A stretch of DNA of 64,000 bases, from contig DAOROA010000010.1 of NCBI GenBank assembly GCA_035441325.1, positions 7,582 to 71,581 of the forward strand, in the 5' to 3' direction. The stretch is from Candidatus Competibacter sp. (GTDB lineage: Bacteria > Pseudomonadota > Gammaproteobacteria > Competibacterales > Competibacteraceae). Under the pieces are notes generated by a model that ran no database searches, was not told the origin of the DNA, and was given only the letters and a program-made list of their open reading frames with translations. How positions within the stretch are numbered: position 1 is the first letter of the stretch; the number at the start of each line of letters is the position of its first letter. Positions 1-64,000 of this stretch are shown in pieces. A program made the translations under genes and the position numbers.

Positions 1-691
1 AACGCGCCTCGTGGGCGTGGGTCGGCGACACCGTGGTCACGAAATTGGAATAGACGATGCCACCTTTCATCAGGTTGACGGCGGTGTGGTTATAATTGTC
101 GCGCAGGCGGTCGAAATTAAAGTAGTGCGAAATGTTGGTTAGGCCAGTGGCCCACAACACGTATTCGCCGGTTAAGCCTTGATGCTTAAAATTGTGGATG
201 GTGTAACAGACTCGCTGCCAGTTCATCCCAGCGTGAGCGTACTGCTCGAACAGCAGAACCGGCACTAAACCGGTCTGCCAGTCATGACAATGGATGATGT
301 CGGGGCGGCGATTATCCTTGAGCAGAAACTCCAACGCCGCCTTGCTGAAAAACGCGAACCGGCTCACATCGTCCGAGAAGCCATAAAAATGGCCGCGATT
401 GAAGAAATTGTCCTGGGAATGGGGCTCGATGAAGAAGCATTTGCGGCCGTGAACGAAGCCGAACCACACCGAGCAATGAACAGCGCCGTTGTACCAGGGC
501 ACCCACAGATCTTTCATGCTGATCTGCAATCCCCAGATTTGGTCGTAGCGCATGCAATCGTATTTCGGCAAGATGATGTGAACCTCGTTGCCGCGGATTT
601 CCAACTCCCGGCTCAGGCCGAAGACCACATCGCCCAGTCCGCCAACTTTCGCTACGGGGGCGCATTCGGGGGCAATCTGTACGATGTACAT
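1..691 (-). CDS. glgA: glycogen/starch synthase GlgA, N-terminal ~230 aa (rest of gene lies beyond the left window edge)
   Basis: Not in the ORF track because it runs off the edge. Reverse-strand reading from the ATG (complement of 689-691) gives MYIVQIAPECAPVAKVGGLGDVVFGLSRELEIRGNEVHIILPKYD...HCHDWQTGLVP...TIHNFKHQG...TVSPTHAHE. This carries the K-x-GGL motif and conserved blocks of glycogen synthase. The frame stays open to position 1. Confidence 0.85.
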   Translation of the reverse strand, partial: MYIVQIAPECAPVAKVGGLGDVVFGLSRELEIRGNEVHIILPKYDCMRYDQIWGLQISMKDLWVPWYNGAVHCSVWFGFVHGRKCFFIEPHSQDNFFNRGHFYGFSDDVSRFAFFSKAALEFLLKDNRRPDIIHCHDWQTGLVPVLLFEQYAHAGMNWQRVCYTIHNFKHQGLTGEYVLWATGLTNISHYFNFDRLRDNYNHTAVNLMKGGIVYSNFVTTVSPTHAHEAR

Positions 692-714
692 AAACCTTTA
701 TCCTTTTTCGTATT

Positions 715-773
715 CCGGGCGCGGGCTTGGCGGTTCAGACTACCTTCTTCCGGAAGGTTCGAACCGCGCCCGG
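715..773 (-). other. GC-rich intercistronic stem-loop between the GH13 gene and glgA
   Basis: Perfect 10-bp inverted repeat ccgggcgcgg (715-724) / ccgcgcccgg (764-773) enclosing a second palindrome cttccggaag (747-756). No U-tract follows, so it may be an mRNA-stability or attenuation element rather than a terminator. Confidence 0.3.
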
Positions 774-784
774 GCCTCTCGTGT

Positions 785-2065
785 TTAGCGTGGCAGATGA
801 TCGCGGCTGGTCGCTAGCACGAACGCCTGGCCAGGTCGCAAGTCGTAAGAAAACGGTCGCGGAATGTATTCCAAGGCATACTCGGGAGAAACGTCCGCAA
901 GCGGTGCACCCGCCTGAATGTAGGTGCTCAAGTTCTCGGCATAGAAATACTGGTGATTCCAAGGATCCTTGTTGAGGATAATCAGCGCTTCTTCGTGGGT
1001 CTTGGCCGAGGCTTTCCACATGACCAAGACGTTCGGGTTTTGATAGGGCAGTACGTTGGTTGGGCACTCTTCCTGAAAGATCTTGTACTGGCGCTTGACG
1101 GCGTTGACGCGGGCGATGAAGTCGCACAAATCAACGTTTGGCTGCTCCCAATCGCTCGGTCGGGTATTGACGACGTGCAAGCGCCGACGGAAACCGTACT
1201 CGAAACCGACCGGGATCATCACGCCGGCCGAGAACAGCGCGGAAAACAAATAGCGCTGCTTCATCGCCGCCACGTTGCCGTTAACTTCCTGGAACAGTCG
1301 CTCGGTATCGTGGCTTTCGGGGAAACTGATCGAAGGAGCGATTTCGCGCACCAAGTGATACTGCTCCATCAACCACGCGCCATGAAAATCCCACCACTTG
1401 GAACTGTTGAACACGTAATCGAAACCGGCCTGGGCAGTTTGCTTGGTCTGGTCGGCGGTGCAACCGAGCGTTTCGGCTGTGAAAACCGTGTCGGGATATT
1501 TTTGGCGAATCTCGTGAATCAATCGGTTCCATAGGTGACCGGGAATCTGGTAGGCCGCGTCGCAGCGGAAACCTTTGAACCCCAATTGCAATAAATACTC
1601 GACGATCTTGTAAAAATAACGATAAAGTCCTTCGGGATCGGAGGTATGCTGGTGGTTGAAACGGGCCAAGTCGCCCCACACTACCTTGTGGCCGTCTTCC
1701 ATGCAGAACGGATGAGCGATGTTGCCGTTTTCCTGGACGAACCATTCGCGATGCTGGCGCGTCAAATCGGAATCGAAAGCGCAGTGGTTGATCACCAAGT
1801 CCACCATCACTTTGAGACCGAGCTTGTCGGCTGTAGCGAGCGCCGTTTGGAGTTGTTGCTCGGGAGAGAGTTTGGAATTCGGATCGGTCAACAGCGGATT
1901 GAGCTGGAAATAATCGGCGATGGAGTACAAGCTACCCGAACTTCCCGGTTTCTGGACCGGGTTCACGAAGAGCCAGTCGAACCCCATGTCGGCGGCTCGT
2001 TCGAAGTGTGGCTCCCAGTTCCCGCAAGGTCCGGCCAGCAAGGGAAAAAGATTGTAGATCAGCAT
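785..2065 (-). CDS. GH13 alpha-amylase-family enzyme (GlgE-like catalytic core)
   Basis: ORF 785..2125. I moved the start to the ATG at 2063-2065 (MLIYNLFPLLAG...), which has GGGGAG just upstream. GH13 blocks are present: MGFDWLFVNPV, GFRCDAAY, AETLG, FPESHD. The gene sits directly upstream of glgA on the same strand. Confidence 0.8.
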   Translation of the reverse strand: MLIYNLFPLLAGPCGNWEPHFERAADMGFDWLFVNPVQKPGSSGSLYSIADYFQLNPLLTDPNSKLSPEQQLQTALATADKLGLKVMVDLVINHCAFDSDLTRQHREWFVQENGNIAHPFCMEDGHKVVWGDLARFNHQHTSDPEGLYRYFYKIVEYLLQLGFKGFRCDAAYQIPGHLWNRLIHEIRQKYPDTVFTAETLGCTADQTKQTAQAGFDYVFNSSKWWDFHGAWLMEQYHLVREIAPSISFPESHDTERLFQEVNGNVAAMKQRYLFSALFSAGVMIPVGFEYGFRRRLHVVNTRPSDWEQPNVDLCDFIARVNAVKRQYKIFQEECPTNVLPYQNPNVLVMWKASAKTHEEALIILNKDPWNHQYFYAENLSTYIQAGAPLADVSPEYALEYIPRPFSYDLRPGQAFVLATSRDHLPR

Positions 2066-2295
2066 AGCGACTCCCCTGAGTTCTTCGTTCTGGTTCCCGA
2101 AACGCGACAAAACGCGCCCGAGCAAGATCGCGCCCGTTCAAGCGCAGAACATAATTTAAAAATCGTATCACGAAACCTTGGCGCCAGCAGCTCGTATGTA
2201 GCTGGAACACACCGGCCAACCAAGAAACGGCGCGAACGCAGCTCGACGGATTGCGCCCGGCCGCTTTCCGCCAACTGGCTCTTCGGCTGCGGCCA

Positions 2296-2574
2296 TCACA
2301 AATCGATGGCGAACCAAGCCGCTCGCTGCGGGATGTCATCCGCAACGGGTGGTGATGGCGCGACGGCCATCGCCGGCGCTACCGCGGTATCCACGGAAGT
2401 CGTTGGCGATACTGCAAGGCAAACATCGAGAAATTCGCGGATAGCATCGATGCACTTGCCGCACTCGATGCCCACCCCGAAACGCGCGCTCACGTCTCCG
2501 ACGGTACGGTCGCCCTGCTCGACTGCCTGCCGGATTTGCTGGTCGGAAACCGCTTTACAGATACATAAATACAT
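2296..2574 (-). CDS. bfd: bacterioferritin-associated ferredoxin-like (2Fe-2S) protein with C-terminal extension
   Basis: ORF 2296..2625, start taken at the ATG at 2572-2574. MYLCICKAVSDQQIRQAVEQG...GIECGKCID shows the C-x-C...C-x2-C BFD-like [2Fe-2S] pattern. Confidence 0.7.
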   Translation of the reverse strand: MYLCICKAVSDQQIRQAVEQGDRTVGDVSARFGVGIECGKCIDAIREFLDVCLAVSPTTSVDTAVAPAMAVAPSPPVADDIPQRAAWFAIDL

Positions 2575-2913
2575 CGATTGAACTCCCCCGATCCGAGTCC
2601 TGATCACTCGGTTTGCGACATGCAATACAAAGACTACCCGCGAGCGGTTTGGTTGCGGCTCTTGCTACGAGTTCGACGAAATCGGACACTGATAGCTTGG
2701 AGTTAGGAGCATACCAGCATCATCCGAACGCAAGCGGAGCAAATCGCTCGAATCCGCTGGCCAAATCCGAGCCACGCCGACGAAACCACCGAGGGCAAGC
2801 TGGCCGCTTGCAGCACGCAATACCGACCACGCGGCTTCGGTTGTCGATTGCAGCGATGTGGACACTAAACCATCGGTTCGCCAACCGCGAACCCACAACA
2901 CCAAAACTGGCCG

Positions 2914-3621
2914 ATGACTCATCTTGACCACCCGATCGCTCTCATCCCCGCTTACAACGAAGAAGCCACGGTCGGCATCATCGTCGGCCAAATCCGTCAA
3001 ACGTGGGGCTGTCCGGTTGTGGTCATCGACGACTGCAGCACCGATGCCACCGCCCGGATCGCTCGCATGGCCGGCGCTATCGTTTTGCCCTTAGCCCTGC
3101 AACTTGGCGCCTGGGGCGCGATCCAAACCGGCCTGCGTTATGCCCTGCGCCAAGGTTACCGGACCGCCATCACGCTCGATGCCGATGGCCAGCACAAACC
3201 GGATCGCATCGGCGAACTGTTGGAACCGCTCGTCGCCAATCGAGCCGATGTTGCCATCGGCGCTTTTCCCGAACGAGCCAGCCGCGCTCGCAGGATCGCC
3301 TGGCTCTATTTCCGGTGGCTTACCGGCCTGAAACTGGAAGACATCACTTCTGGCTTTCGAGCCTACAATCACGCCGCGATGGTGGTGCTCGCCACCCAAG
3401 AAGCCAGCCTGCTGGACTATCAGGACGTCGGCGTGCTCCTGATCCTCCGCCGCAAAGGGCTAAGAATCACCGAGGTACCGGTACCGATGCAACCGCGGGC
3501 CCAAGGCGCTTCGCGCGTGTTCCGCTCCTGGTGGGCGGTAGGACAATACATGTTGCAAACTAGCGTGCTCTGCCTTGCGCGGGTCGGTAACAGCCGCCCG
3601 TCACCCGCACTCGACGATTGA
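2914..3621 (+). CDS. family 2 glycosyltransferase, Dpm1/GtrB-like polyprenyl-phosphate sugar synthase type
   Basis: IALIPAYNEEATVG...VVVIDDCSTDAT...TLDADGQH are typical GT2 N-terminal and DxD blocks. ATG verified at 2914. Confidence 0.8.
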   Translation: MTHLDHPIALIPAYNEEATVGIIVGQIRQTWGCPVVVIDDCSTDATARIARMAGAIVLPLALQLGAWGAIQTGLRYALRQGYRTAITLDADGQHKPDRIGELLEPLVANRADVAIGAFPERASRARRIAWLYFRWLTGLKLEDITSGFRAYNHAAMVVLATQEASLLDYQDVGVLLILRRKGLRITEVPVPMQPRAQGASRVFRSWWAVGQYMLQTSVLCLARVGNSRPSPALDD

Positions 3622-3633
3622 GAAGCCGGATCC

Positions 3634-4044
3634 ATGATCACGTATCAAATCACTTCGACGGTGATCGGCGTCGTTCTTGCCGCCATCATCTTATTGTTGG
3701 TCCGACGCGATCACCTGCACGGCCCCTATGCGATCTGGTGGATCGGAGCCGCCGCGACCGTCGGAATATTGGGGTTCTTTCCAAGATTCTTCGACTACTT
3801 GGCCGGCCATCTGGGGGTTCGATATCCGCCGATTCTAGCTATCGTGCTGGGATTGGGATTGCTGCTGATCAAGATCCTGACCATGGATCTAGAACGCTCC
3901 CGGCAGGAACGGCTGATTCGTCGCCTGACGCAACGGTTGGCAATGCTGGAAGCGCGCGGACCGCTGCCGGAGGCAGAGCGGACGGAAGAAATCGCAGCGG
4001 GCAAAGAAAGCGGCGACCGCAAACCCAACCCTACCGGGCAATAG
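3634..4044 (+). CDS. small 4-TM membrane protein, DUF2304-like
   Basis: MITYQITSTVIGVVLAAIILLLVRRDHLHGPYAIWWIG... followed by a charged coiled tail. This family is commonly paired with Dpm1-like GT2 genes. It starts 12 nt after the GT2 stop. Confidence 0.6.
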   Translation: MITYQITSTVIGVVLAAIILLLVRRDHLHGPYAIWWIGAAATVGILGFFPRFFDYLAGHLGVRYPPILAIVLGLGLLLIKILTMDLERSRQERLIRRLTQRLAMLEARGPLPEAERTEEIAAGKESGDRKPNPTGQ

Positions 4045-4046
4045 CG

Positions 4047-5210
4047 ATGCGCGTCCTGCACGTCGGCAAATATTATCCGCCGTTCGCCGGGGGCATGGAG
4101 CATTTTTTGGCCGATCTGCTACCAGCGCTTCAAACGCAAGGCGTCGCCGCAGCAGCCTTGGTGCACGACGAACAGCGCGGCCGGCATGGACCGTGGCCGG
4201 CGCCATCCGATCCCTTACCCATTTACCGCGCCCCCTGTCACGGCCAGTTGCTCTATGCTCCGCTCAGTCCAGCATTTCCGTTCTGGCTCAATCGGGCGAT
4301 TCGCGAATTTCGACCCGATTTGCTCCACTTACACTTGCCCAACACCTCGGCGTTTTGGGGGCTGGCCATTCCCAGCGCCCGCCGTTTACCGTGGATCGTG
4401 CAGTGGCAATCCGATGTCGTGACATCCACGATTGACCGCCGGCTGGCGCTAGCCTATCGCTTATACCGGCCGCTGGAGCAACGGCTATTGGCCGCCAGCA
4501 GGGCGGTGATCGCCACCTCGCCGCCTTATCTGGACGCCAGCCTCGCCTTGAAGCCGTGGCGCGACCGTTGTCACGTCATCCCCCTCGGATTCGATCCGAA
4601 CCGGTTTCCCGATCCCGATCCGGCGGCGCTGGCACGGGCGGCGGCGGCATGGGGCGAAACCGCCTTCCGGATACTGGCGATCGGTCGGCTGACTTACTAC
4701 AAAGGTCACGAAGTGCTGATCCGTGCCGCCGCCAAACTGTCGGCCAGCCGCATCCTCATCGTCGGAACCGGCGACCGGCGAGAACGGTTAGCGGAACTGA
4801 TCCGGTCGATGGAACTCGATGACCGGGTCATTTTGTCCGGTTTCCAGCCCGAGGCCGATCTCGATGCTCTGCTGGCGAGTTGCGACGTGCTCTGCCTGCC
4901 ATCGCTGGAGCGCACCGAAGCCTTCGGTTTAGTGTTGCTGGAAGCGATGCGCTTCGGCAAACCGGTGGTAGTCAGCGACATTCCCGGTTCTGGTACCGGC
5001 TGGGTCGTGCGACAAGCCAACCACGGTTTGTTGACACCACCCGGCGATCCTGCAGCACTCGCCAAAGCGCTGCGCGAACTGCAACACAACCCTCTCCAGC
5101 GGCAAACGCTCGGCCGGTCCGGCGCGGCGGCGCTGCAAGACCGGTTCGGTATCGGGTCGGTCGCGGCCGCCGTGGCCGATTTATACCGGCGGGTACTCGC
5201 CGCCGGTTGA
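4047..5210 (+). CDS. family 4 (GT-B) glycosyltransferase
   Basis: ORF 3618..5210 trimmed to the ATG at 4047 (MRVLHVGKYYPPFAGGMEHF...), because the upstream part overlaps the DUF2304-like gene in another frame. The E-x7-E block EAFGLVLLEAMRFGKPVV is present. Confidence 0.85.
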   Translation: MRVLHVGKYYPPFAGGMEHFLADLLPALQTQGVAAAALVHDEQRGRHGPWPAPSDPLPIYRAPCHGQLLYAPLSPAFPFWLNRAIREFRPDLLHLHLPNTSAFWGLAIPSARRLPWIVQWQSDVVTSTIDRRLALAYRLYRPLEQRLLAASRAVIATSPPYLDASLALKPWRDRCHVIPLGFDPNRFPDPDPAALARAAAAWGETAFRILAIGRLTYYKGHEVLIRAAAKLSASRILIVGTGDRRERLAELIRSMELDDRVILSGFQPEADLDALLASCDVLCLPSLERTEAFGLVLLEAMRFGKPVVVSDIPGSGTGWVVRQANHGLLTPPGDPAALAKALRELQHNPLQRQTLGRSGAAALQDRFGIGSVAAAVADLYRRVLAAG

Positions 5211-6674
5211 GGGACCGGCTTCGCTGGGCGAATACCGGTTTTGCCGGCCGTTCTCGCAGGATGGATGCGATGGCACGAATACCATCATCACCCAGAAGAG
5301 CAACGCGGGAACAAAATGCAGGAATACCCGGTTGATGCTGGTGTACTGCTCAGCCCAACGTTGGGCGTCGGTCAAAAAGAACAACACGAACAACATCAGC
5401 AAGCAAGAGCCAACGAAAACGGCCGCAGCGCTTCGCCAACGCGCCTTCGGCAAACCGGGTACCGCCACCGCGACCGCCACCAGCGCCAGATACCAAAACA
5501 AATGCCAGTTGGCCAGCACGAAGAAATTCTTCAGCACCGGTCCCCACGTACCGCGGTAACCTAAATTAAACCGCCCTAGATAAGGCACTTCGATCAAATC
5601 CGGCCGCAGCCGGAACCATCCCCATCCTGGCAGGTTAAAGGTCACGCCACCCACCGACCACCAAACGATTCCCAGTACTACCGCTATTCCGGCCATCAGC
5701 CACAACGACCATCCGCGCAGCCAGACGACCAGCAACGCGGGAACGAACATCGACAGCCAGACCGCGCCCTCCAGCTTGATCAGCGGACACGCCAGGGCCA
5801 ACAACAACGCCAAAATGCCTTGTCGACGATCACCGTTTCGCAACCATTGAAAAAACGCGATGGCGGCCAACCCAAAGACCAAAGCCATCCACAGATCGGC
5901 ATAACCGGCCAGGGCAACATGGGTATTCAAGATCGGCAGCGACAACGACAACCACGTAAAAACCAGCGCCGTCAAGGACGCAGCGCCCCACAGCCGCGCC
6001 TGCCCGTAAAAACCAAATCCCAGCGCTAGCGCCGCTCCGAACCACGGCAGGTTGGCGGCGGTTTCGTTCCAGGCGCCGAAGGCCAGCGTCGGCCACAACG
6101 CCAGCAACGGCACCGTGGCTGGATAGGTCCAAGCCTCAATGGCGTAAACCGATCCGCTCGCGTCGGCCAACCAGCGACGAGGATCGACGAACGGCACCCA
6201 CTCCCGCAATTCCGACCAAACCCTTGGGCGGACGGTCCAAGTCGTCCACGCGTCCCACGGATATAGCGGCCGCCACCAGATTTCCTGCGCCAATCCCGCC
6301 AGCCGCCAGCCAAGCCAAGCCAACAACAACGCAAACAGCGCGCGCTGCCAAAACGGCTGCTCGCACCAACTTCGTTCCAGGCGGTTCGCGGATAAATCGA
6401 GGCGATCGACGCGACGCGCTTGCCGCCACGCCAACCACCCGCCCATCAACGCCAACGCCGCCAGCACCGACAACGGACCGATAACGCTTGGCCGAAATCC
6501 CAGCGCTGCCTGGAGGCGAAGTAACAGAGAAGCCGCTAGCGATCCCAGCAAGTAGCCATAGCCCAGCGCCAGCGGCCAAACGCCAGCCGAAGCGTCACGC
6601 CAAACTCCGCGTACCCATAAAGCGCCGGTCAGCCACGGCAAGGCTAGCGCCAATCCTACGAGCCACCACGCCAT
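5181..6674 (-). CDS. polytopic inner-membrane protein (10 or more hydrophobic spans), possible GT-C-type transferase or polymerase
   Basis: A 497-aa ORF that is almost entirely hydrophobic helices rich in W/L/A. ATG verified at 6672-6674. Its 3' end overlaps the convergent GT4 gene by 30 nt. Confidence 0.6.
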   Translation of the reverse strand: MAWWLVGLALALPWLTGALWVRGVWRDASAGVWPLALGYGYLLGSLAASLLLRLQAALGFRPSVIGPLSVLAALALMGGWLAWRQARRVDRLDLSANRLERSWCEQPFWQRALFALLLAWLGWRLAGLAQEIWWRPLYPWDAWTTWTVRPRVWSELREWVPFVDPRRWLADASGSVYAIEAWTYPATVPLLALWPTLAFGAWNETAANLPWFGAALALGFGFYGQARLWGAASLTALVFTWLSLSLPILNTHVALAGYADLWMALVFGLAAIAFFQWLRNGDRRQGILALLLALACPLIKLEGAVWLSMFVPALLVVWLRGWSLWLMAGIAVVLGIVWWSVGGVTFNLPGWGWFRLRPDLIEVPYLGRFNLGYRGTWGPVLKNFFVLANWHLFWYLALVAVAVAVPGLPKARWRSAAAVFVGSCLLMLFVLFFLTDAQRWAEQYTSINRVFLHFVPALLFWVMMVFVPSHPSCENGRQNRYSPSEAGPSTGGEYPPV

Positions 6675-6680
6675 CGCCCC

Positions 6681-7877
6681 TTACCCTCCCAGAACTCGAA
6701 GCAATACACCCCGAGCCGACGCATGGAGCATTTCTGCGGGCAACTGACCTTTCGTCCACTCCAGCATTTTGCGTTCGTGGTCGTAGCGCACTCCGGCTAG
6801 AGGCGACAAAATCAGGACGTAATCACCTTCGCGCGCCGCGTTGGCCGTCGGCGGTTGAGAAAATCCCATAAAACCGTTATGCGGCAGCAAATGATAGCGA
6901 GCGCGACCGGCCCAATAGCCGCCGGGATCGGAACTGACGACGAACAACCGGCACGGCCGTTCGGGCAACCGTCGGCGAACTTCTAGCAAGAAGCGATACA
7001 AGTCGCCATCCAAATCCGCCAGCCGCCGCTCGTCTCCTTCTTTTCCTGCGAAGCGAGCCTCGGTCTGCGCTAGCCGCCTGCTCAAATCCCATTCCCAACG
7101 CAAGTCCAGCGCCAGCCAACCCACCAAGAACAGGGCAACATATGGCCACCGTTGCTCGACAGCACGGCGCGACGATCCAAACGCCGCATACAGCGAAACG
7201 CTGAAACCAATCCAGAGCGCCACGACCAGCACCGGCGGAAACAGCGCGTTCGGCGGCGCACCGGCCGCATAATTGATAGAACGCTGGTTCCAATCTTCGA
7301 ACGTCGTCCATTCATCGACCGCCCAGCCCAGCAGTTCGGTGACGGTGGGTACCAGCGGTTGCAATTCCAGGCGGCGGATAACCAACGGCTGCCGCAGCGA
7401 GCCACTCAGGGCCAAGCCCACGACGGCGATCCGATCCTGCCAGCGCGGCTCCGCCCCCAGATCCAGCGCCCCTCCTTCCGGTCCCACCGACGGCAATACC
7501 AGTTCTTGCACAGTGCCCGGCTCAGCGAACGTGGTCCAGATCAGCCGCAATTCTTGGCCTGGATCTAACCCATCCACCTGCCAGAACAAGCGGCGATATA
7601 ACGCCGCCCGAGCCATCCGGCTCGATCCTCGCACTATCGTCAACTCCTGCGGACCCGGTTGACGGACTTCTAGGCCAGCCGGCGTTTTTTCGCCTTGGCC
7701 GCTGACCAGTTGTAGATCGTTCCCGGTCAACACCACCGGAGACGCCACGCTCGGCAATCCCCCAGCACGATAAAACAAGATCAAAATCAGCACGGTCACC
7801 ACGGCGCCGCCCACCGCCGCTAGCACAATCCCACTTATCGACCGCAGCCCATCTTTCGCATGCCACGACTCCCTCAT
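6681..7877 (-). CDS. membrane protein of unknown function (N-terminal TM, ~200-aa exported domain, 2-3 further TMs, C-terminal domain)
   Basis: ORF 6681..7925. I prefer the start at the ATG at 7875-7877 (MRESWHAK...), which forms an ATGA overlap with the stop of the upstream epimerase gene. The stop lies 6 nt before the next gene's start. Confidence 0.55.
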   Translation of the reverse strand: MRESWHAKDGLRSISGIVLAAVGGAVVTVLILILFYRAGGLPSVASPVVLTGNDLQLVSGQGEKTPAGLEVRQPGPQELTIVRGSSRMARAALYRRLFWQVDGLDPGQELRLIWTTFAEPGTVQELVLPSVGPEGGALDLGAEPRWQDRIAVVGLALSGSLRQPLVIRRLELQPLVPTVTELLGWAVDEWTTFEDWNQRSINYAAGAPPNALFPPVLVVALWIGFSVSLYAAFGSSRRAVEQRWPYVALFLVGWLALDLRWEWDLSRRLAQTEARFAGKEGDERRLADLDGDLYRFLLEVRRRLPERPCRLFVVSSDPGGYWAGRARYHLLPHNGFMGFSQPPTANAAREGDYVLILSPLAGVRYDHERKMLEWTKGQLPAEMLHASARGVLLRVLGG

Positions 7878-8881
7878 TCGCGTAATCCTTGCAGCTCGAT
7901 TTTGCAATAGCGATCCAGCGTCCAAGCAGGCTTGTATCCCAATTCGGCGCTAATTCGCCTGGAATCGTAGCAAGCCCAGCCCAGCAATTTATCCAGCGTT
8001 GCCCGAACCTTTCGATGGCGCCGGCCCGCCAGCATCAACGCGCTATCCATCAACTTGGCCACGCCGTACAGAACGTTCGCTGGTACGGTCCAGCGCGGCA
8101 CCGAAAGACCGTATGCCCGACGGGCGGTAACGTACAGCTCTCGCCCCGAGTAGGGCCGGCCATCGGTCACGAAATAGGTCTTGCCAGCGGCGGCACGGTT
8201 AGCGGCCAGCATTACCGCCAGCACTACATCGTCCACATGAACCAACGAGCGACGGTTACCCGTTTCGGGCAGAGGCGGAAACCAACCGCGCTGCGCGGCT
8301 TTGATCAGCCGCGCTAGATTCGCTTTCATGCCGGGTCCATAGACTAACGCCAGCCGTAGATTGACCGCGTGCATTCCCCGCTCGCGCCCCATCGCCAAGA
8401 CTCGCTCTTCGGCGGCACGCTTGGCTCGACCATAAGGCGTCTCGGGCGGCGCATCCCAGTTTTCGTTGACGCAGCGTGATCCGGGGTCACCCACCGCTTT
8501 GACGGTGCTGAGAAAAACGAATCTCCCGACTCCGGCAGCCACCGCCGCATCGAGTAGCCGAAAAGTTCCCTCCGCATTCACCGCCCAGTGCCGGGCAGCG
8601 AAGTCTGGAGTATCCGCCGCGTCGGCGTGAGCGAAGCCAGCGGCATGGACGACTGTGTCGATACCGCCACAAGCCCGCATCAGGCTGACGTTAGCCGCAA
8701 GATCGCCATCCACAATCTCCACGTCAGACCAATCAGTCGGTATCGTGCTGCCCGGCCGTACCAAAATCCGCAATCGCGCGCCGCGCTCCCGCAACGCGGC
8801 GACCAACCGGCGGCCGATGAAACCGGTCGCGCCGGTCACCAACACGGAACGCCCCGCATAAGAACTCTCTCCGTCGTCCAT
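7874..8881 (-). CDS. NAD-dependent sugar epimerase/dehydratase (extended SDR)
   Basis: VLVTGATGFIGRRL Rossmann motif and the YGRAK catalytic Y-x3-K. ATG verified at 8879-8881. Confidence 0.85.
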   Translation of the reverse strand: MDDGESSYAGRSVLVTGATGFIGRRLVAALRERGARLRILVRPGSTIPTDWSDVEIVDGDLAANVSLMRACGGIDTVVHAAGFAHADAADTPDFAARHWAVNAEGTFRLLDAAVAAGVGRFVFLSTVKAVGDPGSRCVNENWDAPPETPYGRAKRAAEERVLAMGRERGMHAVNLRLALVYGPGMKANLARLIKAAQRGWFPPLPETGNRRSLVHVDDVVLAVMLAANRAAAGKTYFVTDGRPYSGRELYVTARRAYGLSVPRWTVPANVLYGVAKLMDSALMLAGRRHRKVRATLDKLLGWACYDSRRISAELGYKPAWTLDRYCKIELQGLRE

Positions 8882-8903
8882 TCGCCACCCGAACCTGGCA
8901 CCT

Positions 8904-9848
8904 TCAGAAAATATCCAAGTCGCCCATCGTGTAATACAGTTCGTCTCGAACGTCGGCAGTCGGGATTTGTAGCCCCCAGACCATGTTCGTCACCACCACT
9001 TCGGTCGACTCCACCCGTTTGCCAGCCGCTTCGCGCCAGCCGCCCGGCAACCAGATATCCACTTCGCCGACACCTTCCGAAGCCGCGATCCGATCCAGCG
9101 CCGCCAGCGCCAATCGCAACCAGCGACGAGGCGCCAGCAAATCGACGATCAACAATCGCTCGTGATCGGACCGCACTACCGCCCAACCGAACAGTCGCGT
9201 GCCCCAATACAGACCCAGCAACCGGTAAGCATGGAAAGGGTTCGCGGCATAACGCCAGCGCAGATAGTCGCCGTCGCGGATCAGCGCCAACCGGAAGCCG
9301 GGCGCCAGCCGCATCCACAAGCCATTCAGCCGCGCATCGTTCCAATCCAGCGCGCGGACGCCGAGCAACGGCAGCAAATTACGACGCGCTGGCCGATGAA
9401 CGACGCGCGCCCGTTCCACTTCTCCGTACACTCGCGTGCGTTCGCCGAGCCGGTACGGCCGCTGGCCCGGAAAGCCGTAGGCGAAGGCGTCCGGCCAACG
9501 TTCGGCCACACCACCCAGCAACCCGCGAACCAGCCGAGCAAACAGATTCCGGTCGCCCAATCCACCACGCGCATCCGGATGGACCATTACGTCGCAAATC
9601 TGGAAAAAAGGAAGTGGCCGGCCTCGTCGCCAACCGCGTAATGGAATTGCGCCAGCGTGCCCGGCCAGCCGTCCCGAAGCGTCAAACGCCAATCGCAGCG
9701 GTGGTATCGAACCATCGGCCACGTATTTCCACCGCCACTGATTCTCGGTCAGCCGCTTGCCGAACACTTGGTCGAACAAGCCGACAATCGCTTGTTCGTC
9801 GCCGGGTCGATAATCCCGGATATGGTAATCTTCGTTTTTTATTTTCAT
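8904..9848 (-). CDS. GNAT-family N-acetyltransferase with long C-terminal domain
   Basis: ORF 8904..9971 trimmed to the ATG at 9846-9848 (MKIKNEDYHIRDYRPGDEQAIVGLFDQVFG...). This is a GNAT-like N-terminal half with QICDVMVHPDARGGLG in the acetyl-CoA pocket region. Confidence 0.7.
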   Translation of the reverse strand: MKIKNEDYHIRDYRPGDEQAIVGLFDQVFGKRLTENQWRWKYVADGSIPPLRLAFDASGRLAGHAGAIPLRGWRRGRPLPFFQICDVMVHPDARGGLGDRNLFARLVRGLLGGVAERWPDAFAYGFPGQRPYRLGERTRVYGEVERARVVHRPARRNLLPLLGVRALDWNDARLNGLWMRLAPGFRLALIRDGDYLRWRYAANPFHAYRLLGLYWGTRLFGWAVVRSDHERLLIVDLLAPRRWLRLALAALDRIAASEGVGEVDIWLPGGWREAAGKRVESTEVVVTNMVWGLQIPTADVRDELYYTMGDLDIF

Positions 9849-9895
9849 GCCCGGTTGGCCCGTGCCATGACGCATGGTTACGCCGGTAAGCTGGA

Positions 9896-10891
9896 ATGAG
9901 CATCGAAAGCGAATTGATACCGTACCATGCCGTGCGCGTGCTGGGAACCGGACCGGTTCTGGTGCTAGCACCGCATCCCGACGACGAAATCTTCGGTTGT
10001 GGGGGCGCCATCATGCGCCATGTCGCCGCAGGCGATCCGGTCGCCGTCATCGTTTTGACCGACGGTGGTGGAGCGTGGGGCGACGGCCCGGAGCGAGAAG
10101 CTTACGTAGCGCAGCGGCGCGAGGAAAGCCGTGCGGCCGCCAACGTCTTGGGTTACGGAGAACCGGAGTTTTGGGAATACCGGGATCGGGAATTGTGCTG
10201 CGACGAACCATTGATACGGCGCTTGCTCGCCATCGCAACCGAATTTCGCTGGCTGTACGCACCCTCGCCCTACGAAATCCACCCCGACCATCGCGCCCTC
10301 GGATTGGCGGCATTGGAGGCCATCCGCCGCTCGAACGCAGCGGTCAGCCTGGCGTTCTACGAAATCGGTGCGCCGCTACCGCCCAACCGCCTTTTGGACA
10401 TTTCCGATCTGTTGGATCGAAAACGTCGCGCGATTGCCTGTTTCACCGGCCAATTGGCCGCCCAAGCCTACGACCGACACGTCGAGGCGCTCAACCGCTA
10501 CCGCACCTACACCCTCCCGCGCGAGGTAGAAGCGGCAGAAGCCTATTGGGTCGTTAGCCGGGACGAGGCGGAGCAAGAACGGTCGATCCTTCGTGCGACC
10601 CTCGCCAGACAGCGGCAACCTTCTGGGTGGCCGGAACCGCTTCCGATGTCCGAACCGATCAAATCGCCAATCGATCTTCATCTCGAAAACGACGATCTTC
10701 GACAACAACTGGAGCACGCGCGCACGCGCGCTAGAGAGTTGCAAATCCAACTGGAAAACGAGCATCGGGAATGGCAACTTCGCCTCGATCAGCTAACCTC
10801 TTCGCGCTCCTGGCGTCTGACCGCACCGCTGCGGATCGCCGCGAACTGGCTGCGGACGCGGCATGACCGGCATCTTGGCCGCTGCCGTTAA
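9896..10891 (+). CDS. PIG-L/LmbE-family N-acetylglucosaminyl deacetylase with C-terminal coiled coil
   Basis: VLAPHPDDEIFGCGG zinc-site motif and HPDH. The C-terminal ~70 aa are heptad-rich and end in SWRLTAPLR (10808-10834). Confidence 0.8.
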   Translation: MSIESELIPYHAVRVLGTGPVLVLAPHPDDEIFGCGGAIMRHVAAGDPVAVIVLTDGGGAWGDGPEREAYVAQRREESRAAANVLGYGEPEFWEYRDRELCCDEPLIRRLLAIATEFRWLYAPSPYEIHPDHRALGLAALEAIRRSNAAVSLAFYEIGAPLPPNRLLDISDLLDRKRRAIACFTGQLAAQAYDRHVEALNRYRTYTLPREVEAAEAYWVVSRDEAEQERSILRATLARQRQPSGWPEPLPMSEPIKSPIDLHLENDDLRQQLEHARTRARELQIQLENEHREWQLRLDQLTSSRSWRLTAPLRIAANWLRTRHDRHLGRCR

Positions 10892-11732
10892 AGACACGTC
10901 TAGGGGCGGCGTGAACGGGCTCGGTATCGCCATAGTCACCTACGCACCGGATTTGCCGGTACTGACCGAAACGTTGGACCGGCTTGGGCAAGCGTTGGCT
11001 CATGCCCGCCGACAAAATCGGCTGGCCGACGCCCGGTTGATTCTGGTGGATAATGGCCCTGGTCCGACGTGGAAAAACTCGTTGCAGCCCATCCTGGATG
11101 CGGCAGCGTTGCCGGCAACCGTCGAACTCCTGAGCGGTCACGGCAATATTGGCTACGGCGCCGCGCACAACTTGGCGTTGAGCCGGCACGATCTGGAATT
11201 TCACCTGATTCTGAATCCCGACGCGTTGTTGGATGAAGATGCCCTAAGCGAAGGCTTGGCGTTTCTGGCCGCCCACCCCGAAGCCGGACTGCTGGCGCCC
11301 GCGGTTTGGGGTCCGGATGGCCAACGCCAATACCTTTGCAAAGCTTATCCGACGGCGCTGGATCTAGCTCTGCGGGGATTTGCGCCGATTTGGTTGAAGC
11401 GATTATTTCGCGCGAGGTTAGAGCACTACGAGCTGCGCGACCGGATCGGTGAGACGGTATACTGGGATCCGCCGCTGATTAGCGGCTGTTTCATGCTGGC
11501 CCGGCGCGATCCCTTGGTTCGCGCGAAGGGCTTCCATCGAGATTATTTTTTGTATTTCGAGGATTACGATCTCAGCCTGCGGTTGGCCGAACACGCCCGT
11601 TTGGTCTTCGTGCCCGCAGTGCGCATCGTCCATCTGGGTGGTCATGCCGCTCGCAAGGGATTCCGCCATATCTTTTTATTTTTGTGCTCGGCCGCATCCT
11701 TCTTCAACCGGCATGGCTGGCGGTGGTGGTAG
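10863..11732 (+). CDS. family 2 glycosyltransferase (rhamnosyltransferase-like)
   Basis: GIAIVTYAPD...LILVDNGPG...GNIGYGAAHN is a typical GT2 pattern. The ATG at 10863 overlaps the previous gene by 29 nt. A GTG at 10911 with AGGGG upstream is an alternative start. Confidence 0.75.
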   Translation: MTGILAAAVKDTSRGGVNGLGIAIVTYAPDLPVLTETLDRLGQALAHARRQNRLADARLILVDNGPGPTWKNSLQPILDAAALPATVELLSGHGNIGYGAAHNLALSRHDLEFHLILNPDALLDEDALSEGLAFLAAHPEAGLLAPAVWGPDGQRQYLCKAYPTALDLALRGFAPIWLKRLFRARLEHYELRDRIGETVYWDPPLISGCFMLARRDPLVRAKGFHRDYFLYFEDYDLSLRLAEHARLVFVPAVRIVHLGGHAARKGFRHIFLFLCSAASFFNRHGWRWW

Positions 11733-11795
11733 TTCCGCGCTGGCTTAAAGCCTCCATCAATTTTTTAGCTTCACGATCAAAGCCGGAGTCACGCA

Positions 11796-12938
11796 TTGTT
11801 GGCCGGAATTGCTTCCTCTCATTTGCCCGCCCCCATCGAGAACGATTCGGTAGATCAACCTCTCGTTAGCATCATCATCCGCAGCATGGCGCGATCTTCT
11901 CTCGCCGAAGCGCTCGATAGCATCGCCGCGCAAACCTATCCTCGCATCGAAGCAGTGGTAGTCGATGCCTACGGACTCGGCCATCCGCCGCCCGGCGAGA
12001 GCTGCGGACGCTTTCCGCTGCGCTTTGTAGTGCATGGCAAGCCGCTAGACCGCAGCGCCGCCGCCAATGCCGGGTTAACGGCCGCATACGGCTATTACGT
12101 TGGCTTTCTGGACGATGACGATATGTTGCTTCCCCAACACGTATCGGTACTGGTCGAGGCTTTACGGCGGCAACGAACAGCGCGCGTGGCTTACAGCGGC
12201 GTGCGGATGATCGCCTATCGGCCCGACGGCAGCGTCGGGTTAGACGTTCCGCTCAATCGACCTTTCCATCTGCCGAGCCTGCGCGCCCAGAACTACATCC
12301 CAATGCATGCGGTACTGTTCGAACGCGAGCTAGCGGAAGCAGGATGCCGGTTCGACGAAGAGTTAGCGTTGTACGAAGACTGGGATTTTTGGTTGCAACT
12401 GGCCCAACGCAGCGAATTCCTGCACGTCGATCAAATCACCGCCTGCTACCGCAATTTCGGCCATTCCGGTTTCGGTCTACAGGCCGACGCCACTAAAATC
12501 GCTGCAGGACGCGCCGCGCTGTTCGATAAATGGCGAACCATTTGGTCCGGAGCGGAGTTAAGCGAAGCACTGGCCGCGTTGCGCGATGGCATCATCCACA
12601 AGCAACCCTGCGACCGCACGCCGGAATCTTCGGCACTCGAATCGATCAACGCGCAATTAGCCGCGCAAAGCGCCTTGATCGAACAACTGCGAGCGCGGCT
12701 GGAAAGCGATTGGCGCGACCGGGGGGTAGCCGACGATTACCGGCGCCGCGCCGACGAACTGTTGGAGACGGTAGCGAACCTGCAAGACCAGCTAGCCGAA
12801 CAATCCCGGCAACTCGCAGAAGTCTATCGGTCCAGCTCCTGGCGGATTACTCGGCCGCTGCGCGGACTGGCGCGCGCCATGCGGCGATTGTTGAATTCAG
12901 CACCGCTACGATCCTCTTATCCTGGCAAACCGCGCTAG
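11796..12938 (+). CDS. family 2 glycosyltransferase with C-terminal coiled coil
   Basis: VSIIIRSMARSSLAEALDSIAAQTYP...GFLDDDD are GT2 blocks. The only upstream in-frame start is a TTG at 11796, so the 5' end is uncertain. The C-terminus has heptad repeats and SWRITRPLR (12837-12863). Confidence 0.75.
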   Translation: MLAGIASSHLPAPIENDSVDQPLVSIIIRSMARSSLAEALDSIAAQTYPRIEAVVVDAYGLGHPPPGESCGRFPLRFVVHGKPLDRSAAANAGLTAAYGYYVGFLDDDDMLLPQHVSVLVEALRRQRTARVAYSGVRMIAYRPDGSVGLDVPLNRPFHLPSLRAQNYIPMHAVLFERELAEAGCRFDEELALYEDWDFWLQLAQRSEFLHVDQITACYRNFGHSGFGLQADATKIAAGRAALFDKWRTIWSGAELSEALAALRDGIIHKQPCDRTPESSALESINAQLAAQSALIEQLRARLESDWRDRGVADDYRRRADELLETVANLQDQLAEQSRQLAEVYRSSSWRITRPLRGLARAMRRLLNSAPLRSSYPGKPR

Positions 12939-13889
12939 CACCACCGAATTTCGGGCCATCGTACGGCGGATATCGCCATCGTTCGCGCGTCGTTGTTTCT
13001 GAATCTGCCGCCGTTGCCGCCAGATTTGCGGAAGCCCCCGCAGCGCATCCCATTTGGCTCGCAGCACGACACTGCCTTGGCCGCGCAGCGTAAACCAGAT
13101 CACCGACCCCAGATTCAACAGTAAATGCTGCGGTAGATACAGCCAAAACAACGGAGCGGGCATGTTCTTGCACCAAGTCCAAACTAGGTTGCGATGGCCG
13201 TGGTAGATCGAAAACGGGCTGCGCTTGCCGGTTACCGCCGAACCGACATGCCGAACCACGGCATCGGGTACGTAGCGGCAACCATAACCGAGCAAACGCA
13301 ACCTAAATCCCAGATCGACATCCTCGAAATAACAAAAATAACTTTCGTCGAACCCGCCCGCTTCACAAAACGCTTCGCGGCGATAGAGAGCCGCCGCCGC
13401 GCAGGACGCGAAGATTTCGCCGGCCTCGCTCGTCCCCGAGGCAATCGGTCGGCCATGATCGCGCCGCCACGCCAGTCCGCTGGCATGATAAACGTCACCC
13501 GTGCCGTCTAGCCGGCCAGGATCGCCGGCATCTACCAGACGGGCACCGAAGCTGGCGCATTCGGGATGCGCTTGCGCCGCTGCCAACAACCGTTCCAGCC
13601 AATCCGGTTCCGGAAAAGCATCGGGATTGAGCAACGCTAACCATTCAACTTCGCCCGCTCGCCGCACCGCCACATTGTTCGCCGCCGCAAATCCCAGGTT
13701 ACGATCCAGCCGGACGACTTCAATCTCGGGATAATCGTTCTCCAACCGGTCGGCCGAACCATCGCGACTGGCGTTGTCCACCACGATAACTCGTTCTGGA
13801 CGCCGCGTTTGGACGCGTAAATGGCGCAAACACTCGCCCAACAGCATTCCGCCGTTGAAATTGACGATGACCACCGCGATCCTAGCCAT
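12906..13889 (-). CDS. family 2 glycosyltransferase (rhamnosyltransferase-like)
   Basis: ORF 12906..13949 trimmed to the ATG at 13887-13889 (MARIAVVIVNFNGGMLLGECL...VIVVDNASRDGS...FCYFEDVDL). Its 3' end overlaps the convergent GT2 gene by 33 nt. Confidence 0.8.
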   Translation of the reverse strand: MARIAVVIVNFNGGMLLGECLRHLRVQTRRPERVIVVDNASRDGSADRLENDYPEIEVVRLDRNLGFAAANNVAVRRAGEVEWLALLNPDAFPEPDWLERLLAAAQAHPECASFGARLVDAGDPGRLDGTGDVYHASGLAWRRDHGRPIASGTSEAGEIFASCAAAALYRREAFCEAGGFDESYFCYFEDVDLGFRLRLLGYGCRYVPDAVVRHVGSAVTGKRSPFSIYHGHRNLVWTWCKNMPAPLFWLYLPQHLLLNLGSVIWFTLRGQGSVVLRAKWDALRGLPQIWRQRRQIQKQRRANDGDIRRTMARNSVVLARFARIRGS

Positions 13890-14051
13890 GCCATCACATT
13901 CTACGTACCGGCGAGCGGTTGACGTTTTTGCGCACCGCGACAATTGCATCGACGTTATCGACTCCCGGCCCTAGCAGACAACCAACGGTACGAGATCGAT
14001 GCTCATCACTAATCAAGCCCGTCCTTTCAGGCTCTCGACCATCGCCTCAAT

Positions 14052-16490
14052 TTAGTTAAGTATTGTTGGTAATCGGGCACTTCGAAGTCGCCGATACTGG
14101 CGACTCAACCAGCGCACTGGCCGAGTCAGCCACCAAGAGGTGGATGAATAGATTTCTCGGATAACCTGTTTTCGGTCTTCCAACTGCCTTTGCAGTTCCT
14201 CATTATACTGCCTAACCTTCTCATTATTTTGACACTGCTCCGCAAGGCGTTGCTCCAATTGAACCAGCGCTTGCTCTTTGTTAACCAGCGCTTGTTCTCT
14301 ATCAGCCAATTGCTCACTTAAGGCGTTCTGCTTTGCCAATAAAGCATTCCACCAAGTTTCTACCACCAACCAAGTTAACGGCCGATCAGCAGGCGGTTGA
14401 ACTAGATTTTTAATAATTTCAATCAATCGATCACGCCCCAAATTATCGATTATCGAATCCGTCAATTCGGGATAAATATACTCGGACTTAATTAACTTAT
14501 CGAGATTAACCTGATCGAATGCACTGCCAAGAATGCTTTGACTAACGCCAGTCGAGTACCGCTCTAAGTAAGCGTGAGGAATCAAGCGCCACAAAGGTAG
14601 TTTGGATTTTTCTGCTTCGGGTAGCGCCCTAGTCACGATATCAAGTAACTGGTTATTGACCGTTTGCGCCGGAGTGTCCCATTCGATCAAGTAAGCCTTC
14701 GAGTAATCGCTTAGCCGTTCGACAAAGGCGCCAAATCTAGGTGCCAGAATAGGCAAACCTGAATCTAATGCAGCGCTCAAAGTATAAGAGTAAGTTTCTG
14801 GCCATTGTGCTGGGAAATAGATTACATCCGCCTGTTCAAAAGCGATAAGCGTAGATAAATCCTTATCTGCATAAGGCCCGCTAAAAAAAATCGGTAACTC
14901 GGGCTCGGCACCGCCCAGTATACCCATCGGGAGTTTTTCGTAGGAGCGAAATCCCAATACTCGAAAAGAAAGCGGTAAATGTCTTTTTTTAGCATCTTTT
15001 GCACAAGCTTCTAATTGCCTTCCACCTTTCGCAGGAGACATCATTCCCAACACCAGCACTTTAGCTGTCTTCAACTCTGGATGAGATAAATGTACAAAAT
15101 TTGCGTCAGGAATATACTTTTTAATACGGTCGATTACATCTTGCGATGGGCCAATGACTCGTTCTGCGGCTGCTAGCAAATTATGAAAATAGCTGCGCCA
15201 AGCCGTAATATCGAGCCGCCATTGGGGAGGGCGCTCTTCAAGGCATTTATTACAGCCGCTCGCTTCTGGTTCACCACAGTAACGCCCATCTGGCATGGTC
15301 AAATTAAATTGCGGACAAACTGGAAAATAATCATGTAAAGTATAATCGTATGGTACCCGTAATTTTTGCGGCAGGGAGGCTATAAGAGGATGATGGCCAA
15401 TCAGATGGTGAAAATGCACTCGCACCACCCCTATTTCCTCAAGAAGGCAGACCAAATCATCAAAATTTGTCGGGATGAAGAAATAAAACTTCAACTCCTC
15501 ATCCGTTCTAGCCCACTCCAAGATTACCTTGGTCCCTTCGTATGGCTTCAAAATTAATATTTCAAATTGCGATTCAAGCAAATACGCCAGCTCTTGGACA
15601 TGTTTATCGGTACCACCACCCAAGCAATGGTGGATAAATAATAAGCGTGGCTTGTTGGAGCGCCGAAGCCGCATAAAATCGATGCACCGACGCAACTGTC
15701 GTGCTGGATCGACTGCTACATGAGATGCTATTTGCTGATCGTAAGCAGGATAAAGAGCGCGTAATCGCTCCATAGATTTTTGCATTAACGAGTCGCTTTC
15801 TGCTCCAAAAGATACTGCACCTTGATGGTAGACAAAAACATCACCACATAACAAATGCTTGAAACCCAATCCGCTAGCTCGCAAACAGAAATCATTCTCC
15901 TCGCCGTAACCACGGCCGAACCGTTGAGCGTCGAAATAACCAACTTGCTCGATACATCGTCGCGTGATATACATACAAAAACCGATCGCCGTAGGGATTT
16001 CCACGTAGCGCTGGGTATTTGTTACGGCAAATAATCCATCTAATTCAGCAAGCTTATCTTCGGCGGGAAAAAATAAATTATCCTGGCAAAAACATGGATA
16101 GCTACAAATAGTAGCATTGTTGGAAAATGGCGTTGCCGTGCCGACTAACGAATCACTATAAGCACAGCGACGCAATCGATCCAACCAATCACCATGAACT
16201 TCGGTATCGCTGTTAAGCAACACCACATCGCGATCTGGATGCAAAACCATCCCACGATTGGCGGCATTGACAAAACCCAAGTTGATCGGGTTTACCAGTA
16301 AGGTGATGGCACCAACGCTATCTGCCAACTCGCGGAGCCAAGCAGAAAGATCTGCTTCGGGACTACAGTCATCGATCACCACGATCTCGTGCGTAGTTCG
16401 CTGCGGAAATGCCAGCACGCTCTCCAGACAGCGCCGGGTAACAGCCACGTCTTTAAAAACAGGGATAACGATATCAACTTCAATCGACAA
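14052..16490 (-). CDS. 812-aa two-domain glycosyltransferase (N-terminal GT2, C-terminal GT-B/GT4-like) with C-terminal coiled coil
   Basis: VDIVIPVFKD...VVIDDCSPE...LLNSDTEV (GT2). A later block, YFPAQWPETYSYTLSAALDSGLPILAP, is an E-x7-E-like GT-B block. A heptad-rich tail ends in SWWLTRPVR (14112-14138). The start codon is a TTG (16488-16490). GC is about 32-50% in sampled lines versus about 68% next door. Confidence 0.8.
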   Translation of the reverse strand: MSIEVDIVIPVFKDVAVTRRCLESVLAFPQRTTHEIVVIDDCSPEADLSAWLRELADSVGAITLLVNPINLGFVNAANRGMVLHPDRDVVLLNSDTEVHGDWLDRLRRCAYSDSLVGTATPFSNNATICSYPCFCQDNLFFPAEDKLAELDGLFAVTNTQRYVEIPTAIGFCMYITRRCIEQVGYFDAQRFGRGYGEENDFCLRASGLGFKHLLCGDVFVYHQGAVSFGAESDSLMQKSMERLRALYPAYDQQIASHVAVDPARQLRRCIDFMRLRRSNKPRLLFIHHCLGGGTDKHVQELAYLLESQFEILILKPYEGTKVILEWARTDEELKFYFFIPTNFDDLVCLLEEIGVVRVHFHHLIGHHPLIASLPQKLRVPYDYTLHDYFPVCPQFNLTMPDGRYCGEPEASGCNKCLEERPPQWRLDITAWRSYFHNLLAAAERVIGPSQDVIDRIKKYIPDANFVHLSHPELKTAKVLVLGMMSPAKGGRQLEACAKDAKKRHLPLSFRVLGFRSYEKLPMGILGGAEPELPIFFSGPYADKDLSTLIAFEQADVIYFPAQWPETYSYTLSAALDSGLPILAPRFGAFVERLSDYSKAYLIEWDTPAQTVNNQLLDIVTRALPEAEKSKLPLWRLIPHAYLERYSTGVSQSILGSAFDQVNLDKLIKSEYIYPELTDSIIDNLGRDRLIEIIKNLVQPPADRPLTWLVVETWWNALLAKQNALSEQLADREQALVNKEQALVQLEQRLAEQCQNNEKVRQYNEELQRQLEDRKQVIREIYSSTSWWLTRPVRWLSRQYRRLRSARLPTILN

Positions 16491-16669
16491 GGCAAATTAA
16501 CCTTTTGATAGAAAGAATATAATACGGAGCTATACTACAACCGTTTAATTGTAACGCACTATCCGATGATCCCGCGATCATCTTTTCGGCTGGACTATCG
16601 CTTTGCGAACCGATGTGATCAGTGCGATATTTTATCTTGGGAATTTGCAAGCAATACTAGCGGAAAATA

Positions 16670-17836
16670 TCAACTCAACTCCCAACGATTTTCCAAATAA
16701 CAAACCCCAAGTTCCCGAGAGTCCTTGAGTACTTCCAGATCGGGCAATACTTTTTCGTGATAAACCATTAGACCCTGATCGTCGAACACGCGCGCATGGG
16801 CAGTATAGAGACCACCGAGCAACGGCACGCTGGGATATGTAATCAAAACTTCCCGCCGCCGACCGCACAGTGGCGGCCGACCGGATAAGTGGGTACCGGT
16901 GACGTATACGCCACGACCGTCGTCCATTTTGATCGACAGGGTCAGGTGAAACGGTAAATCATCGTGAGCGCTTTCCAAGCGTAACCGGAATCGTAAATCG
17001 TCCCCGCGTCGGCAAGGTAGCTCGCTTAGCAGCTCCAAGCTAACGATACGCACCGGTGTCTCGGATCGGGCGCCAGCTTCGGCTTGCTCGCGACGAGTAT
17101 TACGCTGCGCCTGCCAAGCTTCGTAAGCGGGAATCACGCGGGCCGTTTCGCCATGCAGACGAATTCGGCCACCTTCCAGCCAGAGCGTTTCGTCGCAAAA
17201 CATGCTGACTTGATACACGCTATGAGAGCAAAAGATGATGGTGCGACCGCGATTTCTGAACTCCATCATCCGGTCGATGCACTTTTTTTGGAAGTACGCA
17301 TCACCTACCGATAGCGCCTCGTCCACGATCAAGATATCCGGATCCAGCGAAGCGATCAGCGAAAAAGCCAGCCGCATTCGCATGCCGGTAGAATAGGTCT
17401 TCAGCGGCCGATCAACGAACGATTCGAGCTCGGCGAAGGCAACGATTTCGTCGAGCCTGGATTGGATCAACTGCCGCGGTAGCCCCAATACATCCCCGTA
17501 AAGAAAGATGTTCTGGCGACCAGTGAACTCGGGATGAAATCCAACACCGAGCTCTAGCAACCCCAAAACCGAACCGTCGCGCTCGATAGTCCCTTGCGTG
17601 GGCGTCAGCGTGCCGGCGATGAGTTGCAGCAGGGTACTCTTGCCGGCACCGTTATTGCCGATCACTCCCAAAGTTTGGCCGTGGGCCAATTCGAAATTGA
17701 CGTTCCATAACGCCACGAAGTCGCTGTGGCGCGGCCGTCGAAACAGCAGTTCCTTAAGTCGATCAATGGGCTGATCGTACAATCGGTAAACTTTGCTCAG
17801 ACCGTTAACGCGTAAAGCCGGCTTGGCATCGTTCAT
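16670..17836 (-). CDS. wzt: polysaccharide ABC exporter ATP-binding protein (Wzt/TagH type) with C-terminal extension
   Basis: Walker A GNNGAGKST, signature YSTGMRMRL, Walker B ILIVDEAL, plus a ~140-aa C-terminal domain as in O-antigen Wzt proteins. ATGA overlap with the upstream GT4 gene. Confidence 0.9.
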   Translation of the reverse strand: MNDAKPALRVNGLSKVYRLYDQPIDRLKELLFRRPRHSDFVALWNVNFELAHGQTLGVIGNNGAGKSTLLQLIAGTLTPTQGTIERDGSVLGLLELGVGFHPEFTGRQNIFLYGDVLGLPRQLIQSRLDEIVAFAELESFVDRPLKTYSTGMRMRLAFSLIASLDPDILIVDEALSVGDAYFQKKCIDRMMEFRNRGRTIIFCSHSVYQVSMFCDETLWLEGGRIRLHGETARVIPAYEAWQAQRNTRREQAEAGARSETPVRIVSLELLSELPCRRGDDLRFRLRLESAHDDLPFHLTLSIKMDDGRGVYVTGTHLSGRPPLCGRRREVLITYPSVPLLGGLYTAHARVFDDQGLMVYHEKVLPDLEVLKDSRELGVCYLENRWELS

Positions 17837-18999
17837 GCTATGTTCTGAGATCCAAAGTCGCGATGCGCCAACCCGACGAAAACCGTCTCATAAGCTCTCA
17901 CCATCCGTTCGATGGATAACTGTTCCGCTCGTTGTCGACCTCGCGCCACCAATGCCTGTCGGCCAAGCGGATCAGCTAGCAGCCGCAATATCGCATCCGC
18001 CAGCGCGGTCGGATTGTTCGGTGGAACCAGAATTCCGCATTCGCTGTCGCCGAGAATTTCGCGCGGGCCGTAAGGACAATCGGTGGCAACCACCGCCGCT
18101 CCGCAGGCTAAGGCCTCCAGCACGGTATAACCGAACCCTTCGAATTCGCAGGTATGAACGAACAAATCAGCGCGACGCAGATAAGGGTGGACATTGTCGC
18201 GATAGCCCAGCAAACGCACCGATTCCGCTAAACCATAGGCGGTAATTCGCGTCTCCAAGCTAGCTCGTTCCGGGCCATCGCCGAGAATGACCAGCACCGC
18301 CGGTCGCACCGCTCGCACCCGACAGAAAGCGTCCAGCAAAAGTCCCAAATTCTTTTCCGGAGCTAATCGGGCGATGGCGCAAATGATCGGCACCTCCCCT
18401 GCCAGATCGGCAAGTTCCGGAACCGGCATTTGCGCAGCTTGCGCTACCGCCGCGCGGTCAATACCATTGGGAATAGTGATTGTGCGTGAGGTAAGTGCCA
18501 AAAAACGTCGGCGTAACTCTTTCGCCGTGCCGTGAGATGGCACGATGACTCGGTCCGCCAGCAACGCAGTGCCTGCCACTGCTGCTCGCAAAAACAGCCG
18601 GCGGCGAAATCCTCGCTCGTAGTGGCGCATGTATTCGTAAAACGGCCCCCGGTAACTGGCTACCGTTCGGGTCTGCGCTCCGGCCAGCCGGACGCCCAGC
18701 ACCACCAAGCTCGACGAGTAATGCATCATGCCGAGCGCTACATCCGGTGCCAGATCGCGTATCAACTTTCCCGTAGTTTGCGCATCCCGGTACAGGATGC
18801 CGGGTGCCGTAAAGCCTGCCTCCAAATGGTACTGCAAGGCATCCACAAACGTGTCATAGGCTTCCGGTAGATAGGGTCGCAGTACGGCAGGCGCGACCAG
18901 CGTGATCCGCTCGACTTGGGTCCGGTCGAGATGGCCCAGCAAATTGGCGGTCGTTCGTTCGGCACCACCGAAAACGTGGGCCATGTGCAAAATCAGCAA
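17833..18999 (-). CDS. family 4 glycosyltransferase
   Basis: LILHMAHVFGGAERTT...EGFGYTVLEALACGAAVV (E-x7-E). The listed start is a TTG at 18997-18999. The next ATG is at 18982-18984. Confidence 0.8.
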   Translation of the reverse strand: MLILHMAHVFGGAERTTANLLGHLDRTQVERITLVAPAVLRPYLPEAYDTFVDALQYHLEAGFTAPGILYRDAQTTGKLIRDLAPDVALGMMHYSSSLVVLGVRLAGAQTRTVASYRGPFYEYMRHYERGFRRRLFLRAAVAGTALLADRVIVPSHGTAKELRRRFLALTSRTITIPNGIDRAAVAQAAQMPVPELADLAGEVPIICAIARLAPEKNLGLLLDAFCRVRAVRPAVLVILGDGPERASLETRITAYGLAESVRLLGYRDNVHPYLRRADLFVHTCEFEGFGYTVLEALACGAAVVATDCPYGPREILGDSECGILVPPNNPTALADAILRLLADPLGRQALVARGRQRAEQLSIERMVRAYETVFVGLAHRDFGSQNIA

Positions 19000-19017
19000 A
19001 TGGATGGATGCCGTCTC

Positions 19018-19812
19018 CTACAACACGTCCGCAAAACCGGGTTCCAGTCGGCGAAACACGTAGATGCCGACCGCCAGAGCACCGACCGCAAACAACACGA
19101 GCCCGACCAGTATCAACGGTTCCGGCCAGGCACTCGCCAATACCGCACCGTGATACGCTTCGGCAAAAGCCGTGAAGGGATTAAGGTGAATCAAGTTCCG
19201 AAATTCGGTCGGTACCGATGTCAGCGGATAAAGTATCGGGGCGGTATAGAACATGGTCGCCAGTACCAATCCAAGCACTTGCAAGGTATCGCGCAGATAA
19301 ACGGCGAAGGCCGCTAGTGCCAGCCCGAGTCCGGCTGTTACCGCAAACTGCAAAGCCAATAGGGCGATTACGGCGCCCACCACGCTCAGCGGCAACCCAC
19401 CCCGCCACAGGGCAAAAACGATTAGAAATACGGCGTAGCTCAGTCCATGTACCACGAAGGCGGCGGCGGCGGCGGCCAGCGGAAAAACTTGGACCGGGAA
19501 ATGTACTTTGCGAACCATATCACGGCGACCGACGATACCACCCGCCGCACGGCTGAGTCCCTCCTGAAAGGCGAACCACGGTAGCAACACCGATAGCAGG
19601 AAAACGATGAACGGCGTATCCGCCAGCGCCGAACCTTCCGGAAATCGAGCGCGTAGAACCGCTGCGAACACCCACCAGTACAGCAGGATGAACAGCAATG
19701 GTTGCAGGACGCTCCACAATACGCCTAGAAAAGAGCCGGCGTACTGCTCCCGTAACTCCCGGCCGACGAAAGGCCAGAATAACCGTGAAACGCGTAGAAG
19801 CCGCTTGGGCAC
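19018..19812 (-). CDS. wzm: ABC-2 type polysaccharide exporter permease
   Basis: A six-helix ABC-2 pattern with N-terminal RELREQYAGSFLGVLWSVLQP. GTG start (19810-19812). Confidence 0.8.
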   Translation of the reverse strand: MPKRLLRVSRLFWPFVGRELREQYAGSFLGVLWSVLQPLLFILLYWWVFAAVLRARFPEGSALADTPFIVFLLSVLLPWFAFQEGLSRAAGGIVGRRDMVRKVHFPVQVFPLAAAAAAFVVHGLSYAVFLIVFALWRGGLPLSVVGAVIALLALQFAVTAGLGLALAAFAVYLRDTLQVLGLVLATMFYTAPILYPLTSVPTEFRNLIHLNPFTAFAEAYHGAVLASAWPEPLILVGLVLFAVGALAVGIYVFRRLEPGFADVL

Positions 19813-19865
19813 AGTGCTTGGGATGCTGTGATCCCCTTCCTCCCCTGGCTAAAATTGGTTCAAGT

Positions 19866-21638
19866 TCAATATTTGGTATAACGAATTTTTGAGGTTTCTT
19901 CGTAGTATTCGCGATACCAATTGCCAGTAATAAACAACCATGTATCTACAAACGTATATTCCTGCTTGGGCTTGCTATAGCTTTTGCCGCTAGCAGTTTT
20001 AAATTCCGGCACTTCAGCTTCGAGGGTCATCTTAACCTTGGCAATTTTGCCCTGTCGCTCGATTCCGTCAATGCGGAAACTCCGATACTTGATGGTCCCC
20101 ATCTTCTGTTGGTAAGCCTGACGATTTACCTGGTTTTGAAAAAAAGCATCCATCAAGGCGTAAGTGGTGGCGTAGTCCTCGCGCTGCATCGCATTCCAAT
20201 ACTGCGTTATCCGTTGGCGCAACCGCTCTTCGTTAAGGCGGGTTTTTTCCAGCTCAAGACCGCGAGGAAGCAAAGATGATTGTTGCTTTAAATCGGTCAG
20301 CGCGAACGAATAATCCACCAAATCGGCTTTAGAGAGAGCGTCATTTTCGAAGCGTTTAACCACCAAATGATAATCCTTATCACGGTTAACCAACGCTTGT
20401 TCGAGCTTGTATTCCATCGTCAGATTCACCCGGCCCGGCAGGCCCAGCGGAATTTCTTTCTGCCAGGTTGCACCATAATCGGTCGAATAAGCGACATAAA
20501 TGTTGGGACGGATATCGCGCCAATCTTCCCACGCCATGACCAACGCACCAGGCTGCGACCCGAAGCTGAGCACTGGAAATCTAGCATGAGTGATTTGATA
20601 TTCCATCGATCTAAAACGGCGCGGTTCGGACCAAGTCGTGCCATTATCGGTCGAATAGGCGAAATATAAATCGTCTTTGGCGTCTGGATTATCGTCGCGC
20701 AAACGCCGCGAGCCGCTGAATGCCAAACCAATATGGCCTTCGCCGTCCGCTGCAACAGCCAAGCGAGACAAATCCAAGCCTTTAACTTTATCGAAAGCAA
20801 AACGCTTCCAAGTTTGTCCCTTGTCTTCCGAATAAGCGCCCTCTAACAGAAAATCTTTGCCATCGCCGTACTGGGCCAGCCAAAGCACGAACCAGCGGCC
20901 AGCGGATTCGAAAGCCCGGTAGATCGGAGTAATTTGCTCGGGCGTCTCGGCAACTTCGACAGCGGGCCCAAACGTTTTAGTGGCGCGATCAAAGCGGCGC
21001 ATAGTCATCGCTCGCCGCTCTCGCGATACGACCCAACTGAATACTGGAATCGAATCTTTATCTACAATCCACATAGGGTAGAAGCCAGGCAACACCCGCT
21101 CCACCGCCGAAAACGTTTTGCCGCCATCCTCGGAGTAACGAAAATACAAATAATACTTTTGCTTGGTTTCGGGATCAGGCTTCTCCCCTAACCACAATAG
21201 ATAAATTGCGTCGTTTCGGCGCGCAACCTTCAGCCGGGTCAGTGGTTCGGATTCCGCGCCACCGACTACCATCGGTGATGGTACCGGGCCATCCGCCTTC
21301 AGCTCGGGCAACAAATACAACGCCTTTTGCGGGAACTTATCGCGCCACATGATTGCCGAGCTGTCTTGCCCGACATCCAACGCCAAACCTGATTGATAAA
21401 TCTGGCGATCTTGGGCACCCAACTTGACCTCGGCTCCATCCGGACGCCGCACGTAAAGAAAGTTGTCGTTGCCGTAATAAGCCAGCCATTCTCCCCCTTT
21501 GAGATCGAGGGCATAGTCTTGCTCGGCACCTTGGTTGACAGCTTGCCGGTTAAGCGCCTTGGGACTTACGCTCATCTCGGCGCGGGCGATACCCATCGAC
21601 GACCCGATGAACGCGAACAGCAAGATAAGCCATTTCAT
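19866..21638 (-). CDS. secreted BNR/Asp-box repeat (sialidase-fold-like) protein with C-terminal NTF2/SnoaL-like region
   Basis: Sec signal MKWLILLFAFIGSSMGIARA|E. Four Asp-boxes are present: YSEDGGKTF, YSEDKGQTW, YSTDNGTTW, YSTDYGATW. The ATG is at 21636-21638; the track start at 21641 is a TTG. Confidence 0.75.
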   Translation of the reverse strand: MKWLILLFAFIGSSMGIARAEMSVSPKALNRQAVNQGAEQDYALDLKGGEWLAYYGNDNFLYVRRPDGAEVKLGAQDRQIYQSGLALDVGQDSSAIMWRDKFPQKALYLLPELKADGPVPSPMVVGGAESEPLTRLKVARRNDAIYLLWLGEKPDPETKQKYYLYFRYSEDGGKTFSAVERVLPGFYPMWIVDKDSIPVFSWVVSRERRAMTMRRFDRATKTFGPAVEVAETPEQITPIYRAFESAGRWFVLWLAQYGDGKDFLLEGAYSEDKGQTWKRFAFDKVKGLDLSRLAVAADGEGHIGLAFSGSRRLRDDNPDAKDDLYFAYSTDNGTTWSEPRRFRSMEYQITHARFPVLSFGSQPGALVMAWEDWRDIRPNIYVAYSTDYGATWQKEIPLGLPGRVNLTMEYKLEQALVNRDKDYHLVVKRFENDALSKADLVDYSFALTDLKQQSSLLPRGLELEKTRLNEERLRQRITQYWNAMQREDYATTYALMDAFFQNQVNRQAYQQKMGTIKYRSFRIDGIERQGKIAKVKMTLEAEVPEFKTASGKSYSKPKQEYTFVDTWLFITGNWYREYYEETSKIRYTKY

Positions 21639-21682
21639 CAAAGCTAAACCCGTAACGTGAGACTAACGACTGGTATTAAAAA

Positions 21683-21715
21683 TAAAAAAAACAAAGGGGG
21701 CCACGAGAGCCCCCT
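21683..21715 (-). terminator. rho-independent terminator after the 422-aa secreted-protein gene
   Basis: On the minus strand the stem AGGGGGC-tctcgtg-GCCCCCT is followed by TTGTTTTTTTT. It lies 37 nt downstream of the stop at 21752. Confidence 0.7.
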
Positions 21716-21751
21716 CTTGAACAACTAATTCAACCGTTCTGCAAAAACAAC

Positions 21752-23020
21752 TCAGGGAGCAGCGACGGATGAGGTAACGTTAATATCGTTACCAATCTGG
21801 CTGAGTTGGATCGGGTTGGTCCGCGGAATAGACTCCTTGATACCCTTGCGCAGCCAGAAGGCATTATTGGTAATGCCTTTGACGGTCGGGCTATCCTTGT
21901 CGGTGTCGAGCTTGAGCGGCGCCTCTTCGTTGTACTCCAGCTTGATCACGACCGCTTCGCTGGTGCTAACCATGTTAGCGGTAGTTCCGGCCGACACATA
22001 CACGTTAGACCAACCGCCATCGGGAACTTGCAGCAGCGCACCTTGCGTCAACATATCGACCGCGTTGACCGCGCCCACGCAAACCACGTTCTGCGGAACT
22101 TGACCGGAAATGGGCTGCTCGTCACGATCATAGATCGCTGCGGTACCCAGATCCAAATCCTCGATCACCAGCCGAATCCGAGCATTCAAGTCGCCGCGAT
22201 TTTGACTGGGAAGAGTGCCGAGCGCAGTACCGGTTTGGCCCGGCGCGATCCACGCGTTATCCGTAGCATCGAAGCGCGACGGAGCGATCGGCGTCACGAA
22301 AAACTTGGTGAGGAACTCGCCACCCGTCGCGGTGAAAGGCGCCAAAGCGACCGGCACGACACCTTCCCCAATTTCGCCTGCGAGAACCTCGCCCGTCGTC
22401 TCGACATAGTCGGAAAAGTCAAAGAAATTGAACCTGCTGGTGCCGTTGTAACGGCCCGCCGAATTGTAGGCATGGTAGCCCCACGCCGCGCCGTTCTGGA
22501 ATTCCAGAACGATCGCCTCACCCGCCAAATTCTCGTCGGAGGAAGCGGCAACGAAGTCGTTGTTGTCGACCAACAAGAAAGCGCGCACCGGCTGAGAGAC
22601 CCCTTTCAGCAAGGCGAACGAAGATTTGCCGTAGCCCAAGCTCGGATCGACGGCTGTGGCATCTGCGGCTTTTTCAAACACGATACCGAGGTTGTTGCCC
22701 CCGAACTGCCCAGTGGTGTCGAACGTCACGATATCGTTGGGGCTCGAAGGCAGGCTCCTGTCGACTTCGACGCAGGACCCGGAGTTATCGGTCGCTCCAC
22801 TGCCGGACTTGTACCAATACCGATAGTGCAACTTAGGTACGGTAGTGGACGAAGTGAGGAGGTCGGCATTGTTGATAACGGATACCAGCGTGGTAACCGT
22901 GCTGCTGCCCACGACATAGGGGAACAGGATCTCATCGGCTTGTGCGGTACTGACCACAACCGCCGAAGCGCCCAGAGTCACCGCCACGGCGGCCGTCAGC
23001 TTGTTCATCTTGAATCTCAT
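21752..23020 (-). CDS. secreted protein of unknown function (422 aa)
   Basis: Sec signal ...AAVAVTLGASAVVVSTAQA|DE. GGGAG SD 8 nt before the ATG at 23018-23020, and its own terminator. I recognise no family. The longer plus-strand ORF 21806..23086 is Arg-rich antisense noise. Confidence 0.7.
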   Translation of the reverse strand: MRFKMNKLTAAVAVTLGASAVVVSTAQADEILFPYVVGSSTVTTLVSVINNADLLTSSTTVPKLHYRYWYKSGSGATDNSGSCVEVDRSLPSSPNDIVTFDTTGQFGGNNLGIVFEKAADATAVDPSLGYGKSSFALLKGVSQPVRAFLLVDNNDFVAASSDENLAGEAIVLEFQNGAAWGYHAYNSAGRYNGTSRFNFFDFSDYVETTGEVLAGEIGEGVVPVALAPFTATGGEFLTKFFVTPIAPSRFDATDNAWIAPGQTGTALGTLPSQNRGDLNARIRLVIEDLDLGTAAIYDRDEQPISGQVPQNVVCVGAVNAVDMLTQGALLQVPDGGWSNVYVSAGTTANMVSTSEAVVIKLEYNEEAPLKLDTDKDSPTVKGITNNAFWLRKGIKESIPRTNPIQLSQIGNDINVTSSVAAP

Positions 23021-23308
23021 GATTTAGCTCCCATTAAGCTCCGACTGAGGGGGTTAAAAACAACATTCCCACTGCCAGAAAGGTAGAGGAATTGCCTGTT
23101 GTGGATTTTACACAACAGTTTGTTGCTGTCAATACACGAAACCACAAAAATCACACTTCAACCCAAGTATACTGAAGCGCTTTTCCTTGCTCAAGGGCTT
23201 AGACACCTTAGAAACCATCGATTCCAGTTCATCATAACCAGTGTAGTTGCAAAAAAACAACATTTATCCGTTCCAATAATCCCAATTGGGGCTAGCGATT
23301 ATTGCCCG

Positions 23309-25498
23309 TCACGAACCGACGACCCAAAGTGGACGCGCTGGCTGGCGCGTTCGGCGTTCTCGCCACAGCATTTCGTAAGCATGTTCCAAGTGCCGCACGT
23401 AACGCTCGGTATCGAATAGCGTGCACACCAAGCGGTTGGTGTGCAGGCGCTCGCGCAATTCGGCCAGCCTCGGCCGATCCTTGGCTAATGCCACCGCCAA
23501 CGCCTCATAATCCGCCATCGTATAAGTCACCAGCTCCGGCAAGCCTATCGCATGCAGCACGCTAGCGCAAACTCTGGCTTGAAAAGTACGCCCGCAAAGA
23601 GTTAGCACCGGCAACCCTACCCAGAGTGCATCGCTTGCAGTGGTATGAGCATTGACGACGAACGTATCCAGATACAGATCCGCCAGCCGCTGCCGTTCCA
23701 GATGTTCTGGCTTCGGTAATCGCGTCGCGAAAAACAAACGCTCCGGGTCGATGCCCCGCTCGCTAGCCGCTCGACGTAAATAGTAGATCATCCGCTGACC
23801 ATCCGCCAACAACCAGAGCACGCTCCCCGGGGTTTGTTCGAGGATTTTCATCCAACTGGCAAACGTTGACGGCTCGATCTTGTAACCGGTATTGAACGAA
23901 GCATAAACGAAAGCCTCGTCCGGCAAGCCTTGATCGGCGCGAGTCGTACCCGTGTTGGCTATCGGTTGTTCATCGTCGTTGATCTGGTAACAATCCGGCA
24001 AATAGACCGGCTGCTCGCTGAAACAGGTTTGCAGATCCTCTGGTAGCACCACCTCGTCGGCAATAACATGAGAAATGTAATCGCCGCCAAGCGTACCGGG
24101 ATATCCCAGAAAACTCACTTGCACCGGCGCGGGCCGCAGCGCAAAGATTTCCTGCCGGCCGTACTTGGTATAACCGTGCAGGTCCACCAGAATATGCACG
24201 CCGTCGGCCGCGATGCGTCGGGCGGCCTCGCAATTCGACGACTGGCTCAGATCCACCATCCGGTCGCAGGTGCGGCTAATATCGCGCCAATAAACGCTCT
24301 CGTCACCAGGCCGCAACGTATAACCGATGATCTCGAATCGATGGCGATCATGGGCGCGAAACAATTTGCGCGCCAAATGGGCAGTGGCGTGATCGCGGAA
24401 ATCGCCCGATACATAACCGATCCGCAACCGTCCATCCGCCGCTGGCTCGGCATGAACGAGAGTCAATTGCCGGCGTAACGGCGTCGCGAATTTTTCCATG
24501 ATCTCGGCACGGGCCTTGGCGGTCTTCAATAAAAATTCCGGCGCTAGCGGCAAGTGCAACAAGCGATGTTGCTCTGTACCCACCACCCGGCCATACCGCC
24601 AAATTTCGCCGATCAGCCCATCGAGCCGCGCCAGAGTAGCCTCGTAATCGCGCCAATCGCACTCCGCTAGCGCATTGAAAAAACTATATAAATACAGGCC
24701 ACGCGCCGTATAGCGCTTCGGCAGGAAGTCATCGAACGGCATCCAGTGGGACAGATCTTCGCCAAAAGCTAGGCCAAGCCGCTGCCAGTCGTGGCGGACA
24801 TGCAGCTCATTCAGAATCGACTCGGCCTCCTCGAAACGCTCCAGCGCCGCCAACGCCCAAGCTTTGTTCGCCAATGCTCCCAAGTTCAATTCGGGAATCG
24901 TGGCCACTTGCTCCAAACCCGGCAAGGCTTCTTCCCAACGCCGCAACTTGATGAAAATCGAAGATCGAAGCAACGTTAGCTGCGAATCATCGGGCGCCAG
25001 CCGCAACGCTTGGTCGACCGCCACTAACGCCGGCTCATATGCCTGCTGCCGCACTAGCAGCACCGCCTGATGGCTCAAAGCGTGCAGGCGTTGCGACGCC
25101 GACAAACCCGATAAATCGAGCGCTCGTTCGTAAGCGGCCAACGCTCCGGCTAGACGCCCCAACAACCGTAACGCATCCGCCCGGAGCAGCAGGCCATCGC
25201 AATCGTCGGGCTGGATCGCCAAGGCCCGTTCTACCGCCGACAGCGCCGGCTCGAATCGATCCGACGCCAAACAGATCGTGGCGTAATCGAGCAGTAGCGA
25301 AGGATCTTCAGGCTGCAACACCAATGCCCGATCAAGGGCGATCAACGATTGTTCGGCTTCGCCCAACTCCCAGCAGGTGTTTCCCAATTTACGCCAAATG
25401 CTCGCATCGTCGGGTCGGGTCTGGCCGAGCTGCTCGCAGCGCGCCTTTTCCTGCTTCAGCCACGCGCGGCGCAGCGCAGCTCGTGCATCCGGTTGCAT
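23309..25498 (-). CDS. TPR-repeat protein fused to a GT41 (O-GlcNAc transferase / SPINDLY-like) domain
   Basis: The N-terminal ~330 aa are TPR-like helical repeats. The C-terminal half (RIGYVSGDFRDHATAHL...VSFLGYPGTLG...FNTGYKI...HTTASDALWVGLPVLT) matches the bacterial OGT-like/COG3914 pattern. Confidence 0.8.
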   Translation of the reverse strand: MQPDARAALRRAWLKQEKARCEQLGQTRPDDASIWRKLGNTCWELGEAEQSLIALDRALVLQPEDPSLLLDYATICLASDRFEPALSAVERALAIQPDDCDGLLLRADALRLLGRLAGALAAYERALDLSGLSASQRLHALSHQAVLLVRQQAYEPALVAVDQALRLAPDDSQLTLLRSSIFIKLRRWEEALPGLEQVATIPELNLGALANKAWALAALERFEEAESILNELHVRHDWQRLGLAFGEDLSHWMPFDDFLPKRYTARGLYLYSFFNALAECDWRDYEATLARLDGLIGEIWRYGRVVGTEQHRLLHLPLAPEFLLKTAKARAEIMEKFATPLRRQLTLVHAEPAADGRLRIGYVSGDFRDHATAHLARKLFRAHDRHRFEIIGYTLRPGDESVYWRDISRTCDRMVDLSQSSNCEAARRIAADGVHILVDLHGYTKYGRQEIFALRPAPVQVSFLGYPGTLGGDYISHVIADEVVLPEDLQTCFSEQPVYLPDCYQINDDEQPIANTGTTRADQGLPDEAFVYASFNTGYKIEPSTFASWMKILEQTPGSVLWLLADGQRMIYYLRRAASERGIDPERLFFATRLPKPEHLERQRLADLYLDTFVVNAHTTASDALWVGLPVLTLCGRTFQARVCASVLHAIGLPELVTYTMADYEALAVALAKDRPRLAELRERLHTNRLVCTLFDTERYVRHLEHAYEMLWRERRTRQPARPLWVVGS

Positions 25499-25525
25499 GG
25501 TGGTCTCGATTGCCTCTAACGCGCT

Positions 25526-27844
25526 TTAACCGGCGGGTCGTTCGACCAAGGGCGCAACCTCCCGCATCTTGCGCTTGATCTCTTCGGTCACCTGATCCGC
25601 TTCTTGAGTGTTTTGCACCACTCGCGGCGTGATCAGCACGATCAGCTCGGTGCGATCCATGTTTTCGGACGTATTGCCGAACAAAGCACCCAGCACCGGA
25701 ATTTTATACAGCACTGGAACCCCACCTTGCGAATCGGTGCGATTATCTCGAATCAAGCCACCCAGCACCAATGTCTGACCGTTTTTAACGGCCACTTTGC
25801 TGGTCACGCTGCGCTGCAAAAACGAGCGTTGGCCGGTAGCCGAATCGACTGTTCCCACATCGATCACCTCCTGTTTGACTTCCATGTTCACCATGCCGCC
25901 GGAATTGACTCGCGGCAACACCTCCAACAACACGCCGGTATCCTTATAAGCGTAAGAGTTGACCACATTGTCGCTCACGATAGTCTGTTGGCCCGAGATC
26001 GGTTGCTGGGTGCCAACGCGAATCACCGCCTGCTGGTTGTCCACCACCATGACTTGCGGCGAGGACAATACCTTAACTTTAGAGTCGCTGGCCAAGGTAT
26101 TCAGCAAAGCGCGTACCAGCCCCCCACGATCCGTTATCGCGTAGGAAAAGGCATTCGCGGCTTGCCCGTCGAGCACCTTGTTTATCGTAAGGTTGTTCGC
26201 TTCGATTCCCAGCGAGCCGGTGCCCTTATTACCGATATCGCTGCCGACATCGTTGTTAAAAAACCACTGTAGTCCATACTCCAGCTTACCGGTCAGAGTC
26301 ACCTCGGCGATGGTGGCCTCGATCAACACTTGACGGGGCGCGACATCCATTTGTTGCAGCGTGCCGATAATCCGCTCGTAATTCTGGTTGGTGGCCCAAA
26401 TCAGCAAGGAGTTGTTTTCGGTGTCGGCCACGATGCGCACTTCCTCCATGCCCGCGCTCGGTCCGCCGGAGCCTAGAGCGCTGCCGCCACCGCTCGACGT
26501 TCCACCTCCTCGCCCACCCGAACGGGTGCCGCCGGCCGATGTAAAGCTGCCCGTAGAAGATTTGCCCGACGCGGACGAACCAGCAGCCGTTGTCGTGCTC
26601 CCCGACAGCGACGACGACCCACTGCCTAGCCCGGAACTGGAACCGCCCGACAAGCTGCTGCTCGTCCCCAATCCGCCGCTCGTCCCCAGTCCACCAGACG
26701 ACAATTGCCCCGACTTCAAGCCGGGAGCCAGTTCGCCACCCCGTCCGCCACCGCTCCCGCCACCCAGGTTAAACAACCCGTTGAGCAGCTCGGCGACGTA
26801 ATCGGCCCGGCTATTCTGCACTTGGTAGACGTACAAACGTTCACCCCCGACGCCATCCAGTCGCTCGATCCAGACGGCTACTTCTTTGAGGTATTCCGCC
26901 TGCGGCGTCACCACCAGCACGGCGTTCAGTTTGCTCAGCGGCACAAACCGGAGCAACCCCGCAATCGGCGTCCCGGAACCTTCTCCCAGCAACTGGTTCA
27001 GATTGGTGGCCATCGCCTGACTGTCCACGTTGCGCAACCGGAACATGCCGATGGACATGCCTTTAAGCCAGTTCACGTCGAAGGTCTCGATGGTGCTTTG
27101 GACGCTGGCTAGTTCTTGCGGCGTACCGGCCAGAATCAACAGATTGCGAGAGGTATCCGCTCGCAGAACCCCCCCCTCGGGCAGAAACGGAACGATGATG
27201 GTTTGCATTTCGGCGGCGCTGACGTAACGCAGCGGTACGATCCGTACACCGTACCCCACTTTGCCATCCGCCAGACGCGGGATCAAATTGCCCTTCTGCA
27301 CGGCGCCGGCCGCCGGAATAATTCGATACAAACCACCCTCGTGGACGAGCACCGCGTTGCTCATCCGCAGTATCGTCTCCAGCGTCGGCAACAGTTGATC
27401 CCGCGCCAGCGGCCGGCTGGTTTGCACCGTTACCTCGCCCTGCACCTGCGGGTCGACCGTATAGTTTTCCTTGAGGGTTTCGAAAATCACCTTGGCCACG
27501 TCGCGGACGTCGGCGCCCTCGAAGTTGAGGGTCACCTCGCCCGGTGCGCTCCGGGCGACGGGAGCCGGTTTGGCAGCAGCGTGCTTGTTGTCGATGAAAT
27601 TGCCCGTACCCGGCAGGATCATCGGGGCTTTGGGCATTGCGGCGGCAGCCGCGCCCAAATCGGAACCGGCCGGCACGCTAGGTGATAGTGGTTTCGCACC
27701 CAAGCGCGGTAACCCGCCGACGGGTGGATTACCCGGCGTTTCCACGTTTTCCCGATCGCCTTCATCGGATGGCGTCGTCGCACAAGCGCTCAACATCAAT
27801 AACAATAATGTACCGGACGTCTTGGGAAACAAAGTTTTTCTCAT
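25526..27844 (-). CDS. gspD: type II secretion system secretin GspD (lipoprotein-type)
   Basis: ORF 25526..27964 trimmed to the ATG at 27842-27844 (MRKTLFPKTSGTLLLLMLSAC...). N0-N3 domains and the secretin core (VLSSPQVMVVDNQQA...GGVPVLYKIPVLGALFG) are present. Confidence 0.9.
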   Translation of the reverse strand: MRKTLFPKTSGTLLLLMLSACATTPSDEGDRENVETPGNPPVGGLPRLGAKPLSPSVPAGSDLGAAAAAMPKAPMILPGTGNFIDNKHAAAKPAPVARSAPGEVTLNFEGADVRDVAKVIFETLKENYTVDPQVQGEVTVQTSRPLARDQLLPTLETILRMSNAVLVHEGGLYRIIPAAGAVQKGNLIPRLADGKVGYGVRIVPLRYVSAAEMQTIIVPFLPEGGVLRADTSRNLLILAGTPQELASVQSTIETFDVNWLKGMSIGMFRLRNVDSQAMATNLNQLLGEGSGTPIAGLLRFVPLSKLNAVLVVTPQAEYLKEVAVWIERLDGVGGERLYVYQVQNSRADYVAELLNGLFNLGGGSGGGRGGELAPGLKSGQLSSGGLGTSGGLGTSSSLSGGSSSGLGSGSSSLSGSTTTAAGSSASGKSSTGSFTSAGGTRSGGRGGGTSSGGGSALGSGGPSAGMEEVRIVADTENNSLLIWATNQNYERIIGTLQQMDVAPRQVLIEATIAEVTLTGKLEYGLQWFFNNDVGSDIGNKGTGSLGIEANNLTINKVLDGQAANAFSYAITDRGGLVRALLNTLASDSKVKVLSSPQVMVVDNQQAVIRVGTQQPISGQQTIVSDNVVNSYAYKDTGVLLEVLPRVNSGGMVNMEVKQEVIDVGTVDSATGQRSFLQRSVTSKVAVKNGQTLVLGGLIRDNRTDSQGGVPVLYKIPVLGALFGNTSENMDRTELIVLITPRVVQNTQEADQVTEEIKRKMREVAPLVERPAG

Positions 27845-27851
27845 GCATTCA

Positions 27852-28505
27852 TCATCCATCGTCTTGCTGCGGCGGCGGGGGAACCACCATCGCAGGCGGC
27901 AACGCATCGGGTTGTGACACCGGCGGTGTCCCGACCGGCGGTGGCGGTATCGCACCGCCGGCACCCTGCGCTGGCGGCTTGGCGCCAGCGCGTCCCGCGC
28001 GCGGCGCGGCCGGTTGCTTTGGGCGCACCAACACCAACTCCTGGGTTGACTCGCCCTTGCGCACTACGACCCGGTTGGGATAAATCGCCTCTAATTGCCA
28101 TTCTCCTACCGTTTCGCCGAGCCTGATCTGCACCGTTTTGGCGTTCGCTTCTTCGGGCCGCAAGAGTGCCACCTTGATGTTCGGCGCGATGACCACTCCG
28201 AGCAGCGTCAGTTTCTGCTCCGCCTTGACCACCGGCTTTTCCGGCGGCGCCTCCTCGGGAGGGGGAGGTGGTTCGGGCCGACGGGCAGCGACAAACAAGG
28301 GGCGGGCAATCACCTCGCCATATTGGTCCGGCGGCGACAACCGGAACCGCGCGGTCGGCGCCACTGCTGGCAGGTCGGGAGGCCGTTTCGTCGCAGCGGC
28401 CGTCGACGGTGGCCGCGGCGGATGCGTCAATTGCCAGAACACGATGGCAGCGGCCAATCCACCGGCCAATAACCACAGCAGCAAACTCGCAGCTCTGGCT
28501 GACAT
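27852..28505 (-). CDS. gspC: GspC-type inner-membrane T2SS component, XpsN-like (TM plus HR domain, Pro-rich tail, no PDZ)
   Basis: N-terminal TM LLLWLLAGGLAAAIVFW. HR-like block LTLLGVVIAPNIKVALLRPEEANAKTVQIRLGETVGEWQLEAIYPNRVVV. It sits immediately upstream of gspD, as xpsN does in Xanthomonas. Confidence 0.6.
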   Translation of the reverse strand: MSARAASLLLWLLAGGLAAAIVFWQLTHPPRPPSTAAATKRPPDLPAVAPTARFRLSPPDQYGEVIARPLFVAARRPEPPPPPEEAPPEKPVVKAEQKLTLLGVVIAPNIKVALLRPEEANAKTVQIRLGETVGEWQLEAIYPNRVVVRKGESTQELVLVRPKQPAAPRAGRAGAKPPAQGAGGAIPPPPVGTPPVSQPDALPPAMVVPPPPQQDDG

Positions 28506-29105
28506 TTAGCCGCCCTCCTTGCGCAAATAGCCCGATATCTCGAACTGAACGGTCAACTGAACCCGGCTGTAGTTCGCCAGTCGACCACTCGCGAGTCGAG
28601 GCCGGGTTTCCCGCGCCGTCACGTCTAGATTGTCCACGAACAGCAATGGGGTCTGCGCTTCGAGCTTGTACAGAATTTTTTGCAAGCTGTCGGTATCCCC
28701 CGTCATGGTCGCGCTGATCGTCACTTTCGTAGCGCCCCCTTCTTCAGCTGGCGGCAACGCCTGAGTGCTGCGCAAAGTTCCCCCGGCCGACTCGACTACT
28801 GCCTTGACCCGCTGTTGCAGTTCGGCAGCCGCCAATGGTGGCGCGGATTGATCCAGATACTGAGCGGCGGCGGCACGATCTTGTCGGATGCCGGTGATCA
28901 ATCGCTGGATCGATTCACGGCTCGCAGCCATTCGTTCCAACTGTTCCAAACGGCCTTGCTGCTGCTCCAGATGAGTCCGGTAATAGCGATAGCGATCGAT
29001 CCATAACCGATCCACCAGGACATAGAACGCTCCGCCCACGACCAGCACCAATAACGCCAAAGCCGCCAGACGGTGCCCCCAACCAACCGGTTTTGCAATG
29101 ACCAT
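28506..29105 (-). CDS. gspM: T2SS protein GspM
   Basis: A bitopic 199-aa protein (TM LAALALLVLVVGGAFYVL) with a periplasmic ferredoxin-like region, in the position between gspL and gspC/N. Its start overlaps the gspL stop. Confidence 0.7.
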   Translation of the reverse strand: MVIAKPVGWGHRLAALALLVLVVGGAFYVLVDRLWIDRYRYYRTHLEQQQGRLEQLERMAASRESIQRLITGIRQDRAAAAQYLDQSAPPLAAAELQQRVKAVVESAGGTLRSTQALPPAEEGGATKVTISATMTGDTDSLQKILYKLEAQTPLLFVDNLDVTARETRPRLASGRLANYSRVQLTVQFEISGYLRKEGG

Positions 29106-30193
29106 CAGAGTTCCTTGCCGATTCGAGCACCCAACACGAAACGCTCCTTGCCGGTTCGGGGATCGGTGGTCACCGGAGATGCGAATCCCGCGCCGTTGAA
29201 CAGCTTCGAAGATTCGACCGCGCCGACGAGCGCCGACGCCTTGGCGGATTGGCCGATGAGCTGCGCGGTATCGCCTTTGATCTGCAAACGCTCCAGCCAG
29301 GTATCGTCTGGAAGGATCGAGGTCAATTCTCGTAGCACGTCTACCCTAGTCGGTACAGTTTGTTTTTTCTGCGCCAGCATCCGGGAAGCTTCCAAGGTCC
29401 GATCAAGTTGGTCGCGCAAGGCCAAAGCCTGGTTTGCCGCCTGCTGGAGCCGGCTGGCTTTCGCCATCGTGCCGAGCACCAGCGCGCGCTGCTGCCAGAT
29501 CGGCAAGATCGCGGCGACCGCGACCAGCAGCAGCGTAGCGACGATCAAAACTCCTCGCAATCGTCGCACCCAAAGATCGCGATGCCCACGCTGTTCCGGT
29601 GGCAACAAATTGAGGCCGGGTCGACCGCCCGCTACCTCCAGCGCGTCCGGCTGCAAATCCCGCTGCCGCAACTGGGCCAACACCGGCTCCACCCCGGATC
29701 GCGGCACGGCGACCAGCTCGACCCGCAACCGACGCTGTTCGGGCTGCCGTTCCAAAACGGTCGCGTCGTAATAAACTTGGGCGGCGGCGAACGGCGTCAG
29801 ACGGTCCATTTCGAACCCCGCGACCTGGCGCAGGTTCTTTTCGGTGGCCGATGGCAGCGACAACGTTCGGATCAATGCCTGGCTGGTCGGAAAACGCAGC
29901 ACCAACTGGCAAGGTTTCTCGGCTTTGAACCATCCGGCTACCGCGTTCCAATCGGGCGCCAATCGATCAAGCCGTTCCAATTCCCGCGTCCGATCAGTTT
30001 CTTCGCACAGCAACACGCACTCGCGATCATCGACTGCGACGACCAACCGCCGCGACGCCCCTCCCAACCAGCGACGCAGCGATGCGGGCAACCATGCCAG
30101 CAAACCGTCCCGCCACCAATGCCAAATAGCGTCCCAGCGCCAGCGGGGAGCGATTCTCAATGCCTGCATGTGCGATAACATGACCGAAGCCAC
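29105..30193 (-). CDS. gspL: T2SS protein GspL (PilM/PilN-like)
   Basis: A cytoplasmic actin-like half, a LNLLPPEQR PilN-type junction, a single TM, then a periplasmic domain. The listed start is a GTG at 30191-30193. ATGs at 30181 and 30169 are alternatives. Confidence 0.7.
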   Translation of the reverse strand: MASVMLSHMQALRIAPRWRWDAIWHWWRDGLLAWLPASLRRWLGGASRRLVVAVDDRECVLLCEETDRTRELERLDRLAPDWNAVAGWFKAEKPCQLVLRFPTSQALIRTLSLPSATEKNLRQVAGFEMDRLTPFAAAQVYYDATVLERQPEQRRLRVELVAVPRSGVEPVLAQLRQRDLQPDALEVAGGRPGLNLLPPEQRGHRDLWVRRLRGVLIVATLLLVAVAAILPIWQQRALVLGTMAKASRLQQAANQALALRDQLDRTLEASRMLAQKKQTVPTRVDVLRELTSILPDDTWLERLQIKGDTAQLIGQSAKASALVGAVESSKLFNGAGFASPVTTDPRTGKERFVLGARIGKEL

Positions 30194-30238
30194 TCCATAA
30201 ACGCCGATTCTCGCTTCCCGATCCGCAATCGCATTAAT

Positions 30239-31150
30239 TCAGCGCCCCTCGCGCCAAGCCACTAACCGCAGATTTTGCCCGGAGAGCATACCTTGCACGT
30301 CGGCGACGGATTTCACGACCACGACCGTTCCAGTCTCCACCTCCGCCGCGACCGTTACATGATAAGTATTAGTGCGTCCTCCCAAAAAAAAGGCGTGGCC
30401 ATCGTTCCGTGGCAACGGCGGCGGCGGCGACCCGTCAGCGGCGGCACGAACACGGGCCGAGACGTAATCGGCAACGGTCCGTTCGTCCAACCCCAAAGCG
30501 CGCAACAACCCGGCGGGAGCCAGTTCGGGGTTCACCCCGACATGGTTCGAAAACGCGGTGACTCCATCGGCGATCCGCTCGTAAACTTCTCGCGTTACAC
30601 CTTCGATTTGCTGCAACTCTTCGATGCTCTCAAATCGGCCCTTCGTCGATCCCAGCCAGCCGCGCGCCATGCGCCCACCGGCTCGATGAACACCACCGGG
30701 CACCCCCTGCCGATCGGATTCGCGCCAATCTAAGACCGCTTCGACCAAGCGATCCAGCTCGTGCGAGCTTGCGCCCGTTCCCGCAAATAAAGCCTTCAAT
30801 AAATCCGGATCAGCGGTATTCAGGCTCACCAAACCGTTGGCGTTGGTGATCCGGATTTGCAGCCGGCCCCCACCAAAAGTCCATTCGTGGAGATCGCCGT
30901 TTGGCGGCCAATATTTCCGGCTCGCCTCTTGATCCAGTTGCCAAGCCAGGCCAAACGCCACGCCGGCTTCGGCCAATGCCCGAGCCCGGGCCCGTTCGAC
31001 CGCCCCGGTTGCTAACCGGGTCTCGACCCGCATCGAGTAAGCAAAGCCACCGGCCATCACTGCCAACAACGTGACGATCCATAGCACGATGATCAATACC
31101 ATGCCGCGTTGCGCACCTCGGTCGCGAGGATAGTTCGGAATATCGCTCAT
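30239..31150 (-). CDS. gspK: T2SS minor pseudopilin GspK
   Basis: ORF trimmed to the ATG at 31148-31150 (MSDIPNYPRDRGAQRGMVLIIVLWIVTLLAVMAGG...). ATGA overlap with the gspJ stop. SAM-like block GRFESIEELQQIEGVT. Confidence 0.85.
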   Translation of the reverse strand: MSDIPNYPRDRGAQRGMVLIIVLWIVTLLAVMAGGFAYSMRVETRLATGAVERARARALAEAGVAFGLAWQLDQEASRKYWPPNGDLHEWTFGGGRLQIRITNANGLVSLNTADPDLLKALFAGTGASSHELDRLVEAVLDWRESDRQGVPGGVHRAGGRMARGWLGSTKGRFESIEELQQIEGVTREVYERIADGVTAFSNHVGVNPELAPAGLLRALGLDERTVADYVSARVRAAADGSPPPPLPRNDGHAFFLGGRTNTYHVTVAAEVETGTVVVVKSVADVQGMLSGQNLRLVAWREGR

Positions 31151-31782
31151 CGCCTGCTGTCTTGCCAGGAGCCTTCGACCAAGGCGGCCACCAAATCGGG
31201 CCATATCTCCCCTCCCTGGGCCACGTTCAGGCGCACCAGCAATGGCCGCCGTTCGATGCTCGACCAATCGGAACGCCAGCGCGGTGGCTCCTTATCGTCG
31301 TCCCGCTCTGGGCCGAAATAGGCCCATTCTGCGGCGGACACGCCTTCCAGCAACACGGTCTCTCGCTCGTCGCCGGCTCGCGGATCGTCGGGCCGATAAA
31401 GCCGCCAACGCATCCACAACCGGCCGTCTCCGGTCCCGATCCGAATTCGGTACAGCCCGCCTTGGTTCAATTGGGTCAACATCGGAGCCACGAACTCGAC
31501 ACTGTCCGGCTGGCCCGCAAACACCACTGCCTTTTCCTGCTGGTCGTTAGTTTGATAAACGGTCATCGACTGTGCCAACTGGCGACGCAAAAACTCCTGA
31601 ACCAACCGCAGCCGGTTGGTCGTCTCGGCACGCCGTTCGCCGCTGTCCGAACCGTTCAACCCCAGTCGCAACCCGCCGTACAGCACCACCAAGATCAACC
31701 CCATCAAGGTGATAGCGATCAACAGCTCCAGCAGAGTGAATCCCGCTTGTCGTCGACTCGATCTGCGCATTTTCGAGACCAT
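31147..31782 (-). CDS. gspJ: T2SS minor pseudopilin GspJ
   Basis: ORF trimmed to the ATG at 31780-31782 (MVSKMRRSSRRQAGFTLLELLIAITLMG...), a prepilin G|FTLLE motif. ATGA overlap with the gspI stop. Confidence 0.8.
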   Translation of the reverse strand: MVSKMRRSSRRQAGFTLLELLIAITLMGLILVVLYGGLRLGLNGSDSGERRAETTNRLRLVQEFLRRQLAQSMTVYQTNDQQEKAVVFAGQPDSVEFVAPMLTQLNQGGLYRIRIGTGDGRLWMRWRLYRPDDPRAGDERETVLLEGVSAAEWAYFGPERDDDKEPPRWRSDWSSIERRPLLVRLNVAQGGEIWPDLVAALVEGSWQDSRR

Positions 31783-32195
31783 CAGCGCCGCCGGCCTGGC
31801 GGCTCGACCGGCGCCAAACGCAGCGTCTCCAGCATCACCGAGCGGGTTTGCGACAAACCGCTCCAAAATACTTCCACCCCGATCCGATAGGCCCGGACCC
31901 GGCTTTTTTCGGGGTCCGGCATTCCATCGCTGTAGAGACTGACCGTACTGCGCCAAGAAAATCGGTCGTTGATCGGGCCGGAATGGTTCCCTTCGTCGAG
32001 TGGAACTTCTCGGCCGATAGCGGCCAAAATCGATTCGGCGTACAAAGTCGCCCGGGTGTAATCATCGGCCGTACCCGCATTGCGCAGGCCGGTAGCGAAC
32101 ACCTGCAGCAAGACGCCCAACGAAATGCCGAGGATGGCGAAGGCCACGAGCACCTCTAGCAGGGAAAAACCGCTCTGGCGAAATCGCCCGATCAT
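31782..32195 (-). CDS. gspI: T2SS minor pseudopilin GspI
   Basis: ATG at 32193-32195 (MIGRFRQSGFSLLEVLVAFAILG...). ATGA overlap with the gspH stop. Confidence 0.8.
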   Translation of the reverse strand: MIGRFRQSGFSLLEVLVAFAILGISLGVLLQVFATGLRNAGTADDYTRATLYAESILAAIGREVPLDEGNHSGPINDRFSWRSTVSLYSDGMPDPEKSRVRAYRIGVEVFWSGLSQTRSVMLETLRLAPVEPPGRRR

Positions 32196-32668
32196 GGCTG
32201 CGCGTCCTGCTCGACGATAGCGATGGCGCCAGTCAACCAATCCACGTTCACCCGGTAGGCCAACTTTGCACCACTAACCGTGATGGCGCCGCCGGTGGAA
32301 CTGCCGTCCGGAAAAAACCGGATGTTGCCGGTCGCCTGATCGAGCAATTCCGACTGGGCGGTATAGAGGTGAAGCGCCAAACTCTCCGGCAGCGCGATTT
32401 CGCGCGGATCGCCGCTGACCGCGAAGCGGCGTCGAACCAAATCGAGGGTCAGCACCGCCTCCCGCTGGCGAGCGACTGCCTCGTTGCGCGCGAACCGCAA
32501 GCCGGCAGCCAGTTGCCGCGCTGCGCTGCGCAGTTCGGCGGCACCGCTCATGCCCGAGAGCAGCGGCGGCACCAAAGCGACCAGCAGCACGGCCATCACT
32601 AGCACCACCAATAGCTCCAGCAGGGTAAAGCCTTGCTGTTCCGTCCGCCTTGCGGCCACCCGGCTCAC
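32192..32668 (-). CDS. gspH: T2SS minor pseudopilin GspH
   Basis: GTG start. ...RRTEQQGFTLLELLVVLVMAVLL prepilin motif. Starts 9 nt after the gspG stop. Confidence 0.8.
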   Translation of the reverse strand: MSRVAARRTEQQGFTLLELLVVLVMAVLLVALVPPLLSGMSGAAELRSAARQLAAGLRFARNEAVARQREAVLTLDLVRRRFAVSGDPREIALPESLALHLYTAQSELLDQATGNIRFFPDGSSTGGAITVSGAKLAYRVNVDWLTGAIAIVEQDAQP

Positions 32669-32677
32669 CCGGCACGC

Positions 32678-33115
32678 TTACTGCCAGCTCACCACGTCCT
32701 GATTCTCGCCGTCGCCACCGTCGGCATTGTCGGCCCCCAGCGAGTACAGGTCGAAAGCCCCCCCGCTATGCTGGCCAGGCGCGCGATATTGGTAGTCGTT
32801 GCCCCACGGATCCTTTGGAATCAGGTTCTTGCGCAGATAAGGACCGTTCCAGCGACCGATGCCTCCCGGTTGCGCGACCAACGCCTGCAACCCTTCGCTC
32901 GTAGTGGGATAGCGCCCCACGTCGAGCCGGAACGCGTCGAGCGCGGTGCTGAAATCTTCGATTTGCAGCTTGGCGGTCTTGGTGTTGGCGCCGCCGAGAT
33001 ATTTCATCACCTGCGGTCCGACCAGCCCGGCCAAAAGACCGAGAATGACCAGCACGACCAGTAGTTCGATCAGGGTAAAGCCGCGCGAGCGGCGAACATC
33101 ATCTCGAAATTCCAT
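32678..33115 (-). CDS. gspG: T2SS major pseudopilin GspG
   Basis: MEFRDDVRRSRGFTLIELLVVLVILGLLAGLVGPQVMKYLGGANTKTAKLQIEDF...DPWGNDYQY is a canonical GspG sequence. Confidence 0.95.
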   Translation of the reverse strand: MEFRDDVRRSRGFTLIELLVVLVILGLLAGLVGPQVMKYLGGANTKTAKLQIEDFSTALDAFRLDVGRYPTTSEGLQALVAQPGGIGRWNGPYLRKNLIPKDPWGNDYQYRAPGQHSGGAFDLYSLGADNADGGDGENQDVVSWQ

Positions 33116-33169
33116 TCATTCGTACCTTAAAAAACGGAAAAATGGCGCGAGCGGCGATGGCAAGGCTCT

Positions 33170-34390
33170 TTAGAAAGCGAGTTCGTTCAGGCTGAGGATC
33201 GCCACCAAGATGGACATGATAATGCCGGCGACAACCACGCCAAGCCCAAGTATCAATACCGGCTCCAACAGCGTCAGCAACCGTTTGACGGCGGTCTGCA
33301 CCTCGCCGTCGTAGGTATCGGCAACCTGCAACAGCATCTCTTGCAACTGGCCGGTCTCTTCGCCGACCCGGATCATCTGCACCGCCAGCTTGGGAAAATT
33401 GCCCGTTTCCAGCAGCGGTTCGGCCAGTCCCCGGCCCGTCTTGGCGTGTTCGGCCACCTCACCCAACGCTCCGGCCAGGACTTGGTTGCTCAGGGTTTCT
33501 CGAACGATCATCAGCGCGTTTAGCAGCGACACGCCATTGCCGAGCAACGTTCCCAAGGTTCGGGACAACCGCGCGGTTTCAACCTTGGCGATCAGGTCGC
33601 CGAACAACGGCAACCGCAACAACCAGCGGTCCCAGCGAGCACGACTTGCCGGTCGGCTCATTTGTTGGCGCGCCGCCACGACGATCAATCCGACCACGAT
33701 CAATCCGGCCCACCAGTAATGCCTGAACCCCTCGCCGAGGGCGATCACGATTTGCGTCGCCAAAGGCAATGCCTTGCCGGCATCGGCAAACAGCCGCTGG
33801 AACTGCGGTACGACAAACGTCAATAAAATGATGACCGACAGCGCTGCCACCGAAAGCAAAATGATCGGGTAGATCAAAGCGGAAGTGACCGACTCCCGCA
33901 GCGCCTGCGATCGTTCCAAAAACTCGGTCAACCGCTTCAGTACGGTTTCCAGCGCGCCGCCTGCCTCGCCTGCACGAATCATGTTCAAGTAGAAGCGGGA
34001 AAATGTACCTTGCGCTTCCAAGGCGTCGGCCAGCGTCGAACCGCCGCGCACTTTTTCCTGTACCCGCTCCAGCAAAATTTTGCCCCGTTCGTCTTCGGCG
34101 ACCCCGATCAGGATGGTCAATGCCCGATCCAACGGCATCCCCGCCCCCAACAAACTAGCCAATTGCTGGGTCAACAAGGCGACAGCTTTGCGGGATAATG
34201 CCCGGCGTTTGCTGAACAACGGCTGACCGACGCCACCGCCCAACAAACCGCCCTTGGCTTCGTTCACGGATAGCGGCAACAAACCCCGATCGCGCAGGTG
34301 TTCGACGGCAACGTCCACCGATATGGCTTCCAGCTCGTCGCGCAGCACCTCGCCGGCGGCGTCCACCGCCTCGTAGCGATAGCGAGGCAC
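33170..34390 (-). CDS. gspF: T2SS inner-membrane platform protein GspF
   Basis: A duplicated GspF/PilC domain of 406 aa. GTG start 1 nt after the gspE stop. Confidence 0.95.
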   Translation of the reverse strand: MPRYRYEAVDAAGEVLRDELEAISVDVAVEHLRDRGLLPLSVNEAKGGLLGGGVGQPLFSKRRALSRKAVALLTQQLASLLGAGMPLDRALTILIGVAEDERGKILLERVQEKVRGGSTLADALEAQGTFSRFYLNMIRAGEAGGALETVLKRLTEFLERSQALRESVTSALIYPIILLSVAALSVIILLTFVVPQFQRLFADAGKALPLATQIVIALGEGFRHYWWAGLIVVGLIVVAARQQMSRPASRARWDRWLLRLPLFGDLIAKVETARLSRTLGTLLGNGVSLLNALMIVRETLSNQVLAGALGEVAEHAKTGRGLAEPLLETGNFPKLAVQMIRVGEETGQLQEMLLQVADTYDGEVQTAVKRLLTLLEPVLILGLGVVVAGIIMSILVAILSLNELAF

Positions 34391-34391
34391 G

Positions 34392-36089
34392 TTACGCCTC
34401 CTGCTCTTGCTGGGTGGTCACCCGCAGCACTTCTTCGATGGTGGTCGAGCCAGCAACCGCCTTACGCAATCCGTCTTCGTACATGGTGTCCATACCCTCC
34501 TTCTGGGCGGTAGCCTGCAAGTCGCCGGCGTCGGCGTGTTTCAACACCAAACGACGCAGCGGATCGCTCATCACCAAAAATTCCATGATGGCCGCTCGAC
34601 CCCGGTAGCCGGTGCCGCCACAGTGCTCGCAACCGATCGGCTTGTACAAAGTGATGTCGCGCCCATCGGCGAAGCGGTGCAACCGCATTTCCTCGACCAG
34701 CTCTGGTAACGCTTGATACGGCTGTTTACACCGGCTACAGAGCAACCGCACCAGGCGCTGGGCGAGAATGCCGTTGATGGTCGAGGTCAGCAGATAATCT
34801 TCCACCCCCATATCGAGCAGGCGGGTAACGCTGCCGGCGGCGTCGTTGGTGTGCAGAGTGGACAGCACCAAGTGACCAGTCAGCGCGGACTGCACGGCGA
34901 TGCCGGCGGTTTCCAGATCGCGCATTTCGCCGATCATGATTACGTCGGGGTCTTGGCGGACGATGGCGCGCAGGGCATTGGCGAAGGTTAGGTTGATCTG
35001 CGGTTTCACCTGGATCTGGTTGATACCTTCCAACTGGTATTCCACCGGATCCTCAACGGTGAGGATTTTCCGCTCCGGGGTGTTGATAGTTTGCAGAGCA
35101 GTGTACAAGGTAGTGGTCTTGCCGCTACCGGTGGGGCCGGTTACCAAAATGATGCCGTGCGGTAAATGCAAGATTTCCAGGAATCGCTCCAGAGTGCGGG
35201 GGCTGAAACCCAGCATCTCGAAATTCAGTACCACGCTGGCCTTGTCGAGGATACGCATGACCACGCTTTCGCCCCACAGGGTCGGAACGGTAGATACGCG
35301 CAAATCGATTTCCTTGCCCTGCGCCCGCAACTGAATACGGCCATCTTGCGGCAAGCGCCGCTCGGCGATGTTCAGCTTGGCCATGATCTTGATGCGGGAG
35401 ATGACCGCCGCCGACAGCCGCGACGGCGGCGATTCCACCTCGCGTAACACGCCGTCCACCCGATAGCGGACCTTGAGCCGGTTCTCGAACGGCTCGATGT
35501 GAATATCCGAAGCGCGCGACTCGACCGCACGGGCGATCATCAAGTTGACCAGGCGAATGACCGGCGCTTCGCTGGCCAGATCCTTGAGGTGCTGGATCTG
35601 TTCTTCGTCGGTCAAATCGTCGGCCAAGCCGATAGAATCGACGATCTGGCCCATCGCCGAACGGCCGCTACCGTACAGCCGCTCGAAGGCGGCTTCCAGT
35701 TCCGACGGCACAGCGACACGCGGCAAGATCGGCTTGCCAGTAACCAACCGTAGCGCCGACAGGACGTAATCGTCGGTGGGATTAGCCATCGCCACCACTA
35801 GGCCCTGTTCGTCATCGGCCAAGGGGATCACCCGCGATTCCTTGAGAAATCGCGCGGAAATCGCCCCGTTGGTCGCCGGCATCTCGGGATAGTCGCCCGG
35901 TTTGATTAGCGGCAAATCCAAGCGCGCGGCGACCGCCTCGGCCAAGTCGCGCTCCGATACCAAACCGAGTTTGACCAGCAGTGTATCCAGATTCTCGCCG
36001 GTGCTGTCTTGCACGCGCCGGGCGCGCTGCAGGTCGGCATCAGCCAGCTTCTGGTGCTCGACCAGCAATTCGCCTAGATCAACGGCCAT
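34392..36089 (-). CDS. gspE: T2SS ATPase GspE
   Basis: Walker [10 protein letters not shown], Asp/His boxes, and the tetracysteine CSRC...CEHC. The ATG is at 36087-36089 (MAVDLGELL...); the track start at 36098 is a TTG. Overlaps the 3' end of rfbD by 11 nt. Confidence 0.95.
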
Positions 36090-36966
36090 GGAGGGCAAAC
36101 AGCATAGTGGCCAAACCTTCGCGCCACGAAGCCGGACGAATACCGAAACGGGCGGCCAATCGAGCGCAGTCCAACACCGAATTAGTAGGGCGTACGGCTG
36201 GGGTGGGATAGTCGGCGGTAGTAATAGCGGTCACGGTGCGGACTTTCAGCTTTTCGTCCATCTCCGCCTTTTCGACAATGGCGCTGGCGAAACCGTGCCA
36301 AGTGGTGGCTGGCTCGCCGCAATAATGATAGATACCCCACGCATTGTTGGCGTCGATCTCGCCGACCCGTCCCGCCAATTCCAGCAGGACATCGGCGATA
36401 TCTCCGGCATAGGTCGGACAACCATGCTGATCGGCGACCACGCGCAACTCCTCGCGCTCTTGCGCCAAGCGCAGGATGGTCTTGACGAAGTTGTGGCCGT
36501 GGATGCCGAACACCCAACTCACCCGCAAGATCAGGTGCCTGGGCAACAATCGACGTACCGCCTCGTCGCCTTCCCATTTGCTTTGACCGTACACACCCAG
36601 CGGGGCCGCTGGATCATCTTCCGTGTAGGGATCGATCTTGGTTCCATCGAACACGTAATCGGTGGAAATATGCAGCAGCGGGATACCGAGCCGGGCGCAA
36701 GCGGTGGCCAAGTGGACGGGACCGTCGCGGTTGACGGCGAACGCCCGTTCGGCCTCCTGCTCTGCCTTGTCCACGGCGGTGTAGGCCGCCGCGTTGATGA
36801 CGGCATTCACTCCGCCGCTAGCCGCTAGCACGCGATCCACGGCAGCAGCATCGGTAATGTCCAACTGGTCCACGTCCCAAGCCAGCACCTCGTGGCCGAA
36901 CATCGGTGCACGGCGAGTCAATTCCCAACCAACCTGCCCCTTGGCGCCAACGATCGCAAGACGCAC
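36079..36966 (-). CDS. rfbD: dTDP-4-dehydrorhamnose reductase
   Basis: (V)RLAIVGAKGQVGWEL...AAYTAVDKAE...STDYVFDG...YGQSKWEGD. GTG start 3 nt after the rfbC stop. Confidence 0.9.
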   Translation of the reverse strand: MRLAIVGAKGQVGWELTRRAPMFGHEVLAWDVDQLDITDAAAVDRVLAASGGVNAVINAAAYTAVDKAEQEAERAFAVNRDGPVHLATACARLGIPLLHISTDYVFDGTKIDPYTEDDPAAPLGVYGQSKWEGDEAVRRLLPRHLILRVSWVFGIHGHNFVKTILRLAQEREELRVVADQHGCPTYAGDIADVLLELAGRVGEIDANNAWGIYHYCGEPATTWHGFASAIVEKAEMDEKLKVRTVTAITTADYPTPAVRPTNSVLDCARLAARFGIRPASWREGLATMLFALHGR

Positions 36967-36969
36967 CGT

Positions 36970-37527
36970 TCAGCCCTCGTAAGCCGGTAATTTTTCGGGG
37001 ATCTGCGTAGCCAGCCGAGGATTCTCCCGATCCTTGGCCGACAGGGCTACATCCCGCAGCGGCCAGTCGATGCCGATATCCGGGTCGTCCCAGGCAATGC
37101 CACATTCCGAAGCCGGATGGTAGTAGTCGGTGCATTTGTAGAAGAAATCCGCTTCCTCCGACAGCACGCAGAATCCGTGAGCAAATCCGGGCGGAATATA
37201 TAACTGGCGATGGTCCACATCGTCCAGCACGCAGCCGTACCAGCGCCCGAACGTCGGCGAACCGCGCCGGATATCTACGGCCACATCGAACACCGCGCCG
37301 CGCGTCACCCACACCAGCTTGCCTTGCGGTTGCGTCATTTGGTAATGCAAGCCGCGCAACACACCACGTCGCGATCGAGAGTGGTTATCCTGGACAAAAC
37401 GCTCCGGCATACCAGCCTCATGGTAGCGCGCCGCCTGCCACGTCTCCATGAAAAAGCCGCGCGCATCGCCGAACACCTTCGGTTCCAGTAGCAGTACGCC
37501 AGGCAACTCCGTCACCATGAACTTCAT
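36970..37527 (-). CDS. rfbC: dTDP-4-dehydrorhamnose 3,5-epimerase
   Basis: ORF trimmed to the ATG at 37525-37527 ([30 protein letters not shown]...RGLHYQ...). ATGA overlap with the rfbA stop. Confidence 0.9.
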
Positions 37528-38408
37528 TGAGCGATTCTCCGCTCCAACAGTTCCACTAGATATTGACCGTAGCCGCTCTTGGCCAGCGATTCCGCGAGCC
37601 GCACCAATTGGCCGTCGTCGATAAAATTCATCCGCCAAGCCACTTCCTCGGGACAAGCGACCTTCAAACCCTGCCGTTGTTCCACCACCTGCACGAAATG
37701 GGCGGCGGCTAACAGCGACTCGTGGGTGCCGGTATCCAGCCAAGCGTAACCGCGCCCCAGCAACTCGACATTCAATTCGCCGCGTTCCAGATAGACCCGG
37801 TTGACGTCGGTAATTTCCAGCTCACCGCGCGCCGAGGGGCGAATATTTTTGGCGACGTTCACTACGTCGTTGTCGTAAAAGTACAGGCCGGTCACAGCGT
37901 AGTGGGATTTTGGCGCTTTCGGTTTTTCTTCGATATCCTTCGCCCGGCCCTGATCGTCGAAGCTGACCACGCCGTAGCGTTCCGGATCGCGCACGTAATA
38001 GCCGAACACGGTCGCGCCCCGCTGGCGGGCAGCGGCCCGGCGCAACACCGCCGACAAACCCTGACCATAATAAATGTTGTCGCCGAGAATCAGACAAGCC
38101 GGATCGGCGCCGATGAAGTTTTCGCCGATCAGAAACGCTTGCGCCAATCCATCCGGACTCGGCTGGACCGCGTACTGGAAGTTAATACCCCACCGGCTGC
38201 CGTCACCCAGCAAGGTCTGATACGCTTCCTGATCGCGAGGCGTGGTGATGATGAGGATGTCTCGAATCGCCGCCAGCATCAAGGTAGCGACCGGGTAGTA
38301 GATCATCGGCTTGTCGTAGATCGGCATGAGCTGCTTGCTGACCGAAACCGTCAGCGGGTGCAGCCGGGTGCCGGAACCGCCGGCGAGAATGATGCCCTTG
38401 TAGGCCAT
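37524..38408 (-). CDS. rfbA: glucose-1-phosphate thymidylyltransferase
   Basis: [20 protein letters not shown]...[16 protein letters not shown]... is a canonical RmlA sequence. Confidence 0.95.
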
Positions 38409-38454
38409 TCGTTTTCTGTATCGTGGTATGGGTTGGAGAAAAAGCGGAAGCGCC

Positions 38455-40293
38455 CTACTCTACCGTGACCGACTTGGCTAAGTTTCGTGGCTGATCCACA
38501 TCGGTACCCTTGAGGATAGCGACGTGGTAGGCCAACAATTGCAGCGGCACGGTGAACACGATAGGCGCGATGGATTCGGGCACCGCGCCCAGCGACAGAA
38601 CATGAGTGCTGACGCCACTGAGATGGGTGTCCACTTCGCTGTCGGCGAACAGGAACAATTCGCCGCCGCGCGCCCGAACCTCCTGAAGATTGGAAAGGAC
38701 CTTCTCCAACAAACCGTCCTTGGGCAGCACGCAGACCACCGGCATGTCGGCGTCCACCAGCGCCAGCGGGCCATGCTTGAGTTCGCCCGCCGGATACGCT
38801 TCGGCGTGAATATAGGAAATTTCCTTGAACTTGAGCGCTCCTTCCATGGCGATCGGGTACTGCGTGCCGCGTCCTAGAAACAAAGCATGATGTTTTTCGG
38901 CGAACGACTCGGCCAGCTTTTCGATGGCGTCGTTCAAGGACAGCGCTTTTTCCAAGGCGCGAGGCAGCAGCTCCAAATCTCGCGCCAGCATCGCCGCATC
39001 GCTTTCGCTCAAGCCGCGTTGCCGGCCCAGCATCAGCGCCAACAACCGCAAAGCCACCAACTGGGTGGTGAAGGCTTTGGTGGACGCCACGCCGATTTCC
39101 CGGCCGGCACGGGTCAACAGCGCCAAGGCCGATTCGCGCACCAGCGAGCTTTCGGCGACGTTGCAAATGGTCAGGGTCGACAGATAACCGCGCTCCTTGG
39201 CCGTGCGCAACGCAGCCAGGGTATCGGCGGTTTCCCCCGACTGCGAAATACTGACGAACAAGGTACCGGGCGGCGTCACACCGTGGCGATACCGATACTC
39301 GCTGGCCACTTCGACCGTGCAGGGTACGCCTAGATTCTCCAGCCAGTAGCGGGCGACCAAACCGGCGTGATAGCTGGTGCCGCAGGCGACGATGTGAACA
39401 CCTTGCACTTGCCCGAACAACTGGCCCGCTTCCGCCCCGAAGCTGTCTTCCAGCAATCGGCCTTGATGGACGCGACCTTCCAGGGTTTCGGCGACGACGG
39501 CCGGCTGCTCGAAGATTTCCTTCAGCATGAAATGGCGATAGCCGCTCTTGCCTGCGGCAGCGCCCATTTGGCCGGAATAGGACAATGGCCGTTCGACCGC
39601 CCGTCCCTCCCGGTCGTAAATGGTGAAGCGTTCCCGCTGGACCTCGGCGACATCGCCTTCTTCCAGAAACACGAAGCTCTGCGTCACCGGCGCCAGCGCG
39701 AATACGTCCGACGCGATGAAATGCTCCTCAATGCCGACGCCCAGCACCAGCGGACTGCCGGCGCGAGCCGCGATCATCCGATTTGGATCCTCGCGGCAAA
39801 TCACGCCCAGGCTGTAGGCACCGGTCAACTGGGCGACGCTCTGGCGCACGGCCGCCAGCAAATCGCCGCCGTTTTCCCGCAGGTGCCGGTCGATCAAGTG
39901 GGCGACCACTTCGGTGTCGGTATCGGACGTAAATTGATAGCCGGCGGCGATCAGTTTCGCCTTGAGCTCTTGGTAGTTCTCGATGATGCCGTTGTGCACC
40001 ACCGCCACCGACTCGCCGCTGACGTGCGGATGCGCGTTGCGCTCGGAGGGTTCGCCGTGGGTGGCCCAGCGGGTGTGGGCGAGACCGAGCGGTCCGCGCA
40101 CCGGTTCTTGCCGCAAGCGATCCGTCAACGCCTGGACCTTGCCGACCGTGCGCACCCGATGCAGCCGGTCGTCACGGTTATCCACGGTCACGATCCCGGC
40201 CGAATCGTAACCACGGTATTCCAACCGCCGCAGTCCTTCTAGCAGGATGGGCGTGACGTTGCGTTCGGCGATGGCGCCCACGATTCCACACAT
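38455..40293 (-). CDS. glmS: glutamine--fructose-6-phosphate aminotransferase
   Basis: Trimmed to the ATG at 40291-40293 ([13 protein letters not shown]...), giving an N-terminal Cys nucleophile. Two SIS domains; ends ...NLAKSVTVE. Confidence 0.95.
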
Positions 40294-40438
40294 GGCGATT
40301 TCCAACCCGGTCTTTTTTAGGAAAATACCCAAGCCAATCTAGTATTCAGATTAGCGGCTTATCGGTCGGGGAACAAGCGATTCCCTTTTCCATAGCGCTT
40401 CTCTCCAGTGGAAAAAGCGCGCACGCGGGGCGATAAAC

Positions 40439-41710
40439 TCAATATTCCCGCACGAGTTTTCGAGTGTGGCGAGCGATGACCAGCTCTTCGTTGGTAGGCA
40501 ACACCCACACCGCCACCCGGCTGGCCGGTGCGCTGATCCGGCTGCGATGCCCGGCGTTGGCGGCAGCGTCCAATTCGATACCCAGCCAAGTCGACCGGGC
40601 GCAGACCTGCTCGCGCACCGCCGCCGCATGCTCGCCGATGCCACCAGTGAACACCAGCGCATCCAACCCGCCCAGCGCCGCCGCCAGCGAACCGAGTTCG
40701 CGGGCGATCCGATAGGTAAAGTAATCGACCGCCAGCTTGGCGTTGGGATCGCTGCTAGCCAATAGTTCGCGCATGTCGTTACTGATGCCCGACAAACCCA
40801 GCAGACCAGACTGTTTGTAGAGCAGATTGTTCAAATCTCGGGCACCCATGCCGTGTTGCTCGATCAGATAGAGCAGCACGCCAGGATCCAACGAACCGCT
40901 GCGGGTGCCCATCGGCAAGCCCTCCACAGCGGTGAAGCCCATGGTGCTGGCCATGCTCCGGCCATCGCGCATGGCGCACATGCTGGCGCCGTTGCCCAGA
41001 TGAGCGACCACGACCCGGCCGGTGGTCGATGTGCCCACGACTTCGGCCAGTGCGCCGGCGATGTATTCGTAAGACAGGCCATGAAAGCCGTAGCGTTGCA
41101 CGCCTTCCCTACGGTAAACCAACGGCAAAGCGAACAAACGAGCCAGTTCCGGCTGACCGTAATGGAAAGCCGTGTCGAAACAACCGACTTGCGGCAAGTC
41201 CGGCCGCACGGCGGTCAGGGCGCGGATACCGGCCAGATTGTGCGGCTGATGCAACGGTGCCAGCGGCACGAAAGTTTCCAGCCGCGCCATGATCTCCGGC
41301 GTCAACCGCTGCGGGTCGCTGAACTCCTTGCCGCCGTGCACCACCCGATGACCCGCCGCGATTATTTCGGGCAGGTCCGGCGTTTTTCCGAGCCAGTCCA
41401 GCAGATCGCGCAGCGCCGCTTGATGGTCGTAAACCTCGCCATCCGCTGGCGACGGCTGGCCATCGTTGGCTCGCCGGCGGTGGTTCGGTCCCTGCTTTCG
41501 GTAACTGCCCCCAGCCGGCGGCGTTGGTCGGACATCGGTCAACACCCGCCCGTCATGATCGAAGGCTTTGAAGCGCGGGTTTTCCTCGCCGATGTTCTCC
41601 TGCAAACCTCGACAGACCAACGCCAAATCACCGCTATCTGCCGGCAAGGCGAATACCGAGAATTTGATGCTCGACGAGCCGGCATTGATCACCAGCAAAC
41701 CTTGCGACAT
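40439..41710 (-). CDS. ackA: acetate kinase
   Basis: ATG at 41708-41710 with AGGAG upstream (MSQGLLVINAGSSSIKF...). HRVVHGG, FDTAFH, YGFHGLSYEY and TGGIGE blocks are present. Confidence 0.9.
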   Translation of the reverse strand: MSQGLLVINAGSSSIKFSVFALPADSGDLALVCRGLQENIGEENPRFKAFDHDGRVLTDVRPTPPAGGSYRKQGPNHRRRANDGQPSPADGEVYDHQAALRDLLDWLGKTPDLPEIIAAGHRVVHGGKEFSDPQRLTPEIMARLETFVPLAPLHQPHNLAGIRALTAVRPDLPQVGCFDTAFHYGQPELARLFALPLVYRREGVQRYGFHGLSYEYIAGALAEVVGTSTTGRVVVAHLGNGASMCAMRDGRSMASTMGFTAVEGLPMGTRSGSLDPGVLLYLIEQHGMGARDLNNLLYKQSGLLGLSGISNDMRELLASSDPNAKLAVDYFTYRIARELGSLAAALGGLDALVFTGGIGEHAAAVREQVCARSTWLGIELDAAANAGHRSRISAPASRVAVWVLPTNEELVIARHTRKLVREY

Positions 41711-41795
41711 CACCTTACTCCTCATCGTCGTCTATCGGGACTGGCGGAATTGACGGAGTTCGATAGCGCCCGCCGTTTAGTGGGATACCGCGAGG

Positions 41796-42710
41796 TTACT
41801 CGTCAGCAACTGGGGCGGACGCGTTGAGCCGGTGCGCGTTCGCCCGCAAATATGCCTGGAATCGTTCGCCCAATTCGGGATGGCGCGCGCCATATTCCAC
41901 GGTGGCGATCAGATAGCCCAGCTTGCTGCCGCAGTCGTGGCGCCGGCCCGAGAACTCGTAGGCCAGCACTTGCTCCTCGCCTAGCAGGGCGGCGATGCCG
42001 TCGGTGAGCTGAATTTCGTTGCCTGCGCCGCGTGGGATGGTTTGCAGCAAATCGAAGATGCGCGGGGTAAGGATGTAGCGGCCCACCACCGCCAGATTGG
42101 AAGGAGCATTTTCCGGCTTCGGCTTTTCGACGATGCCATCGACGTTGCTGATCCGGGTGGCGAACGGTAGCGGATGGACGATACCGTATTTGTGAGTCTC
42201 TTCCTTGGGTACGCGCTCCACGCCCAGAATCGAGCACTGGTATTTGTTGAAATGGCGGGTCATCTGGCTCAGCGCCCCGCCCTCTTGGGCGTCTTCCTCG
42301 ATCAAATCGTCGGCCAGGATGACCGCGAACGGTTCGTTCCCGACCACCGGCCGCGCACACAGCACGGCATGACCTAGCCCGAGTGCCTCGGCTTGGCGCA
42401 CGTAGACGCACTCCACGCCGGACGGAACGATGCTGCGCACCACTTGGAGCAGATCGGTCTTGCCGCGCGTTTCCAGCTCGACTTCCAGTTCGTAGGCTTT
42501 ATCGAAATGATCGGCGATGGCGTTCTTGGTGCGGCCGATGATGAAGACCAGCGTATCGACCCCGGCCGCCACCGCTTCCTCGACCCCGTATTGGATCAGA
42601 GGCTTATCGACGATGGGCAACATTTCTTTGGGGCTGGCCTTGGTCGCTGGCAGGAATCGGGTTCCGAGGCCGGCCACGGGGAATACCGCTTTGCGTACTT
42701 GCCGTTTCAC
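41796..42710 (-). CDS. galU: UTP--glucose-1-phosphate uridylyltransferase
   Basis: (V)[40 protein letters not shown]... is a canonical GalU sequence. GTG start. Confidence 0.9.
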
Positions 42711-42914
42711 TCTTGCATACTCCCTATCGATTGTTGGGTCGCGAACAGCATTGCATTGTCCGGCATCGCGCCCGGCCGGACAAGCGGACTCCCCAACCGA
42801 GACGGACTACCCGGAACACGGCTCATTTGCTACTGCTACAATGAAAGAAAGTTACGGGCAGGGGCCATGCGCTCTAGCTAAAGAAAATTCGCCAATCACG
42901 CTGGACCAACGACA

Positions 42915-43208
42915 ATGCTGGACACCCTAACCCTGGATCACTGGCGCGAATGCGTGGGGCAGAACTTTCATGTTTCTCTCGGGCAAGACGCTGGAATCGA
43001 CCTAAAACTGACTACGGCTACTCCGCTGGGCGCCGAAAGCGGCTACCGCCGGCAACCGTATTCGCTGCTGTTCGCCGGCCCGCTGACGCCGTTGCTGCCA
43101 CAAGCCACCTACCCGCTGCGAAACGAGTCGATGGGGGAGCTGGGGATTTTTCTGGTGCCGCTCGGCCCGCAAGGCCAAGCCATGCGTTACGAGGCGATTT
43201 TCACCTGA
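42915..43208 (+). CDS. 97-aa cytoplasmic small-domain protein, paralogous to the C-terminal domain of ORF 43704..44141
   Basis: ATG verified. It shares the pattern [WF]-x3-[VI]G-x-F-x-V...LKL...[YF]-x3-F-x-GP...LP...Y......G......P......Y-x-A-x-F with the Tat-signal protein. I think this corresponds to a DUF family (possibly DUF6916) but cannot confirm. Confidence 0.5.
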   Translation: MLDTLTLDHWRECVGQNFHVSLGQDAGIDLKLTTATPLGAESGYRRQPYSLLFAGPLTPLLPQATYPLRNESMGELGIFLVPLGPQGQAMRYEAIFT

Positions 43209-43704
43209 GCGCGCCGGTTGACCGGTCGGTCGGTGGTTCCACCGCGAGCAGGAGATAGACGCCGGTTTCGCCGACCGGTTCGAAGCCCAGGCGACGATAT
43301 AACCGCAGTGCGGGATTGTAGCGTTCGACGTGGATGGTCAGACGTCGGTTCGTGGCGGCGGCTTCTTCTAACAGATCGCGCAACAGACCGCCGCCGACGG
43401 CCCGATTGCGAAATGCGGGCAGCAGCGCGATGTCCATGATGCGAATCTCCTCTTTCCAGCGGGCCACGTACAGCCGACCGATCGGTTCGCCATCCAGCAG
43501 GATGAGATCGAACCGCGCCCCTCGGTAGTGAGTTTGGTAATGGTGGTGCTGCGCCTCGAACTGCTGGACGAGAAACGCCTGTTTTTGCGTCTCGTCCCAG
43601 TCGGTGAGGGCGAGCTCTTCGACGCGGGTGCTGGCGTAGACGCGAAAGAGAAAATCGCGGTCTTCGGCTCGAAACGTTCGCAAGGTTAGTGCCAGAGCTG
43701 GCAT
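43201..43704 (-). CDS. GNAT-family acetyltransferase
   Basis: LRTFRAEDRDFLFRVY...IMDIALLPAFRNRAVGGGLLRDLL...LYRRLGF is the GNAT A/B motif region. The ATG at 43702-43704 overlaps the upstream stop (TGATG). A GTG at 43707 is also possible. Confidence 0.75.
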   Translation of the reverse strand: MPALALTLRTFRAEDRDFLFRVYASTRVEELALTDWDETQKQAFLVQQFEAQHHHYQTHYRGARFDLILLDGEPIGRLYVARWKEEIRIMDIALLPAFRNRAVGGGLLRDLLEEAAATNRRLTIHVERYNPALRLYRRLGFEPVGETGVYLLLAVEPPTDRSTGALR

Positions 43705-44141
43705 CACGGTAGCAACAGGTTGAAATCGGCCCGGTAATACCGGCCTTTGCCGTCGGACATGGCGGGGGCAATCAACAGGTCGAACTCACCGGAAGCGGAG
43801 TGTTGAAAGTGGTACACCCCGCCGGGAAGAGGCTCCTCGGCGGGACCGCTAAAGCGCACCGCGAACTGCTCGGCATTCTTGTCGCGACGAAGATTCTCCA
43901 CCGCGATAAGTTTGAGGTTGACGACGTTGCGCAAGCCTTTGCCGCCGTAGACGTAGAACGTCTCGCCGATGTGGGCCTTGAAGTTGTCGTAGCTGAAGGT
44001 TTCACCGAGTGGCGGCAAGAATTTCGAGCCGGATGCCGGCGTCTTGGGCGCCGAACGGGCGGTCATGCTGACCGAAATCCAACCGCTAAAGGCCATCACA
44101 GACCAGCATATTGTATTTTTTATGAAATTTCGTCTGTTCAC
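43704..44141 (-). CDS. Tat-signal small-domain protein (exported paralog of ORF 42915..43208)
   Basis: (V)NRRNFIKNTICWSVMAFSGWISVSMTA is a twin-arginine N-R-R-x-F-I-K motif plus h-region. GTG start at 44139-44141. Confidence 0.6.
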   Translation of the reverse strand: MNRRNFIKNTICWSVMAFSGWISVSMTARSAPKTPASGSKFLPPLGETFSYDNFKAHIGETFYVYGGKGLRNVVNLKLIAVENLRRDKNAEQFAVRFSGPAEEPLPGGVYHFQHSASGEFDLLIAPAMSDGKGRYYRADFNLLLP

Positions 44142-44164
44142 CGAGATTTCCCGGGCAGGATGGT

Positions 44165-44689
44165 CTAGCCGCGAGGCGGGAAAACGCCTTGCAGCGCGAT
44201 GCAGAAGTAAAAGGTCAGGTAAGGCTGCATGTTGTTGTGGGGCTGGTCGCCACCGGCGGGTGCGAGCACCTGCTCGGACATCGGGACCAGTTGTGGATTC
44301 GTTGTGGCATAGAGGTTGCCGCTGGCGGGCCGGCTCAGTACGTTGCCGGCAGGCGTGGCAGAACCACCTAACGGCACGTTTTGCGCGCCTAGCGAATGAT
44401 TATGGGAGGGAATCTCACTTTCAAGAAGAGTGACCGTTTCGCTTCCTCCCGTTTCCCCCAAATCGTGCAATGAAAGCCCTGGTCCTTGACCAGGATGCAT
44501 GGGTGCTCGGCCTTGGAGGTCGGGAAGGGCGAAATCGCTCTTGCCATTCCCACCGTAGGTGGTTCCCAGCAAGGAAAATAGGGCCGTATTCTGAGATAGT
44601 GGCATAAGTTGCCCATCACAGAATGCCCAGCCTTTCGGGGCAAAGTTGAAGGGAAAGATACGAATCTCGGCGACAAAAGGATCGGCCAT
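44165..44689 (-). CDS. phage tail-collar domain protein (MdpB/COG4675 family), paralog 3 of 3 in transcription order
   Basis: ORF trimmed to the ATG at 44687-44689. MADPFVAEIRIFPFNFAPKGWAFCDGQLMPLSQNTALFSLLGTTYGGNGKSDFALPDLQGR...QPHNNMQPYLTFYFCIALQGVFP. Confidence 0.85.
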   Translation of the reverse strand: MADPFVAEIRIFPFNFAPKGWAFCDGQLMPLSQNTALFSLLGTTYGGNGKSDFALPDLQGRAPMHPGQGPGLSLHDLGETGGSETVTLLESEIPSHNHSLGAQNVPLGGSATPAGNVLSRPASGNLYATTNPQLVPMSEQVLAPAGGDQPHNNMQPYLTFYFCIALQGVFPPRG

Positions 44690-44700
44690 GATGGTTTCTC

Positions 44701-45201
44701 TTAAGTGGGCGATGGGAAAATCCCAAAGAGCGAGACGATAAAGCTGACACACAGGTATGGCTGAAAATTAGTGTGCGGCTGTGACCCACCTACGGAAGTG
44801 ACAGATCCCGTCGCAAGCGATATCGTCGGAGCGCCGGCACGATAGAGCTTTGCCGCTGCCTGACCGGTCACGTTGTTTTGTGGATTGCTCAGGGTAGGAA
44901 TATCGTTCGATGCCAACATCGGATGGCCGTGAGCAGGGATTTGGTTGACCGTCAAAGTGACCTCTTCCACGCCACCGGTCTCGGCCAAAACGAAACCATT
45001 ACCCATGTGAAGCGGCAATCGGCCCCGTAGATCGGGCAATGCAAATGTCGATTGTCCATCGCCGCCGTATGTAGTGCCGATCAGATTGAAAAGCGTCTCG
45101 TTCTCGGAAATAGGAAGAAGTTGTCCCTCGCAAAACATCCAACCAGCTGGGGCAAAATTCCCTGCGAACATTCGGATTTCACCAACATAAGGTTGCGCCA
45201 T
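44701..45201 (-). CDS. phage tail-collar domain protein (MdpB/COG4675 family), paralog 2
   Basis: MAQPYVGEIRMFAGNFAPAGWMFCEGQLLPISENETLFNLIGTTYGGDGQSTFALPDLRGR...QPHTNFQPYLCVSFIVSLFGIFPS. GGAGAGG SD. Confidence 0.85.
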   Translation of the reverse strand: MAQPYVGEIRMFAGNFAPAGWMFCEGQLLPISENETLFNLIGTTYGGDGQSTFALPDLRGRLPLHMGNGFVLAETGGVEEVTLTVNQIPAHGHPMLASNDIPTLSNPQNNVTGQAAAKLYRAGAPTISLATGSVTSVGGSQPHTNFQPYLCVSFIVSLFGIFPSPT

Positions 45202-45212
45202 GTGCCTCTCCG

Positions 45213-45710
45213 TTAGGTTGGTGACGGGAAAATGCCCTGTAGGGCGATGCTGAAATTCAGCGTCAGGAAGGGCTGCATGTTCAGGTGCGACTGACTGCTA
45301 CCTACCGTGCCCACCTCGGACGGCGACATTGCAACCAGATTGCCCGGAGGTGCGTAGACATTGTTGGAAATTGCCAGATAGCCCCCCGTGGCGACATTCG
45401 TCTCTGCCGGAGTATTGGAGCCCTTCGGCGCGTGGGCATGGGTCGGTAATTCCGCGATCGACAGCGTGTGGGACTGCTCGCCGCCCCGTGCCCCGAGCGT
45501 ATGGCTGTTGCCGACGTGAATCGGCACGCGGCCACGCAGGTCGGGCAAAGCAAAATTCACGCGACCATCCCCACCGAATGTCGTGCCAAGGAGCGAAAAA
45601 AGCCCCTGGTTTTGGTTGATGGGCAATAATTGGCCATCGCACAGCGCCCACCCCTTGGGGGCGAAATTGAAACTCATCATTCGAATTTCGGAAAGAAATG
45701 GTTCTGCCAT
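45213..45710 (-). CDS. phage tail-collar domain protein (MdpB/COG4675 family), paralog 1
   Basis: MAEPFLSEIRMMSFNFAPKGWALCDGQLLPINQNQGLFSLLGTTFGGDGRVNFALPDLRGR...SQSHLNMQPFLTLNFSIALQGIFPS. AGAGGA SD. Confidence 0.85.
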   Translation of the reverse strand: MAEPFLSEIRMMSFNFAPKGWALCDGQLLPINQNQGLFSLLGTTFGGDGRVNFALPDLRGRVPIHVGNSHTLGARGGEQSHTLSIAELPTHAHAPKGSNTPAETNVATGGYLAISNNVYAPPGNLVAMSPSEVGTVGSSQSHLNMQPFLTLNFSIALQGIFPSPT

Positions 45711-45740
45711 AAGTTGGTTCCTCTTTTCATTGCAATAAAT

Positions 45741-48700
45741 TTACGGTGGTGTCGGACAGGCTGCGCCCCCCACAAAAGTTGATGCAAATGTCGCTGAATC
45801 CACGTATGCGGTAACTGCTGTCCCGGCAACGTTGTTATTGGCTAGAACGAAATTTTGAACTTGCGTTTGCCTCGCCGGCTCAGTGCCAGAAGGTACGAGA
45901 CCCGGTAGTTGAATAGACGATGCTCCTGACGCTCCACCCCCAAGGATGATGTCATTGGCGTTACTCGGATCACCAGTGCTGAAATCATTTTGTGAGGCTC
46001 CAGCACCGCCGATCTGTGCGCAGACATGGATGGCATCGCTGGAAGAAGGAGCACCGGCGGTCAATGCCAAACCAGCAAAGGCACCAGCTCCGGGTTCGGC
46101 AGCCGTATTACCGGTCATCGTCAAGTTGACGGCATAGGTTCCACCCGTGTTGTCGTCGAAGATACCCGCGTTACCGCTGTAATTCCGAATCTGATTGTTG
46201 GTGAGCGCCGAGGTGATCGTCCCCCCGCCAGCAAAGGAGAAGAACAGTCCGTTGCCTGACGCGGAGCCGGAACCAGTTACACCGGTTACACCGATCGTGT
46301 TGGTGTTAAATGTTCCGCTCAACGACGTTCCGGCACTAGCTTTCTGCAGGGTAATACCGCTGCCGTTGGCGCCGCGGAAGCCGTTGCTGGACGTGTTGAA
46401 GGTATACGTGCCTTGCGTTGCCAGTGTTGCTCCGCCACCACCAATGATGTTAAAGGGGTGGTTATTGGAAAGCGTGTTGTTCTGGAACACCACATCCATG
46501 GTCGTACCGGTTTGGCCGGTGAAATCGATCAAATCGCCAGCTGCGCCAGTGAAGGTCGAACCTGTCACCGTCACGTTGGCGACGGTCCCGTTGTTACGCG
46601 CCTCTACTGCCAAGCTATCGTTATCGCTTGTCGCAACCGGTAACCCAAAGGTAGTACCGGTGATGGTTAAGCGATTCAGCGTGCCGCTGGTGTTGACCAC
46701 GGAGAAATTGCGCGCCCAGCTGCCACTGATGGTGCAGCTGGTTACTGTACCCGTTCCCGTCAAGCCCGTGGTCGTAGCGTTACCGAAATAGACACCGCCC
46801 TCGCCATAACTATCGATAGTGCCGTTCGTGCCGTTGGTCCCCCCAACGGTCGAATACTCCAGCGCGAACCCGTTGACCGAGAACCCCCGGATGCCAAAGT
46901 TCTGGTTCGTGCCATTGATGGTCATCCGCCGCAGAGTCACGTTTTGCGCGCTATTCAGGTAAACACCAATACCACTGGTAGCGCCATCGGCCCCCACCAT
47001 GTTAGCGATAGTGCCTCCGCTGCTATTACCGCCGACAGAGGTGTTTGAGCCGTCGCCGGTCACGGTAAAGCTGCCGGTGGTCGTGTCCAGCACGATGCCG
47101 TTGGCCCCACCGTTGGCCGAAACGCTGGTCAGGCTGATGGTGCCGCCCAGGCTCGACAGGTTCACGGCAGTGCCAGTCGTGCTGGTAACGCTAACCTCGC
47201 TGACATTCACTCCGGAGATCGCGCCGGCGGCGTCATTGATGCCGGTGGCCGTGCCAGTGGTGAGGTTAAAACCTTGCGCCTTAACGTTATTGCCGTTCAA
47301 GGTCAGCGTGCCCTGAATCGTCGGCCGCGTCCCACCGATTCCCGGCCGGGCGATCGTGCCAAGGGGCGGCGAAATACCCATCAGGGCATCGAAACTCGCG
47401 CCGCTGGCACCCTGACCAATCAGCCATTGTGCGCCGGCCTGGGTGGTGTCTCCAGTCAGACTGACCCCCGTACCTGCGGCCGTGGTGCCGCTGTAGACGA
47501 AGATGCGGTGATTCGTGTTAGTGCCCTTGGCCGTGTTGGCCGACGCCAGGCTATTAAAGGAACTAGCCAGGGTGCCGTTGCCGTTGGTGCCTGCGGCCGG
47601 ATCGACGAACCAGATGACCGGGCCGCTGACGTTGACCGTGATCGTGGCGGGCGCGCTGGTCTGCGGCCCCCCGGCGCCGCAGCCGCTGTCCACAACGGTG
47701 TAGTTGAACGTCACGGCGCCAGTTACGCCGGGCGGTGGGTCGAAGTCGAACGTGCCGGCGTTCACATCGACGTTTGAGATCGTGCCGCCGGTGGGGCTCG
47801 TGGTTGGGCCGACGGTGCCGACCGTAAACGTCGGATTACAGGCTGGCGATCCGGTGTTGATATCGGGGTCGGTAACCCCGGTCAGCAGTCCCGAAAGGCC
47901 AGTGATTTTCATGTTGGCCTGGGCGCTGGCGGTTTTGGGCTGCGCCACCGGTGGGTCGTTGACAGCATTGACGGTAATGGTGAAGGTCTGTGAAGCGGAC
48001 GTATCCACCCCGCCGTTAGCAGTGCTGCCGTTGTCTGAAAGAGTGACCGTGATCGTCGCGCTGCCATTGGCGTTGGCCGCTGAAGTATAGGTCAGCACAC
48101 CAGTGGACGAGATCGCCGGTCCGGCGCCGAACAAGCTGGGGTTGGTGTTGCCGGTGATGTTGAAGTTCAGCGTCTGTCCCGCTTCGTTCGCCGGCCCTGC
48201 GGAGATGCTGGTGGCCCAGCCGGGAACGGTCTGCGCGCCAGCGTCCTCATCGACTGTCTGATCCGATCCAGCAGTGAAGCTGGGCGCGTCGTTCACCGCG
48301 TTCACCGTGATGGTAAAGGTCTGTGCTGCCGATGTATCCACGCCGCTGTTGGCGGTACCGCCGTTGTCGGAGAGCGTCACGGTGATCGTCGCGCTGCCGT
48401 TGGCGTTGGCCGCCGGAGTGTACGTGAGCACGCCGGCCGCAGAAATTGCCGGCCCTGCACTGAACAGCGATGCATTGGTGTTGCCGGTGATATTGAACGT
48501 AAGGGTTTGCGTGCCGCCATCGCCATCGTTGATCGCGGTCGCCCACGGGTTCACGGTCTGCGCGCCAGCGTCTTCGTTCACGGTCTGATTCGGCCCGGCG
48601 GTGAAACTGGGCGCGTCGTTGATCGCGCTTACCGTAATGGTGAAGCTCTGCGGTGCGCTGGTGTTGACATTCGGCGGCGTGTTGGAACCGTCGTCCGACA

Positions 48701-51700
48701 GCGTCACGGTGATCGTCGCGCTACCGTTGGCGTTGGCCGCCGGAGTGTACGTGAGCACGCCGGCCGCAGAAATTGCCGGCCCTGCCGAGAATAGCCCTGG
48801 GTTAGTGTTATTGGTGATGTTGAAGGTAAGGGTTTGCGTGTCACCGTCACCATCGCTGATCGCGGTCGCCCACGGGTTCACGGTCTGCGCGCCGGCGTCT
48901 TCCAGCACCGTCTGATCTGCCCCTTTGGTAAACGAGGGGGCCGAATTGATGCTGTTGACCGTCACCGTCGAGGTCGCCACAGCACTGTCAGCCGCGCCGT
49001 CGTTGGCCACAACCGTGATGCTGCGAGCCGTGGTGTCGGGATCTGGCGACGTGTTGTTGTAGACGAGCGTGCGTAGCACGGTCTGGAAGTTTGCCGCCGT
49101 GTCGGGACCATTAAGCAGGAGCACGCCCGTAGCTGCATTGTAAGCAACGGCGCTGATGCTGGTGCCGGCGGTATTCGCCGATAGCGACTCGACCGCACCA
49201 TCGGGTCGATTGGTCAGCGTCACCGTGGCGCTGGCGAGATTGGGATTATCGACATCGGCCACGGTGAGATTGACGGCGTCGACGATGGCTACCGCACCGC
49301 CTCCTTCCGTGAAAGTGGCGGCGAAATCGATACCTGCGACGGCACCGTTGAGATCGACGACAGGTGCATCATTGGCGCAATTGACGGTGACCGTCACGGT
49401 TCCCGTCGAACTGCCAGGCGTCAAAGTGTAGGTGAAGGTGTCCAGGGTGGTGCCTGGCGGAGTGTTGCAATAATCCGGTGCGGGCTGGTAGGTGAGGTCA
49501 GCCCCACCGTTGGTGATCGCGACCGTGCCGCCGTTCGCAGAGGGCGTCTGCACCGAGGCGATGCTCTTGGGGCCACCATCGGGATCGGTGTCATTGGCGA
49601 GCACATCGATTGCGGTCGCCGCCGCATCCTCGGCGAGATTGGCGGTATCGTTCACAGCCGTAGGCGGATCGTCCACGGCTGTAACAGTGATTGTGAAGGT
49701 CTGTGCGGCTGAAGTGTCCACTCCACCGTTGGCCGTACCGCCGTTGTCCCGCACGGTTACGCTAAAGGTCGAGGTACCGTTGGCGCCAGCGGCGGGCGTG
49801 TAGGTCAGATTGCCGTTGGTGGCGACGCTCGGAGGCGCGCTGAAGAGCGCCGCGTTGCTCACGCTGCTCACGGTGTAGACAAGCACGGCTTGAGCAGACT
49901 CTTGCGCGTTGCCGGGATCGAAAGTCGCCCAACCGGCGACCGTTTGCACTCCAGCGTCTTCGTTCACCGCCGGCGGATTGCTGGCGGTAAAGCCCGGTTG
50001 ATCGTTCACGCCGTTCACCGCGATGGTAAAGGTCTGCGGCGCGGACGTATCTTGCCCGCCGTTGGCGGTACCGCCGCTGTCCTGCACCTGCACCTGAAAA
50101 GTAGCCGTGCCGAAAGCGTTGGGTGCTGGCGTGTAGCCGAGATTACCACTGGTGTTGACGCTTGGCGGGGTGCTGAACAGCGCCGCGTTGCTCACGTTGC
50201 TCACCGTGTAGGCGAGCGCAGTCTGAGCGGATTCGTCGGTGGCGCCAGGATCGAACGCCGTCACCCAGCCGTTCACGGTTTGCGGACCGCTATCCTCGTT
50301 GACTGCCGGAGGATTAGCGGCGGTGAAGCTTGGTGCATCATTGACGCTGGTGACGGTTACAGTGGCGGTCGCTGGGGCGCTGGAGTTGCTGCCATCGCTG
50401 GCCACGAAGGTGATGGTTCGCGCTGAGGTAGCCGTCGGCGCGGTGGCGGTATTGTCGTAAGTCGCGGTGCGCAATGCCGCTCGATATTGGGCGAGCGGCG
50501 CCGAACCGGATAAGGTCAGCACGCCGGTAGCGGCATTGAAGGCGGCTGTTATAGGCGTATTGGGAGCGATCGTGGCGGCGCTCACCGCCAGGGATTCCTG
50601 GCCGGAGTCGATGAGATTGGTGATTGTCAGCGTGGCCGAAGCCAGATTCAGGCTATCCGGGTCGCTGACGGCGAGGTTCGCAGGATCGACAATCGCGACC
50701 GCGCCGCCATCCTCGATGAAGGTGGCGGCAAAGTCGATGCCGGCGGCAGGGCCGTTGAGGTCGAGTACCGGAGCGGGATTGGTGGCATTGCCGACAGTAA
50801 TGGTGAAAGCTTGGTCCGTGCTCAGGCTAGGGGTGCCGTTGTCGGTCACGCGTAGGATGACAGCATGAGGTCCGAGATCGGCGGGACCGGGAGTGCCGCT
50901 CAGAGTGCCTGTTCCGGTGCTACCGGGCGTGAAGATCAACCAAGCCGGCAGCGTGGGCGCGGTCAACGTCAGCGCGTTACTGTTGGGATCGCTGGTCGTG
51001 ACGGCATAGCTATAGGGGTTGGCGACGTTGGCAGCGGTGATTGGAGTGCTGGTAAAAACCGGTGCCTGGTTGGATGACGGCGTCGTTGCAGCATTCGCGA
51101 TATCGGTTCGAAAAAATAGCTTACCGCCTTCTTGGGCAGCAAAAGCCATGACAATATCCGTATTGGGAGCGCTATCTCCCTGGGCGTCCGCACCGACCGC
51201 TGGCACAGCCTGCCAGTCGTTGACCTGACCGTCCAGATGAAAACCCGCTGCCCAGGCAATGCCCGCCAACATCCCAACCAGCAATATGCCAACCACGCTC
51301 GCCGGAAGACGGGATCGGTGCCGGAACACCATAACGAGCAGGAACAAAGTTAACGCCAGAGAACCCCAACCAGACAGGAAGGGAATATCCGCCGGATTGC
51401 TAGGCTGGATGTCGAGCAGTATGGGCGGGTCGCTCACCGACCCCAGCAGGTCGTCGCCACCCGGCCCCTGCGCGGCGAAATAGAACCGCACGGTGATGTC
51501 GGGAGCAGCAATCAAATTGGCATCGACCGCTTGTTCGACGACATCAGCTCCATTTGCGCCGTTGTTCGATCCCACCGGATAGGGGGCACCAGGCAATACA
51601 GTCGGGGGGCCGAAGCTGCCGCCGATACAACTTTCTAGGGTGAGTTGAGTAACCTGGGGCGCGGTGGATTCGGAGACGGTTGTCGCCAGTCGCCGTTCGA

Positions 51701-51857
51701 TCCCCATGACGGTGCCGGACGTAGGGAGGGTGACAGCACAACCTGTCGCAGAGTTGTTATCGGAATCAATCAGAACGAAATAGCTGAGCTGCGCCCAACT
51801 CGGGGCCGACAGGAGCACCAATGCGACGGCAAACACCAAGCGGACCACCAAGTCCAT
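45741..51857 (-). CDS. 2038-aa secreted repeat protein: N-terminal domain, internal IPTL-like hydrophobic hairpin, about 10 Ig/cadherin-like modules, C-terminal parallel beta-helix
   Basis: Sec signal MDLVVRLVFAVALVLLSAPSWA|Q. Repeated ~110-aa modules are bounded by VNDAP/INDAP/VDDPP. Two ~150-aa modules read 'DLNG..AGIDFAATF...LTL.G...A.Y...LRT..Y.N'. The last ~630 aa are G/T/N-rich with ~22-25-aa beta-helix periodicity. GGGAG SD before the ATG at 51855-51857. Confidence 0.85.
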   Translation of the reverse strand: MDLVVRLVFAVALVLLSAPSWAQLSYFVLIDSDNNSATGCAVTLPTSGTVMGIERRLATTVSESTAPQVTQLTLESCIGGSFGPPTVLPGAPYPVGSNNGANGADVVEQAVDANLIAAPDITVRFYFAAQGPGGDDLLGSVSDPPILLDIQPSNPADIPFLSGWGSLALTLFLLVMVFRHRSRLPASVVGILLVGMLAGIAWAAGFHLDGQVNDWQAVPAVGADAQGDSAPNTDIVMAFAAQEGGKLFFRTDIANAATTPSSNQAPVFTSTPITAANVANPYSYAVTTSDPNSNALTLTAPTLPAWLIFTPGSTGTGTLSGTPGPADLGPHAVILRVTDNGTPSLSTDQAFTITVGNATNPAPVLDLNGPAAGIDFAATFIEDGGAVAIVDPANLAVSDPDSLNLASATLTITNLIDSGQESLAVSAATIAPNTPITAAFNAATGVLTLSGSAPLAQYRAALRTATYDNTATAPTATSARTITFVASDGSNSSAPATATVTVTSVNDAPSFTAANPPAVNEDSGPQTVNGWVTAFDPGATDESAQTALAYTVSNVSNAALFSTPPSVNTSGNLGYTPAPNAFGTATFQVQVQDSGGTANGGQDTSAPQTFTIAVNGVNDQPGFTASNPPAVNEDAGVQTVAGWATFDPGNAQESAQAVLVYTVSSVSNAALFSAPPSVATNGNLTYTPAAGANGTSTFSVTVRDNGGTANGGVDTSAAQTFTITVTAVDDPPTAVNDTANLAEDAAATAIDVLANDTDPDGGPKSIASVQTPSANGGTVAITNGGADLTYQPAPDYCNTPPGTTLDTFTYTLTPGSSTGTVTVTVNCANDAPVVDLNGAVAGIDFAATFTEGGGAVAIVDAVNLTVADVDNPNLASATVTLTNRPDGAVESLSANTAGTSISAVAYNAATGVLLLNGPDTAANFQTVLRTLVYNNTSPDPDTTARSITVVANDGAADSAVATSTVTVNSINSAPSFTKGADQTVLEDAGAQTVNPWATAISDGDGDTQTLTFNITNNTNPGLFSAGPAISAAGVLTYTPAANANGSATITVTLSDDGSNTPPNVNTSAPQSFTITVSAINDAPSFTAGPNQTVNEDAGAQTVNPWATAINDGDGGTQTLTFNITGNTNASLFSAGPAISAAGVLTYTPAANANGSATITVTLSDNGGTANSGVDTSAAQTFTITVNAVNDAPSFTAGSDQTVDEDAGAQTVPGWATSISAGPANEAGQTLNFNITGNTNPSLFGAGPAISSTGVLTYTSAANANGSATITVTLSDNGSTANGGVDTSASQTFTITVNAVNDPPVAQPKTASAQANMKITGLSGLLTGVTDPDINTGSPACNPTFTVGTVGPTTSPTGGTISNVDVNAGTFDFDPPPGVTGAVTFNYTVVDSGCGAGGPQTSAPATITVNVSGPVIWFVDPAAGTNGNGTLASSFNSLASANTAKGTNTNHRIFVYSGTTAAGTGVSLTGDTTQAGAQWLIGQGASGASFDALMGISPPLGTIARPGIGGTRPTIQGTLTLNGNNVKAQGFNLTTGTATGINDAAGAISGVNVSEVSVTSTTGTAVNLSSLGGTISLTSVSANGGANGIVLDTTTGSFTVTGDGSNTSVGGNSSGGTIANMVGADGATSGIGVYLNSAQNVTLRRMTINGTNQNFGIRGFSVNGFALEYSTVGGTNGTNGTIDSYGEGGVYFGNATTTGLTGTGTVTSCTISGSWARNFSVVNTSGTLNRLTITGTTFGLPVATSDNDSLAVEARNNGTVANVTVTGSTFTGAAGDLIDFTGQTGTTMDVVFQNNTLSNNHPFNIIGGGGATLATQGTYTFNTSSNGFRGANGSGITLQKASAGTSLSGTFNTNTIGVTGVTGSGSASGNGLFFSFAGGGTITSALTNNQIRNYSGNAGIFDDNTGGTYAVNLTMTGNTAAEPGAGAFAGLALTAGAPSSSDAIHVCAQIGGAGASQNDFSTGDPSNANDIILGGGASGASSIQLPGLVPSGTEPARQTQVQNFVLANNNVAGTAVTAYVDSATFASTFVGGAACPTPP
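47956..48941 (-). repeat. three head-to-tail coding repeats (327, 327, 333 nt) inside the giant gene
   Basis: Protein units APSFT[KA]G..QTV.EDAGAQTV..WAT.I..G......QTL.FNIT.NTN..LF.AGPAIS..GVLTYT.AANANGSATITVTLSD.G.....V.TSA.Q.FTITV.A[IV]ND occur three times. DNA segment 48373-48458 recurs at 48700-48785 with 85/86 identity. Confidence 0.85.
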
Positions 51858-52037
51858 GAAAGTGCTCCCATGTAGTCTTAGCTCTGGCTAATCCACAAAA
51901 ATTTGACGATTTATATAGTAGGTATTTATTAGTAATACATATAGACAATGACCATCTAATCAACAAGACCAATTTTTACAAAAAGACGGTCGAATGCAGC
52001 TTACGATAGGTTTATCAACCTTCCTGGGAACGCTGTA

Positions 52038-52533
52038 TTGACGGGACTATCGCCGTGTACCGGTAGGCAGACGCCCAGGTCGAGGCAGATCAAATCAAGC
52101 GGGGATGAGCAAAGCCGCAAGAACAACGAGATACAGGAAGAAATCAAACTCTCGCGGACTCGGCAGGAGCAAGGCATCGGCGCACTGGGCGCCAACTGGG
52201 GGATATCGCCTCCGAGTACAGTTTCCGCACCGTACTGAAAGGCATTTTGGAGACGAATACGACGGCACCGGTATGGCGCTCGGAGCACCCGATCAAATCG
52301 AGATCGACATCATCGTCAGAAATGGCGAGTTGATTCCCTGCGAACTCGCATCATCCATGTTCAATCCGATATATACACCTTACGGTCGCAAGGTGCGTTT
52401 CTACGCGTAGCGCCAGCCCCAAGCTCAGCGCCGGATCGCGACTTTGCCGATGGCACCCCCACCAGCCCGCGCCGCCGCGGAAAAGCTGGGCATCGAAGCG
52501 TTCGGCTACGCCGAGGATACGACAGGCCTCTGA
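52038..52533 (+). pseudogene. decayed PD-(D/E)XK-like (DUF3782-type?) gene with two or more frameshifts and an in-frame TAG
   Basis: Family-like pieces lie in three frames: ...GALGANWGI (frame of ORF 52038..52238), SEYSFRTVLKGILE (third frame), then GDEYDGTGMALGAPDQIEIDIIVRNGELIPCELASSM...RKVRFYA-TAG-...AAEKLGIEAFGYAEDTTGL (frame of ORF 52105..52410, continuing past the stop at 52408-52410). Confidence 0.45.
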
Positions 52534-52622
52534 CCTAACGCAACGAGCCTACCCGTCGACTCCTCCGCCGGTAACCTATCGGGAGAGGAGCAACATGTGC
52601 GAGAAAATGGCGGTGAGAAAGA

Positions 52623-52889
52623 TCAGGATTGCATGTCGCGAATGTGGTGCGTCAGACGGCTCTTGTGGCGGGCCGCCTTGTTGGCGTGAATCAGCCCCTT
52701 GCGGGCCATGCGGTCGATCACCGGCACGGCGGTCCGATACTCTGCTTCAGCTTTGGTCTTGTCGCCGGTTTGAATGGCTTTGATCACCCGCTTGACATAG
52801 GTGCGCAACATGGAGCGCATGCTGGCATTGTGCTGGCGGTGTTTCTCAGCCTGACGGGCGCGCTTTTTCGCTTGAGCGGTGTTGGCCAA
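52623..52889 (-). CDS. rpsT: 30S ribosomal protein S20
   Basis: (M)[34 protein letters not shown]... The initiation codon is a TTG (52887-52889) with AAGGAG 7 nt upstream. Confidence 0.95.
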
Positions 52890-53109
52890 AATCGATACTC
52901 CTTACGACACAACAGGATAAATGTAGCGCTATTCGGGTTCAAAAAAAGGGCGATAATAATGACAGTTCCCACCGCTCTGTCAATCCCCAACCCGCGCCGC
53001 CGGCAACTCCCGCCGCTCTGTCAATCCTCGACCCACGTCGCCGCTGACAGTTTTAGCCGATCCCGCTATCATCCGCGCCTTCCAAATTCCGTGCGGGATC
53101 GCATTCTCG

Positions 53110-54651
53110 ATGAGCAAGGCTCTTCTAAAATCCACCGGCATCGTTAGCGCCATGACGTCGATGTCCCGCGTCACCGGCTTCGTCCGGGACATGGTGTACG
53201 CGCAGATGTTCGGGGCCGGAGCCGGCACCGATGCATTCTTCGTGGCCTTCCGCATTCCCAACTTTCTGCGCCGACTGTTCGCCGAAGGCGCCTTTTCGCA
53301 AGCTTTTGTGCCGGTATTTTCGGAATACCAGACCCAGCGTTCCCGCGAGGAGCTGCAAGTGCTGGTGAACCAGGTCGCCGGTACACTTGGCGCGATCTTG
53401 CTGCTGATCACGGCCATCGGAGTGCTGGCTGCACCGGTGTTGATCCTGCTGTTCGCGCCCGGTTTCACGGCCGACGCCGGCAAATACGAGCTGACGGTGG
53501 AGATGCTGCGCATCACGTTTCCCTACCTGCTGTTCATCTCTTTGACCGCCTTCGCTGGAGGCGTGTTGAACAGTTGCGGCAAATTCGCGATTCCCGCCAT
53601 CACGCCGGTACTGCTGAATTTCACCATGATCGCCGCCGCACTGTGGCTTGCCCCTCGGATGGAACGGCCGGTGGTGGGACTAGCCTGGGGGGTATTCATC
53701 GCCGGAATCGTTCAATTGGGCTTTCAAATTCCGTTTTTGCGGGAGGTCAAACTCTTGCCGCGCCCACGTTGGGCTTGGGCATCGCAGGGAGTGCAACAAG
53801 TGCTGAGGCTGATGCTTCCGGCCATCTTCGGCTCCTCAGTGGCGCAAGTCAATTTGTTGATCGATACCTTACTCGCGTCGTTTCTGGTTTCGGGCAGCGT
53901 CAGTTGGCTGTATTACTCCGACCGGCTGGTGGAATTTCCGCTCGGCATTTTTGGCGTCGCGCTCGGGACGGTGATTCTACCCAAGCTATCCCGCCAGCAT
54001 GCCAGCGCGGAGACGGACGGTTTCTCGCAAACGCTAGATTGGGCGTTGCGCTGGGCGCTGCTGATTGGCGTTCCGGCAACGGTAGCGCTCATCATCCTCT
54101 CGGGTCCGATCTTATCGGCGCTATTCCAGTACGGCGAATTCGACGCCCGCGATGTGCTGATGTCCACTCGCAGCTTGATGGCGTTTTCCCTCGGTTTGGT
54201 CGCCTTCATGTTGATCAAGGTGCTGGCGCCCGGCTTCTACGCCCGCAAGGATACCCGTAGCCCGGTCAAATATGGCGTCATCGCGATGGTCGCTAACACC
54301 GCGATGGTCTTGGTCCTGATTTGGCCGTTGGCCCATGCCGGATTGGCGCTGGCCACTTCGCTGGCCGCTTTTCTCAATGCCGGACTGCTGTTTTTCAACC
54401 TCAAGCGGCGCGAGATTTATCGGCCGCATACTGGCTGGCCGAAGTTCTTGGCGCAATTGACCGCTGCCAACCTAGTCATGGGACTGGTGCTGTGGTTCGG
54501 TGCCGGCGATTTCGAAAGCTGGATTCACGCCAGCGCCAAAGTACGCTTGTGGCACCTGAGCTGGCTGATCGCGGCTGGCGGGGGTAGTTATCTGCTGGCG
54601 GTGCTGGCGGTGGGCATCCGGCCGCGACATTTGGTCTTGCGACGGGGCTGA
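53110..54651 (+). CDS. murJ: lipid II flippase MurJ (MviN)
   Basis: MSKALLKSTGIVSAMTSMSRVTGFVRDMVYAQMFGAGAGTDAFFVAFRIPNFLRRLFAEGAFSQAFVPV... is a canonical MurJ sequence with about 14 TM helices. Confidence 0.95.
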   Translation: MSKALLKSTGIVSAMTSMSRVTGFVRDMVYAQMFGAGAGTDAFFVAFRIPNFLRRLFAEGAFSQAFVPVFSEYQTQRSREELQVLVNQVAGTLGAILLLITAIGVLAAPVLILLFAPGFTADAGKYELTVEMLRITFPYLLFISLTAFAGGVLNSCGKFAIPAITPVLLNFTMIAAALWLAPRMERPVVGLAWGVFIAGIVQLGFQIPFLREVKLLPRPRWAWASQGVQQVLRLMLPAIFGSSVAQVNLLIDTLLASFLVSGSVSWLYYSDRLVEFPLGIFGVALGTVILPKLSRQHASAETDGFSQTLDWALRWALLIGVPATVALIILSGPILSALFQYGEFDARDVLMSTRSLMAFSLGLVAFMLIKVLAPGFYARKDTRSPVKYGVIAMVANTAMVLVLIWPLAHAGLALATSLAAFLNAGLLFFNLKRREIYRPHTGWPKFLAQLTAANLVMGLVLWFGAGDFESWIHASAKVRLWHLSWLIAAGGGSYLLAVLAVGIRPRHLVLRRG

Positions 54652-54741
54652 AAGCGGCGGCGACTCCGTTGCAAATCCCGACAACCTCGCTCGGAATTCG
54701 GTTATATTCGCGCGCTGTATTCCCAGTTTCGAGGACGACCG

Positions 54742-56202
54742 ATGCGGATCCTGCTCGTCAAGCCCCAAGCCCACCTTAAAACCGTGCTCGGTCTCCAACG
54801 CTTCCAATGCCTGGAACCGCTGGAATTCGGCTATCTGGCTGCCGCGATCCCGTCCGAACACGAAGTGCGAGTGCTCGACCTGCGGCTGTACCGGTTCGCC
54901 GAATCCGCGTTCGAGCGCGAACTGGCGCGCTTCCAGCCCGATTTGGTGGGCTTCACCGCCTACAGCCACGAATCGGGGCGCATGAAGCGGCTGGCGGGAA
55001 CGGTGCGCCGCCTGCTGCCAAAAACGCGGATCGTGGTCGGCGGCCACCATGCCACCGTAGCACCGGGCGATTGCAACATCCCGGACATCGACTACATCGT
55101 GCGCGGCGAGGGTTGCGCGCCGTTCCGCGCCCTGGTGGCAGCGTTGGACAAAGGGGAAGAACCCGATGGCGTCGCCAATCTGCTGTTCACCGGCGACCGC
55201 TTCGACGAACCGGCATCGAAAATATGGCCTCGCTATCCCGATCCGCGCACCATTCCCACTCCGCGCCGTGATCTGTGGGACAGCCGGTCCTACTACTGCG
55301 TCTGGGTCTGCGAAAATCCGCGCGACTGGCAAGTGCTGTTTCCGCGCGTGGCGATGGCGCGCACCTCCTACGGCTGCAAGATGACCTGTTCGTTCTGCAT
55401 CGTGCCGTTCCTGAGCGGCACCACTCACATGCCGCGCTTAGCGGACGTGGTGGCCGATGATTTATCCCGGATCGAGGTCGATCACGTCTACTTCGCCGAC
55501 GACGAGAATTTCATCGACGAGCAATACGGTTTCGAACTGGCCGACGCTATAGAGAAGCGCGGCATCAAGAAACGCTATTTCGCCTGGGCGCGGGCCACTA
55601 CCATCCTGCGCTACCCGGAACTGATGCGCCGCTGGAAGGAAATCGGCCTGGACGGCGTGTTCGTCGGCTTCGAGTTCACCACCAACCAGGAACTGAAAGC
55701 GGTGCGCAAGGGCGGTACCGTTTCGCACAACGAGCGCGCCCATGAAACCCTGCGCCGCTTGGGCATCGCTTGCCACGCCGCGTTCATGGTCCGCCCCGAA
55801 TACGGTCATGCCGAATTCGACCATCTGCGCAACTACGTCAACGCCCTGCCGCCGGTGCAGTGTAGCTTCACCGTCTGCACCCCCTCCCCCGGCACCGCCG
55901 ATTACGAAGCGGCCCGGCCTTCGTTCTGGGCCGGTGATGCCTACGATCTACACGACTGCATGCACCCGCTGACGCCGACGACATTGCCCTTGCGCGAATT
56001 CAGCGAGCTGTTCGCCCGCCAGGTGCGCGAAGCGGCCCGGCGCAACCCGCTACGGATCGAACGCCATCCGATTCGCCCCTGGGAGCTAGCGCGGGTGATC
56101 GCCGCCGAACGGCGCTACGATCAGGCATTTCGGGAATTGTATCGGGATTTTCCGCGCGAATTGTGGGACTGGCCGGGGAAAAATACCGCATTGTCCGCCT
56201 GA
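54742..56202 (+). CDS. B12-binding-domain radical SAM enzyme (class B, methyltransferase-like)
   Basis: N-terminal Rossmann-like cobalamin domain (MRILLVKP...LDLRL...DLVGFTAY...VVGGHHAT). Radical SAM cluster motif YGCKMTCSFCIVP (C-x3-C-x2-C). GAGGA SD 6 nt upstream. Confidence 0.85.
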   Translation: MRILLVKPQAHLKTVLGLQRFQCLEPLEFGYLAAAIPSEHEVRVLDLRLYRFAESAFERELARFQPDLVGFTAYSHESGRMKRLAGTVRRLLPKTRIVVGGHHATVAPGDCNIPDIDYIVRGEGCAPFRALVAALDKGEEPDGVANLLFTGDRFDEPASKIWPRYPDPRTIPTPRRDLWDSRSYYCVWVCENPRDWQVLFPRVAMARTSYGCKMTCSFCIVPFLSGTTHMPRLADVVADDLSRIEVDHVYFADDENFIDEQYGFELADAIEKRGIKKRYFAWARATTILRYPELMRRWKEIGLDGVFVGFEFTTNQELKAVRKGGTVSHNERAHETLRRLGIACHAAFMVRPEYGHAEFDHLRNYVNALPPVQCSFTVCTPSPGTADYEAARPSFWAGDAYDLHDCMHPLTPTTLPLREFSELFARQVREAARRNPLRIERHPIRPWELARVIAAERRYDQAFRELYRDFPRELWDWPGKNTALSA

Positions 56203-56265
56203 CGGATCGGACGAAATGGCGAAAAGGACGCGAGGAGGATCGGGAAAAGAGCGGCCGTCGATATA

Positions 56266-56293
56266 TTAAGAATCCGGCGATTGTCCCTATAAT
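56266..56293 (+). promoter_or_regulatory. candidate sigma70 promoter for ribF-ileS-lspA-ispH
   Basis: TTAAGA (56266-56271), a 16-nt spacer, then a perfect TATAAT (56288-56293), 45 nt upstream of the ribF ATG. Confidence 0.35.
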
Positions 56294-56337
56294 GCCGATT
56301 TCCGCGCGCAACCCGACCCAACGACCCGACCACCAGC

Positions 56338-57309
56338 ATGGAATTGATTCGCGGCCAACACAACCTACGGCCCCGCCACCGGGATTGCGTCGCTACCATC
56401 GGCAATTTCGACGGGGTGCATCTGGGCCATCAGACCATTCTCGCGCAATTGACCGAACAAGCCGCGCGATTACGCTTGCCGCGACTGGTCATCACTTTCG
56501 AGCCGCAACCGCAGGAATTCTTTGCTGGCCCCACGGCACCGCCAGCCCGGTTGATGCGCTTGCGGGAAAAATTGCAGGCACTGGACGGCTTGGGCATAGA
56601 AAAAGCGCTGTGCCTGGAATTCGATCAGCGGCTAGCGGCCATGCCGGCGCAGACCTTCATCGAAACCCTGTTGGTCGAACACTTGGGCATCCGCTATCTG
56701 GTGGTCGGTGACGATTTTCGCTTCGGCCATCGCCGCGCCGGTGATTTCGCCATGTTGGTCGCTGCCGGACAGCGTTACGGTTTCGAGGTCGCGGACAATC
56801 ACAGCTACATCCTGGACGGCGAACGAGTGAGCAGCACTCGCATCCGCCAGGCGCTCAGCCGCGGCGATCTGGAACTGGCGGCGCGGCTGTTGGGTCGACC
56901 TTACGATATGTGCGGACGGGTGGCGCACGGCGACCGGCGCGGGCGCACCATCGGCTTTCCGACCGCCAACATCCACTTACACCGCCGTGTCACCCCGGTT
57001 TATGGCGTGTACGCCGTGCTGATGAGCGGTCCCGAACTACGCCCCTGGCCCGGCATCGCCAACGTGGGATGCCGCCCCACCGTGCAAGGCACCCGCGAGC
57101 AACTGGAGGTCCACTTGCTCGACTATCGCGGCGATTTGTACGGCCGGCACGTCAAGGTCGATTTCCTGCGCTATCTCCGCCCGGAACAGCGATTCGAATC
57201 CCTGGATGCGCTGCGCCAGCAAATCCAACGGGATGAACAAGCCGCCCGGGCCTATTTCTCCGCGCGAGGCATCATCTACTCTCTCCCGTCCAGCGCAAGA
57301 GAGAGTTAA
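56338..57309 (+). CDS. ribF: bifunctional riboflavin kinase / FAD synthetase
   Basis: VATIGNFDGVHLGHQ...VITFEPQPQEFF...GFPTANI...LEVHLLDY... is a canonical RibF sequence. Confidence 0.95.
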   Translation: MELIRGQHNLRPRHRDCVATIGNFDGVHLGHQTILAQLTEQAARLRLPRLVITFEPQPQEFFAGPTAPPARLMRLREKLQALDGLGIEKALCLEFDQRLAAMPAQTFIETLLVEHLGIRYLVVGDDFRFGHRRAGDFAMLVAAGQRYGFEVADNHSYILDGERVSSTRIRQALSRGDLELAARLLGRPYDMCGRVAHGDRRGRTIGFPTANIHLHRRVTPVYGVYAVLMSGPELRPWPGIANVGCRPTVQGTREQLEVHLLDYRGDLYGRHVKVDFLRYLRPEQRFESLDALRQQIQRDEQAARAYFSARGIIYSLPSSARES

Positions 57310-57357
57310 GGGTACGGGAACATTTTGCCCGCGTCCGAAGCACCAAGAGGTTTTACC

Positions 57358-60192
57358 GTGGCCGATTACAAAGACACTCTCAATCTTCCCCAGACTGCCT
57401 TCCCCATGAAGGCCGATCTCGCCAAGCGAGAGCCGGATTTGCTGCGCTATTGGCGGGAGCTGGATCTGTACCGGCGCCAGCGCGCCGAGTTCGCCGGTCG
57501 CTCGAAATTCGTGCTGCACGACGGTCCACCCTATGCCAACGGCACCATTCACATCGGTCACGCCGTCAACAAGGTACTCAAGGATATCATCGTCAAATCG
57601 CGGACCTTGAGCGGCTTCGACGCGCCCTACGTACCCGGCTGGGATTGCCACGGCTTGCCCATCGAACAGGTAGTGGAAAAGAAGCTGGGCAAAGTTGGAG
57701 TCAAGGTGGATGCACGCGAATTCCGCGCTGCCTGCCGCACCTTCGCCGCCGAACAAGTCGCCAGCCAAAGCGCCGATTTCCAGCGCCTGGGCGTGCTGGG
57801 CGACTGGGAGCAACCCTATCTGACCATGGATTTCCGCGCCGAAGCCGACATCGTGCGTTCGCTGGCGCGGATCGTCGTCAACGGCCACCTGTATCGCGGC
57901 TCCAAACCGGTGTACTGGTGTATCGATTGCGGCTCGGCGCTGGCCGAAGCAGAGGTCGAATACGAGGATCGCGATTCGCCGGCCATCGACGTGCGCTTTC
58001 CGGTAGCGAACCCCGAAGCGCTGCTGGCCCGCTGCCGCCACGTCGAGGGCCACGAAGGCAAAGGACCCTTATCCGTGGTCATCTGGACCACCACGCCGTG
58101 GACTCTGCCCGCCAATCGAGCGGTAGCGGTGAATCCGGGTTTCGAATACGTCGTGGTGCAGGTCGAAACCGGCCAAGGCCAAGAGCGCCTGCTGGTCGCC
58201 GAACCGCTGCTCAAGGACTCGCTGGCCCGCTGGCGAATCGACGATTACCGGGTGCTGGCCTATGGGACGGGGGCTGATCTGGAAGGCTTAGCGCTGCGCC
58301 ATCCGTTTTACGACCGAGAGGTGCCAATCATTCTCGGCGATCACGTCACCACCGAAGCTGGCACCGGGCTGGTGCATACCGCGCCCGCGCACGGCCAGGA
58401 AGACTACGTGGTCGGCTCCCGCTACGGTTTGCCGGTGGACAATCCGGTGGGACCGGACGGCAAATTCTTGCCCGATATTCCGCTGTTCGCCGGCTTGCAC
58501 GTTTTCGCCGCCAACGACCGGGTCATCGACGTGCTCAAGACTCACGGCATGTTGCTGCGGGTCGCTCGCCTCAAGCACAGCTACCCGCACTGCTGGCGAC
58601 ATAAAACCCCGATCATCTTCCGCGCCACCCCGCAGTGGTTCATCGGCATGGAGCACCACGGCTTGCGCGCCCGTGCCTTGAGCGAAATCAAAAAATTGCG
58701 CTTCACCCCAGACTGGGGCGAGGCGCGGCTGCAAGGCATGGTGGAAAATCGCCCTGACTGGTGCGTTTCCCGGCAGCGGTACTGGGGTGTGCCGATCACT
58801 CTATTTACCCACAAGAAAACCGGGGAACTGCACCCGAACATGCTGGAATTGATGGAACGAGCGGCGCAACGCATCGAGCAAGGTGGCATCGACGCCTGGT
58901 TCGAGCTCGATCCGGCGGAACTGCTGGGCGCGGATGCGGCGGATTACGACAAGATCAAGGACACGCTGGACGTGTGGTTCGATTCCGGCACGACCCATCT
59001 GTCGGTGTTGGAGCGGCGTCCCGAACTGCATTTTCCCGCCGAACTGTACCTGGAAGGCTCCGACCAGCATCGCGGCTGGTTCCAGTCCTCGCTGCTGGCC
59101 TCGGTGGCGATGCGCGGCGTCGCGCCCTACAAGGGACTGTTGACCCACGGCTTCACCGTGGATGCCCAAGGCCGCAAGATGTCGAAATCGCTGGGCAACG
59201 TGGTCGCACCGCAAAAGGTGGTCAACTCGCTGGGCGCCGACGTGTTACGGCTGTGGGTGGCAGCGACCGACTATCGCGGCGAGATGGGCGTCTCCGACGA
59301 GATACTCAAGCGCATGGCCGATTCCTACCGGCGGATGCGCAACACCGCCCGCTTCCTGCTGGCTAACCTCAACGGCTTTGATCCGGCTCAGCATTTAGTG
59401 CCGCCGGAACGGATGCTGGCACTGGACCGCTGGGCGGTAGACCGCGCCTGCCGTTTGCAGGAAGAAATCCTGGAAGCTTACGACCAATACCTGTTCCACC
59501 TGATCTACCAGAAGATCCACAACTTCTGCTCGGTGGATATGGGCAGCCTGTATCTGGACATCATCAAGGATCGCCAATACACCACCCCGCGCGACAGCGT
59601 CGCCCGCCGCTCGGCGCAGACCGCGATGTATCACATCCTGGAAGCGATGACCCGCTGGCTGGCGCCGGTTTTGAGCTTCACCGCCGAGGAAATCTGGCGC
59701 AACGCGCCGGGCGAGCGCGGCCCGTCGGTATTCCTCGCGACCTGGTACAACGGACTGTTCGCGGCCGGCGACAACGACCCGTTTGGCGCAACCTACTGGG
59801 AACGGTTGCTCGGCGTTCGCGAAGCGATCAGCAAGGAACTCGAAAAGCTTCGGGTAGCCGGCGGTATCGGTTCCGGGCTGGACGCCGAAGTGGATTTGTA
59901 TTGCGATGGCGCGCTAGCGGCCGACTTGGGCAAGCTGGCCGACGAATTGCGCTTCTTCCTGATCACTTCCTATGCCCGGCTGCACCCCCTGGCAGCGAAA
60001 CCGGCGGAAGCGGTCGAGGTCCAAATCAACGGGCAACCGCTGGCGATTCGAGTTTCGCCTAGCGCCCATGCCAAATGCGTGCGCTGCTGGCATCACCGCG
60101 AGGATGTGGGCCAGCATTCCGAGCACCCCGAACTGTGCGGGCGGTGCGTGGAAAACGTTGCCGGCAGCGGCGAAATCCGGCGTTACGCCTAA
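57358..60192 (+). CDS. ileS: isoleucine--tRNA ligase
   Basis: ORF 57325..60192. The conserved N-terminus (V)[25 protein letters not shown] begins at the GTG at 57358, with AAGAGG upstream. HIGH ([11 protein letters not shown]), KMSKS, and the C-terminal zinc knuckle CVRCWH...CGRC are present. Confidence 0.95.
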
Positions 60193-60662
60193 TGGCTACG
60201 CCCAAGTGGTGCTGGTGGTTGAGCGGAACGGTCGTGGCGCTCGATCAGGCTACCAAACACCTTGCCGAAACGCTGCTGGCGATGCACCAACCGGTACCGG
60301 TGCTGCCGTCGTTCAACCTGACGCTGACGTATAACACCGGCGCAGCGTTCAGCTTTCTCGCCGGTGCCGACGGTTGGCAACGCTGGTTTTTTCTGGGCTT
60401 GGGCACGGCGGTCAGCATCGGCCTGATCGCCTGGCTGTGGCGGCTCAAACCGGGGGATAGCTGGCTGGCGGCGGCGCTAGCGCTGATTTTGGCCGGTGCG
60501 GTCGGTAATCTGATCGACCGTGCCTGGCTCGGACAGGTGATCGATTTTATCCAGGTTTATTACGACCGCTGGTATTTCCCGGTTTTCAACATCGCGGATA
60601 TTTCCATCAATATCGGCGCGGCGCTGCTAGTGGTGGATAGTTTGCTGCGGAGAAACGCATGA
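60192..60662 (+). CDS. lspA: lipoprotein signal peptidase II
   Basis: ORF trimmed to the ATG at 60192 (TAATG overlap with the ileS stop). NTGAAFSFL and VIDFI...[11 protein letters not shown] blocks are present. Confidence 0.9.
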
Positions 60663-61597
60663 GCGCCCACATTCATCTCGCCAATCCGCGCGGCTTTTGC
60701 GCCGGGGTGGACCGGGCCATCGGTATCGTCGAACGGGCGCTGGATCTGTTCGGTGCGCCGATCTACGTGCGCCACGAAGTGGTACACAACCGATTCGTGG
60801 TCGATAACCTGCGCCAGCGGGGAGCAGTATTCGTCGAGGAACTGGACGAAGTGCCGGACGACGCGACGGTGATCTTCAGCGCTCACGGCGTATCCCGGAC
60901 AGTGCGAGAGCAGGCGGAACAACGCGGCCTCAAGGTATTCGACGCTACCTGCCCGCTGGTGACAAAGGTGCACATGGAAGTCAGTCGCCATGCTCGCGCC
61001 GGCCACGATGTGATCCTGATCGGCCACGCTGGCCATCCCGAAGTCGAAGGCACTATGGGCCAATACGACGAGGGCCAGGGTGGACGGATGTACTTGGTGG
61101 AAACGGTCGAGGACGTTTTGGCGCTGGCGGTATACGATCCCGCCGGGCTGGCTTACGTCACCCAAACCACTCTATCGGTAGACGACACGGCTCGGATCGT
61201 CGCCGCCTTGCGCGAGCGATTCCCGGCCATTCAAGGACCGCGTAAGGACGACATCTGCTATGCCACCCAGAACCGGCAGGATGCCGTCAAGGAGTTATCG
61301 GGGCGCTGCGAACTGCTGCTGGTGGTCGGTTCGCGCAGCAGTTCCAATTCCAACCGGCTGCGGGAACTGGCGGAGAAAGAAGGGACGCCGGCCTATCTGA
61401 TCGATGGACCGGCGGATATCGACTCTGCTTGGCTAGCAGGCAAAACCGCTATCGGCGTCACCGCCGGCGCTTCGGCGCCCGAAGTGCTGGTGCAACAGGT
61501 GATCGACCGCTTACGCGAACTGGGTGCCGCCACGGTCGCGGAAAGCGCCGGGCGGGAGGAAAACGTGGTGTTCTCGTTGCCGAAAGAGTTGCGGTAA
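60659..61597 (+). CDS. ispH: 4-hydroxy-3-methylbut-2-enyl diphosphate reductase
   Basis: [21 protein letters not shown]...SAHGVS...[10 protein letters not shown]... is a canonical IspH/LytB sequence. ATGA overlap with lspA. Confidence 0.95.
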
Positions 61598-61647
61598 CTC
61601 GCCGCTTCTGAGCACAACGTCCACCCTATCCGAACCAGCGATCAAAT

Positions 61648-61679
61648 CGAGGGCCGCAACCGCAACTTTACGGCCCTCG
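61648..61679. terminator. hairpin between convergent ispH and pilE (possible bidirectional terminator)
   Basis: A 9-bp stem CGAGGGCCG (61648-61656) / CGGCCCTCG (61671-61679) with a 14-nt loop. There is no clear U-tract on either side. Confidence 0.3.
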
Positions 61680-61690
61680 CTATTCGCCGG

Positions 61691-62194
61691 CTACCAGCAC
61701 CGCGCAGCGGCATCCCTGTCGGCAGCGGCGGCGCTGTTCGTACATTTAGTACCGCCTAAAATACATTTCACTCCAGTATTGTTCAGGGTCAGATTGCCGC
61801 AAATCGTATCGCTGACTTGCGGCCCCACCCGCGTGGCCGTGAGAGTAAAGGTATTCGGCTGGGGCGCAGCCACCGCAATCGTGTAGTAACCACCGGGCGG
61901 TCCTCCTTCCTTGGGAGACTGGGTGAACGGCAACGCCACCGCCACGCCTGCCCGCGTTTGGTCATACCGGTTATTTTCTGTGTAGAACCGCTCCATCCAT
62001 TGCGCCAGTTCCAACAGCACGGCTTCGGCATCCGCCCGGCGCGACTTGCGCACGCTGTCCTGATAGGTCGGATAAGCGATCGCGGCCAAGATGCCGATGA
62101 TCGCCAATACGATCATCAGTTCGATCAGGGTATAGCCGCCCCGCTTGCCGACGTTTTGCCATCTTGCGATTTGACTGTTATCGACATCCATCAT
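61691..62194 (-). CDS. pilE: type IV pilus minor pilin PilE-like
   Basis: ...[62 protein letters not shown] is a class III signal with Glu at +5 and a PilE-type N-terminal helix. ATGA overlap with the pilY1 stop. Confidence 0.85.
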
Positions 62195-64000
62195 TGGAAC
62201 TCCACTTGCCGCCAGGATTGCCGGCCAATCTCGCTATCGACAATGGGCAAATCCACCACCCCGCCTTCGGAAGTACTGACGTAAATCATCGTCTTCTTCA
62301 AGTCAGGAGCCTTCATTGCGGTGGGCGCCGAAGCGATGCTATCGATTTGCGCGCTGCTGGGCGCAAATCCGGTGGAGGTTTCGGTGACGGGCACGGTCGA
62401 GTTATTCACGCCCAGGAAGCTTGTGGACAACCGCTTGCCGGTCACGGCATCGAGAATGTTTACCCAACTGGTACCTCCAAACTTGCAGGGATCGGGATCG
62501 GGCAAGATGCTGGTGAAAATCACCCGGCTACCGACGACCAAGGGATCGCCGGGCACTCGCTCGCCCGCTTCCTTCAAGTCGAGATACCAACCGCGCTGCT
62601 GATCCTTTGGCAAACCGGTCACCGAATCGGTGCCGCACTGCTTGTCCGCCGGCAAAGCGCCGTATTCCACGCAATTGGCGCTGGTGATCCGGAAAGTCTT
62701 GCCATCCACGGTAATGCTTCCCGTCGAGGTAACGGTACCCGACGTGCCGGCAAATTGGCAAGTCGGATCGACCGGATTACCCGGACAGAAAACCTGCGCT
62801 TGCAAGTTTGCACGGTTGAAACAGGCGGTCGTGACAACACCGAAGGCAACGCCGACACACGAACCGGCATCCATGTCGTCCCATATCCCATAGAACGTTT
62901 GCCGGCTGGTGCTGCTTACATCGGTCGCACCCAGATACTTGCCCGTACCGAACAAGACCATGTAGGTAAACTCCTCCAGCCGCGTGCTCGAATCGGTGTT
63001 CGCGTTCAATTTTGGATGCCGCGTGACCTGCGGAGCCGCCGTAATGGGCTGCACGTTGTTGCTGGCGTCTTTGGCGGTGAACAGCTTAGCGTAAGTCCAG
63101 TTATTGGGATTCGGATTCCGAATATCGAACCGCCACAAATTACCCGTCAGATCGCCCGCATAGATGAAATCGGCGATCCCGTCCCCGTCGCCGTCGACGA
63201 CGCTGGGCGTGGACAACCCCAGCCCTTCGCGCAGGTCGATCTTTCTGATGATGCTACCGTTTTCGACGTTGACCACGAACAGAACGGCAGTCGTAGTGGG
63301 CGTAGCGGGAACGGTAACCGGTTTGTTGGGATTGTTGCTGTTGTAACCGTTGCCAAAGACGGCAACCCAAGGATTGTTGTCGAGATTGGTATCGTGGTCG
63401 CTCCGCCGCACCAGCGAGGGTTGGCTGAAGGTCAATCCTAGATCGGGATCTTTGAATTCCCACAGCACTACGCTGTCGGCGTTGGCTTCGGTCAGCGACC
63501 CGGGATCGGTGACGTTGCCGTTACTATCGACCGTGCCCGCTTCGGTCACGTCCAGGGCGAAATAGCTGAGTCCTCCCGCCCGCAAACCACCGACCAACAC
63601 CGTATGCCAACTCTCGTCGCTAAATTGCACGTCGAGCGCGGTCGGCGAGGCGTCCACGTAAAACTGATGCTGCTGAGCGTAGCTCAACTGGGTCAGTGCG
63701 TTCAGCTTCGGATACAGTTCGCTCGGGACATACGCGAACACCTCCTTGCCGGTATTGGCATCGAAACCGTGCAACATGCCATCGTTGGCGCCGACATACA
63801 CCATGGGGCGGCGATTGAGGCGCGCATCGGCAAAAGTTTGATAGTTGCCAAAAGGATAGCCCGCATCGGGAGGACCAACGTAGAACGGATTGGAATTGAC
63901 GATGTCGCCGAGCGTGTTGCGAATGACCTGATTGGTATCCTCGTCGACATCGATGCGCTTACGGAATTGATCTTCGTTGCTGGCATCGCCACGAAGATAG
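62191..64000 (-). CDS. pilY1: type IV pilus tip adhesin/biogenesis factor PilY1 (PilC family), C-terminal ~600 aa (5' end beyond the right window edge)
   Basis: The track lists 62191..63804, but the same frame stays open to position 64000 (...[65 protein letters not shown]). This is the PilY1 beta-propeller signature. An EF-hand-like DGDGDGIAD site lies at 63169-63195. Confidence 0.85.

Follow-up and report, generated by a model that had tools for sequence, protein, structure and literature searches.

WbdD of Escherichia coli O9/O9a (Klebsiella pneumoniae O3) is a chain-terminating methyltransferase-kinase and the chain-length ruler of its O-antigen. WbbB (K. pneumoniae O12/Raoultella terrigena) and the K. 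pneumoniae O7 protein ORF6 each combine a terminator, a coiled coil and polymerase glycosyltransferase (GT) modules in one polypeptide. The coiled coil of WbdD is a trimer (PMC3482155, PMC5082667) and its C-terminus carries a membrane-locating amphipathic helix (PMC3447403, PMC11231755); a membrane helix and a polymerase recruitment site have both been reported in this C-terminal region (PMC11231755, PMC3482155). In the systems described so far, each locus encodes a single coiled-coil protein (PMC11231755).

The window analysed here, a 64,000-nucleotide stretch of DNA, encodes three enzymes that a preliminary description had reported to end in a coiled coil followed by S-W-[RW]-[LI]-T-x-P-[LV]-R. 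Searching the six-frame translation (127,996 residues) with this regular expression returned three matches and no others, at 10808-10834 (+), 12837-12863 (+) and 14112-14138 (-), exactly where they had been placed; 2.7e-4 matches were expected analytically and 300 shuffles gave 0. The motif is real, but its conserved core is longer than first defined and begins two residues earlier, as S-x-S-W-[RW]-[LI]-T-x-P-[LV]-R. Each tail runs from a long helix (~44 residues in the PIG-L protein, ~65 in the 380-aa GT2 and ~78 in the 812-aa protein) through the motif into a strongly basic segment, and in all three genes the stop follows the motif after 18-24 residues. The helix and the motif with its basic end are called stalk and foot below.

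9896..10891 (+), tail-bearing 331-aa deacetylase of the PIG-L family (PF02585, E 3e-25; catalytic domain residues 22-143)
10670..10801 (+), PIG-L coiled-coil stalk, ~residues 259-302 (heptads read from the sequence)
10802..10834 (+), PIG-L foot motif S303-R-S-W-R-L-T-A-P-L-R313 (regular expression; invariant positions agree with the family logo)
10835..10888 (+), PIG-L basic C-terminal helix IAANWLRTRHDRHLGRCR, weakly amphipathic (moment 0.15-0.37)
11796..12938 (+), GT2 glycosyltransferase with tail, 380 aa, GT2-380 (PF00535, E 9e-13)
12621..12824 (+), GT2-380 coiled-coil stalk, residues ~276-343, one short break (AF2; module HMM 83 bits)
12831..12863 (+), GT2-380 foot motif S346-S-S-W-R-I-T-R-P-L-R356 (regular expression, family logo)
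12864..12935 (+), GT2-380 cationic amphipathic helix GLARAMRRLLNS, then a short Pro/Ser-rich end (moment <=0.99, charge +5 to +6)
14052..16490 (-), two-module GT2 + GT4 (GT-B) glycosyltransferase with tail, 812 aa (PF00535, PF13439, PF00534)
14145..14378 (-), 812-aa coiled-coil stalk, residues ~705-782, a single 78-residue helix (AF2)
14112..14144 (-), 812-aa foot motif S783-T-S-W-W-L-T-R-P-V-R793 (regular expression; predicted helix break at S783)
14055..14111 (-), 812-aa cationic amphipathic helix WLSRQYRRLRSARLPTILN (moment 0.84, charge +6 to +7; AF2 helix)
16670..17836 (-), Wzt-type ATPase of an ABC transporter, carrying an additional C-terminal domain (PF00005, E 1e-21)
19018..19812 (-), Wzm-type ABC-2 permease (PF01061, E 3e-16)

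The next GT2 gene starts at 10863, already within the last 9 codons of the PIG-L C-terminal helix. The Wzt-type ATPase, whose Wzt_C match is weak (E 0.005, below cutoff), and the Wzm-type permease sit amid GT2/GT4 genes and provide the locus context of the tail enzymes. Their catalytic domains had been called unrelated; this holds for PIG-L against both others, but these two share distantly related GT2-family domains. Single-sequence AF2 secondary structure, at low pLDDT, placed the GT2-380 stalk in helices 276-308 and 312-343. For the 812-aa tail, AF2 with a 36-sequence alignment predicted (pLDDT 93) a helix over tail residues 8-85, a one-residue break at the first serine and then a 23-residue helix over tail residues 87-109.

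A five-sequence profile of the tail, searched against 1.84 billion proteins (clusters at 50% identity, E<=1e-3), recovered 2,469 protein clusters, with matches carrying glycosyltransferase, methyltransferase, sulfotransferase or PIG-L domains. The motif is conserved across Actinomycetes, Planctomycetota and Alpha-, Beta- and Gammaproteobacteria. The earlier idea of a portable module was borne out, as the partner domains in 81 family matches of at least 200 aa were GT2 (27), GT4-type (~14), methyltransferase (~13), sulfotransferase (5), WbsX (4), FkbM (3), RgpF (2) and PIG-L (1). Its description as a C-terminal tail fits the window enzymes but is too narrow for the family, where the module may be C-terminal, internal or near the N-terminus. 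About half of the larger members carry the motif internally or N-terminally, frequently in 2-3 copies; in 99 instances out of 202 the protein ends within 30 residues of the motif. The tail is covered by no Pfam family, and the 81 members shared no tail family; the window tails gave only spurious coiled-coil matches against Pfam-A/NCBIfam, all below cutoffs, the module profile matched no chain in the PDB, and no description of the module was found in the open literature searched. The combination of heptad coiled coil, S-x-S-W-R-h-T-x-P-h-R and cationic amphipathic helix is a large, uncatalogued module.

A logo built from the 150 best profile matches, which overstates conservation, had serine at -3 relative to W in every instance (100%) and at -1 in 98%, and W, R/K, T, P and R were nearly invariant. 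Hydrophobic residues at -20, -16, -13, -9 and -6 trace a heptad stripe that is present across 202 module instances and picks up again at +2, +6, +9, +13 and +16. From -6 to +18 acidic residues make up at most 3% per position, except for a local peak of 12% at +11. Family-wide, the 14 residues after the motif have a mean hydrophobic moment of 0.56 versus 0.34 when shuffled (p 1e-45) and a net charge of +3.3 versus +0.1 in random segments. These properties suggest that the post-motif helix binds membranes. The amphipathic membrane anchor proposed earlier is consistent with the predicted cationic and amphipathic segments of the family, GT2-380 and the 812-aa protein (moment 0.84-0.99 in the latter two), but less so with the PIG-L tail, whose moment of 0.15-0.37 counts against a membrane foot.

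The preliminary description had also invoked WbdD and WbbB as a paradigm, and for WbdD the link proved stronger than claimed. An HMM built from 36 module instances, with WbdD left out, was run against the 50-kb E. coli HS locus. Its sole match was WbdD residues ~535-612 (35 bits, E 1e-9); the three window tails score 53-83 bits against the module HMM, with residues ~259-329 of the PIG-L protein aligned at 53 bits. E. coli O9 WbdD carries a degenerate motif, S592-R-S-W-R-M-T-K-G-Y-R (residues 592-602), between its ruler and its membrane region. Judged by profile and motif, the tail is homologous to the coiled-coil/C-terminal junction of WbdD, which is a previously unnoticed member of the module family.

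Homologues in other genomes join the window's domains covalently. The motif lies within the same ORF as the GT2-380 homologue in 63 of the 80 genome loci that have one, and 45 of these 63 carry PIG-L fused N-terminally. In four loci (L049, L067, L080 and L034) a single chain of ~1,300 aa reads PIG-L, GT2, coil, motif, GT2, GT2; the PIG-L domain of the L049 fused protein (1279 aa, from a Competibacteraceae genome) shares 73% identity with residues 1-237 of the window PIG-L protein. In L029 the GT2-380-like part is fused to an 812-like GT2-GT4, giving GT2, coil, motif, GT2, GT4, and the Contendobacter homologue of the 812-aa protein (L026, 45% identical) runs on beyond the motif into another GT2-GT4. 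Most of the closest relatives (L022-L030) have a single ORF with the motif within 10 kb, and the triple arrangement is accordingly not conserved among them. Internal copies in the wider family have an N-terminal methyltransferase, sulfotransferase or DUF4915 domain on one side and GT modules C-terminal of the motif, which is the WbbB/ORF6-O7 layout and the place expected of a ruler's foot. Of 19 independent motif loci, 8 have a Wzm+Wzt pair within 10 kb, as do 22 of the 80 loci with a GT2-380 homologue.

We favour, with a probability of roughly 60%, the explanation that each tail is a copy of a widespread stalk-and-foot module on cytoplasmic enzymes that build lipid-linked glycans for Wzm/Wzt export. 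The heptad-repeat helix would oligomerize as a parallel coiled coil, like the WbdD trimer. S-x-S-W-R-h-T-x-P-h-R would break this helix at its first serine and start a short cationic amphipathic helix that lacks acidic residues; each oligomer would lay several such helices against the anionic inner leaflet of the membrane. In this way the module would both multimerize the enzyme and serve as a fixed-height stand, placing the catalytic domain above the membrane beside the undecaprenyl-linked substrate and the transporter. The window locus may then be a WbbB-like assembly line split into three polypeptides, each keeping its stalk and foot, with membrane co-localization and possibly mixed coiled-coil assembly replacing covalent linkage. 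By analogy with WbdD the tails are probably oligomeric and membrane-bound, and they might affect chain length. They may also assemble the enzymes of the locus into one complex, as proposed earlier, for which the fusion of these domains in other bacteria is indirect support. Counting against this explanation, the polymerase-like GT2-GT4 of the 812-aa protein would be at the far end of a ~11 nm stalk, opposite to the published paradigm of membrane-proximal polymerase modules, and most of the closest relatives do not share the triple arrangement.

Generic amphipathic anchors are usually not sequence-conserved, and the near-invariant S, S, W, T, P and R thus hint at a partner more specific than bulk lipid. 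That the motif is mainly a protein docking site at the stalk base, contacting polymerase GTs or Wzm/Wzt rather than lipid, we nevertheless consider unlikely. Such a role would account for conservation across Actinomycetes, Planctomycetota and three proteobacterial classes that is very high for a plain amphipathic anchor, and would fit the frequent presence of Wzm/Wzt in motif loci and the recruitment of WbdA by the membrane-proximal region of WbdD, where helix and recruitment site are both reported to lie in the C-terminus (PMC11231755, PMC3482155). However, the motif is retained even where an all-in-one protein has its polymerase covalently attached, occurs as 2-3 tandem copies and accompanies widely varying GT families; the transporter pair is near in just 8/19 and 22/80 loci, and the post-motif segment is cationic and amphipathic, as lipid contact predicts.

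Somewhat less probable still is that the three tails pair with one another in a mixed parallel coiled coil, for example a heterotrimer, and so restore the PIG-L-GT2-coil-GT assembly line that is a single chain in other bacteria. The locus has exactly three tail-bearing proteins, the last ~20 stalk residues and the motif share one register in all of them, 45 of 80 related loci have the same domains in a single chain, and the WbdD coiled coil is trimeric (PMC3482155, PMC5082667). Against this, the stalks are unequal (~44, 65 and 78 residues), the 812-aa gene appears separately acquired (45% GC), no sequence feature was found that favours hetero- over homo-pairing, and most loci have one tail-bearing protein, which requires homo-oligomers to be the norm.

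There is little to recommend the idea that the motif merely caps the coiled coil, or inserts a stutter, to terminate it and set its register, with neither membrane nor docking role and with any membrane association arising elsewhere in the protein. The hydrophobic 3-4 stripe that flanks the motif and shifts phase by one residue across it, the single-residue break in the AF2 model and the much longer hydrophobic region past the WbdD motif would all suit a cap. Yet over the ~24 residues around and after the motif acidic residues are nearly absent and Arg/Lys enriched, like charges that would be unfavourable in a parallel bundle without anionic lipid, and in the 99 of 202 instances that end shortly after the motif nothing else is there to anchor the protein.

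The tail-coding DNAs of the three window genes, when compared, had no meaningful similarity, and the 812-aa gene forms a low-GC island (45% versus roughly 60% around it in the GC profile), which places the likeness at the protein level and not in a recent copy. Chance, low-complexity sequence, or recent duplication or gene conversion within the locus is ruled out by these dissimilar DNAs, the unequal base composition of the genes, the expectation of 2.7e-4 matches with none in 300 shuffles, and the thousands of homologous modules in other genomes.

Like WbdD, the window proteins have an extended α-helical stalk after the catalytic domain (AF2-predicted, with a heptad stripe), the motif at the junction of the coiled coil with the C-terminal region, which in WbdD separates the ruler from the membrane-binding part, and a locus that also encodes a Wzm/Wzt ABC transporter. 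WbdD differs in having Gly-Tyr where the window motifs have Pro-Leu/Val, a stalk roughly twice as long, and ~105 residues past the motif including a long hydrophobic amphipathic stretch, whereas the window tails stop after 18-24. It carries methyltransferase and kinase catalytic domains, in contrast to the PIG-L, GT2 and GT2-GT4 domains distal on the window stalks, and the window locus has three stalk-bearing proteins instead of the one coiled-coil scaffold of each known system. Homologues of the window enzymes share the layout of WbbB and ORF6-O7, and the motif in the fused forms stands at what would be the end of the stalk nearest the membrane. In the window the corresponding domains are distributed over separate proteins, all of them equipped with a stalk and foot.

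Short C-terminal amphipathic membrane-targeting helices are also found in MinD and FtsA, and membrane binding of MinD depends on dimerization (avidity), for which the window coiled coil is the proposed counterpart. The peripheral enzyme WrtF of Rhizobium tropici ends in a helix of this kind (PMC12595478). What the window tails have in common with all three is that a cytoplasmic enzyme acting at the membrane ends in a short helix of cationic or amphipathic character. Unlike these helices, which have neither a conserved signature nor a preceding coiled coil, the module sets an 11-residue near-invariant motif before the helix and also occurs internally or in tandem. The window tails are instances of an uncatalogued yet very widespread module to which WbdD itself belongs.

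A six-frame scan of the window with the pattern S-W-[RW]-[LI]-T-x-P-[LV]-R returned exactly three matches, at 10808-10834 (+), 12837-12863 (+) and 14112-14138 (-), bearing out the preliminary description, which had placed the motif at the C-termini of three sugar enzymes. All three matches fall in long ORFs that encode a clear catalytic domain, 18-24 residues ahead of the stop codon. The tail genes sit within a glycan locus of ~23 kb, which also holds five further GT2/GT4 genes and an epimerase.

Features of the glycan locus
5181-6674 (-): unannotated ORF, 497 aa, no Pfam match
6681-7925 (-): unannotated ORF, 414 aa, no Pfam match
8904-9971: GNAT acetyltransferase gene, beside the PIG-L gene
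9896-10891 (+): PIG-L deacetylase with tail, 331 aa; Pfam PF02585, E 3e-25
11796-12938 (+): GT2 with tail (GT2-380), 380 aa; Pfam PF00535, E 9e-13
14052-16490 (-): two-module GT2 + GT4 protein with tail, 812 aa; Pfam PF00535, PF13439, PF00534
16670-17836: Wzt ATPase with an extra C-terminal domain, 388 aa, longer than a bare nucleotide-binding domain
19018-19812: Wzm permease
Edge of the locus: TPR-GT41 (O-GlcNAc-transferase-like) protein

The analytic expectation is 2.7e-4 chance matches per 127,996 translated residues, and 300 shuffles produced none. Comparison of the tail-coding DNA of the three genes detected no likeness, and the 812-aa gene forms an island of 45% GC (window 14001-16000) between flanks of ~60%; the resemblance has therefore been kept at the protein level and does not reflect a recent copy. 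We accordingly rejected chance, low complexity or a recent duplication as the source of the shared ending. The coincident GC drop suggests that the 812-aa GT2-GT4-tail gene was a separate horizontal acquisition. A search with a 36-instance HMM found no fourth copy of the module in the window. Two overlaps involve tail genes: the next GT2 gene starts within the final 9 codons of the PIG-L gene, so that the two share 29 nt (10863-10891), and GT2-380 (+) and GT2-347 (-), which converge, have 33 nt in common at their 3' ends (12906-12938). The 497-aa ORF contains many long hydrophobic stretches by eye, suggesting a multi-spanning membrane protein. Along 23309-25498, 25526-27964, 29105-30193 and 45741-51857 lie the TPR and GT41 coding region at the locus edge, a downstream secretin and PilN-like gene, and, further on, an ORF of 2,038 aa.

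Alignment of the three tails extended the motif first described to a core of S-x-S-W-x-h-T-x-P-h-R followed by a conserved Arg. To define its anatomy we counted positions from the Trp in the 202 motif copies found in the best 150 hits of the profile search described below. Hydrophobic residues at -20, -16, -13, -9 and -6 form the 4-3 heptad stripe of a stalk, and the stripe restarts after a one-residue shift at +2, +6, +9, +13 and +16. Trp, Thr +3, Pro +5 and Arg +7 are near-invariant but were constrained by the pattern that gathered the instances; Ser -3 (100%), Ser -1 (98%) and Arg/Lys +1 (90%) occupy positions that were free in that pattern. Acidic residues account for 20-35% at many stalk positions versus at most 3% at each position from -6 to +18, except for a local rise to 12% at +11, while Arg/Lys predominate at +11, +14, +15 and +17. 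The 14 residues from +5 had a mean hydrophobic moment of 0.56, compared with 0.34 when these segments were shuffled (p 1e-45), and a net charge of +3.3 compared with +0.1 in random segments. Within the window, amphipathicity is strong in two tails (hydrophobic moment 0.84-0.99), and the PIG-L tail is basic and weakly amphipathic.

AlphaFold2 modelled the 812-aa tail from a 36-sequence alignment with a pLDDT of 93, predicting a 78-residue helix, a break of one residue at the first invariant Ser, and a 23-residue helix spanning the motif and basic segment. Serine is a classic helix N-cap residue, in agreement with the predicted break. The single-sequence model of GT2-380 (pLDDT 41) served for approximate helix limits alone.

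Scanning 185,579 species genomes with a degenerate pattern gave more than 599 matches, and the 19 loci that tblastn confirmed belong to Actinomycetes, Planctomycetota and Alpha-, Beta- and Gammaproteobacteria. A word-indexed homology search with the three-tail profile yielded 4 candidates and 2 matches, the query being too short for the word index. Exhaustive HMMER searching of 1.84 billion proteins, using a profile of the three window tails and two small hits, recovered 2,469 clusters at 50% identity (E<=1e-3). Two or three tandem copies occur in about a third of the best 150 hits. The tandem units (P0005, P0006, P0009, P0020 and ~45 two-copy proteins among the profile hits; positions 5781-6035 of genome locus L013) are spaced by ~45-120 residues, some with Pro-rich linkers.

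Of these hits, 81 are 200 aa or longer, and their Pfam partners almost all build or modify glycans: GT2 in 27, GT4-type in ~14, SAM methyltransferases in ~13, sulfotransferases in 5, WbsX in 4, FkbM in 3, RgpF in 2 and PIG-L in 1. The motif is thus not spread at similar frequency through unrelated proteins, the outcome that would have spoken against the preliminary description. Since no Pfam family is common to all 81 members, Pfam holds no model of the module; Pfam and NCBIfam searches with the tails returned sub-threshold coiled-coil noise, and a PDB profile search with the module found no relevant match. Foldseek comparison of the tail model with the PDB gave 0 matches, as expected of two helices, and the literal motif strings were absent from the 8.3 million open-literature papers searched and from the supplement of PMC11231755. 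Stand-alone proteins of 70-100 aa consisting of coil and motif alone also occur (P0001-P0004, P0016, P0023, P0028, P0034, P0054, P0065 and others), many sharing ALEE..ERN.LW.EL upstream; the P0001 gene has an ORF of more than 1,673 aa on one side and a methyltransferase gene on the other. Such proteins could be free scaffold or adaptor subunits.

Among the 81 proteins the motif is C-terminal in 41, internal in 22 and within 130 residues of the N-terminus in 18. Many C-terminal cases are GT2, coil and motif proteins of ~350-430 aa, accompanied by GT4 and sulfotransferase versions and by another PIG-L version (P0059); all three architectures of the window therefore recur elsewhere. Proteins with an internal motif carry an N-terminal methyltransferase, sulfotransferase or DUF4915, then coil and motif, then GT modules. 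This is the layout of WbbB and ORF6-O7, single-chain proteins in which the terminator is membrane-distal and the polymerase membrane-proximal.

GT2-380 has its closest relatives, 56-68% identical, in genomes of Candidatus Contendobacter and Competibacter. At 63 of 80 genome loci the motif occurs in the same ORF as the GT2-380 homologue, internally in 47 and C-terminally in 16, and 45 of these 63 homologues have PIG-L fused N-terminally. Representative layouts were mapped by Pfam and BLAST.

Fusion proteins at homologous loci
L080, L067, L034, L049 (Acidovorax, Nitrosomonas, Competibacteraceae): PIG-L, GT2, coil, motif, GT2, GT2; ~1,230-1,320 aa
L029 (Nitrosomonas): GT2 (380-like), coil, motif, GT2, GT4 (812-like); 1,088 aa
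L026 (Contendobacter): 812-like, coil, motif, GT2, GT4; 1,657 aa
L024 (Competibacter): PIG-L, GT2, coil, motif; 607 aa

Domains that usually share one chain are separate proteins in the window, each with its own stalk and foot. The fusions provide indirect evidence that PIG-L, GT2-380 and the 812-aa protein may act together. With 73% identity to the giant L049 protein over the PIG-L domain, and 47% between its tail and the L049 coil and motif, the window PIG-L protein appears to be derived, through loss of the intervening GT2. PIG-L and GT2 fusions (L024, L032, L034, L049, L067, L080) may first add a terminal amino sugar and then remove its N-acetyl group. The triple tail arrangement is not conserved: close relatives have one motif-bearing ORF within 10 kb, and two occur only at L005, L013, L026 and L065.

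Of the 19 pattern-derived loci, among them several short contigs, 8 had Wzm and Wzt homologues within 10 kb of the motif, as did 22 of the 80 GT2-homologue loci. The window Wzt matched Wzt_C weakly and below threshold (E 0.005), which hints that its extra domain is a carbohydrate-binding module and hence that export depends on terminal modification.

The best-supported reading of the tails is a stalk-and-foot module, used three times on a split assembly line in the window, with one copy on the PIG-L deacetylase. The coiled coil would oligomerise the enzyme, and the motif would close the stalk and open a short helix, cationic and amphipathic. With several of these in each oligomer, the enzyme could be fixed to the anionic inner leaflet, next to lipid-linked substrate and transporter. 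Membrane attachment through short C-terminal amphipathic helices is accepted for O-polysaccharide glycosyltransferases, for example WrtF (PMC12595478). The preliminary description had interpreted the tail as a docking device or membrane anchor that assembles the enzymes into one complex. This holds in part: the portable tail stands, and we infer that it binds the membrane, oligomerises and brings the enzymes into a complex.

Being far more conserved than generic lipid-binding helices, the motif leaves room for a specific partner (transporter, polymerase or pyrophosphate-lipid). A stronger proposal is that at the foot of each ruler the motif specifically recognises either Wzm/Wzt or the undecaprenyl-linked glycan at its pyrophosphate-lipid end, and that the three tails co-assemble in one mixed coiled coil, holding the enzymes at about 6, 10 and 11 nm to act on the same growing chain; we regard this combination as unlikely. 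Under the stalk-and-foot reading, the locus is a natural experiment in which a normally fused assembly line comes in three pieces with a stalk and foot on each, posing the question of whether co-anchoring or a mixed coiled coil can replace covalent fusion.

The window tails belong to a WbdD-type stalk family marked by a previously undescribed signature. WbdD, the chain-length ruler protein of the E. coli HS O9 locus, contains S-R-S-W-R-M-T-K-G-Y-R at residues 592-602, following ...LRQEIEKIHR. The 36-instance HMM, from which WbdD was left out, scored this region at 35 bits (E 1e-9), the sole match among all ORFs of the 50-kb locus. As described in PMC3482155 and PMC11231755, WbdD comprises an N-terminal methyltransferase-kinase, a trimeric coiled-coil ruler and a C-terminal region; the limits of its membrane-binding region follow secondary descriptions in PMC11231755 and PMC3447403. 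Residues 592-602 match this published domain placement, which puts the motif at the junction of ruler and membrane-binding region, a position of which we found no mention in the literature searched. A search for an O8-type WbdD returned solely another O9-family allele.

In ABC-transporter-dependent glycan synthesis, coiled-coil ruler proteins are the accepted sign that chain length is controlled and, to our knowledge, have until now been recognised by generic coiled-coil prediction alone. A sharp signature marking the stalk's membrane end, reaching more than 2,400 protein clusters and WbdD itself, could help to find and orient ruler-type proteins in genomes, and would predict which domain is far from the membrane and which is near. 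Its invariant Ser, Trp, Arg, Thr and Pro are targets for mutagenesis in the well-developed WbdD system. Like the strong conservation of the motif, one feature of the 812-aa protein sits awkwardly with the stalk-and-foot reading: its polymerase-like GT modules would stand at the far end of a ~11 nm stalk, the reverse of the published ruler geometry.
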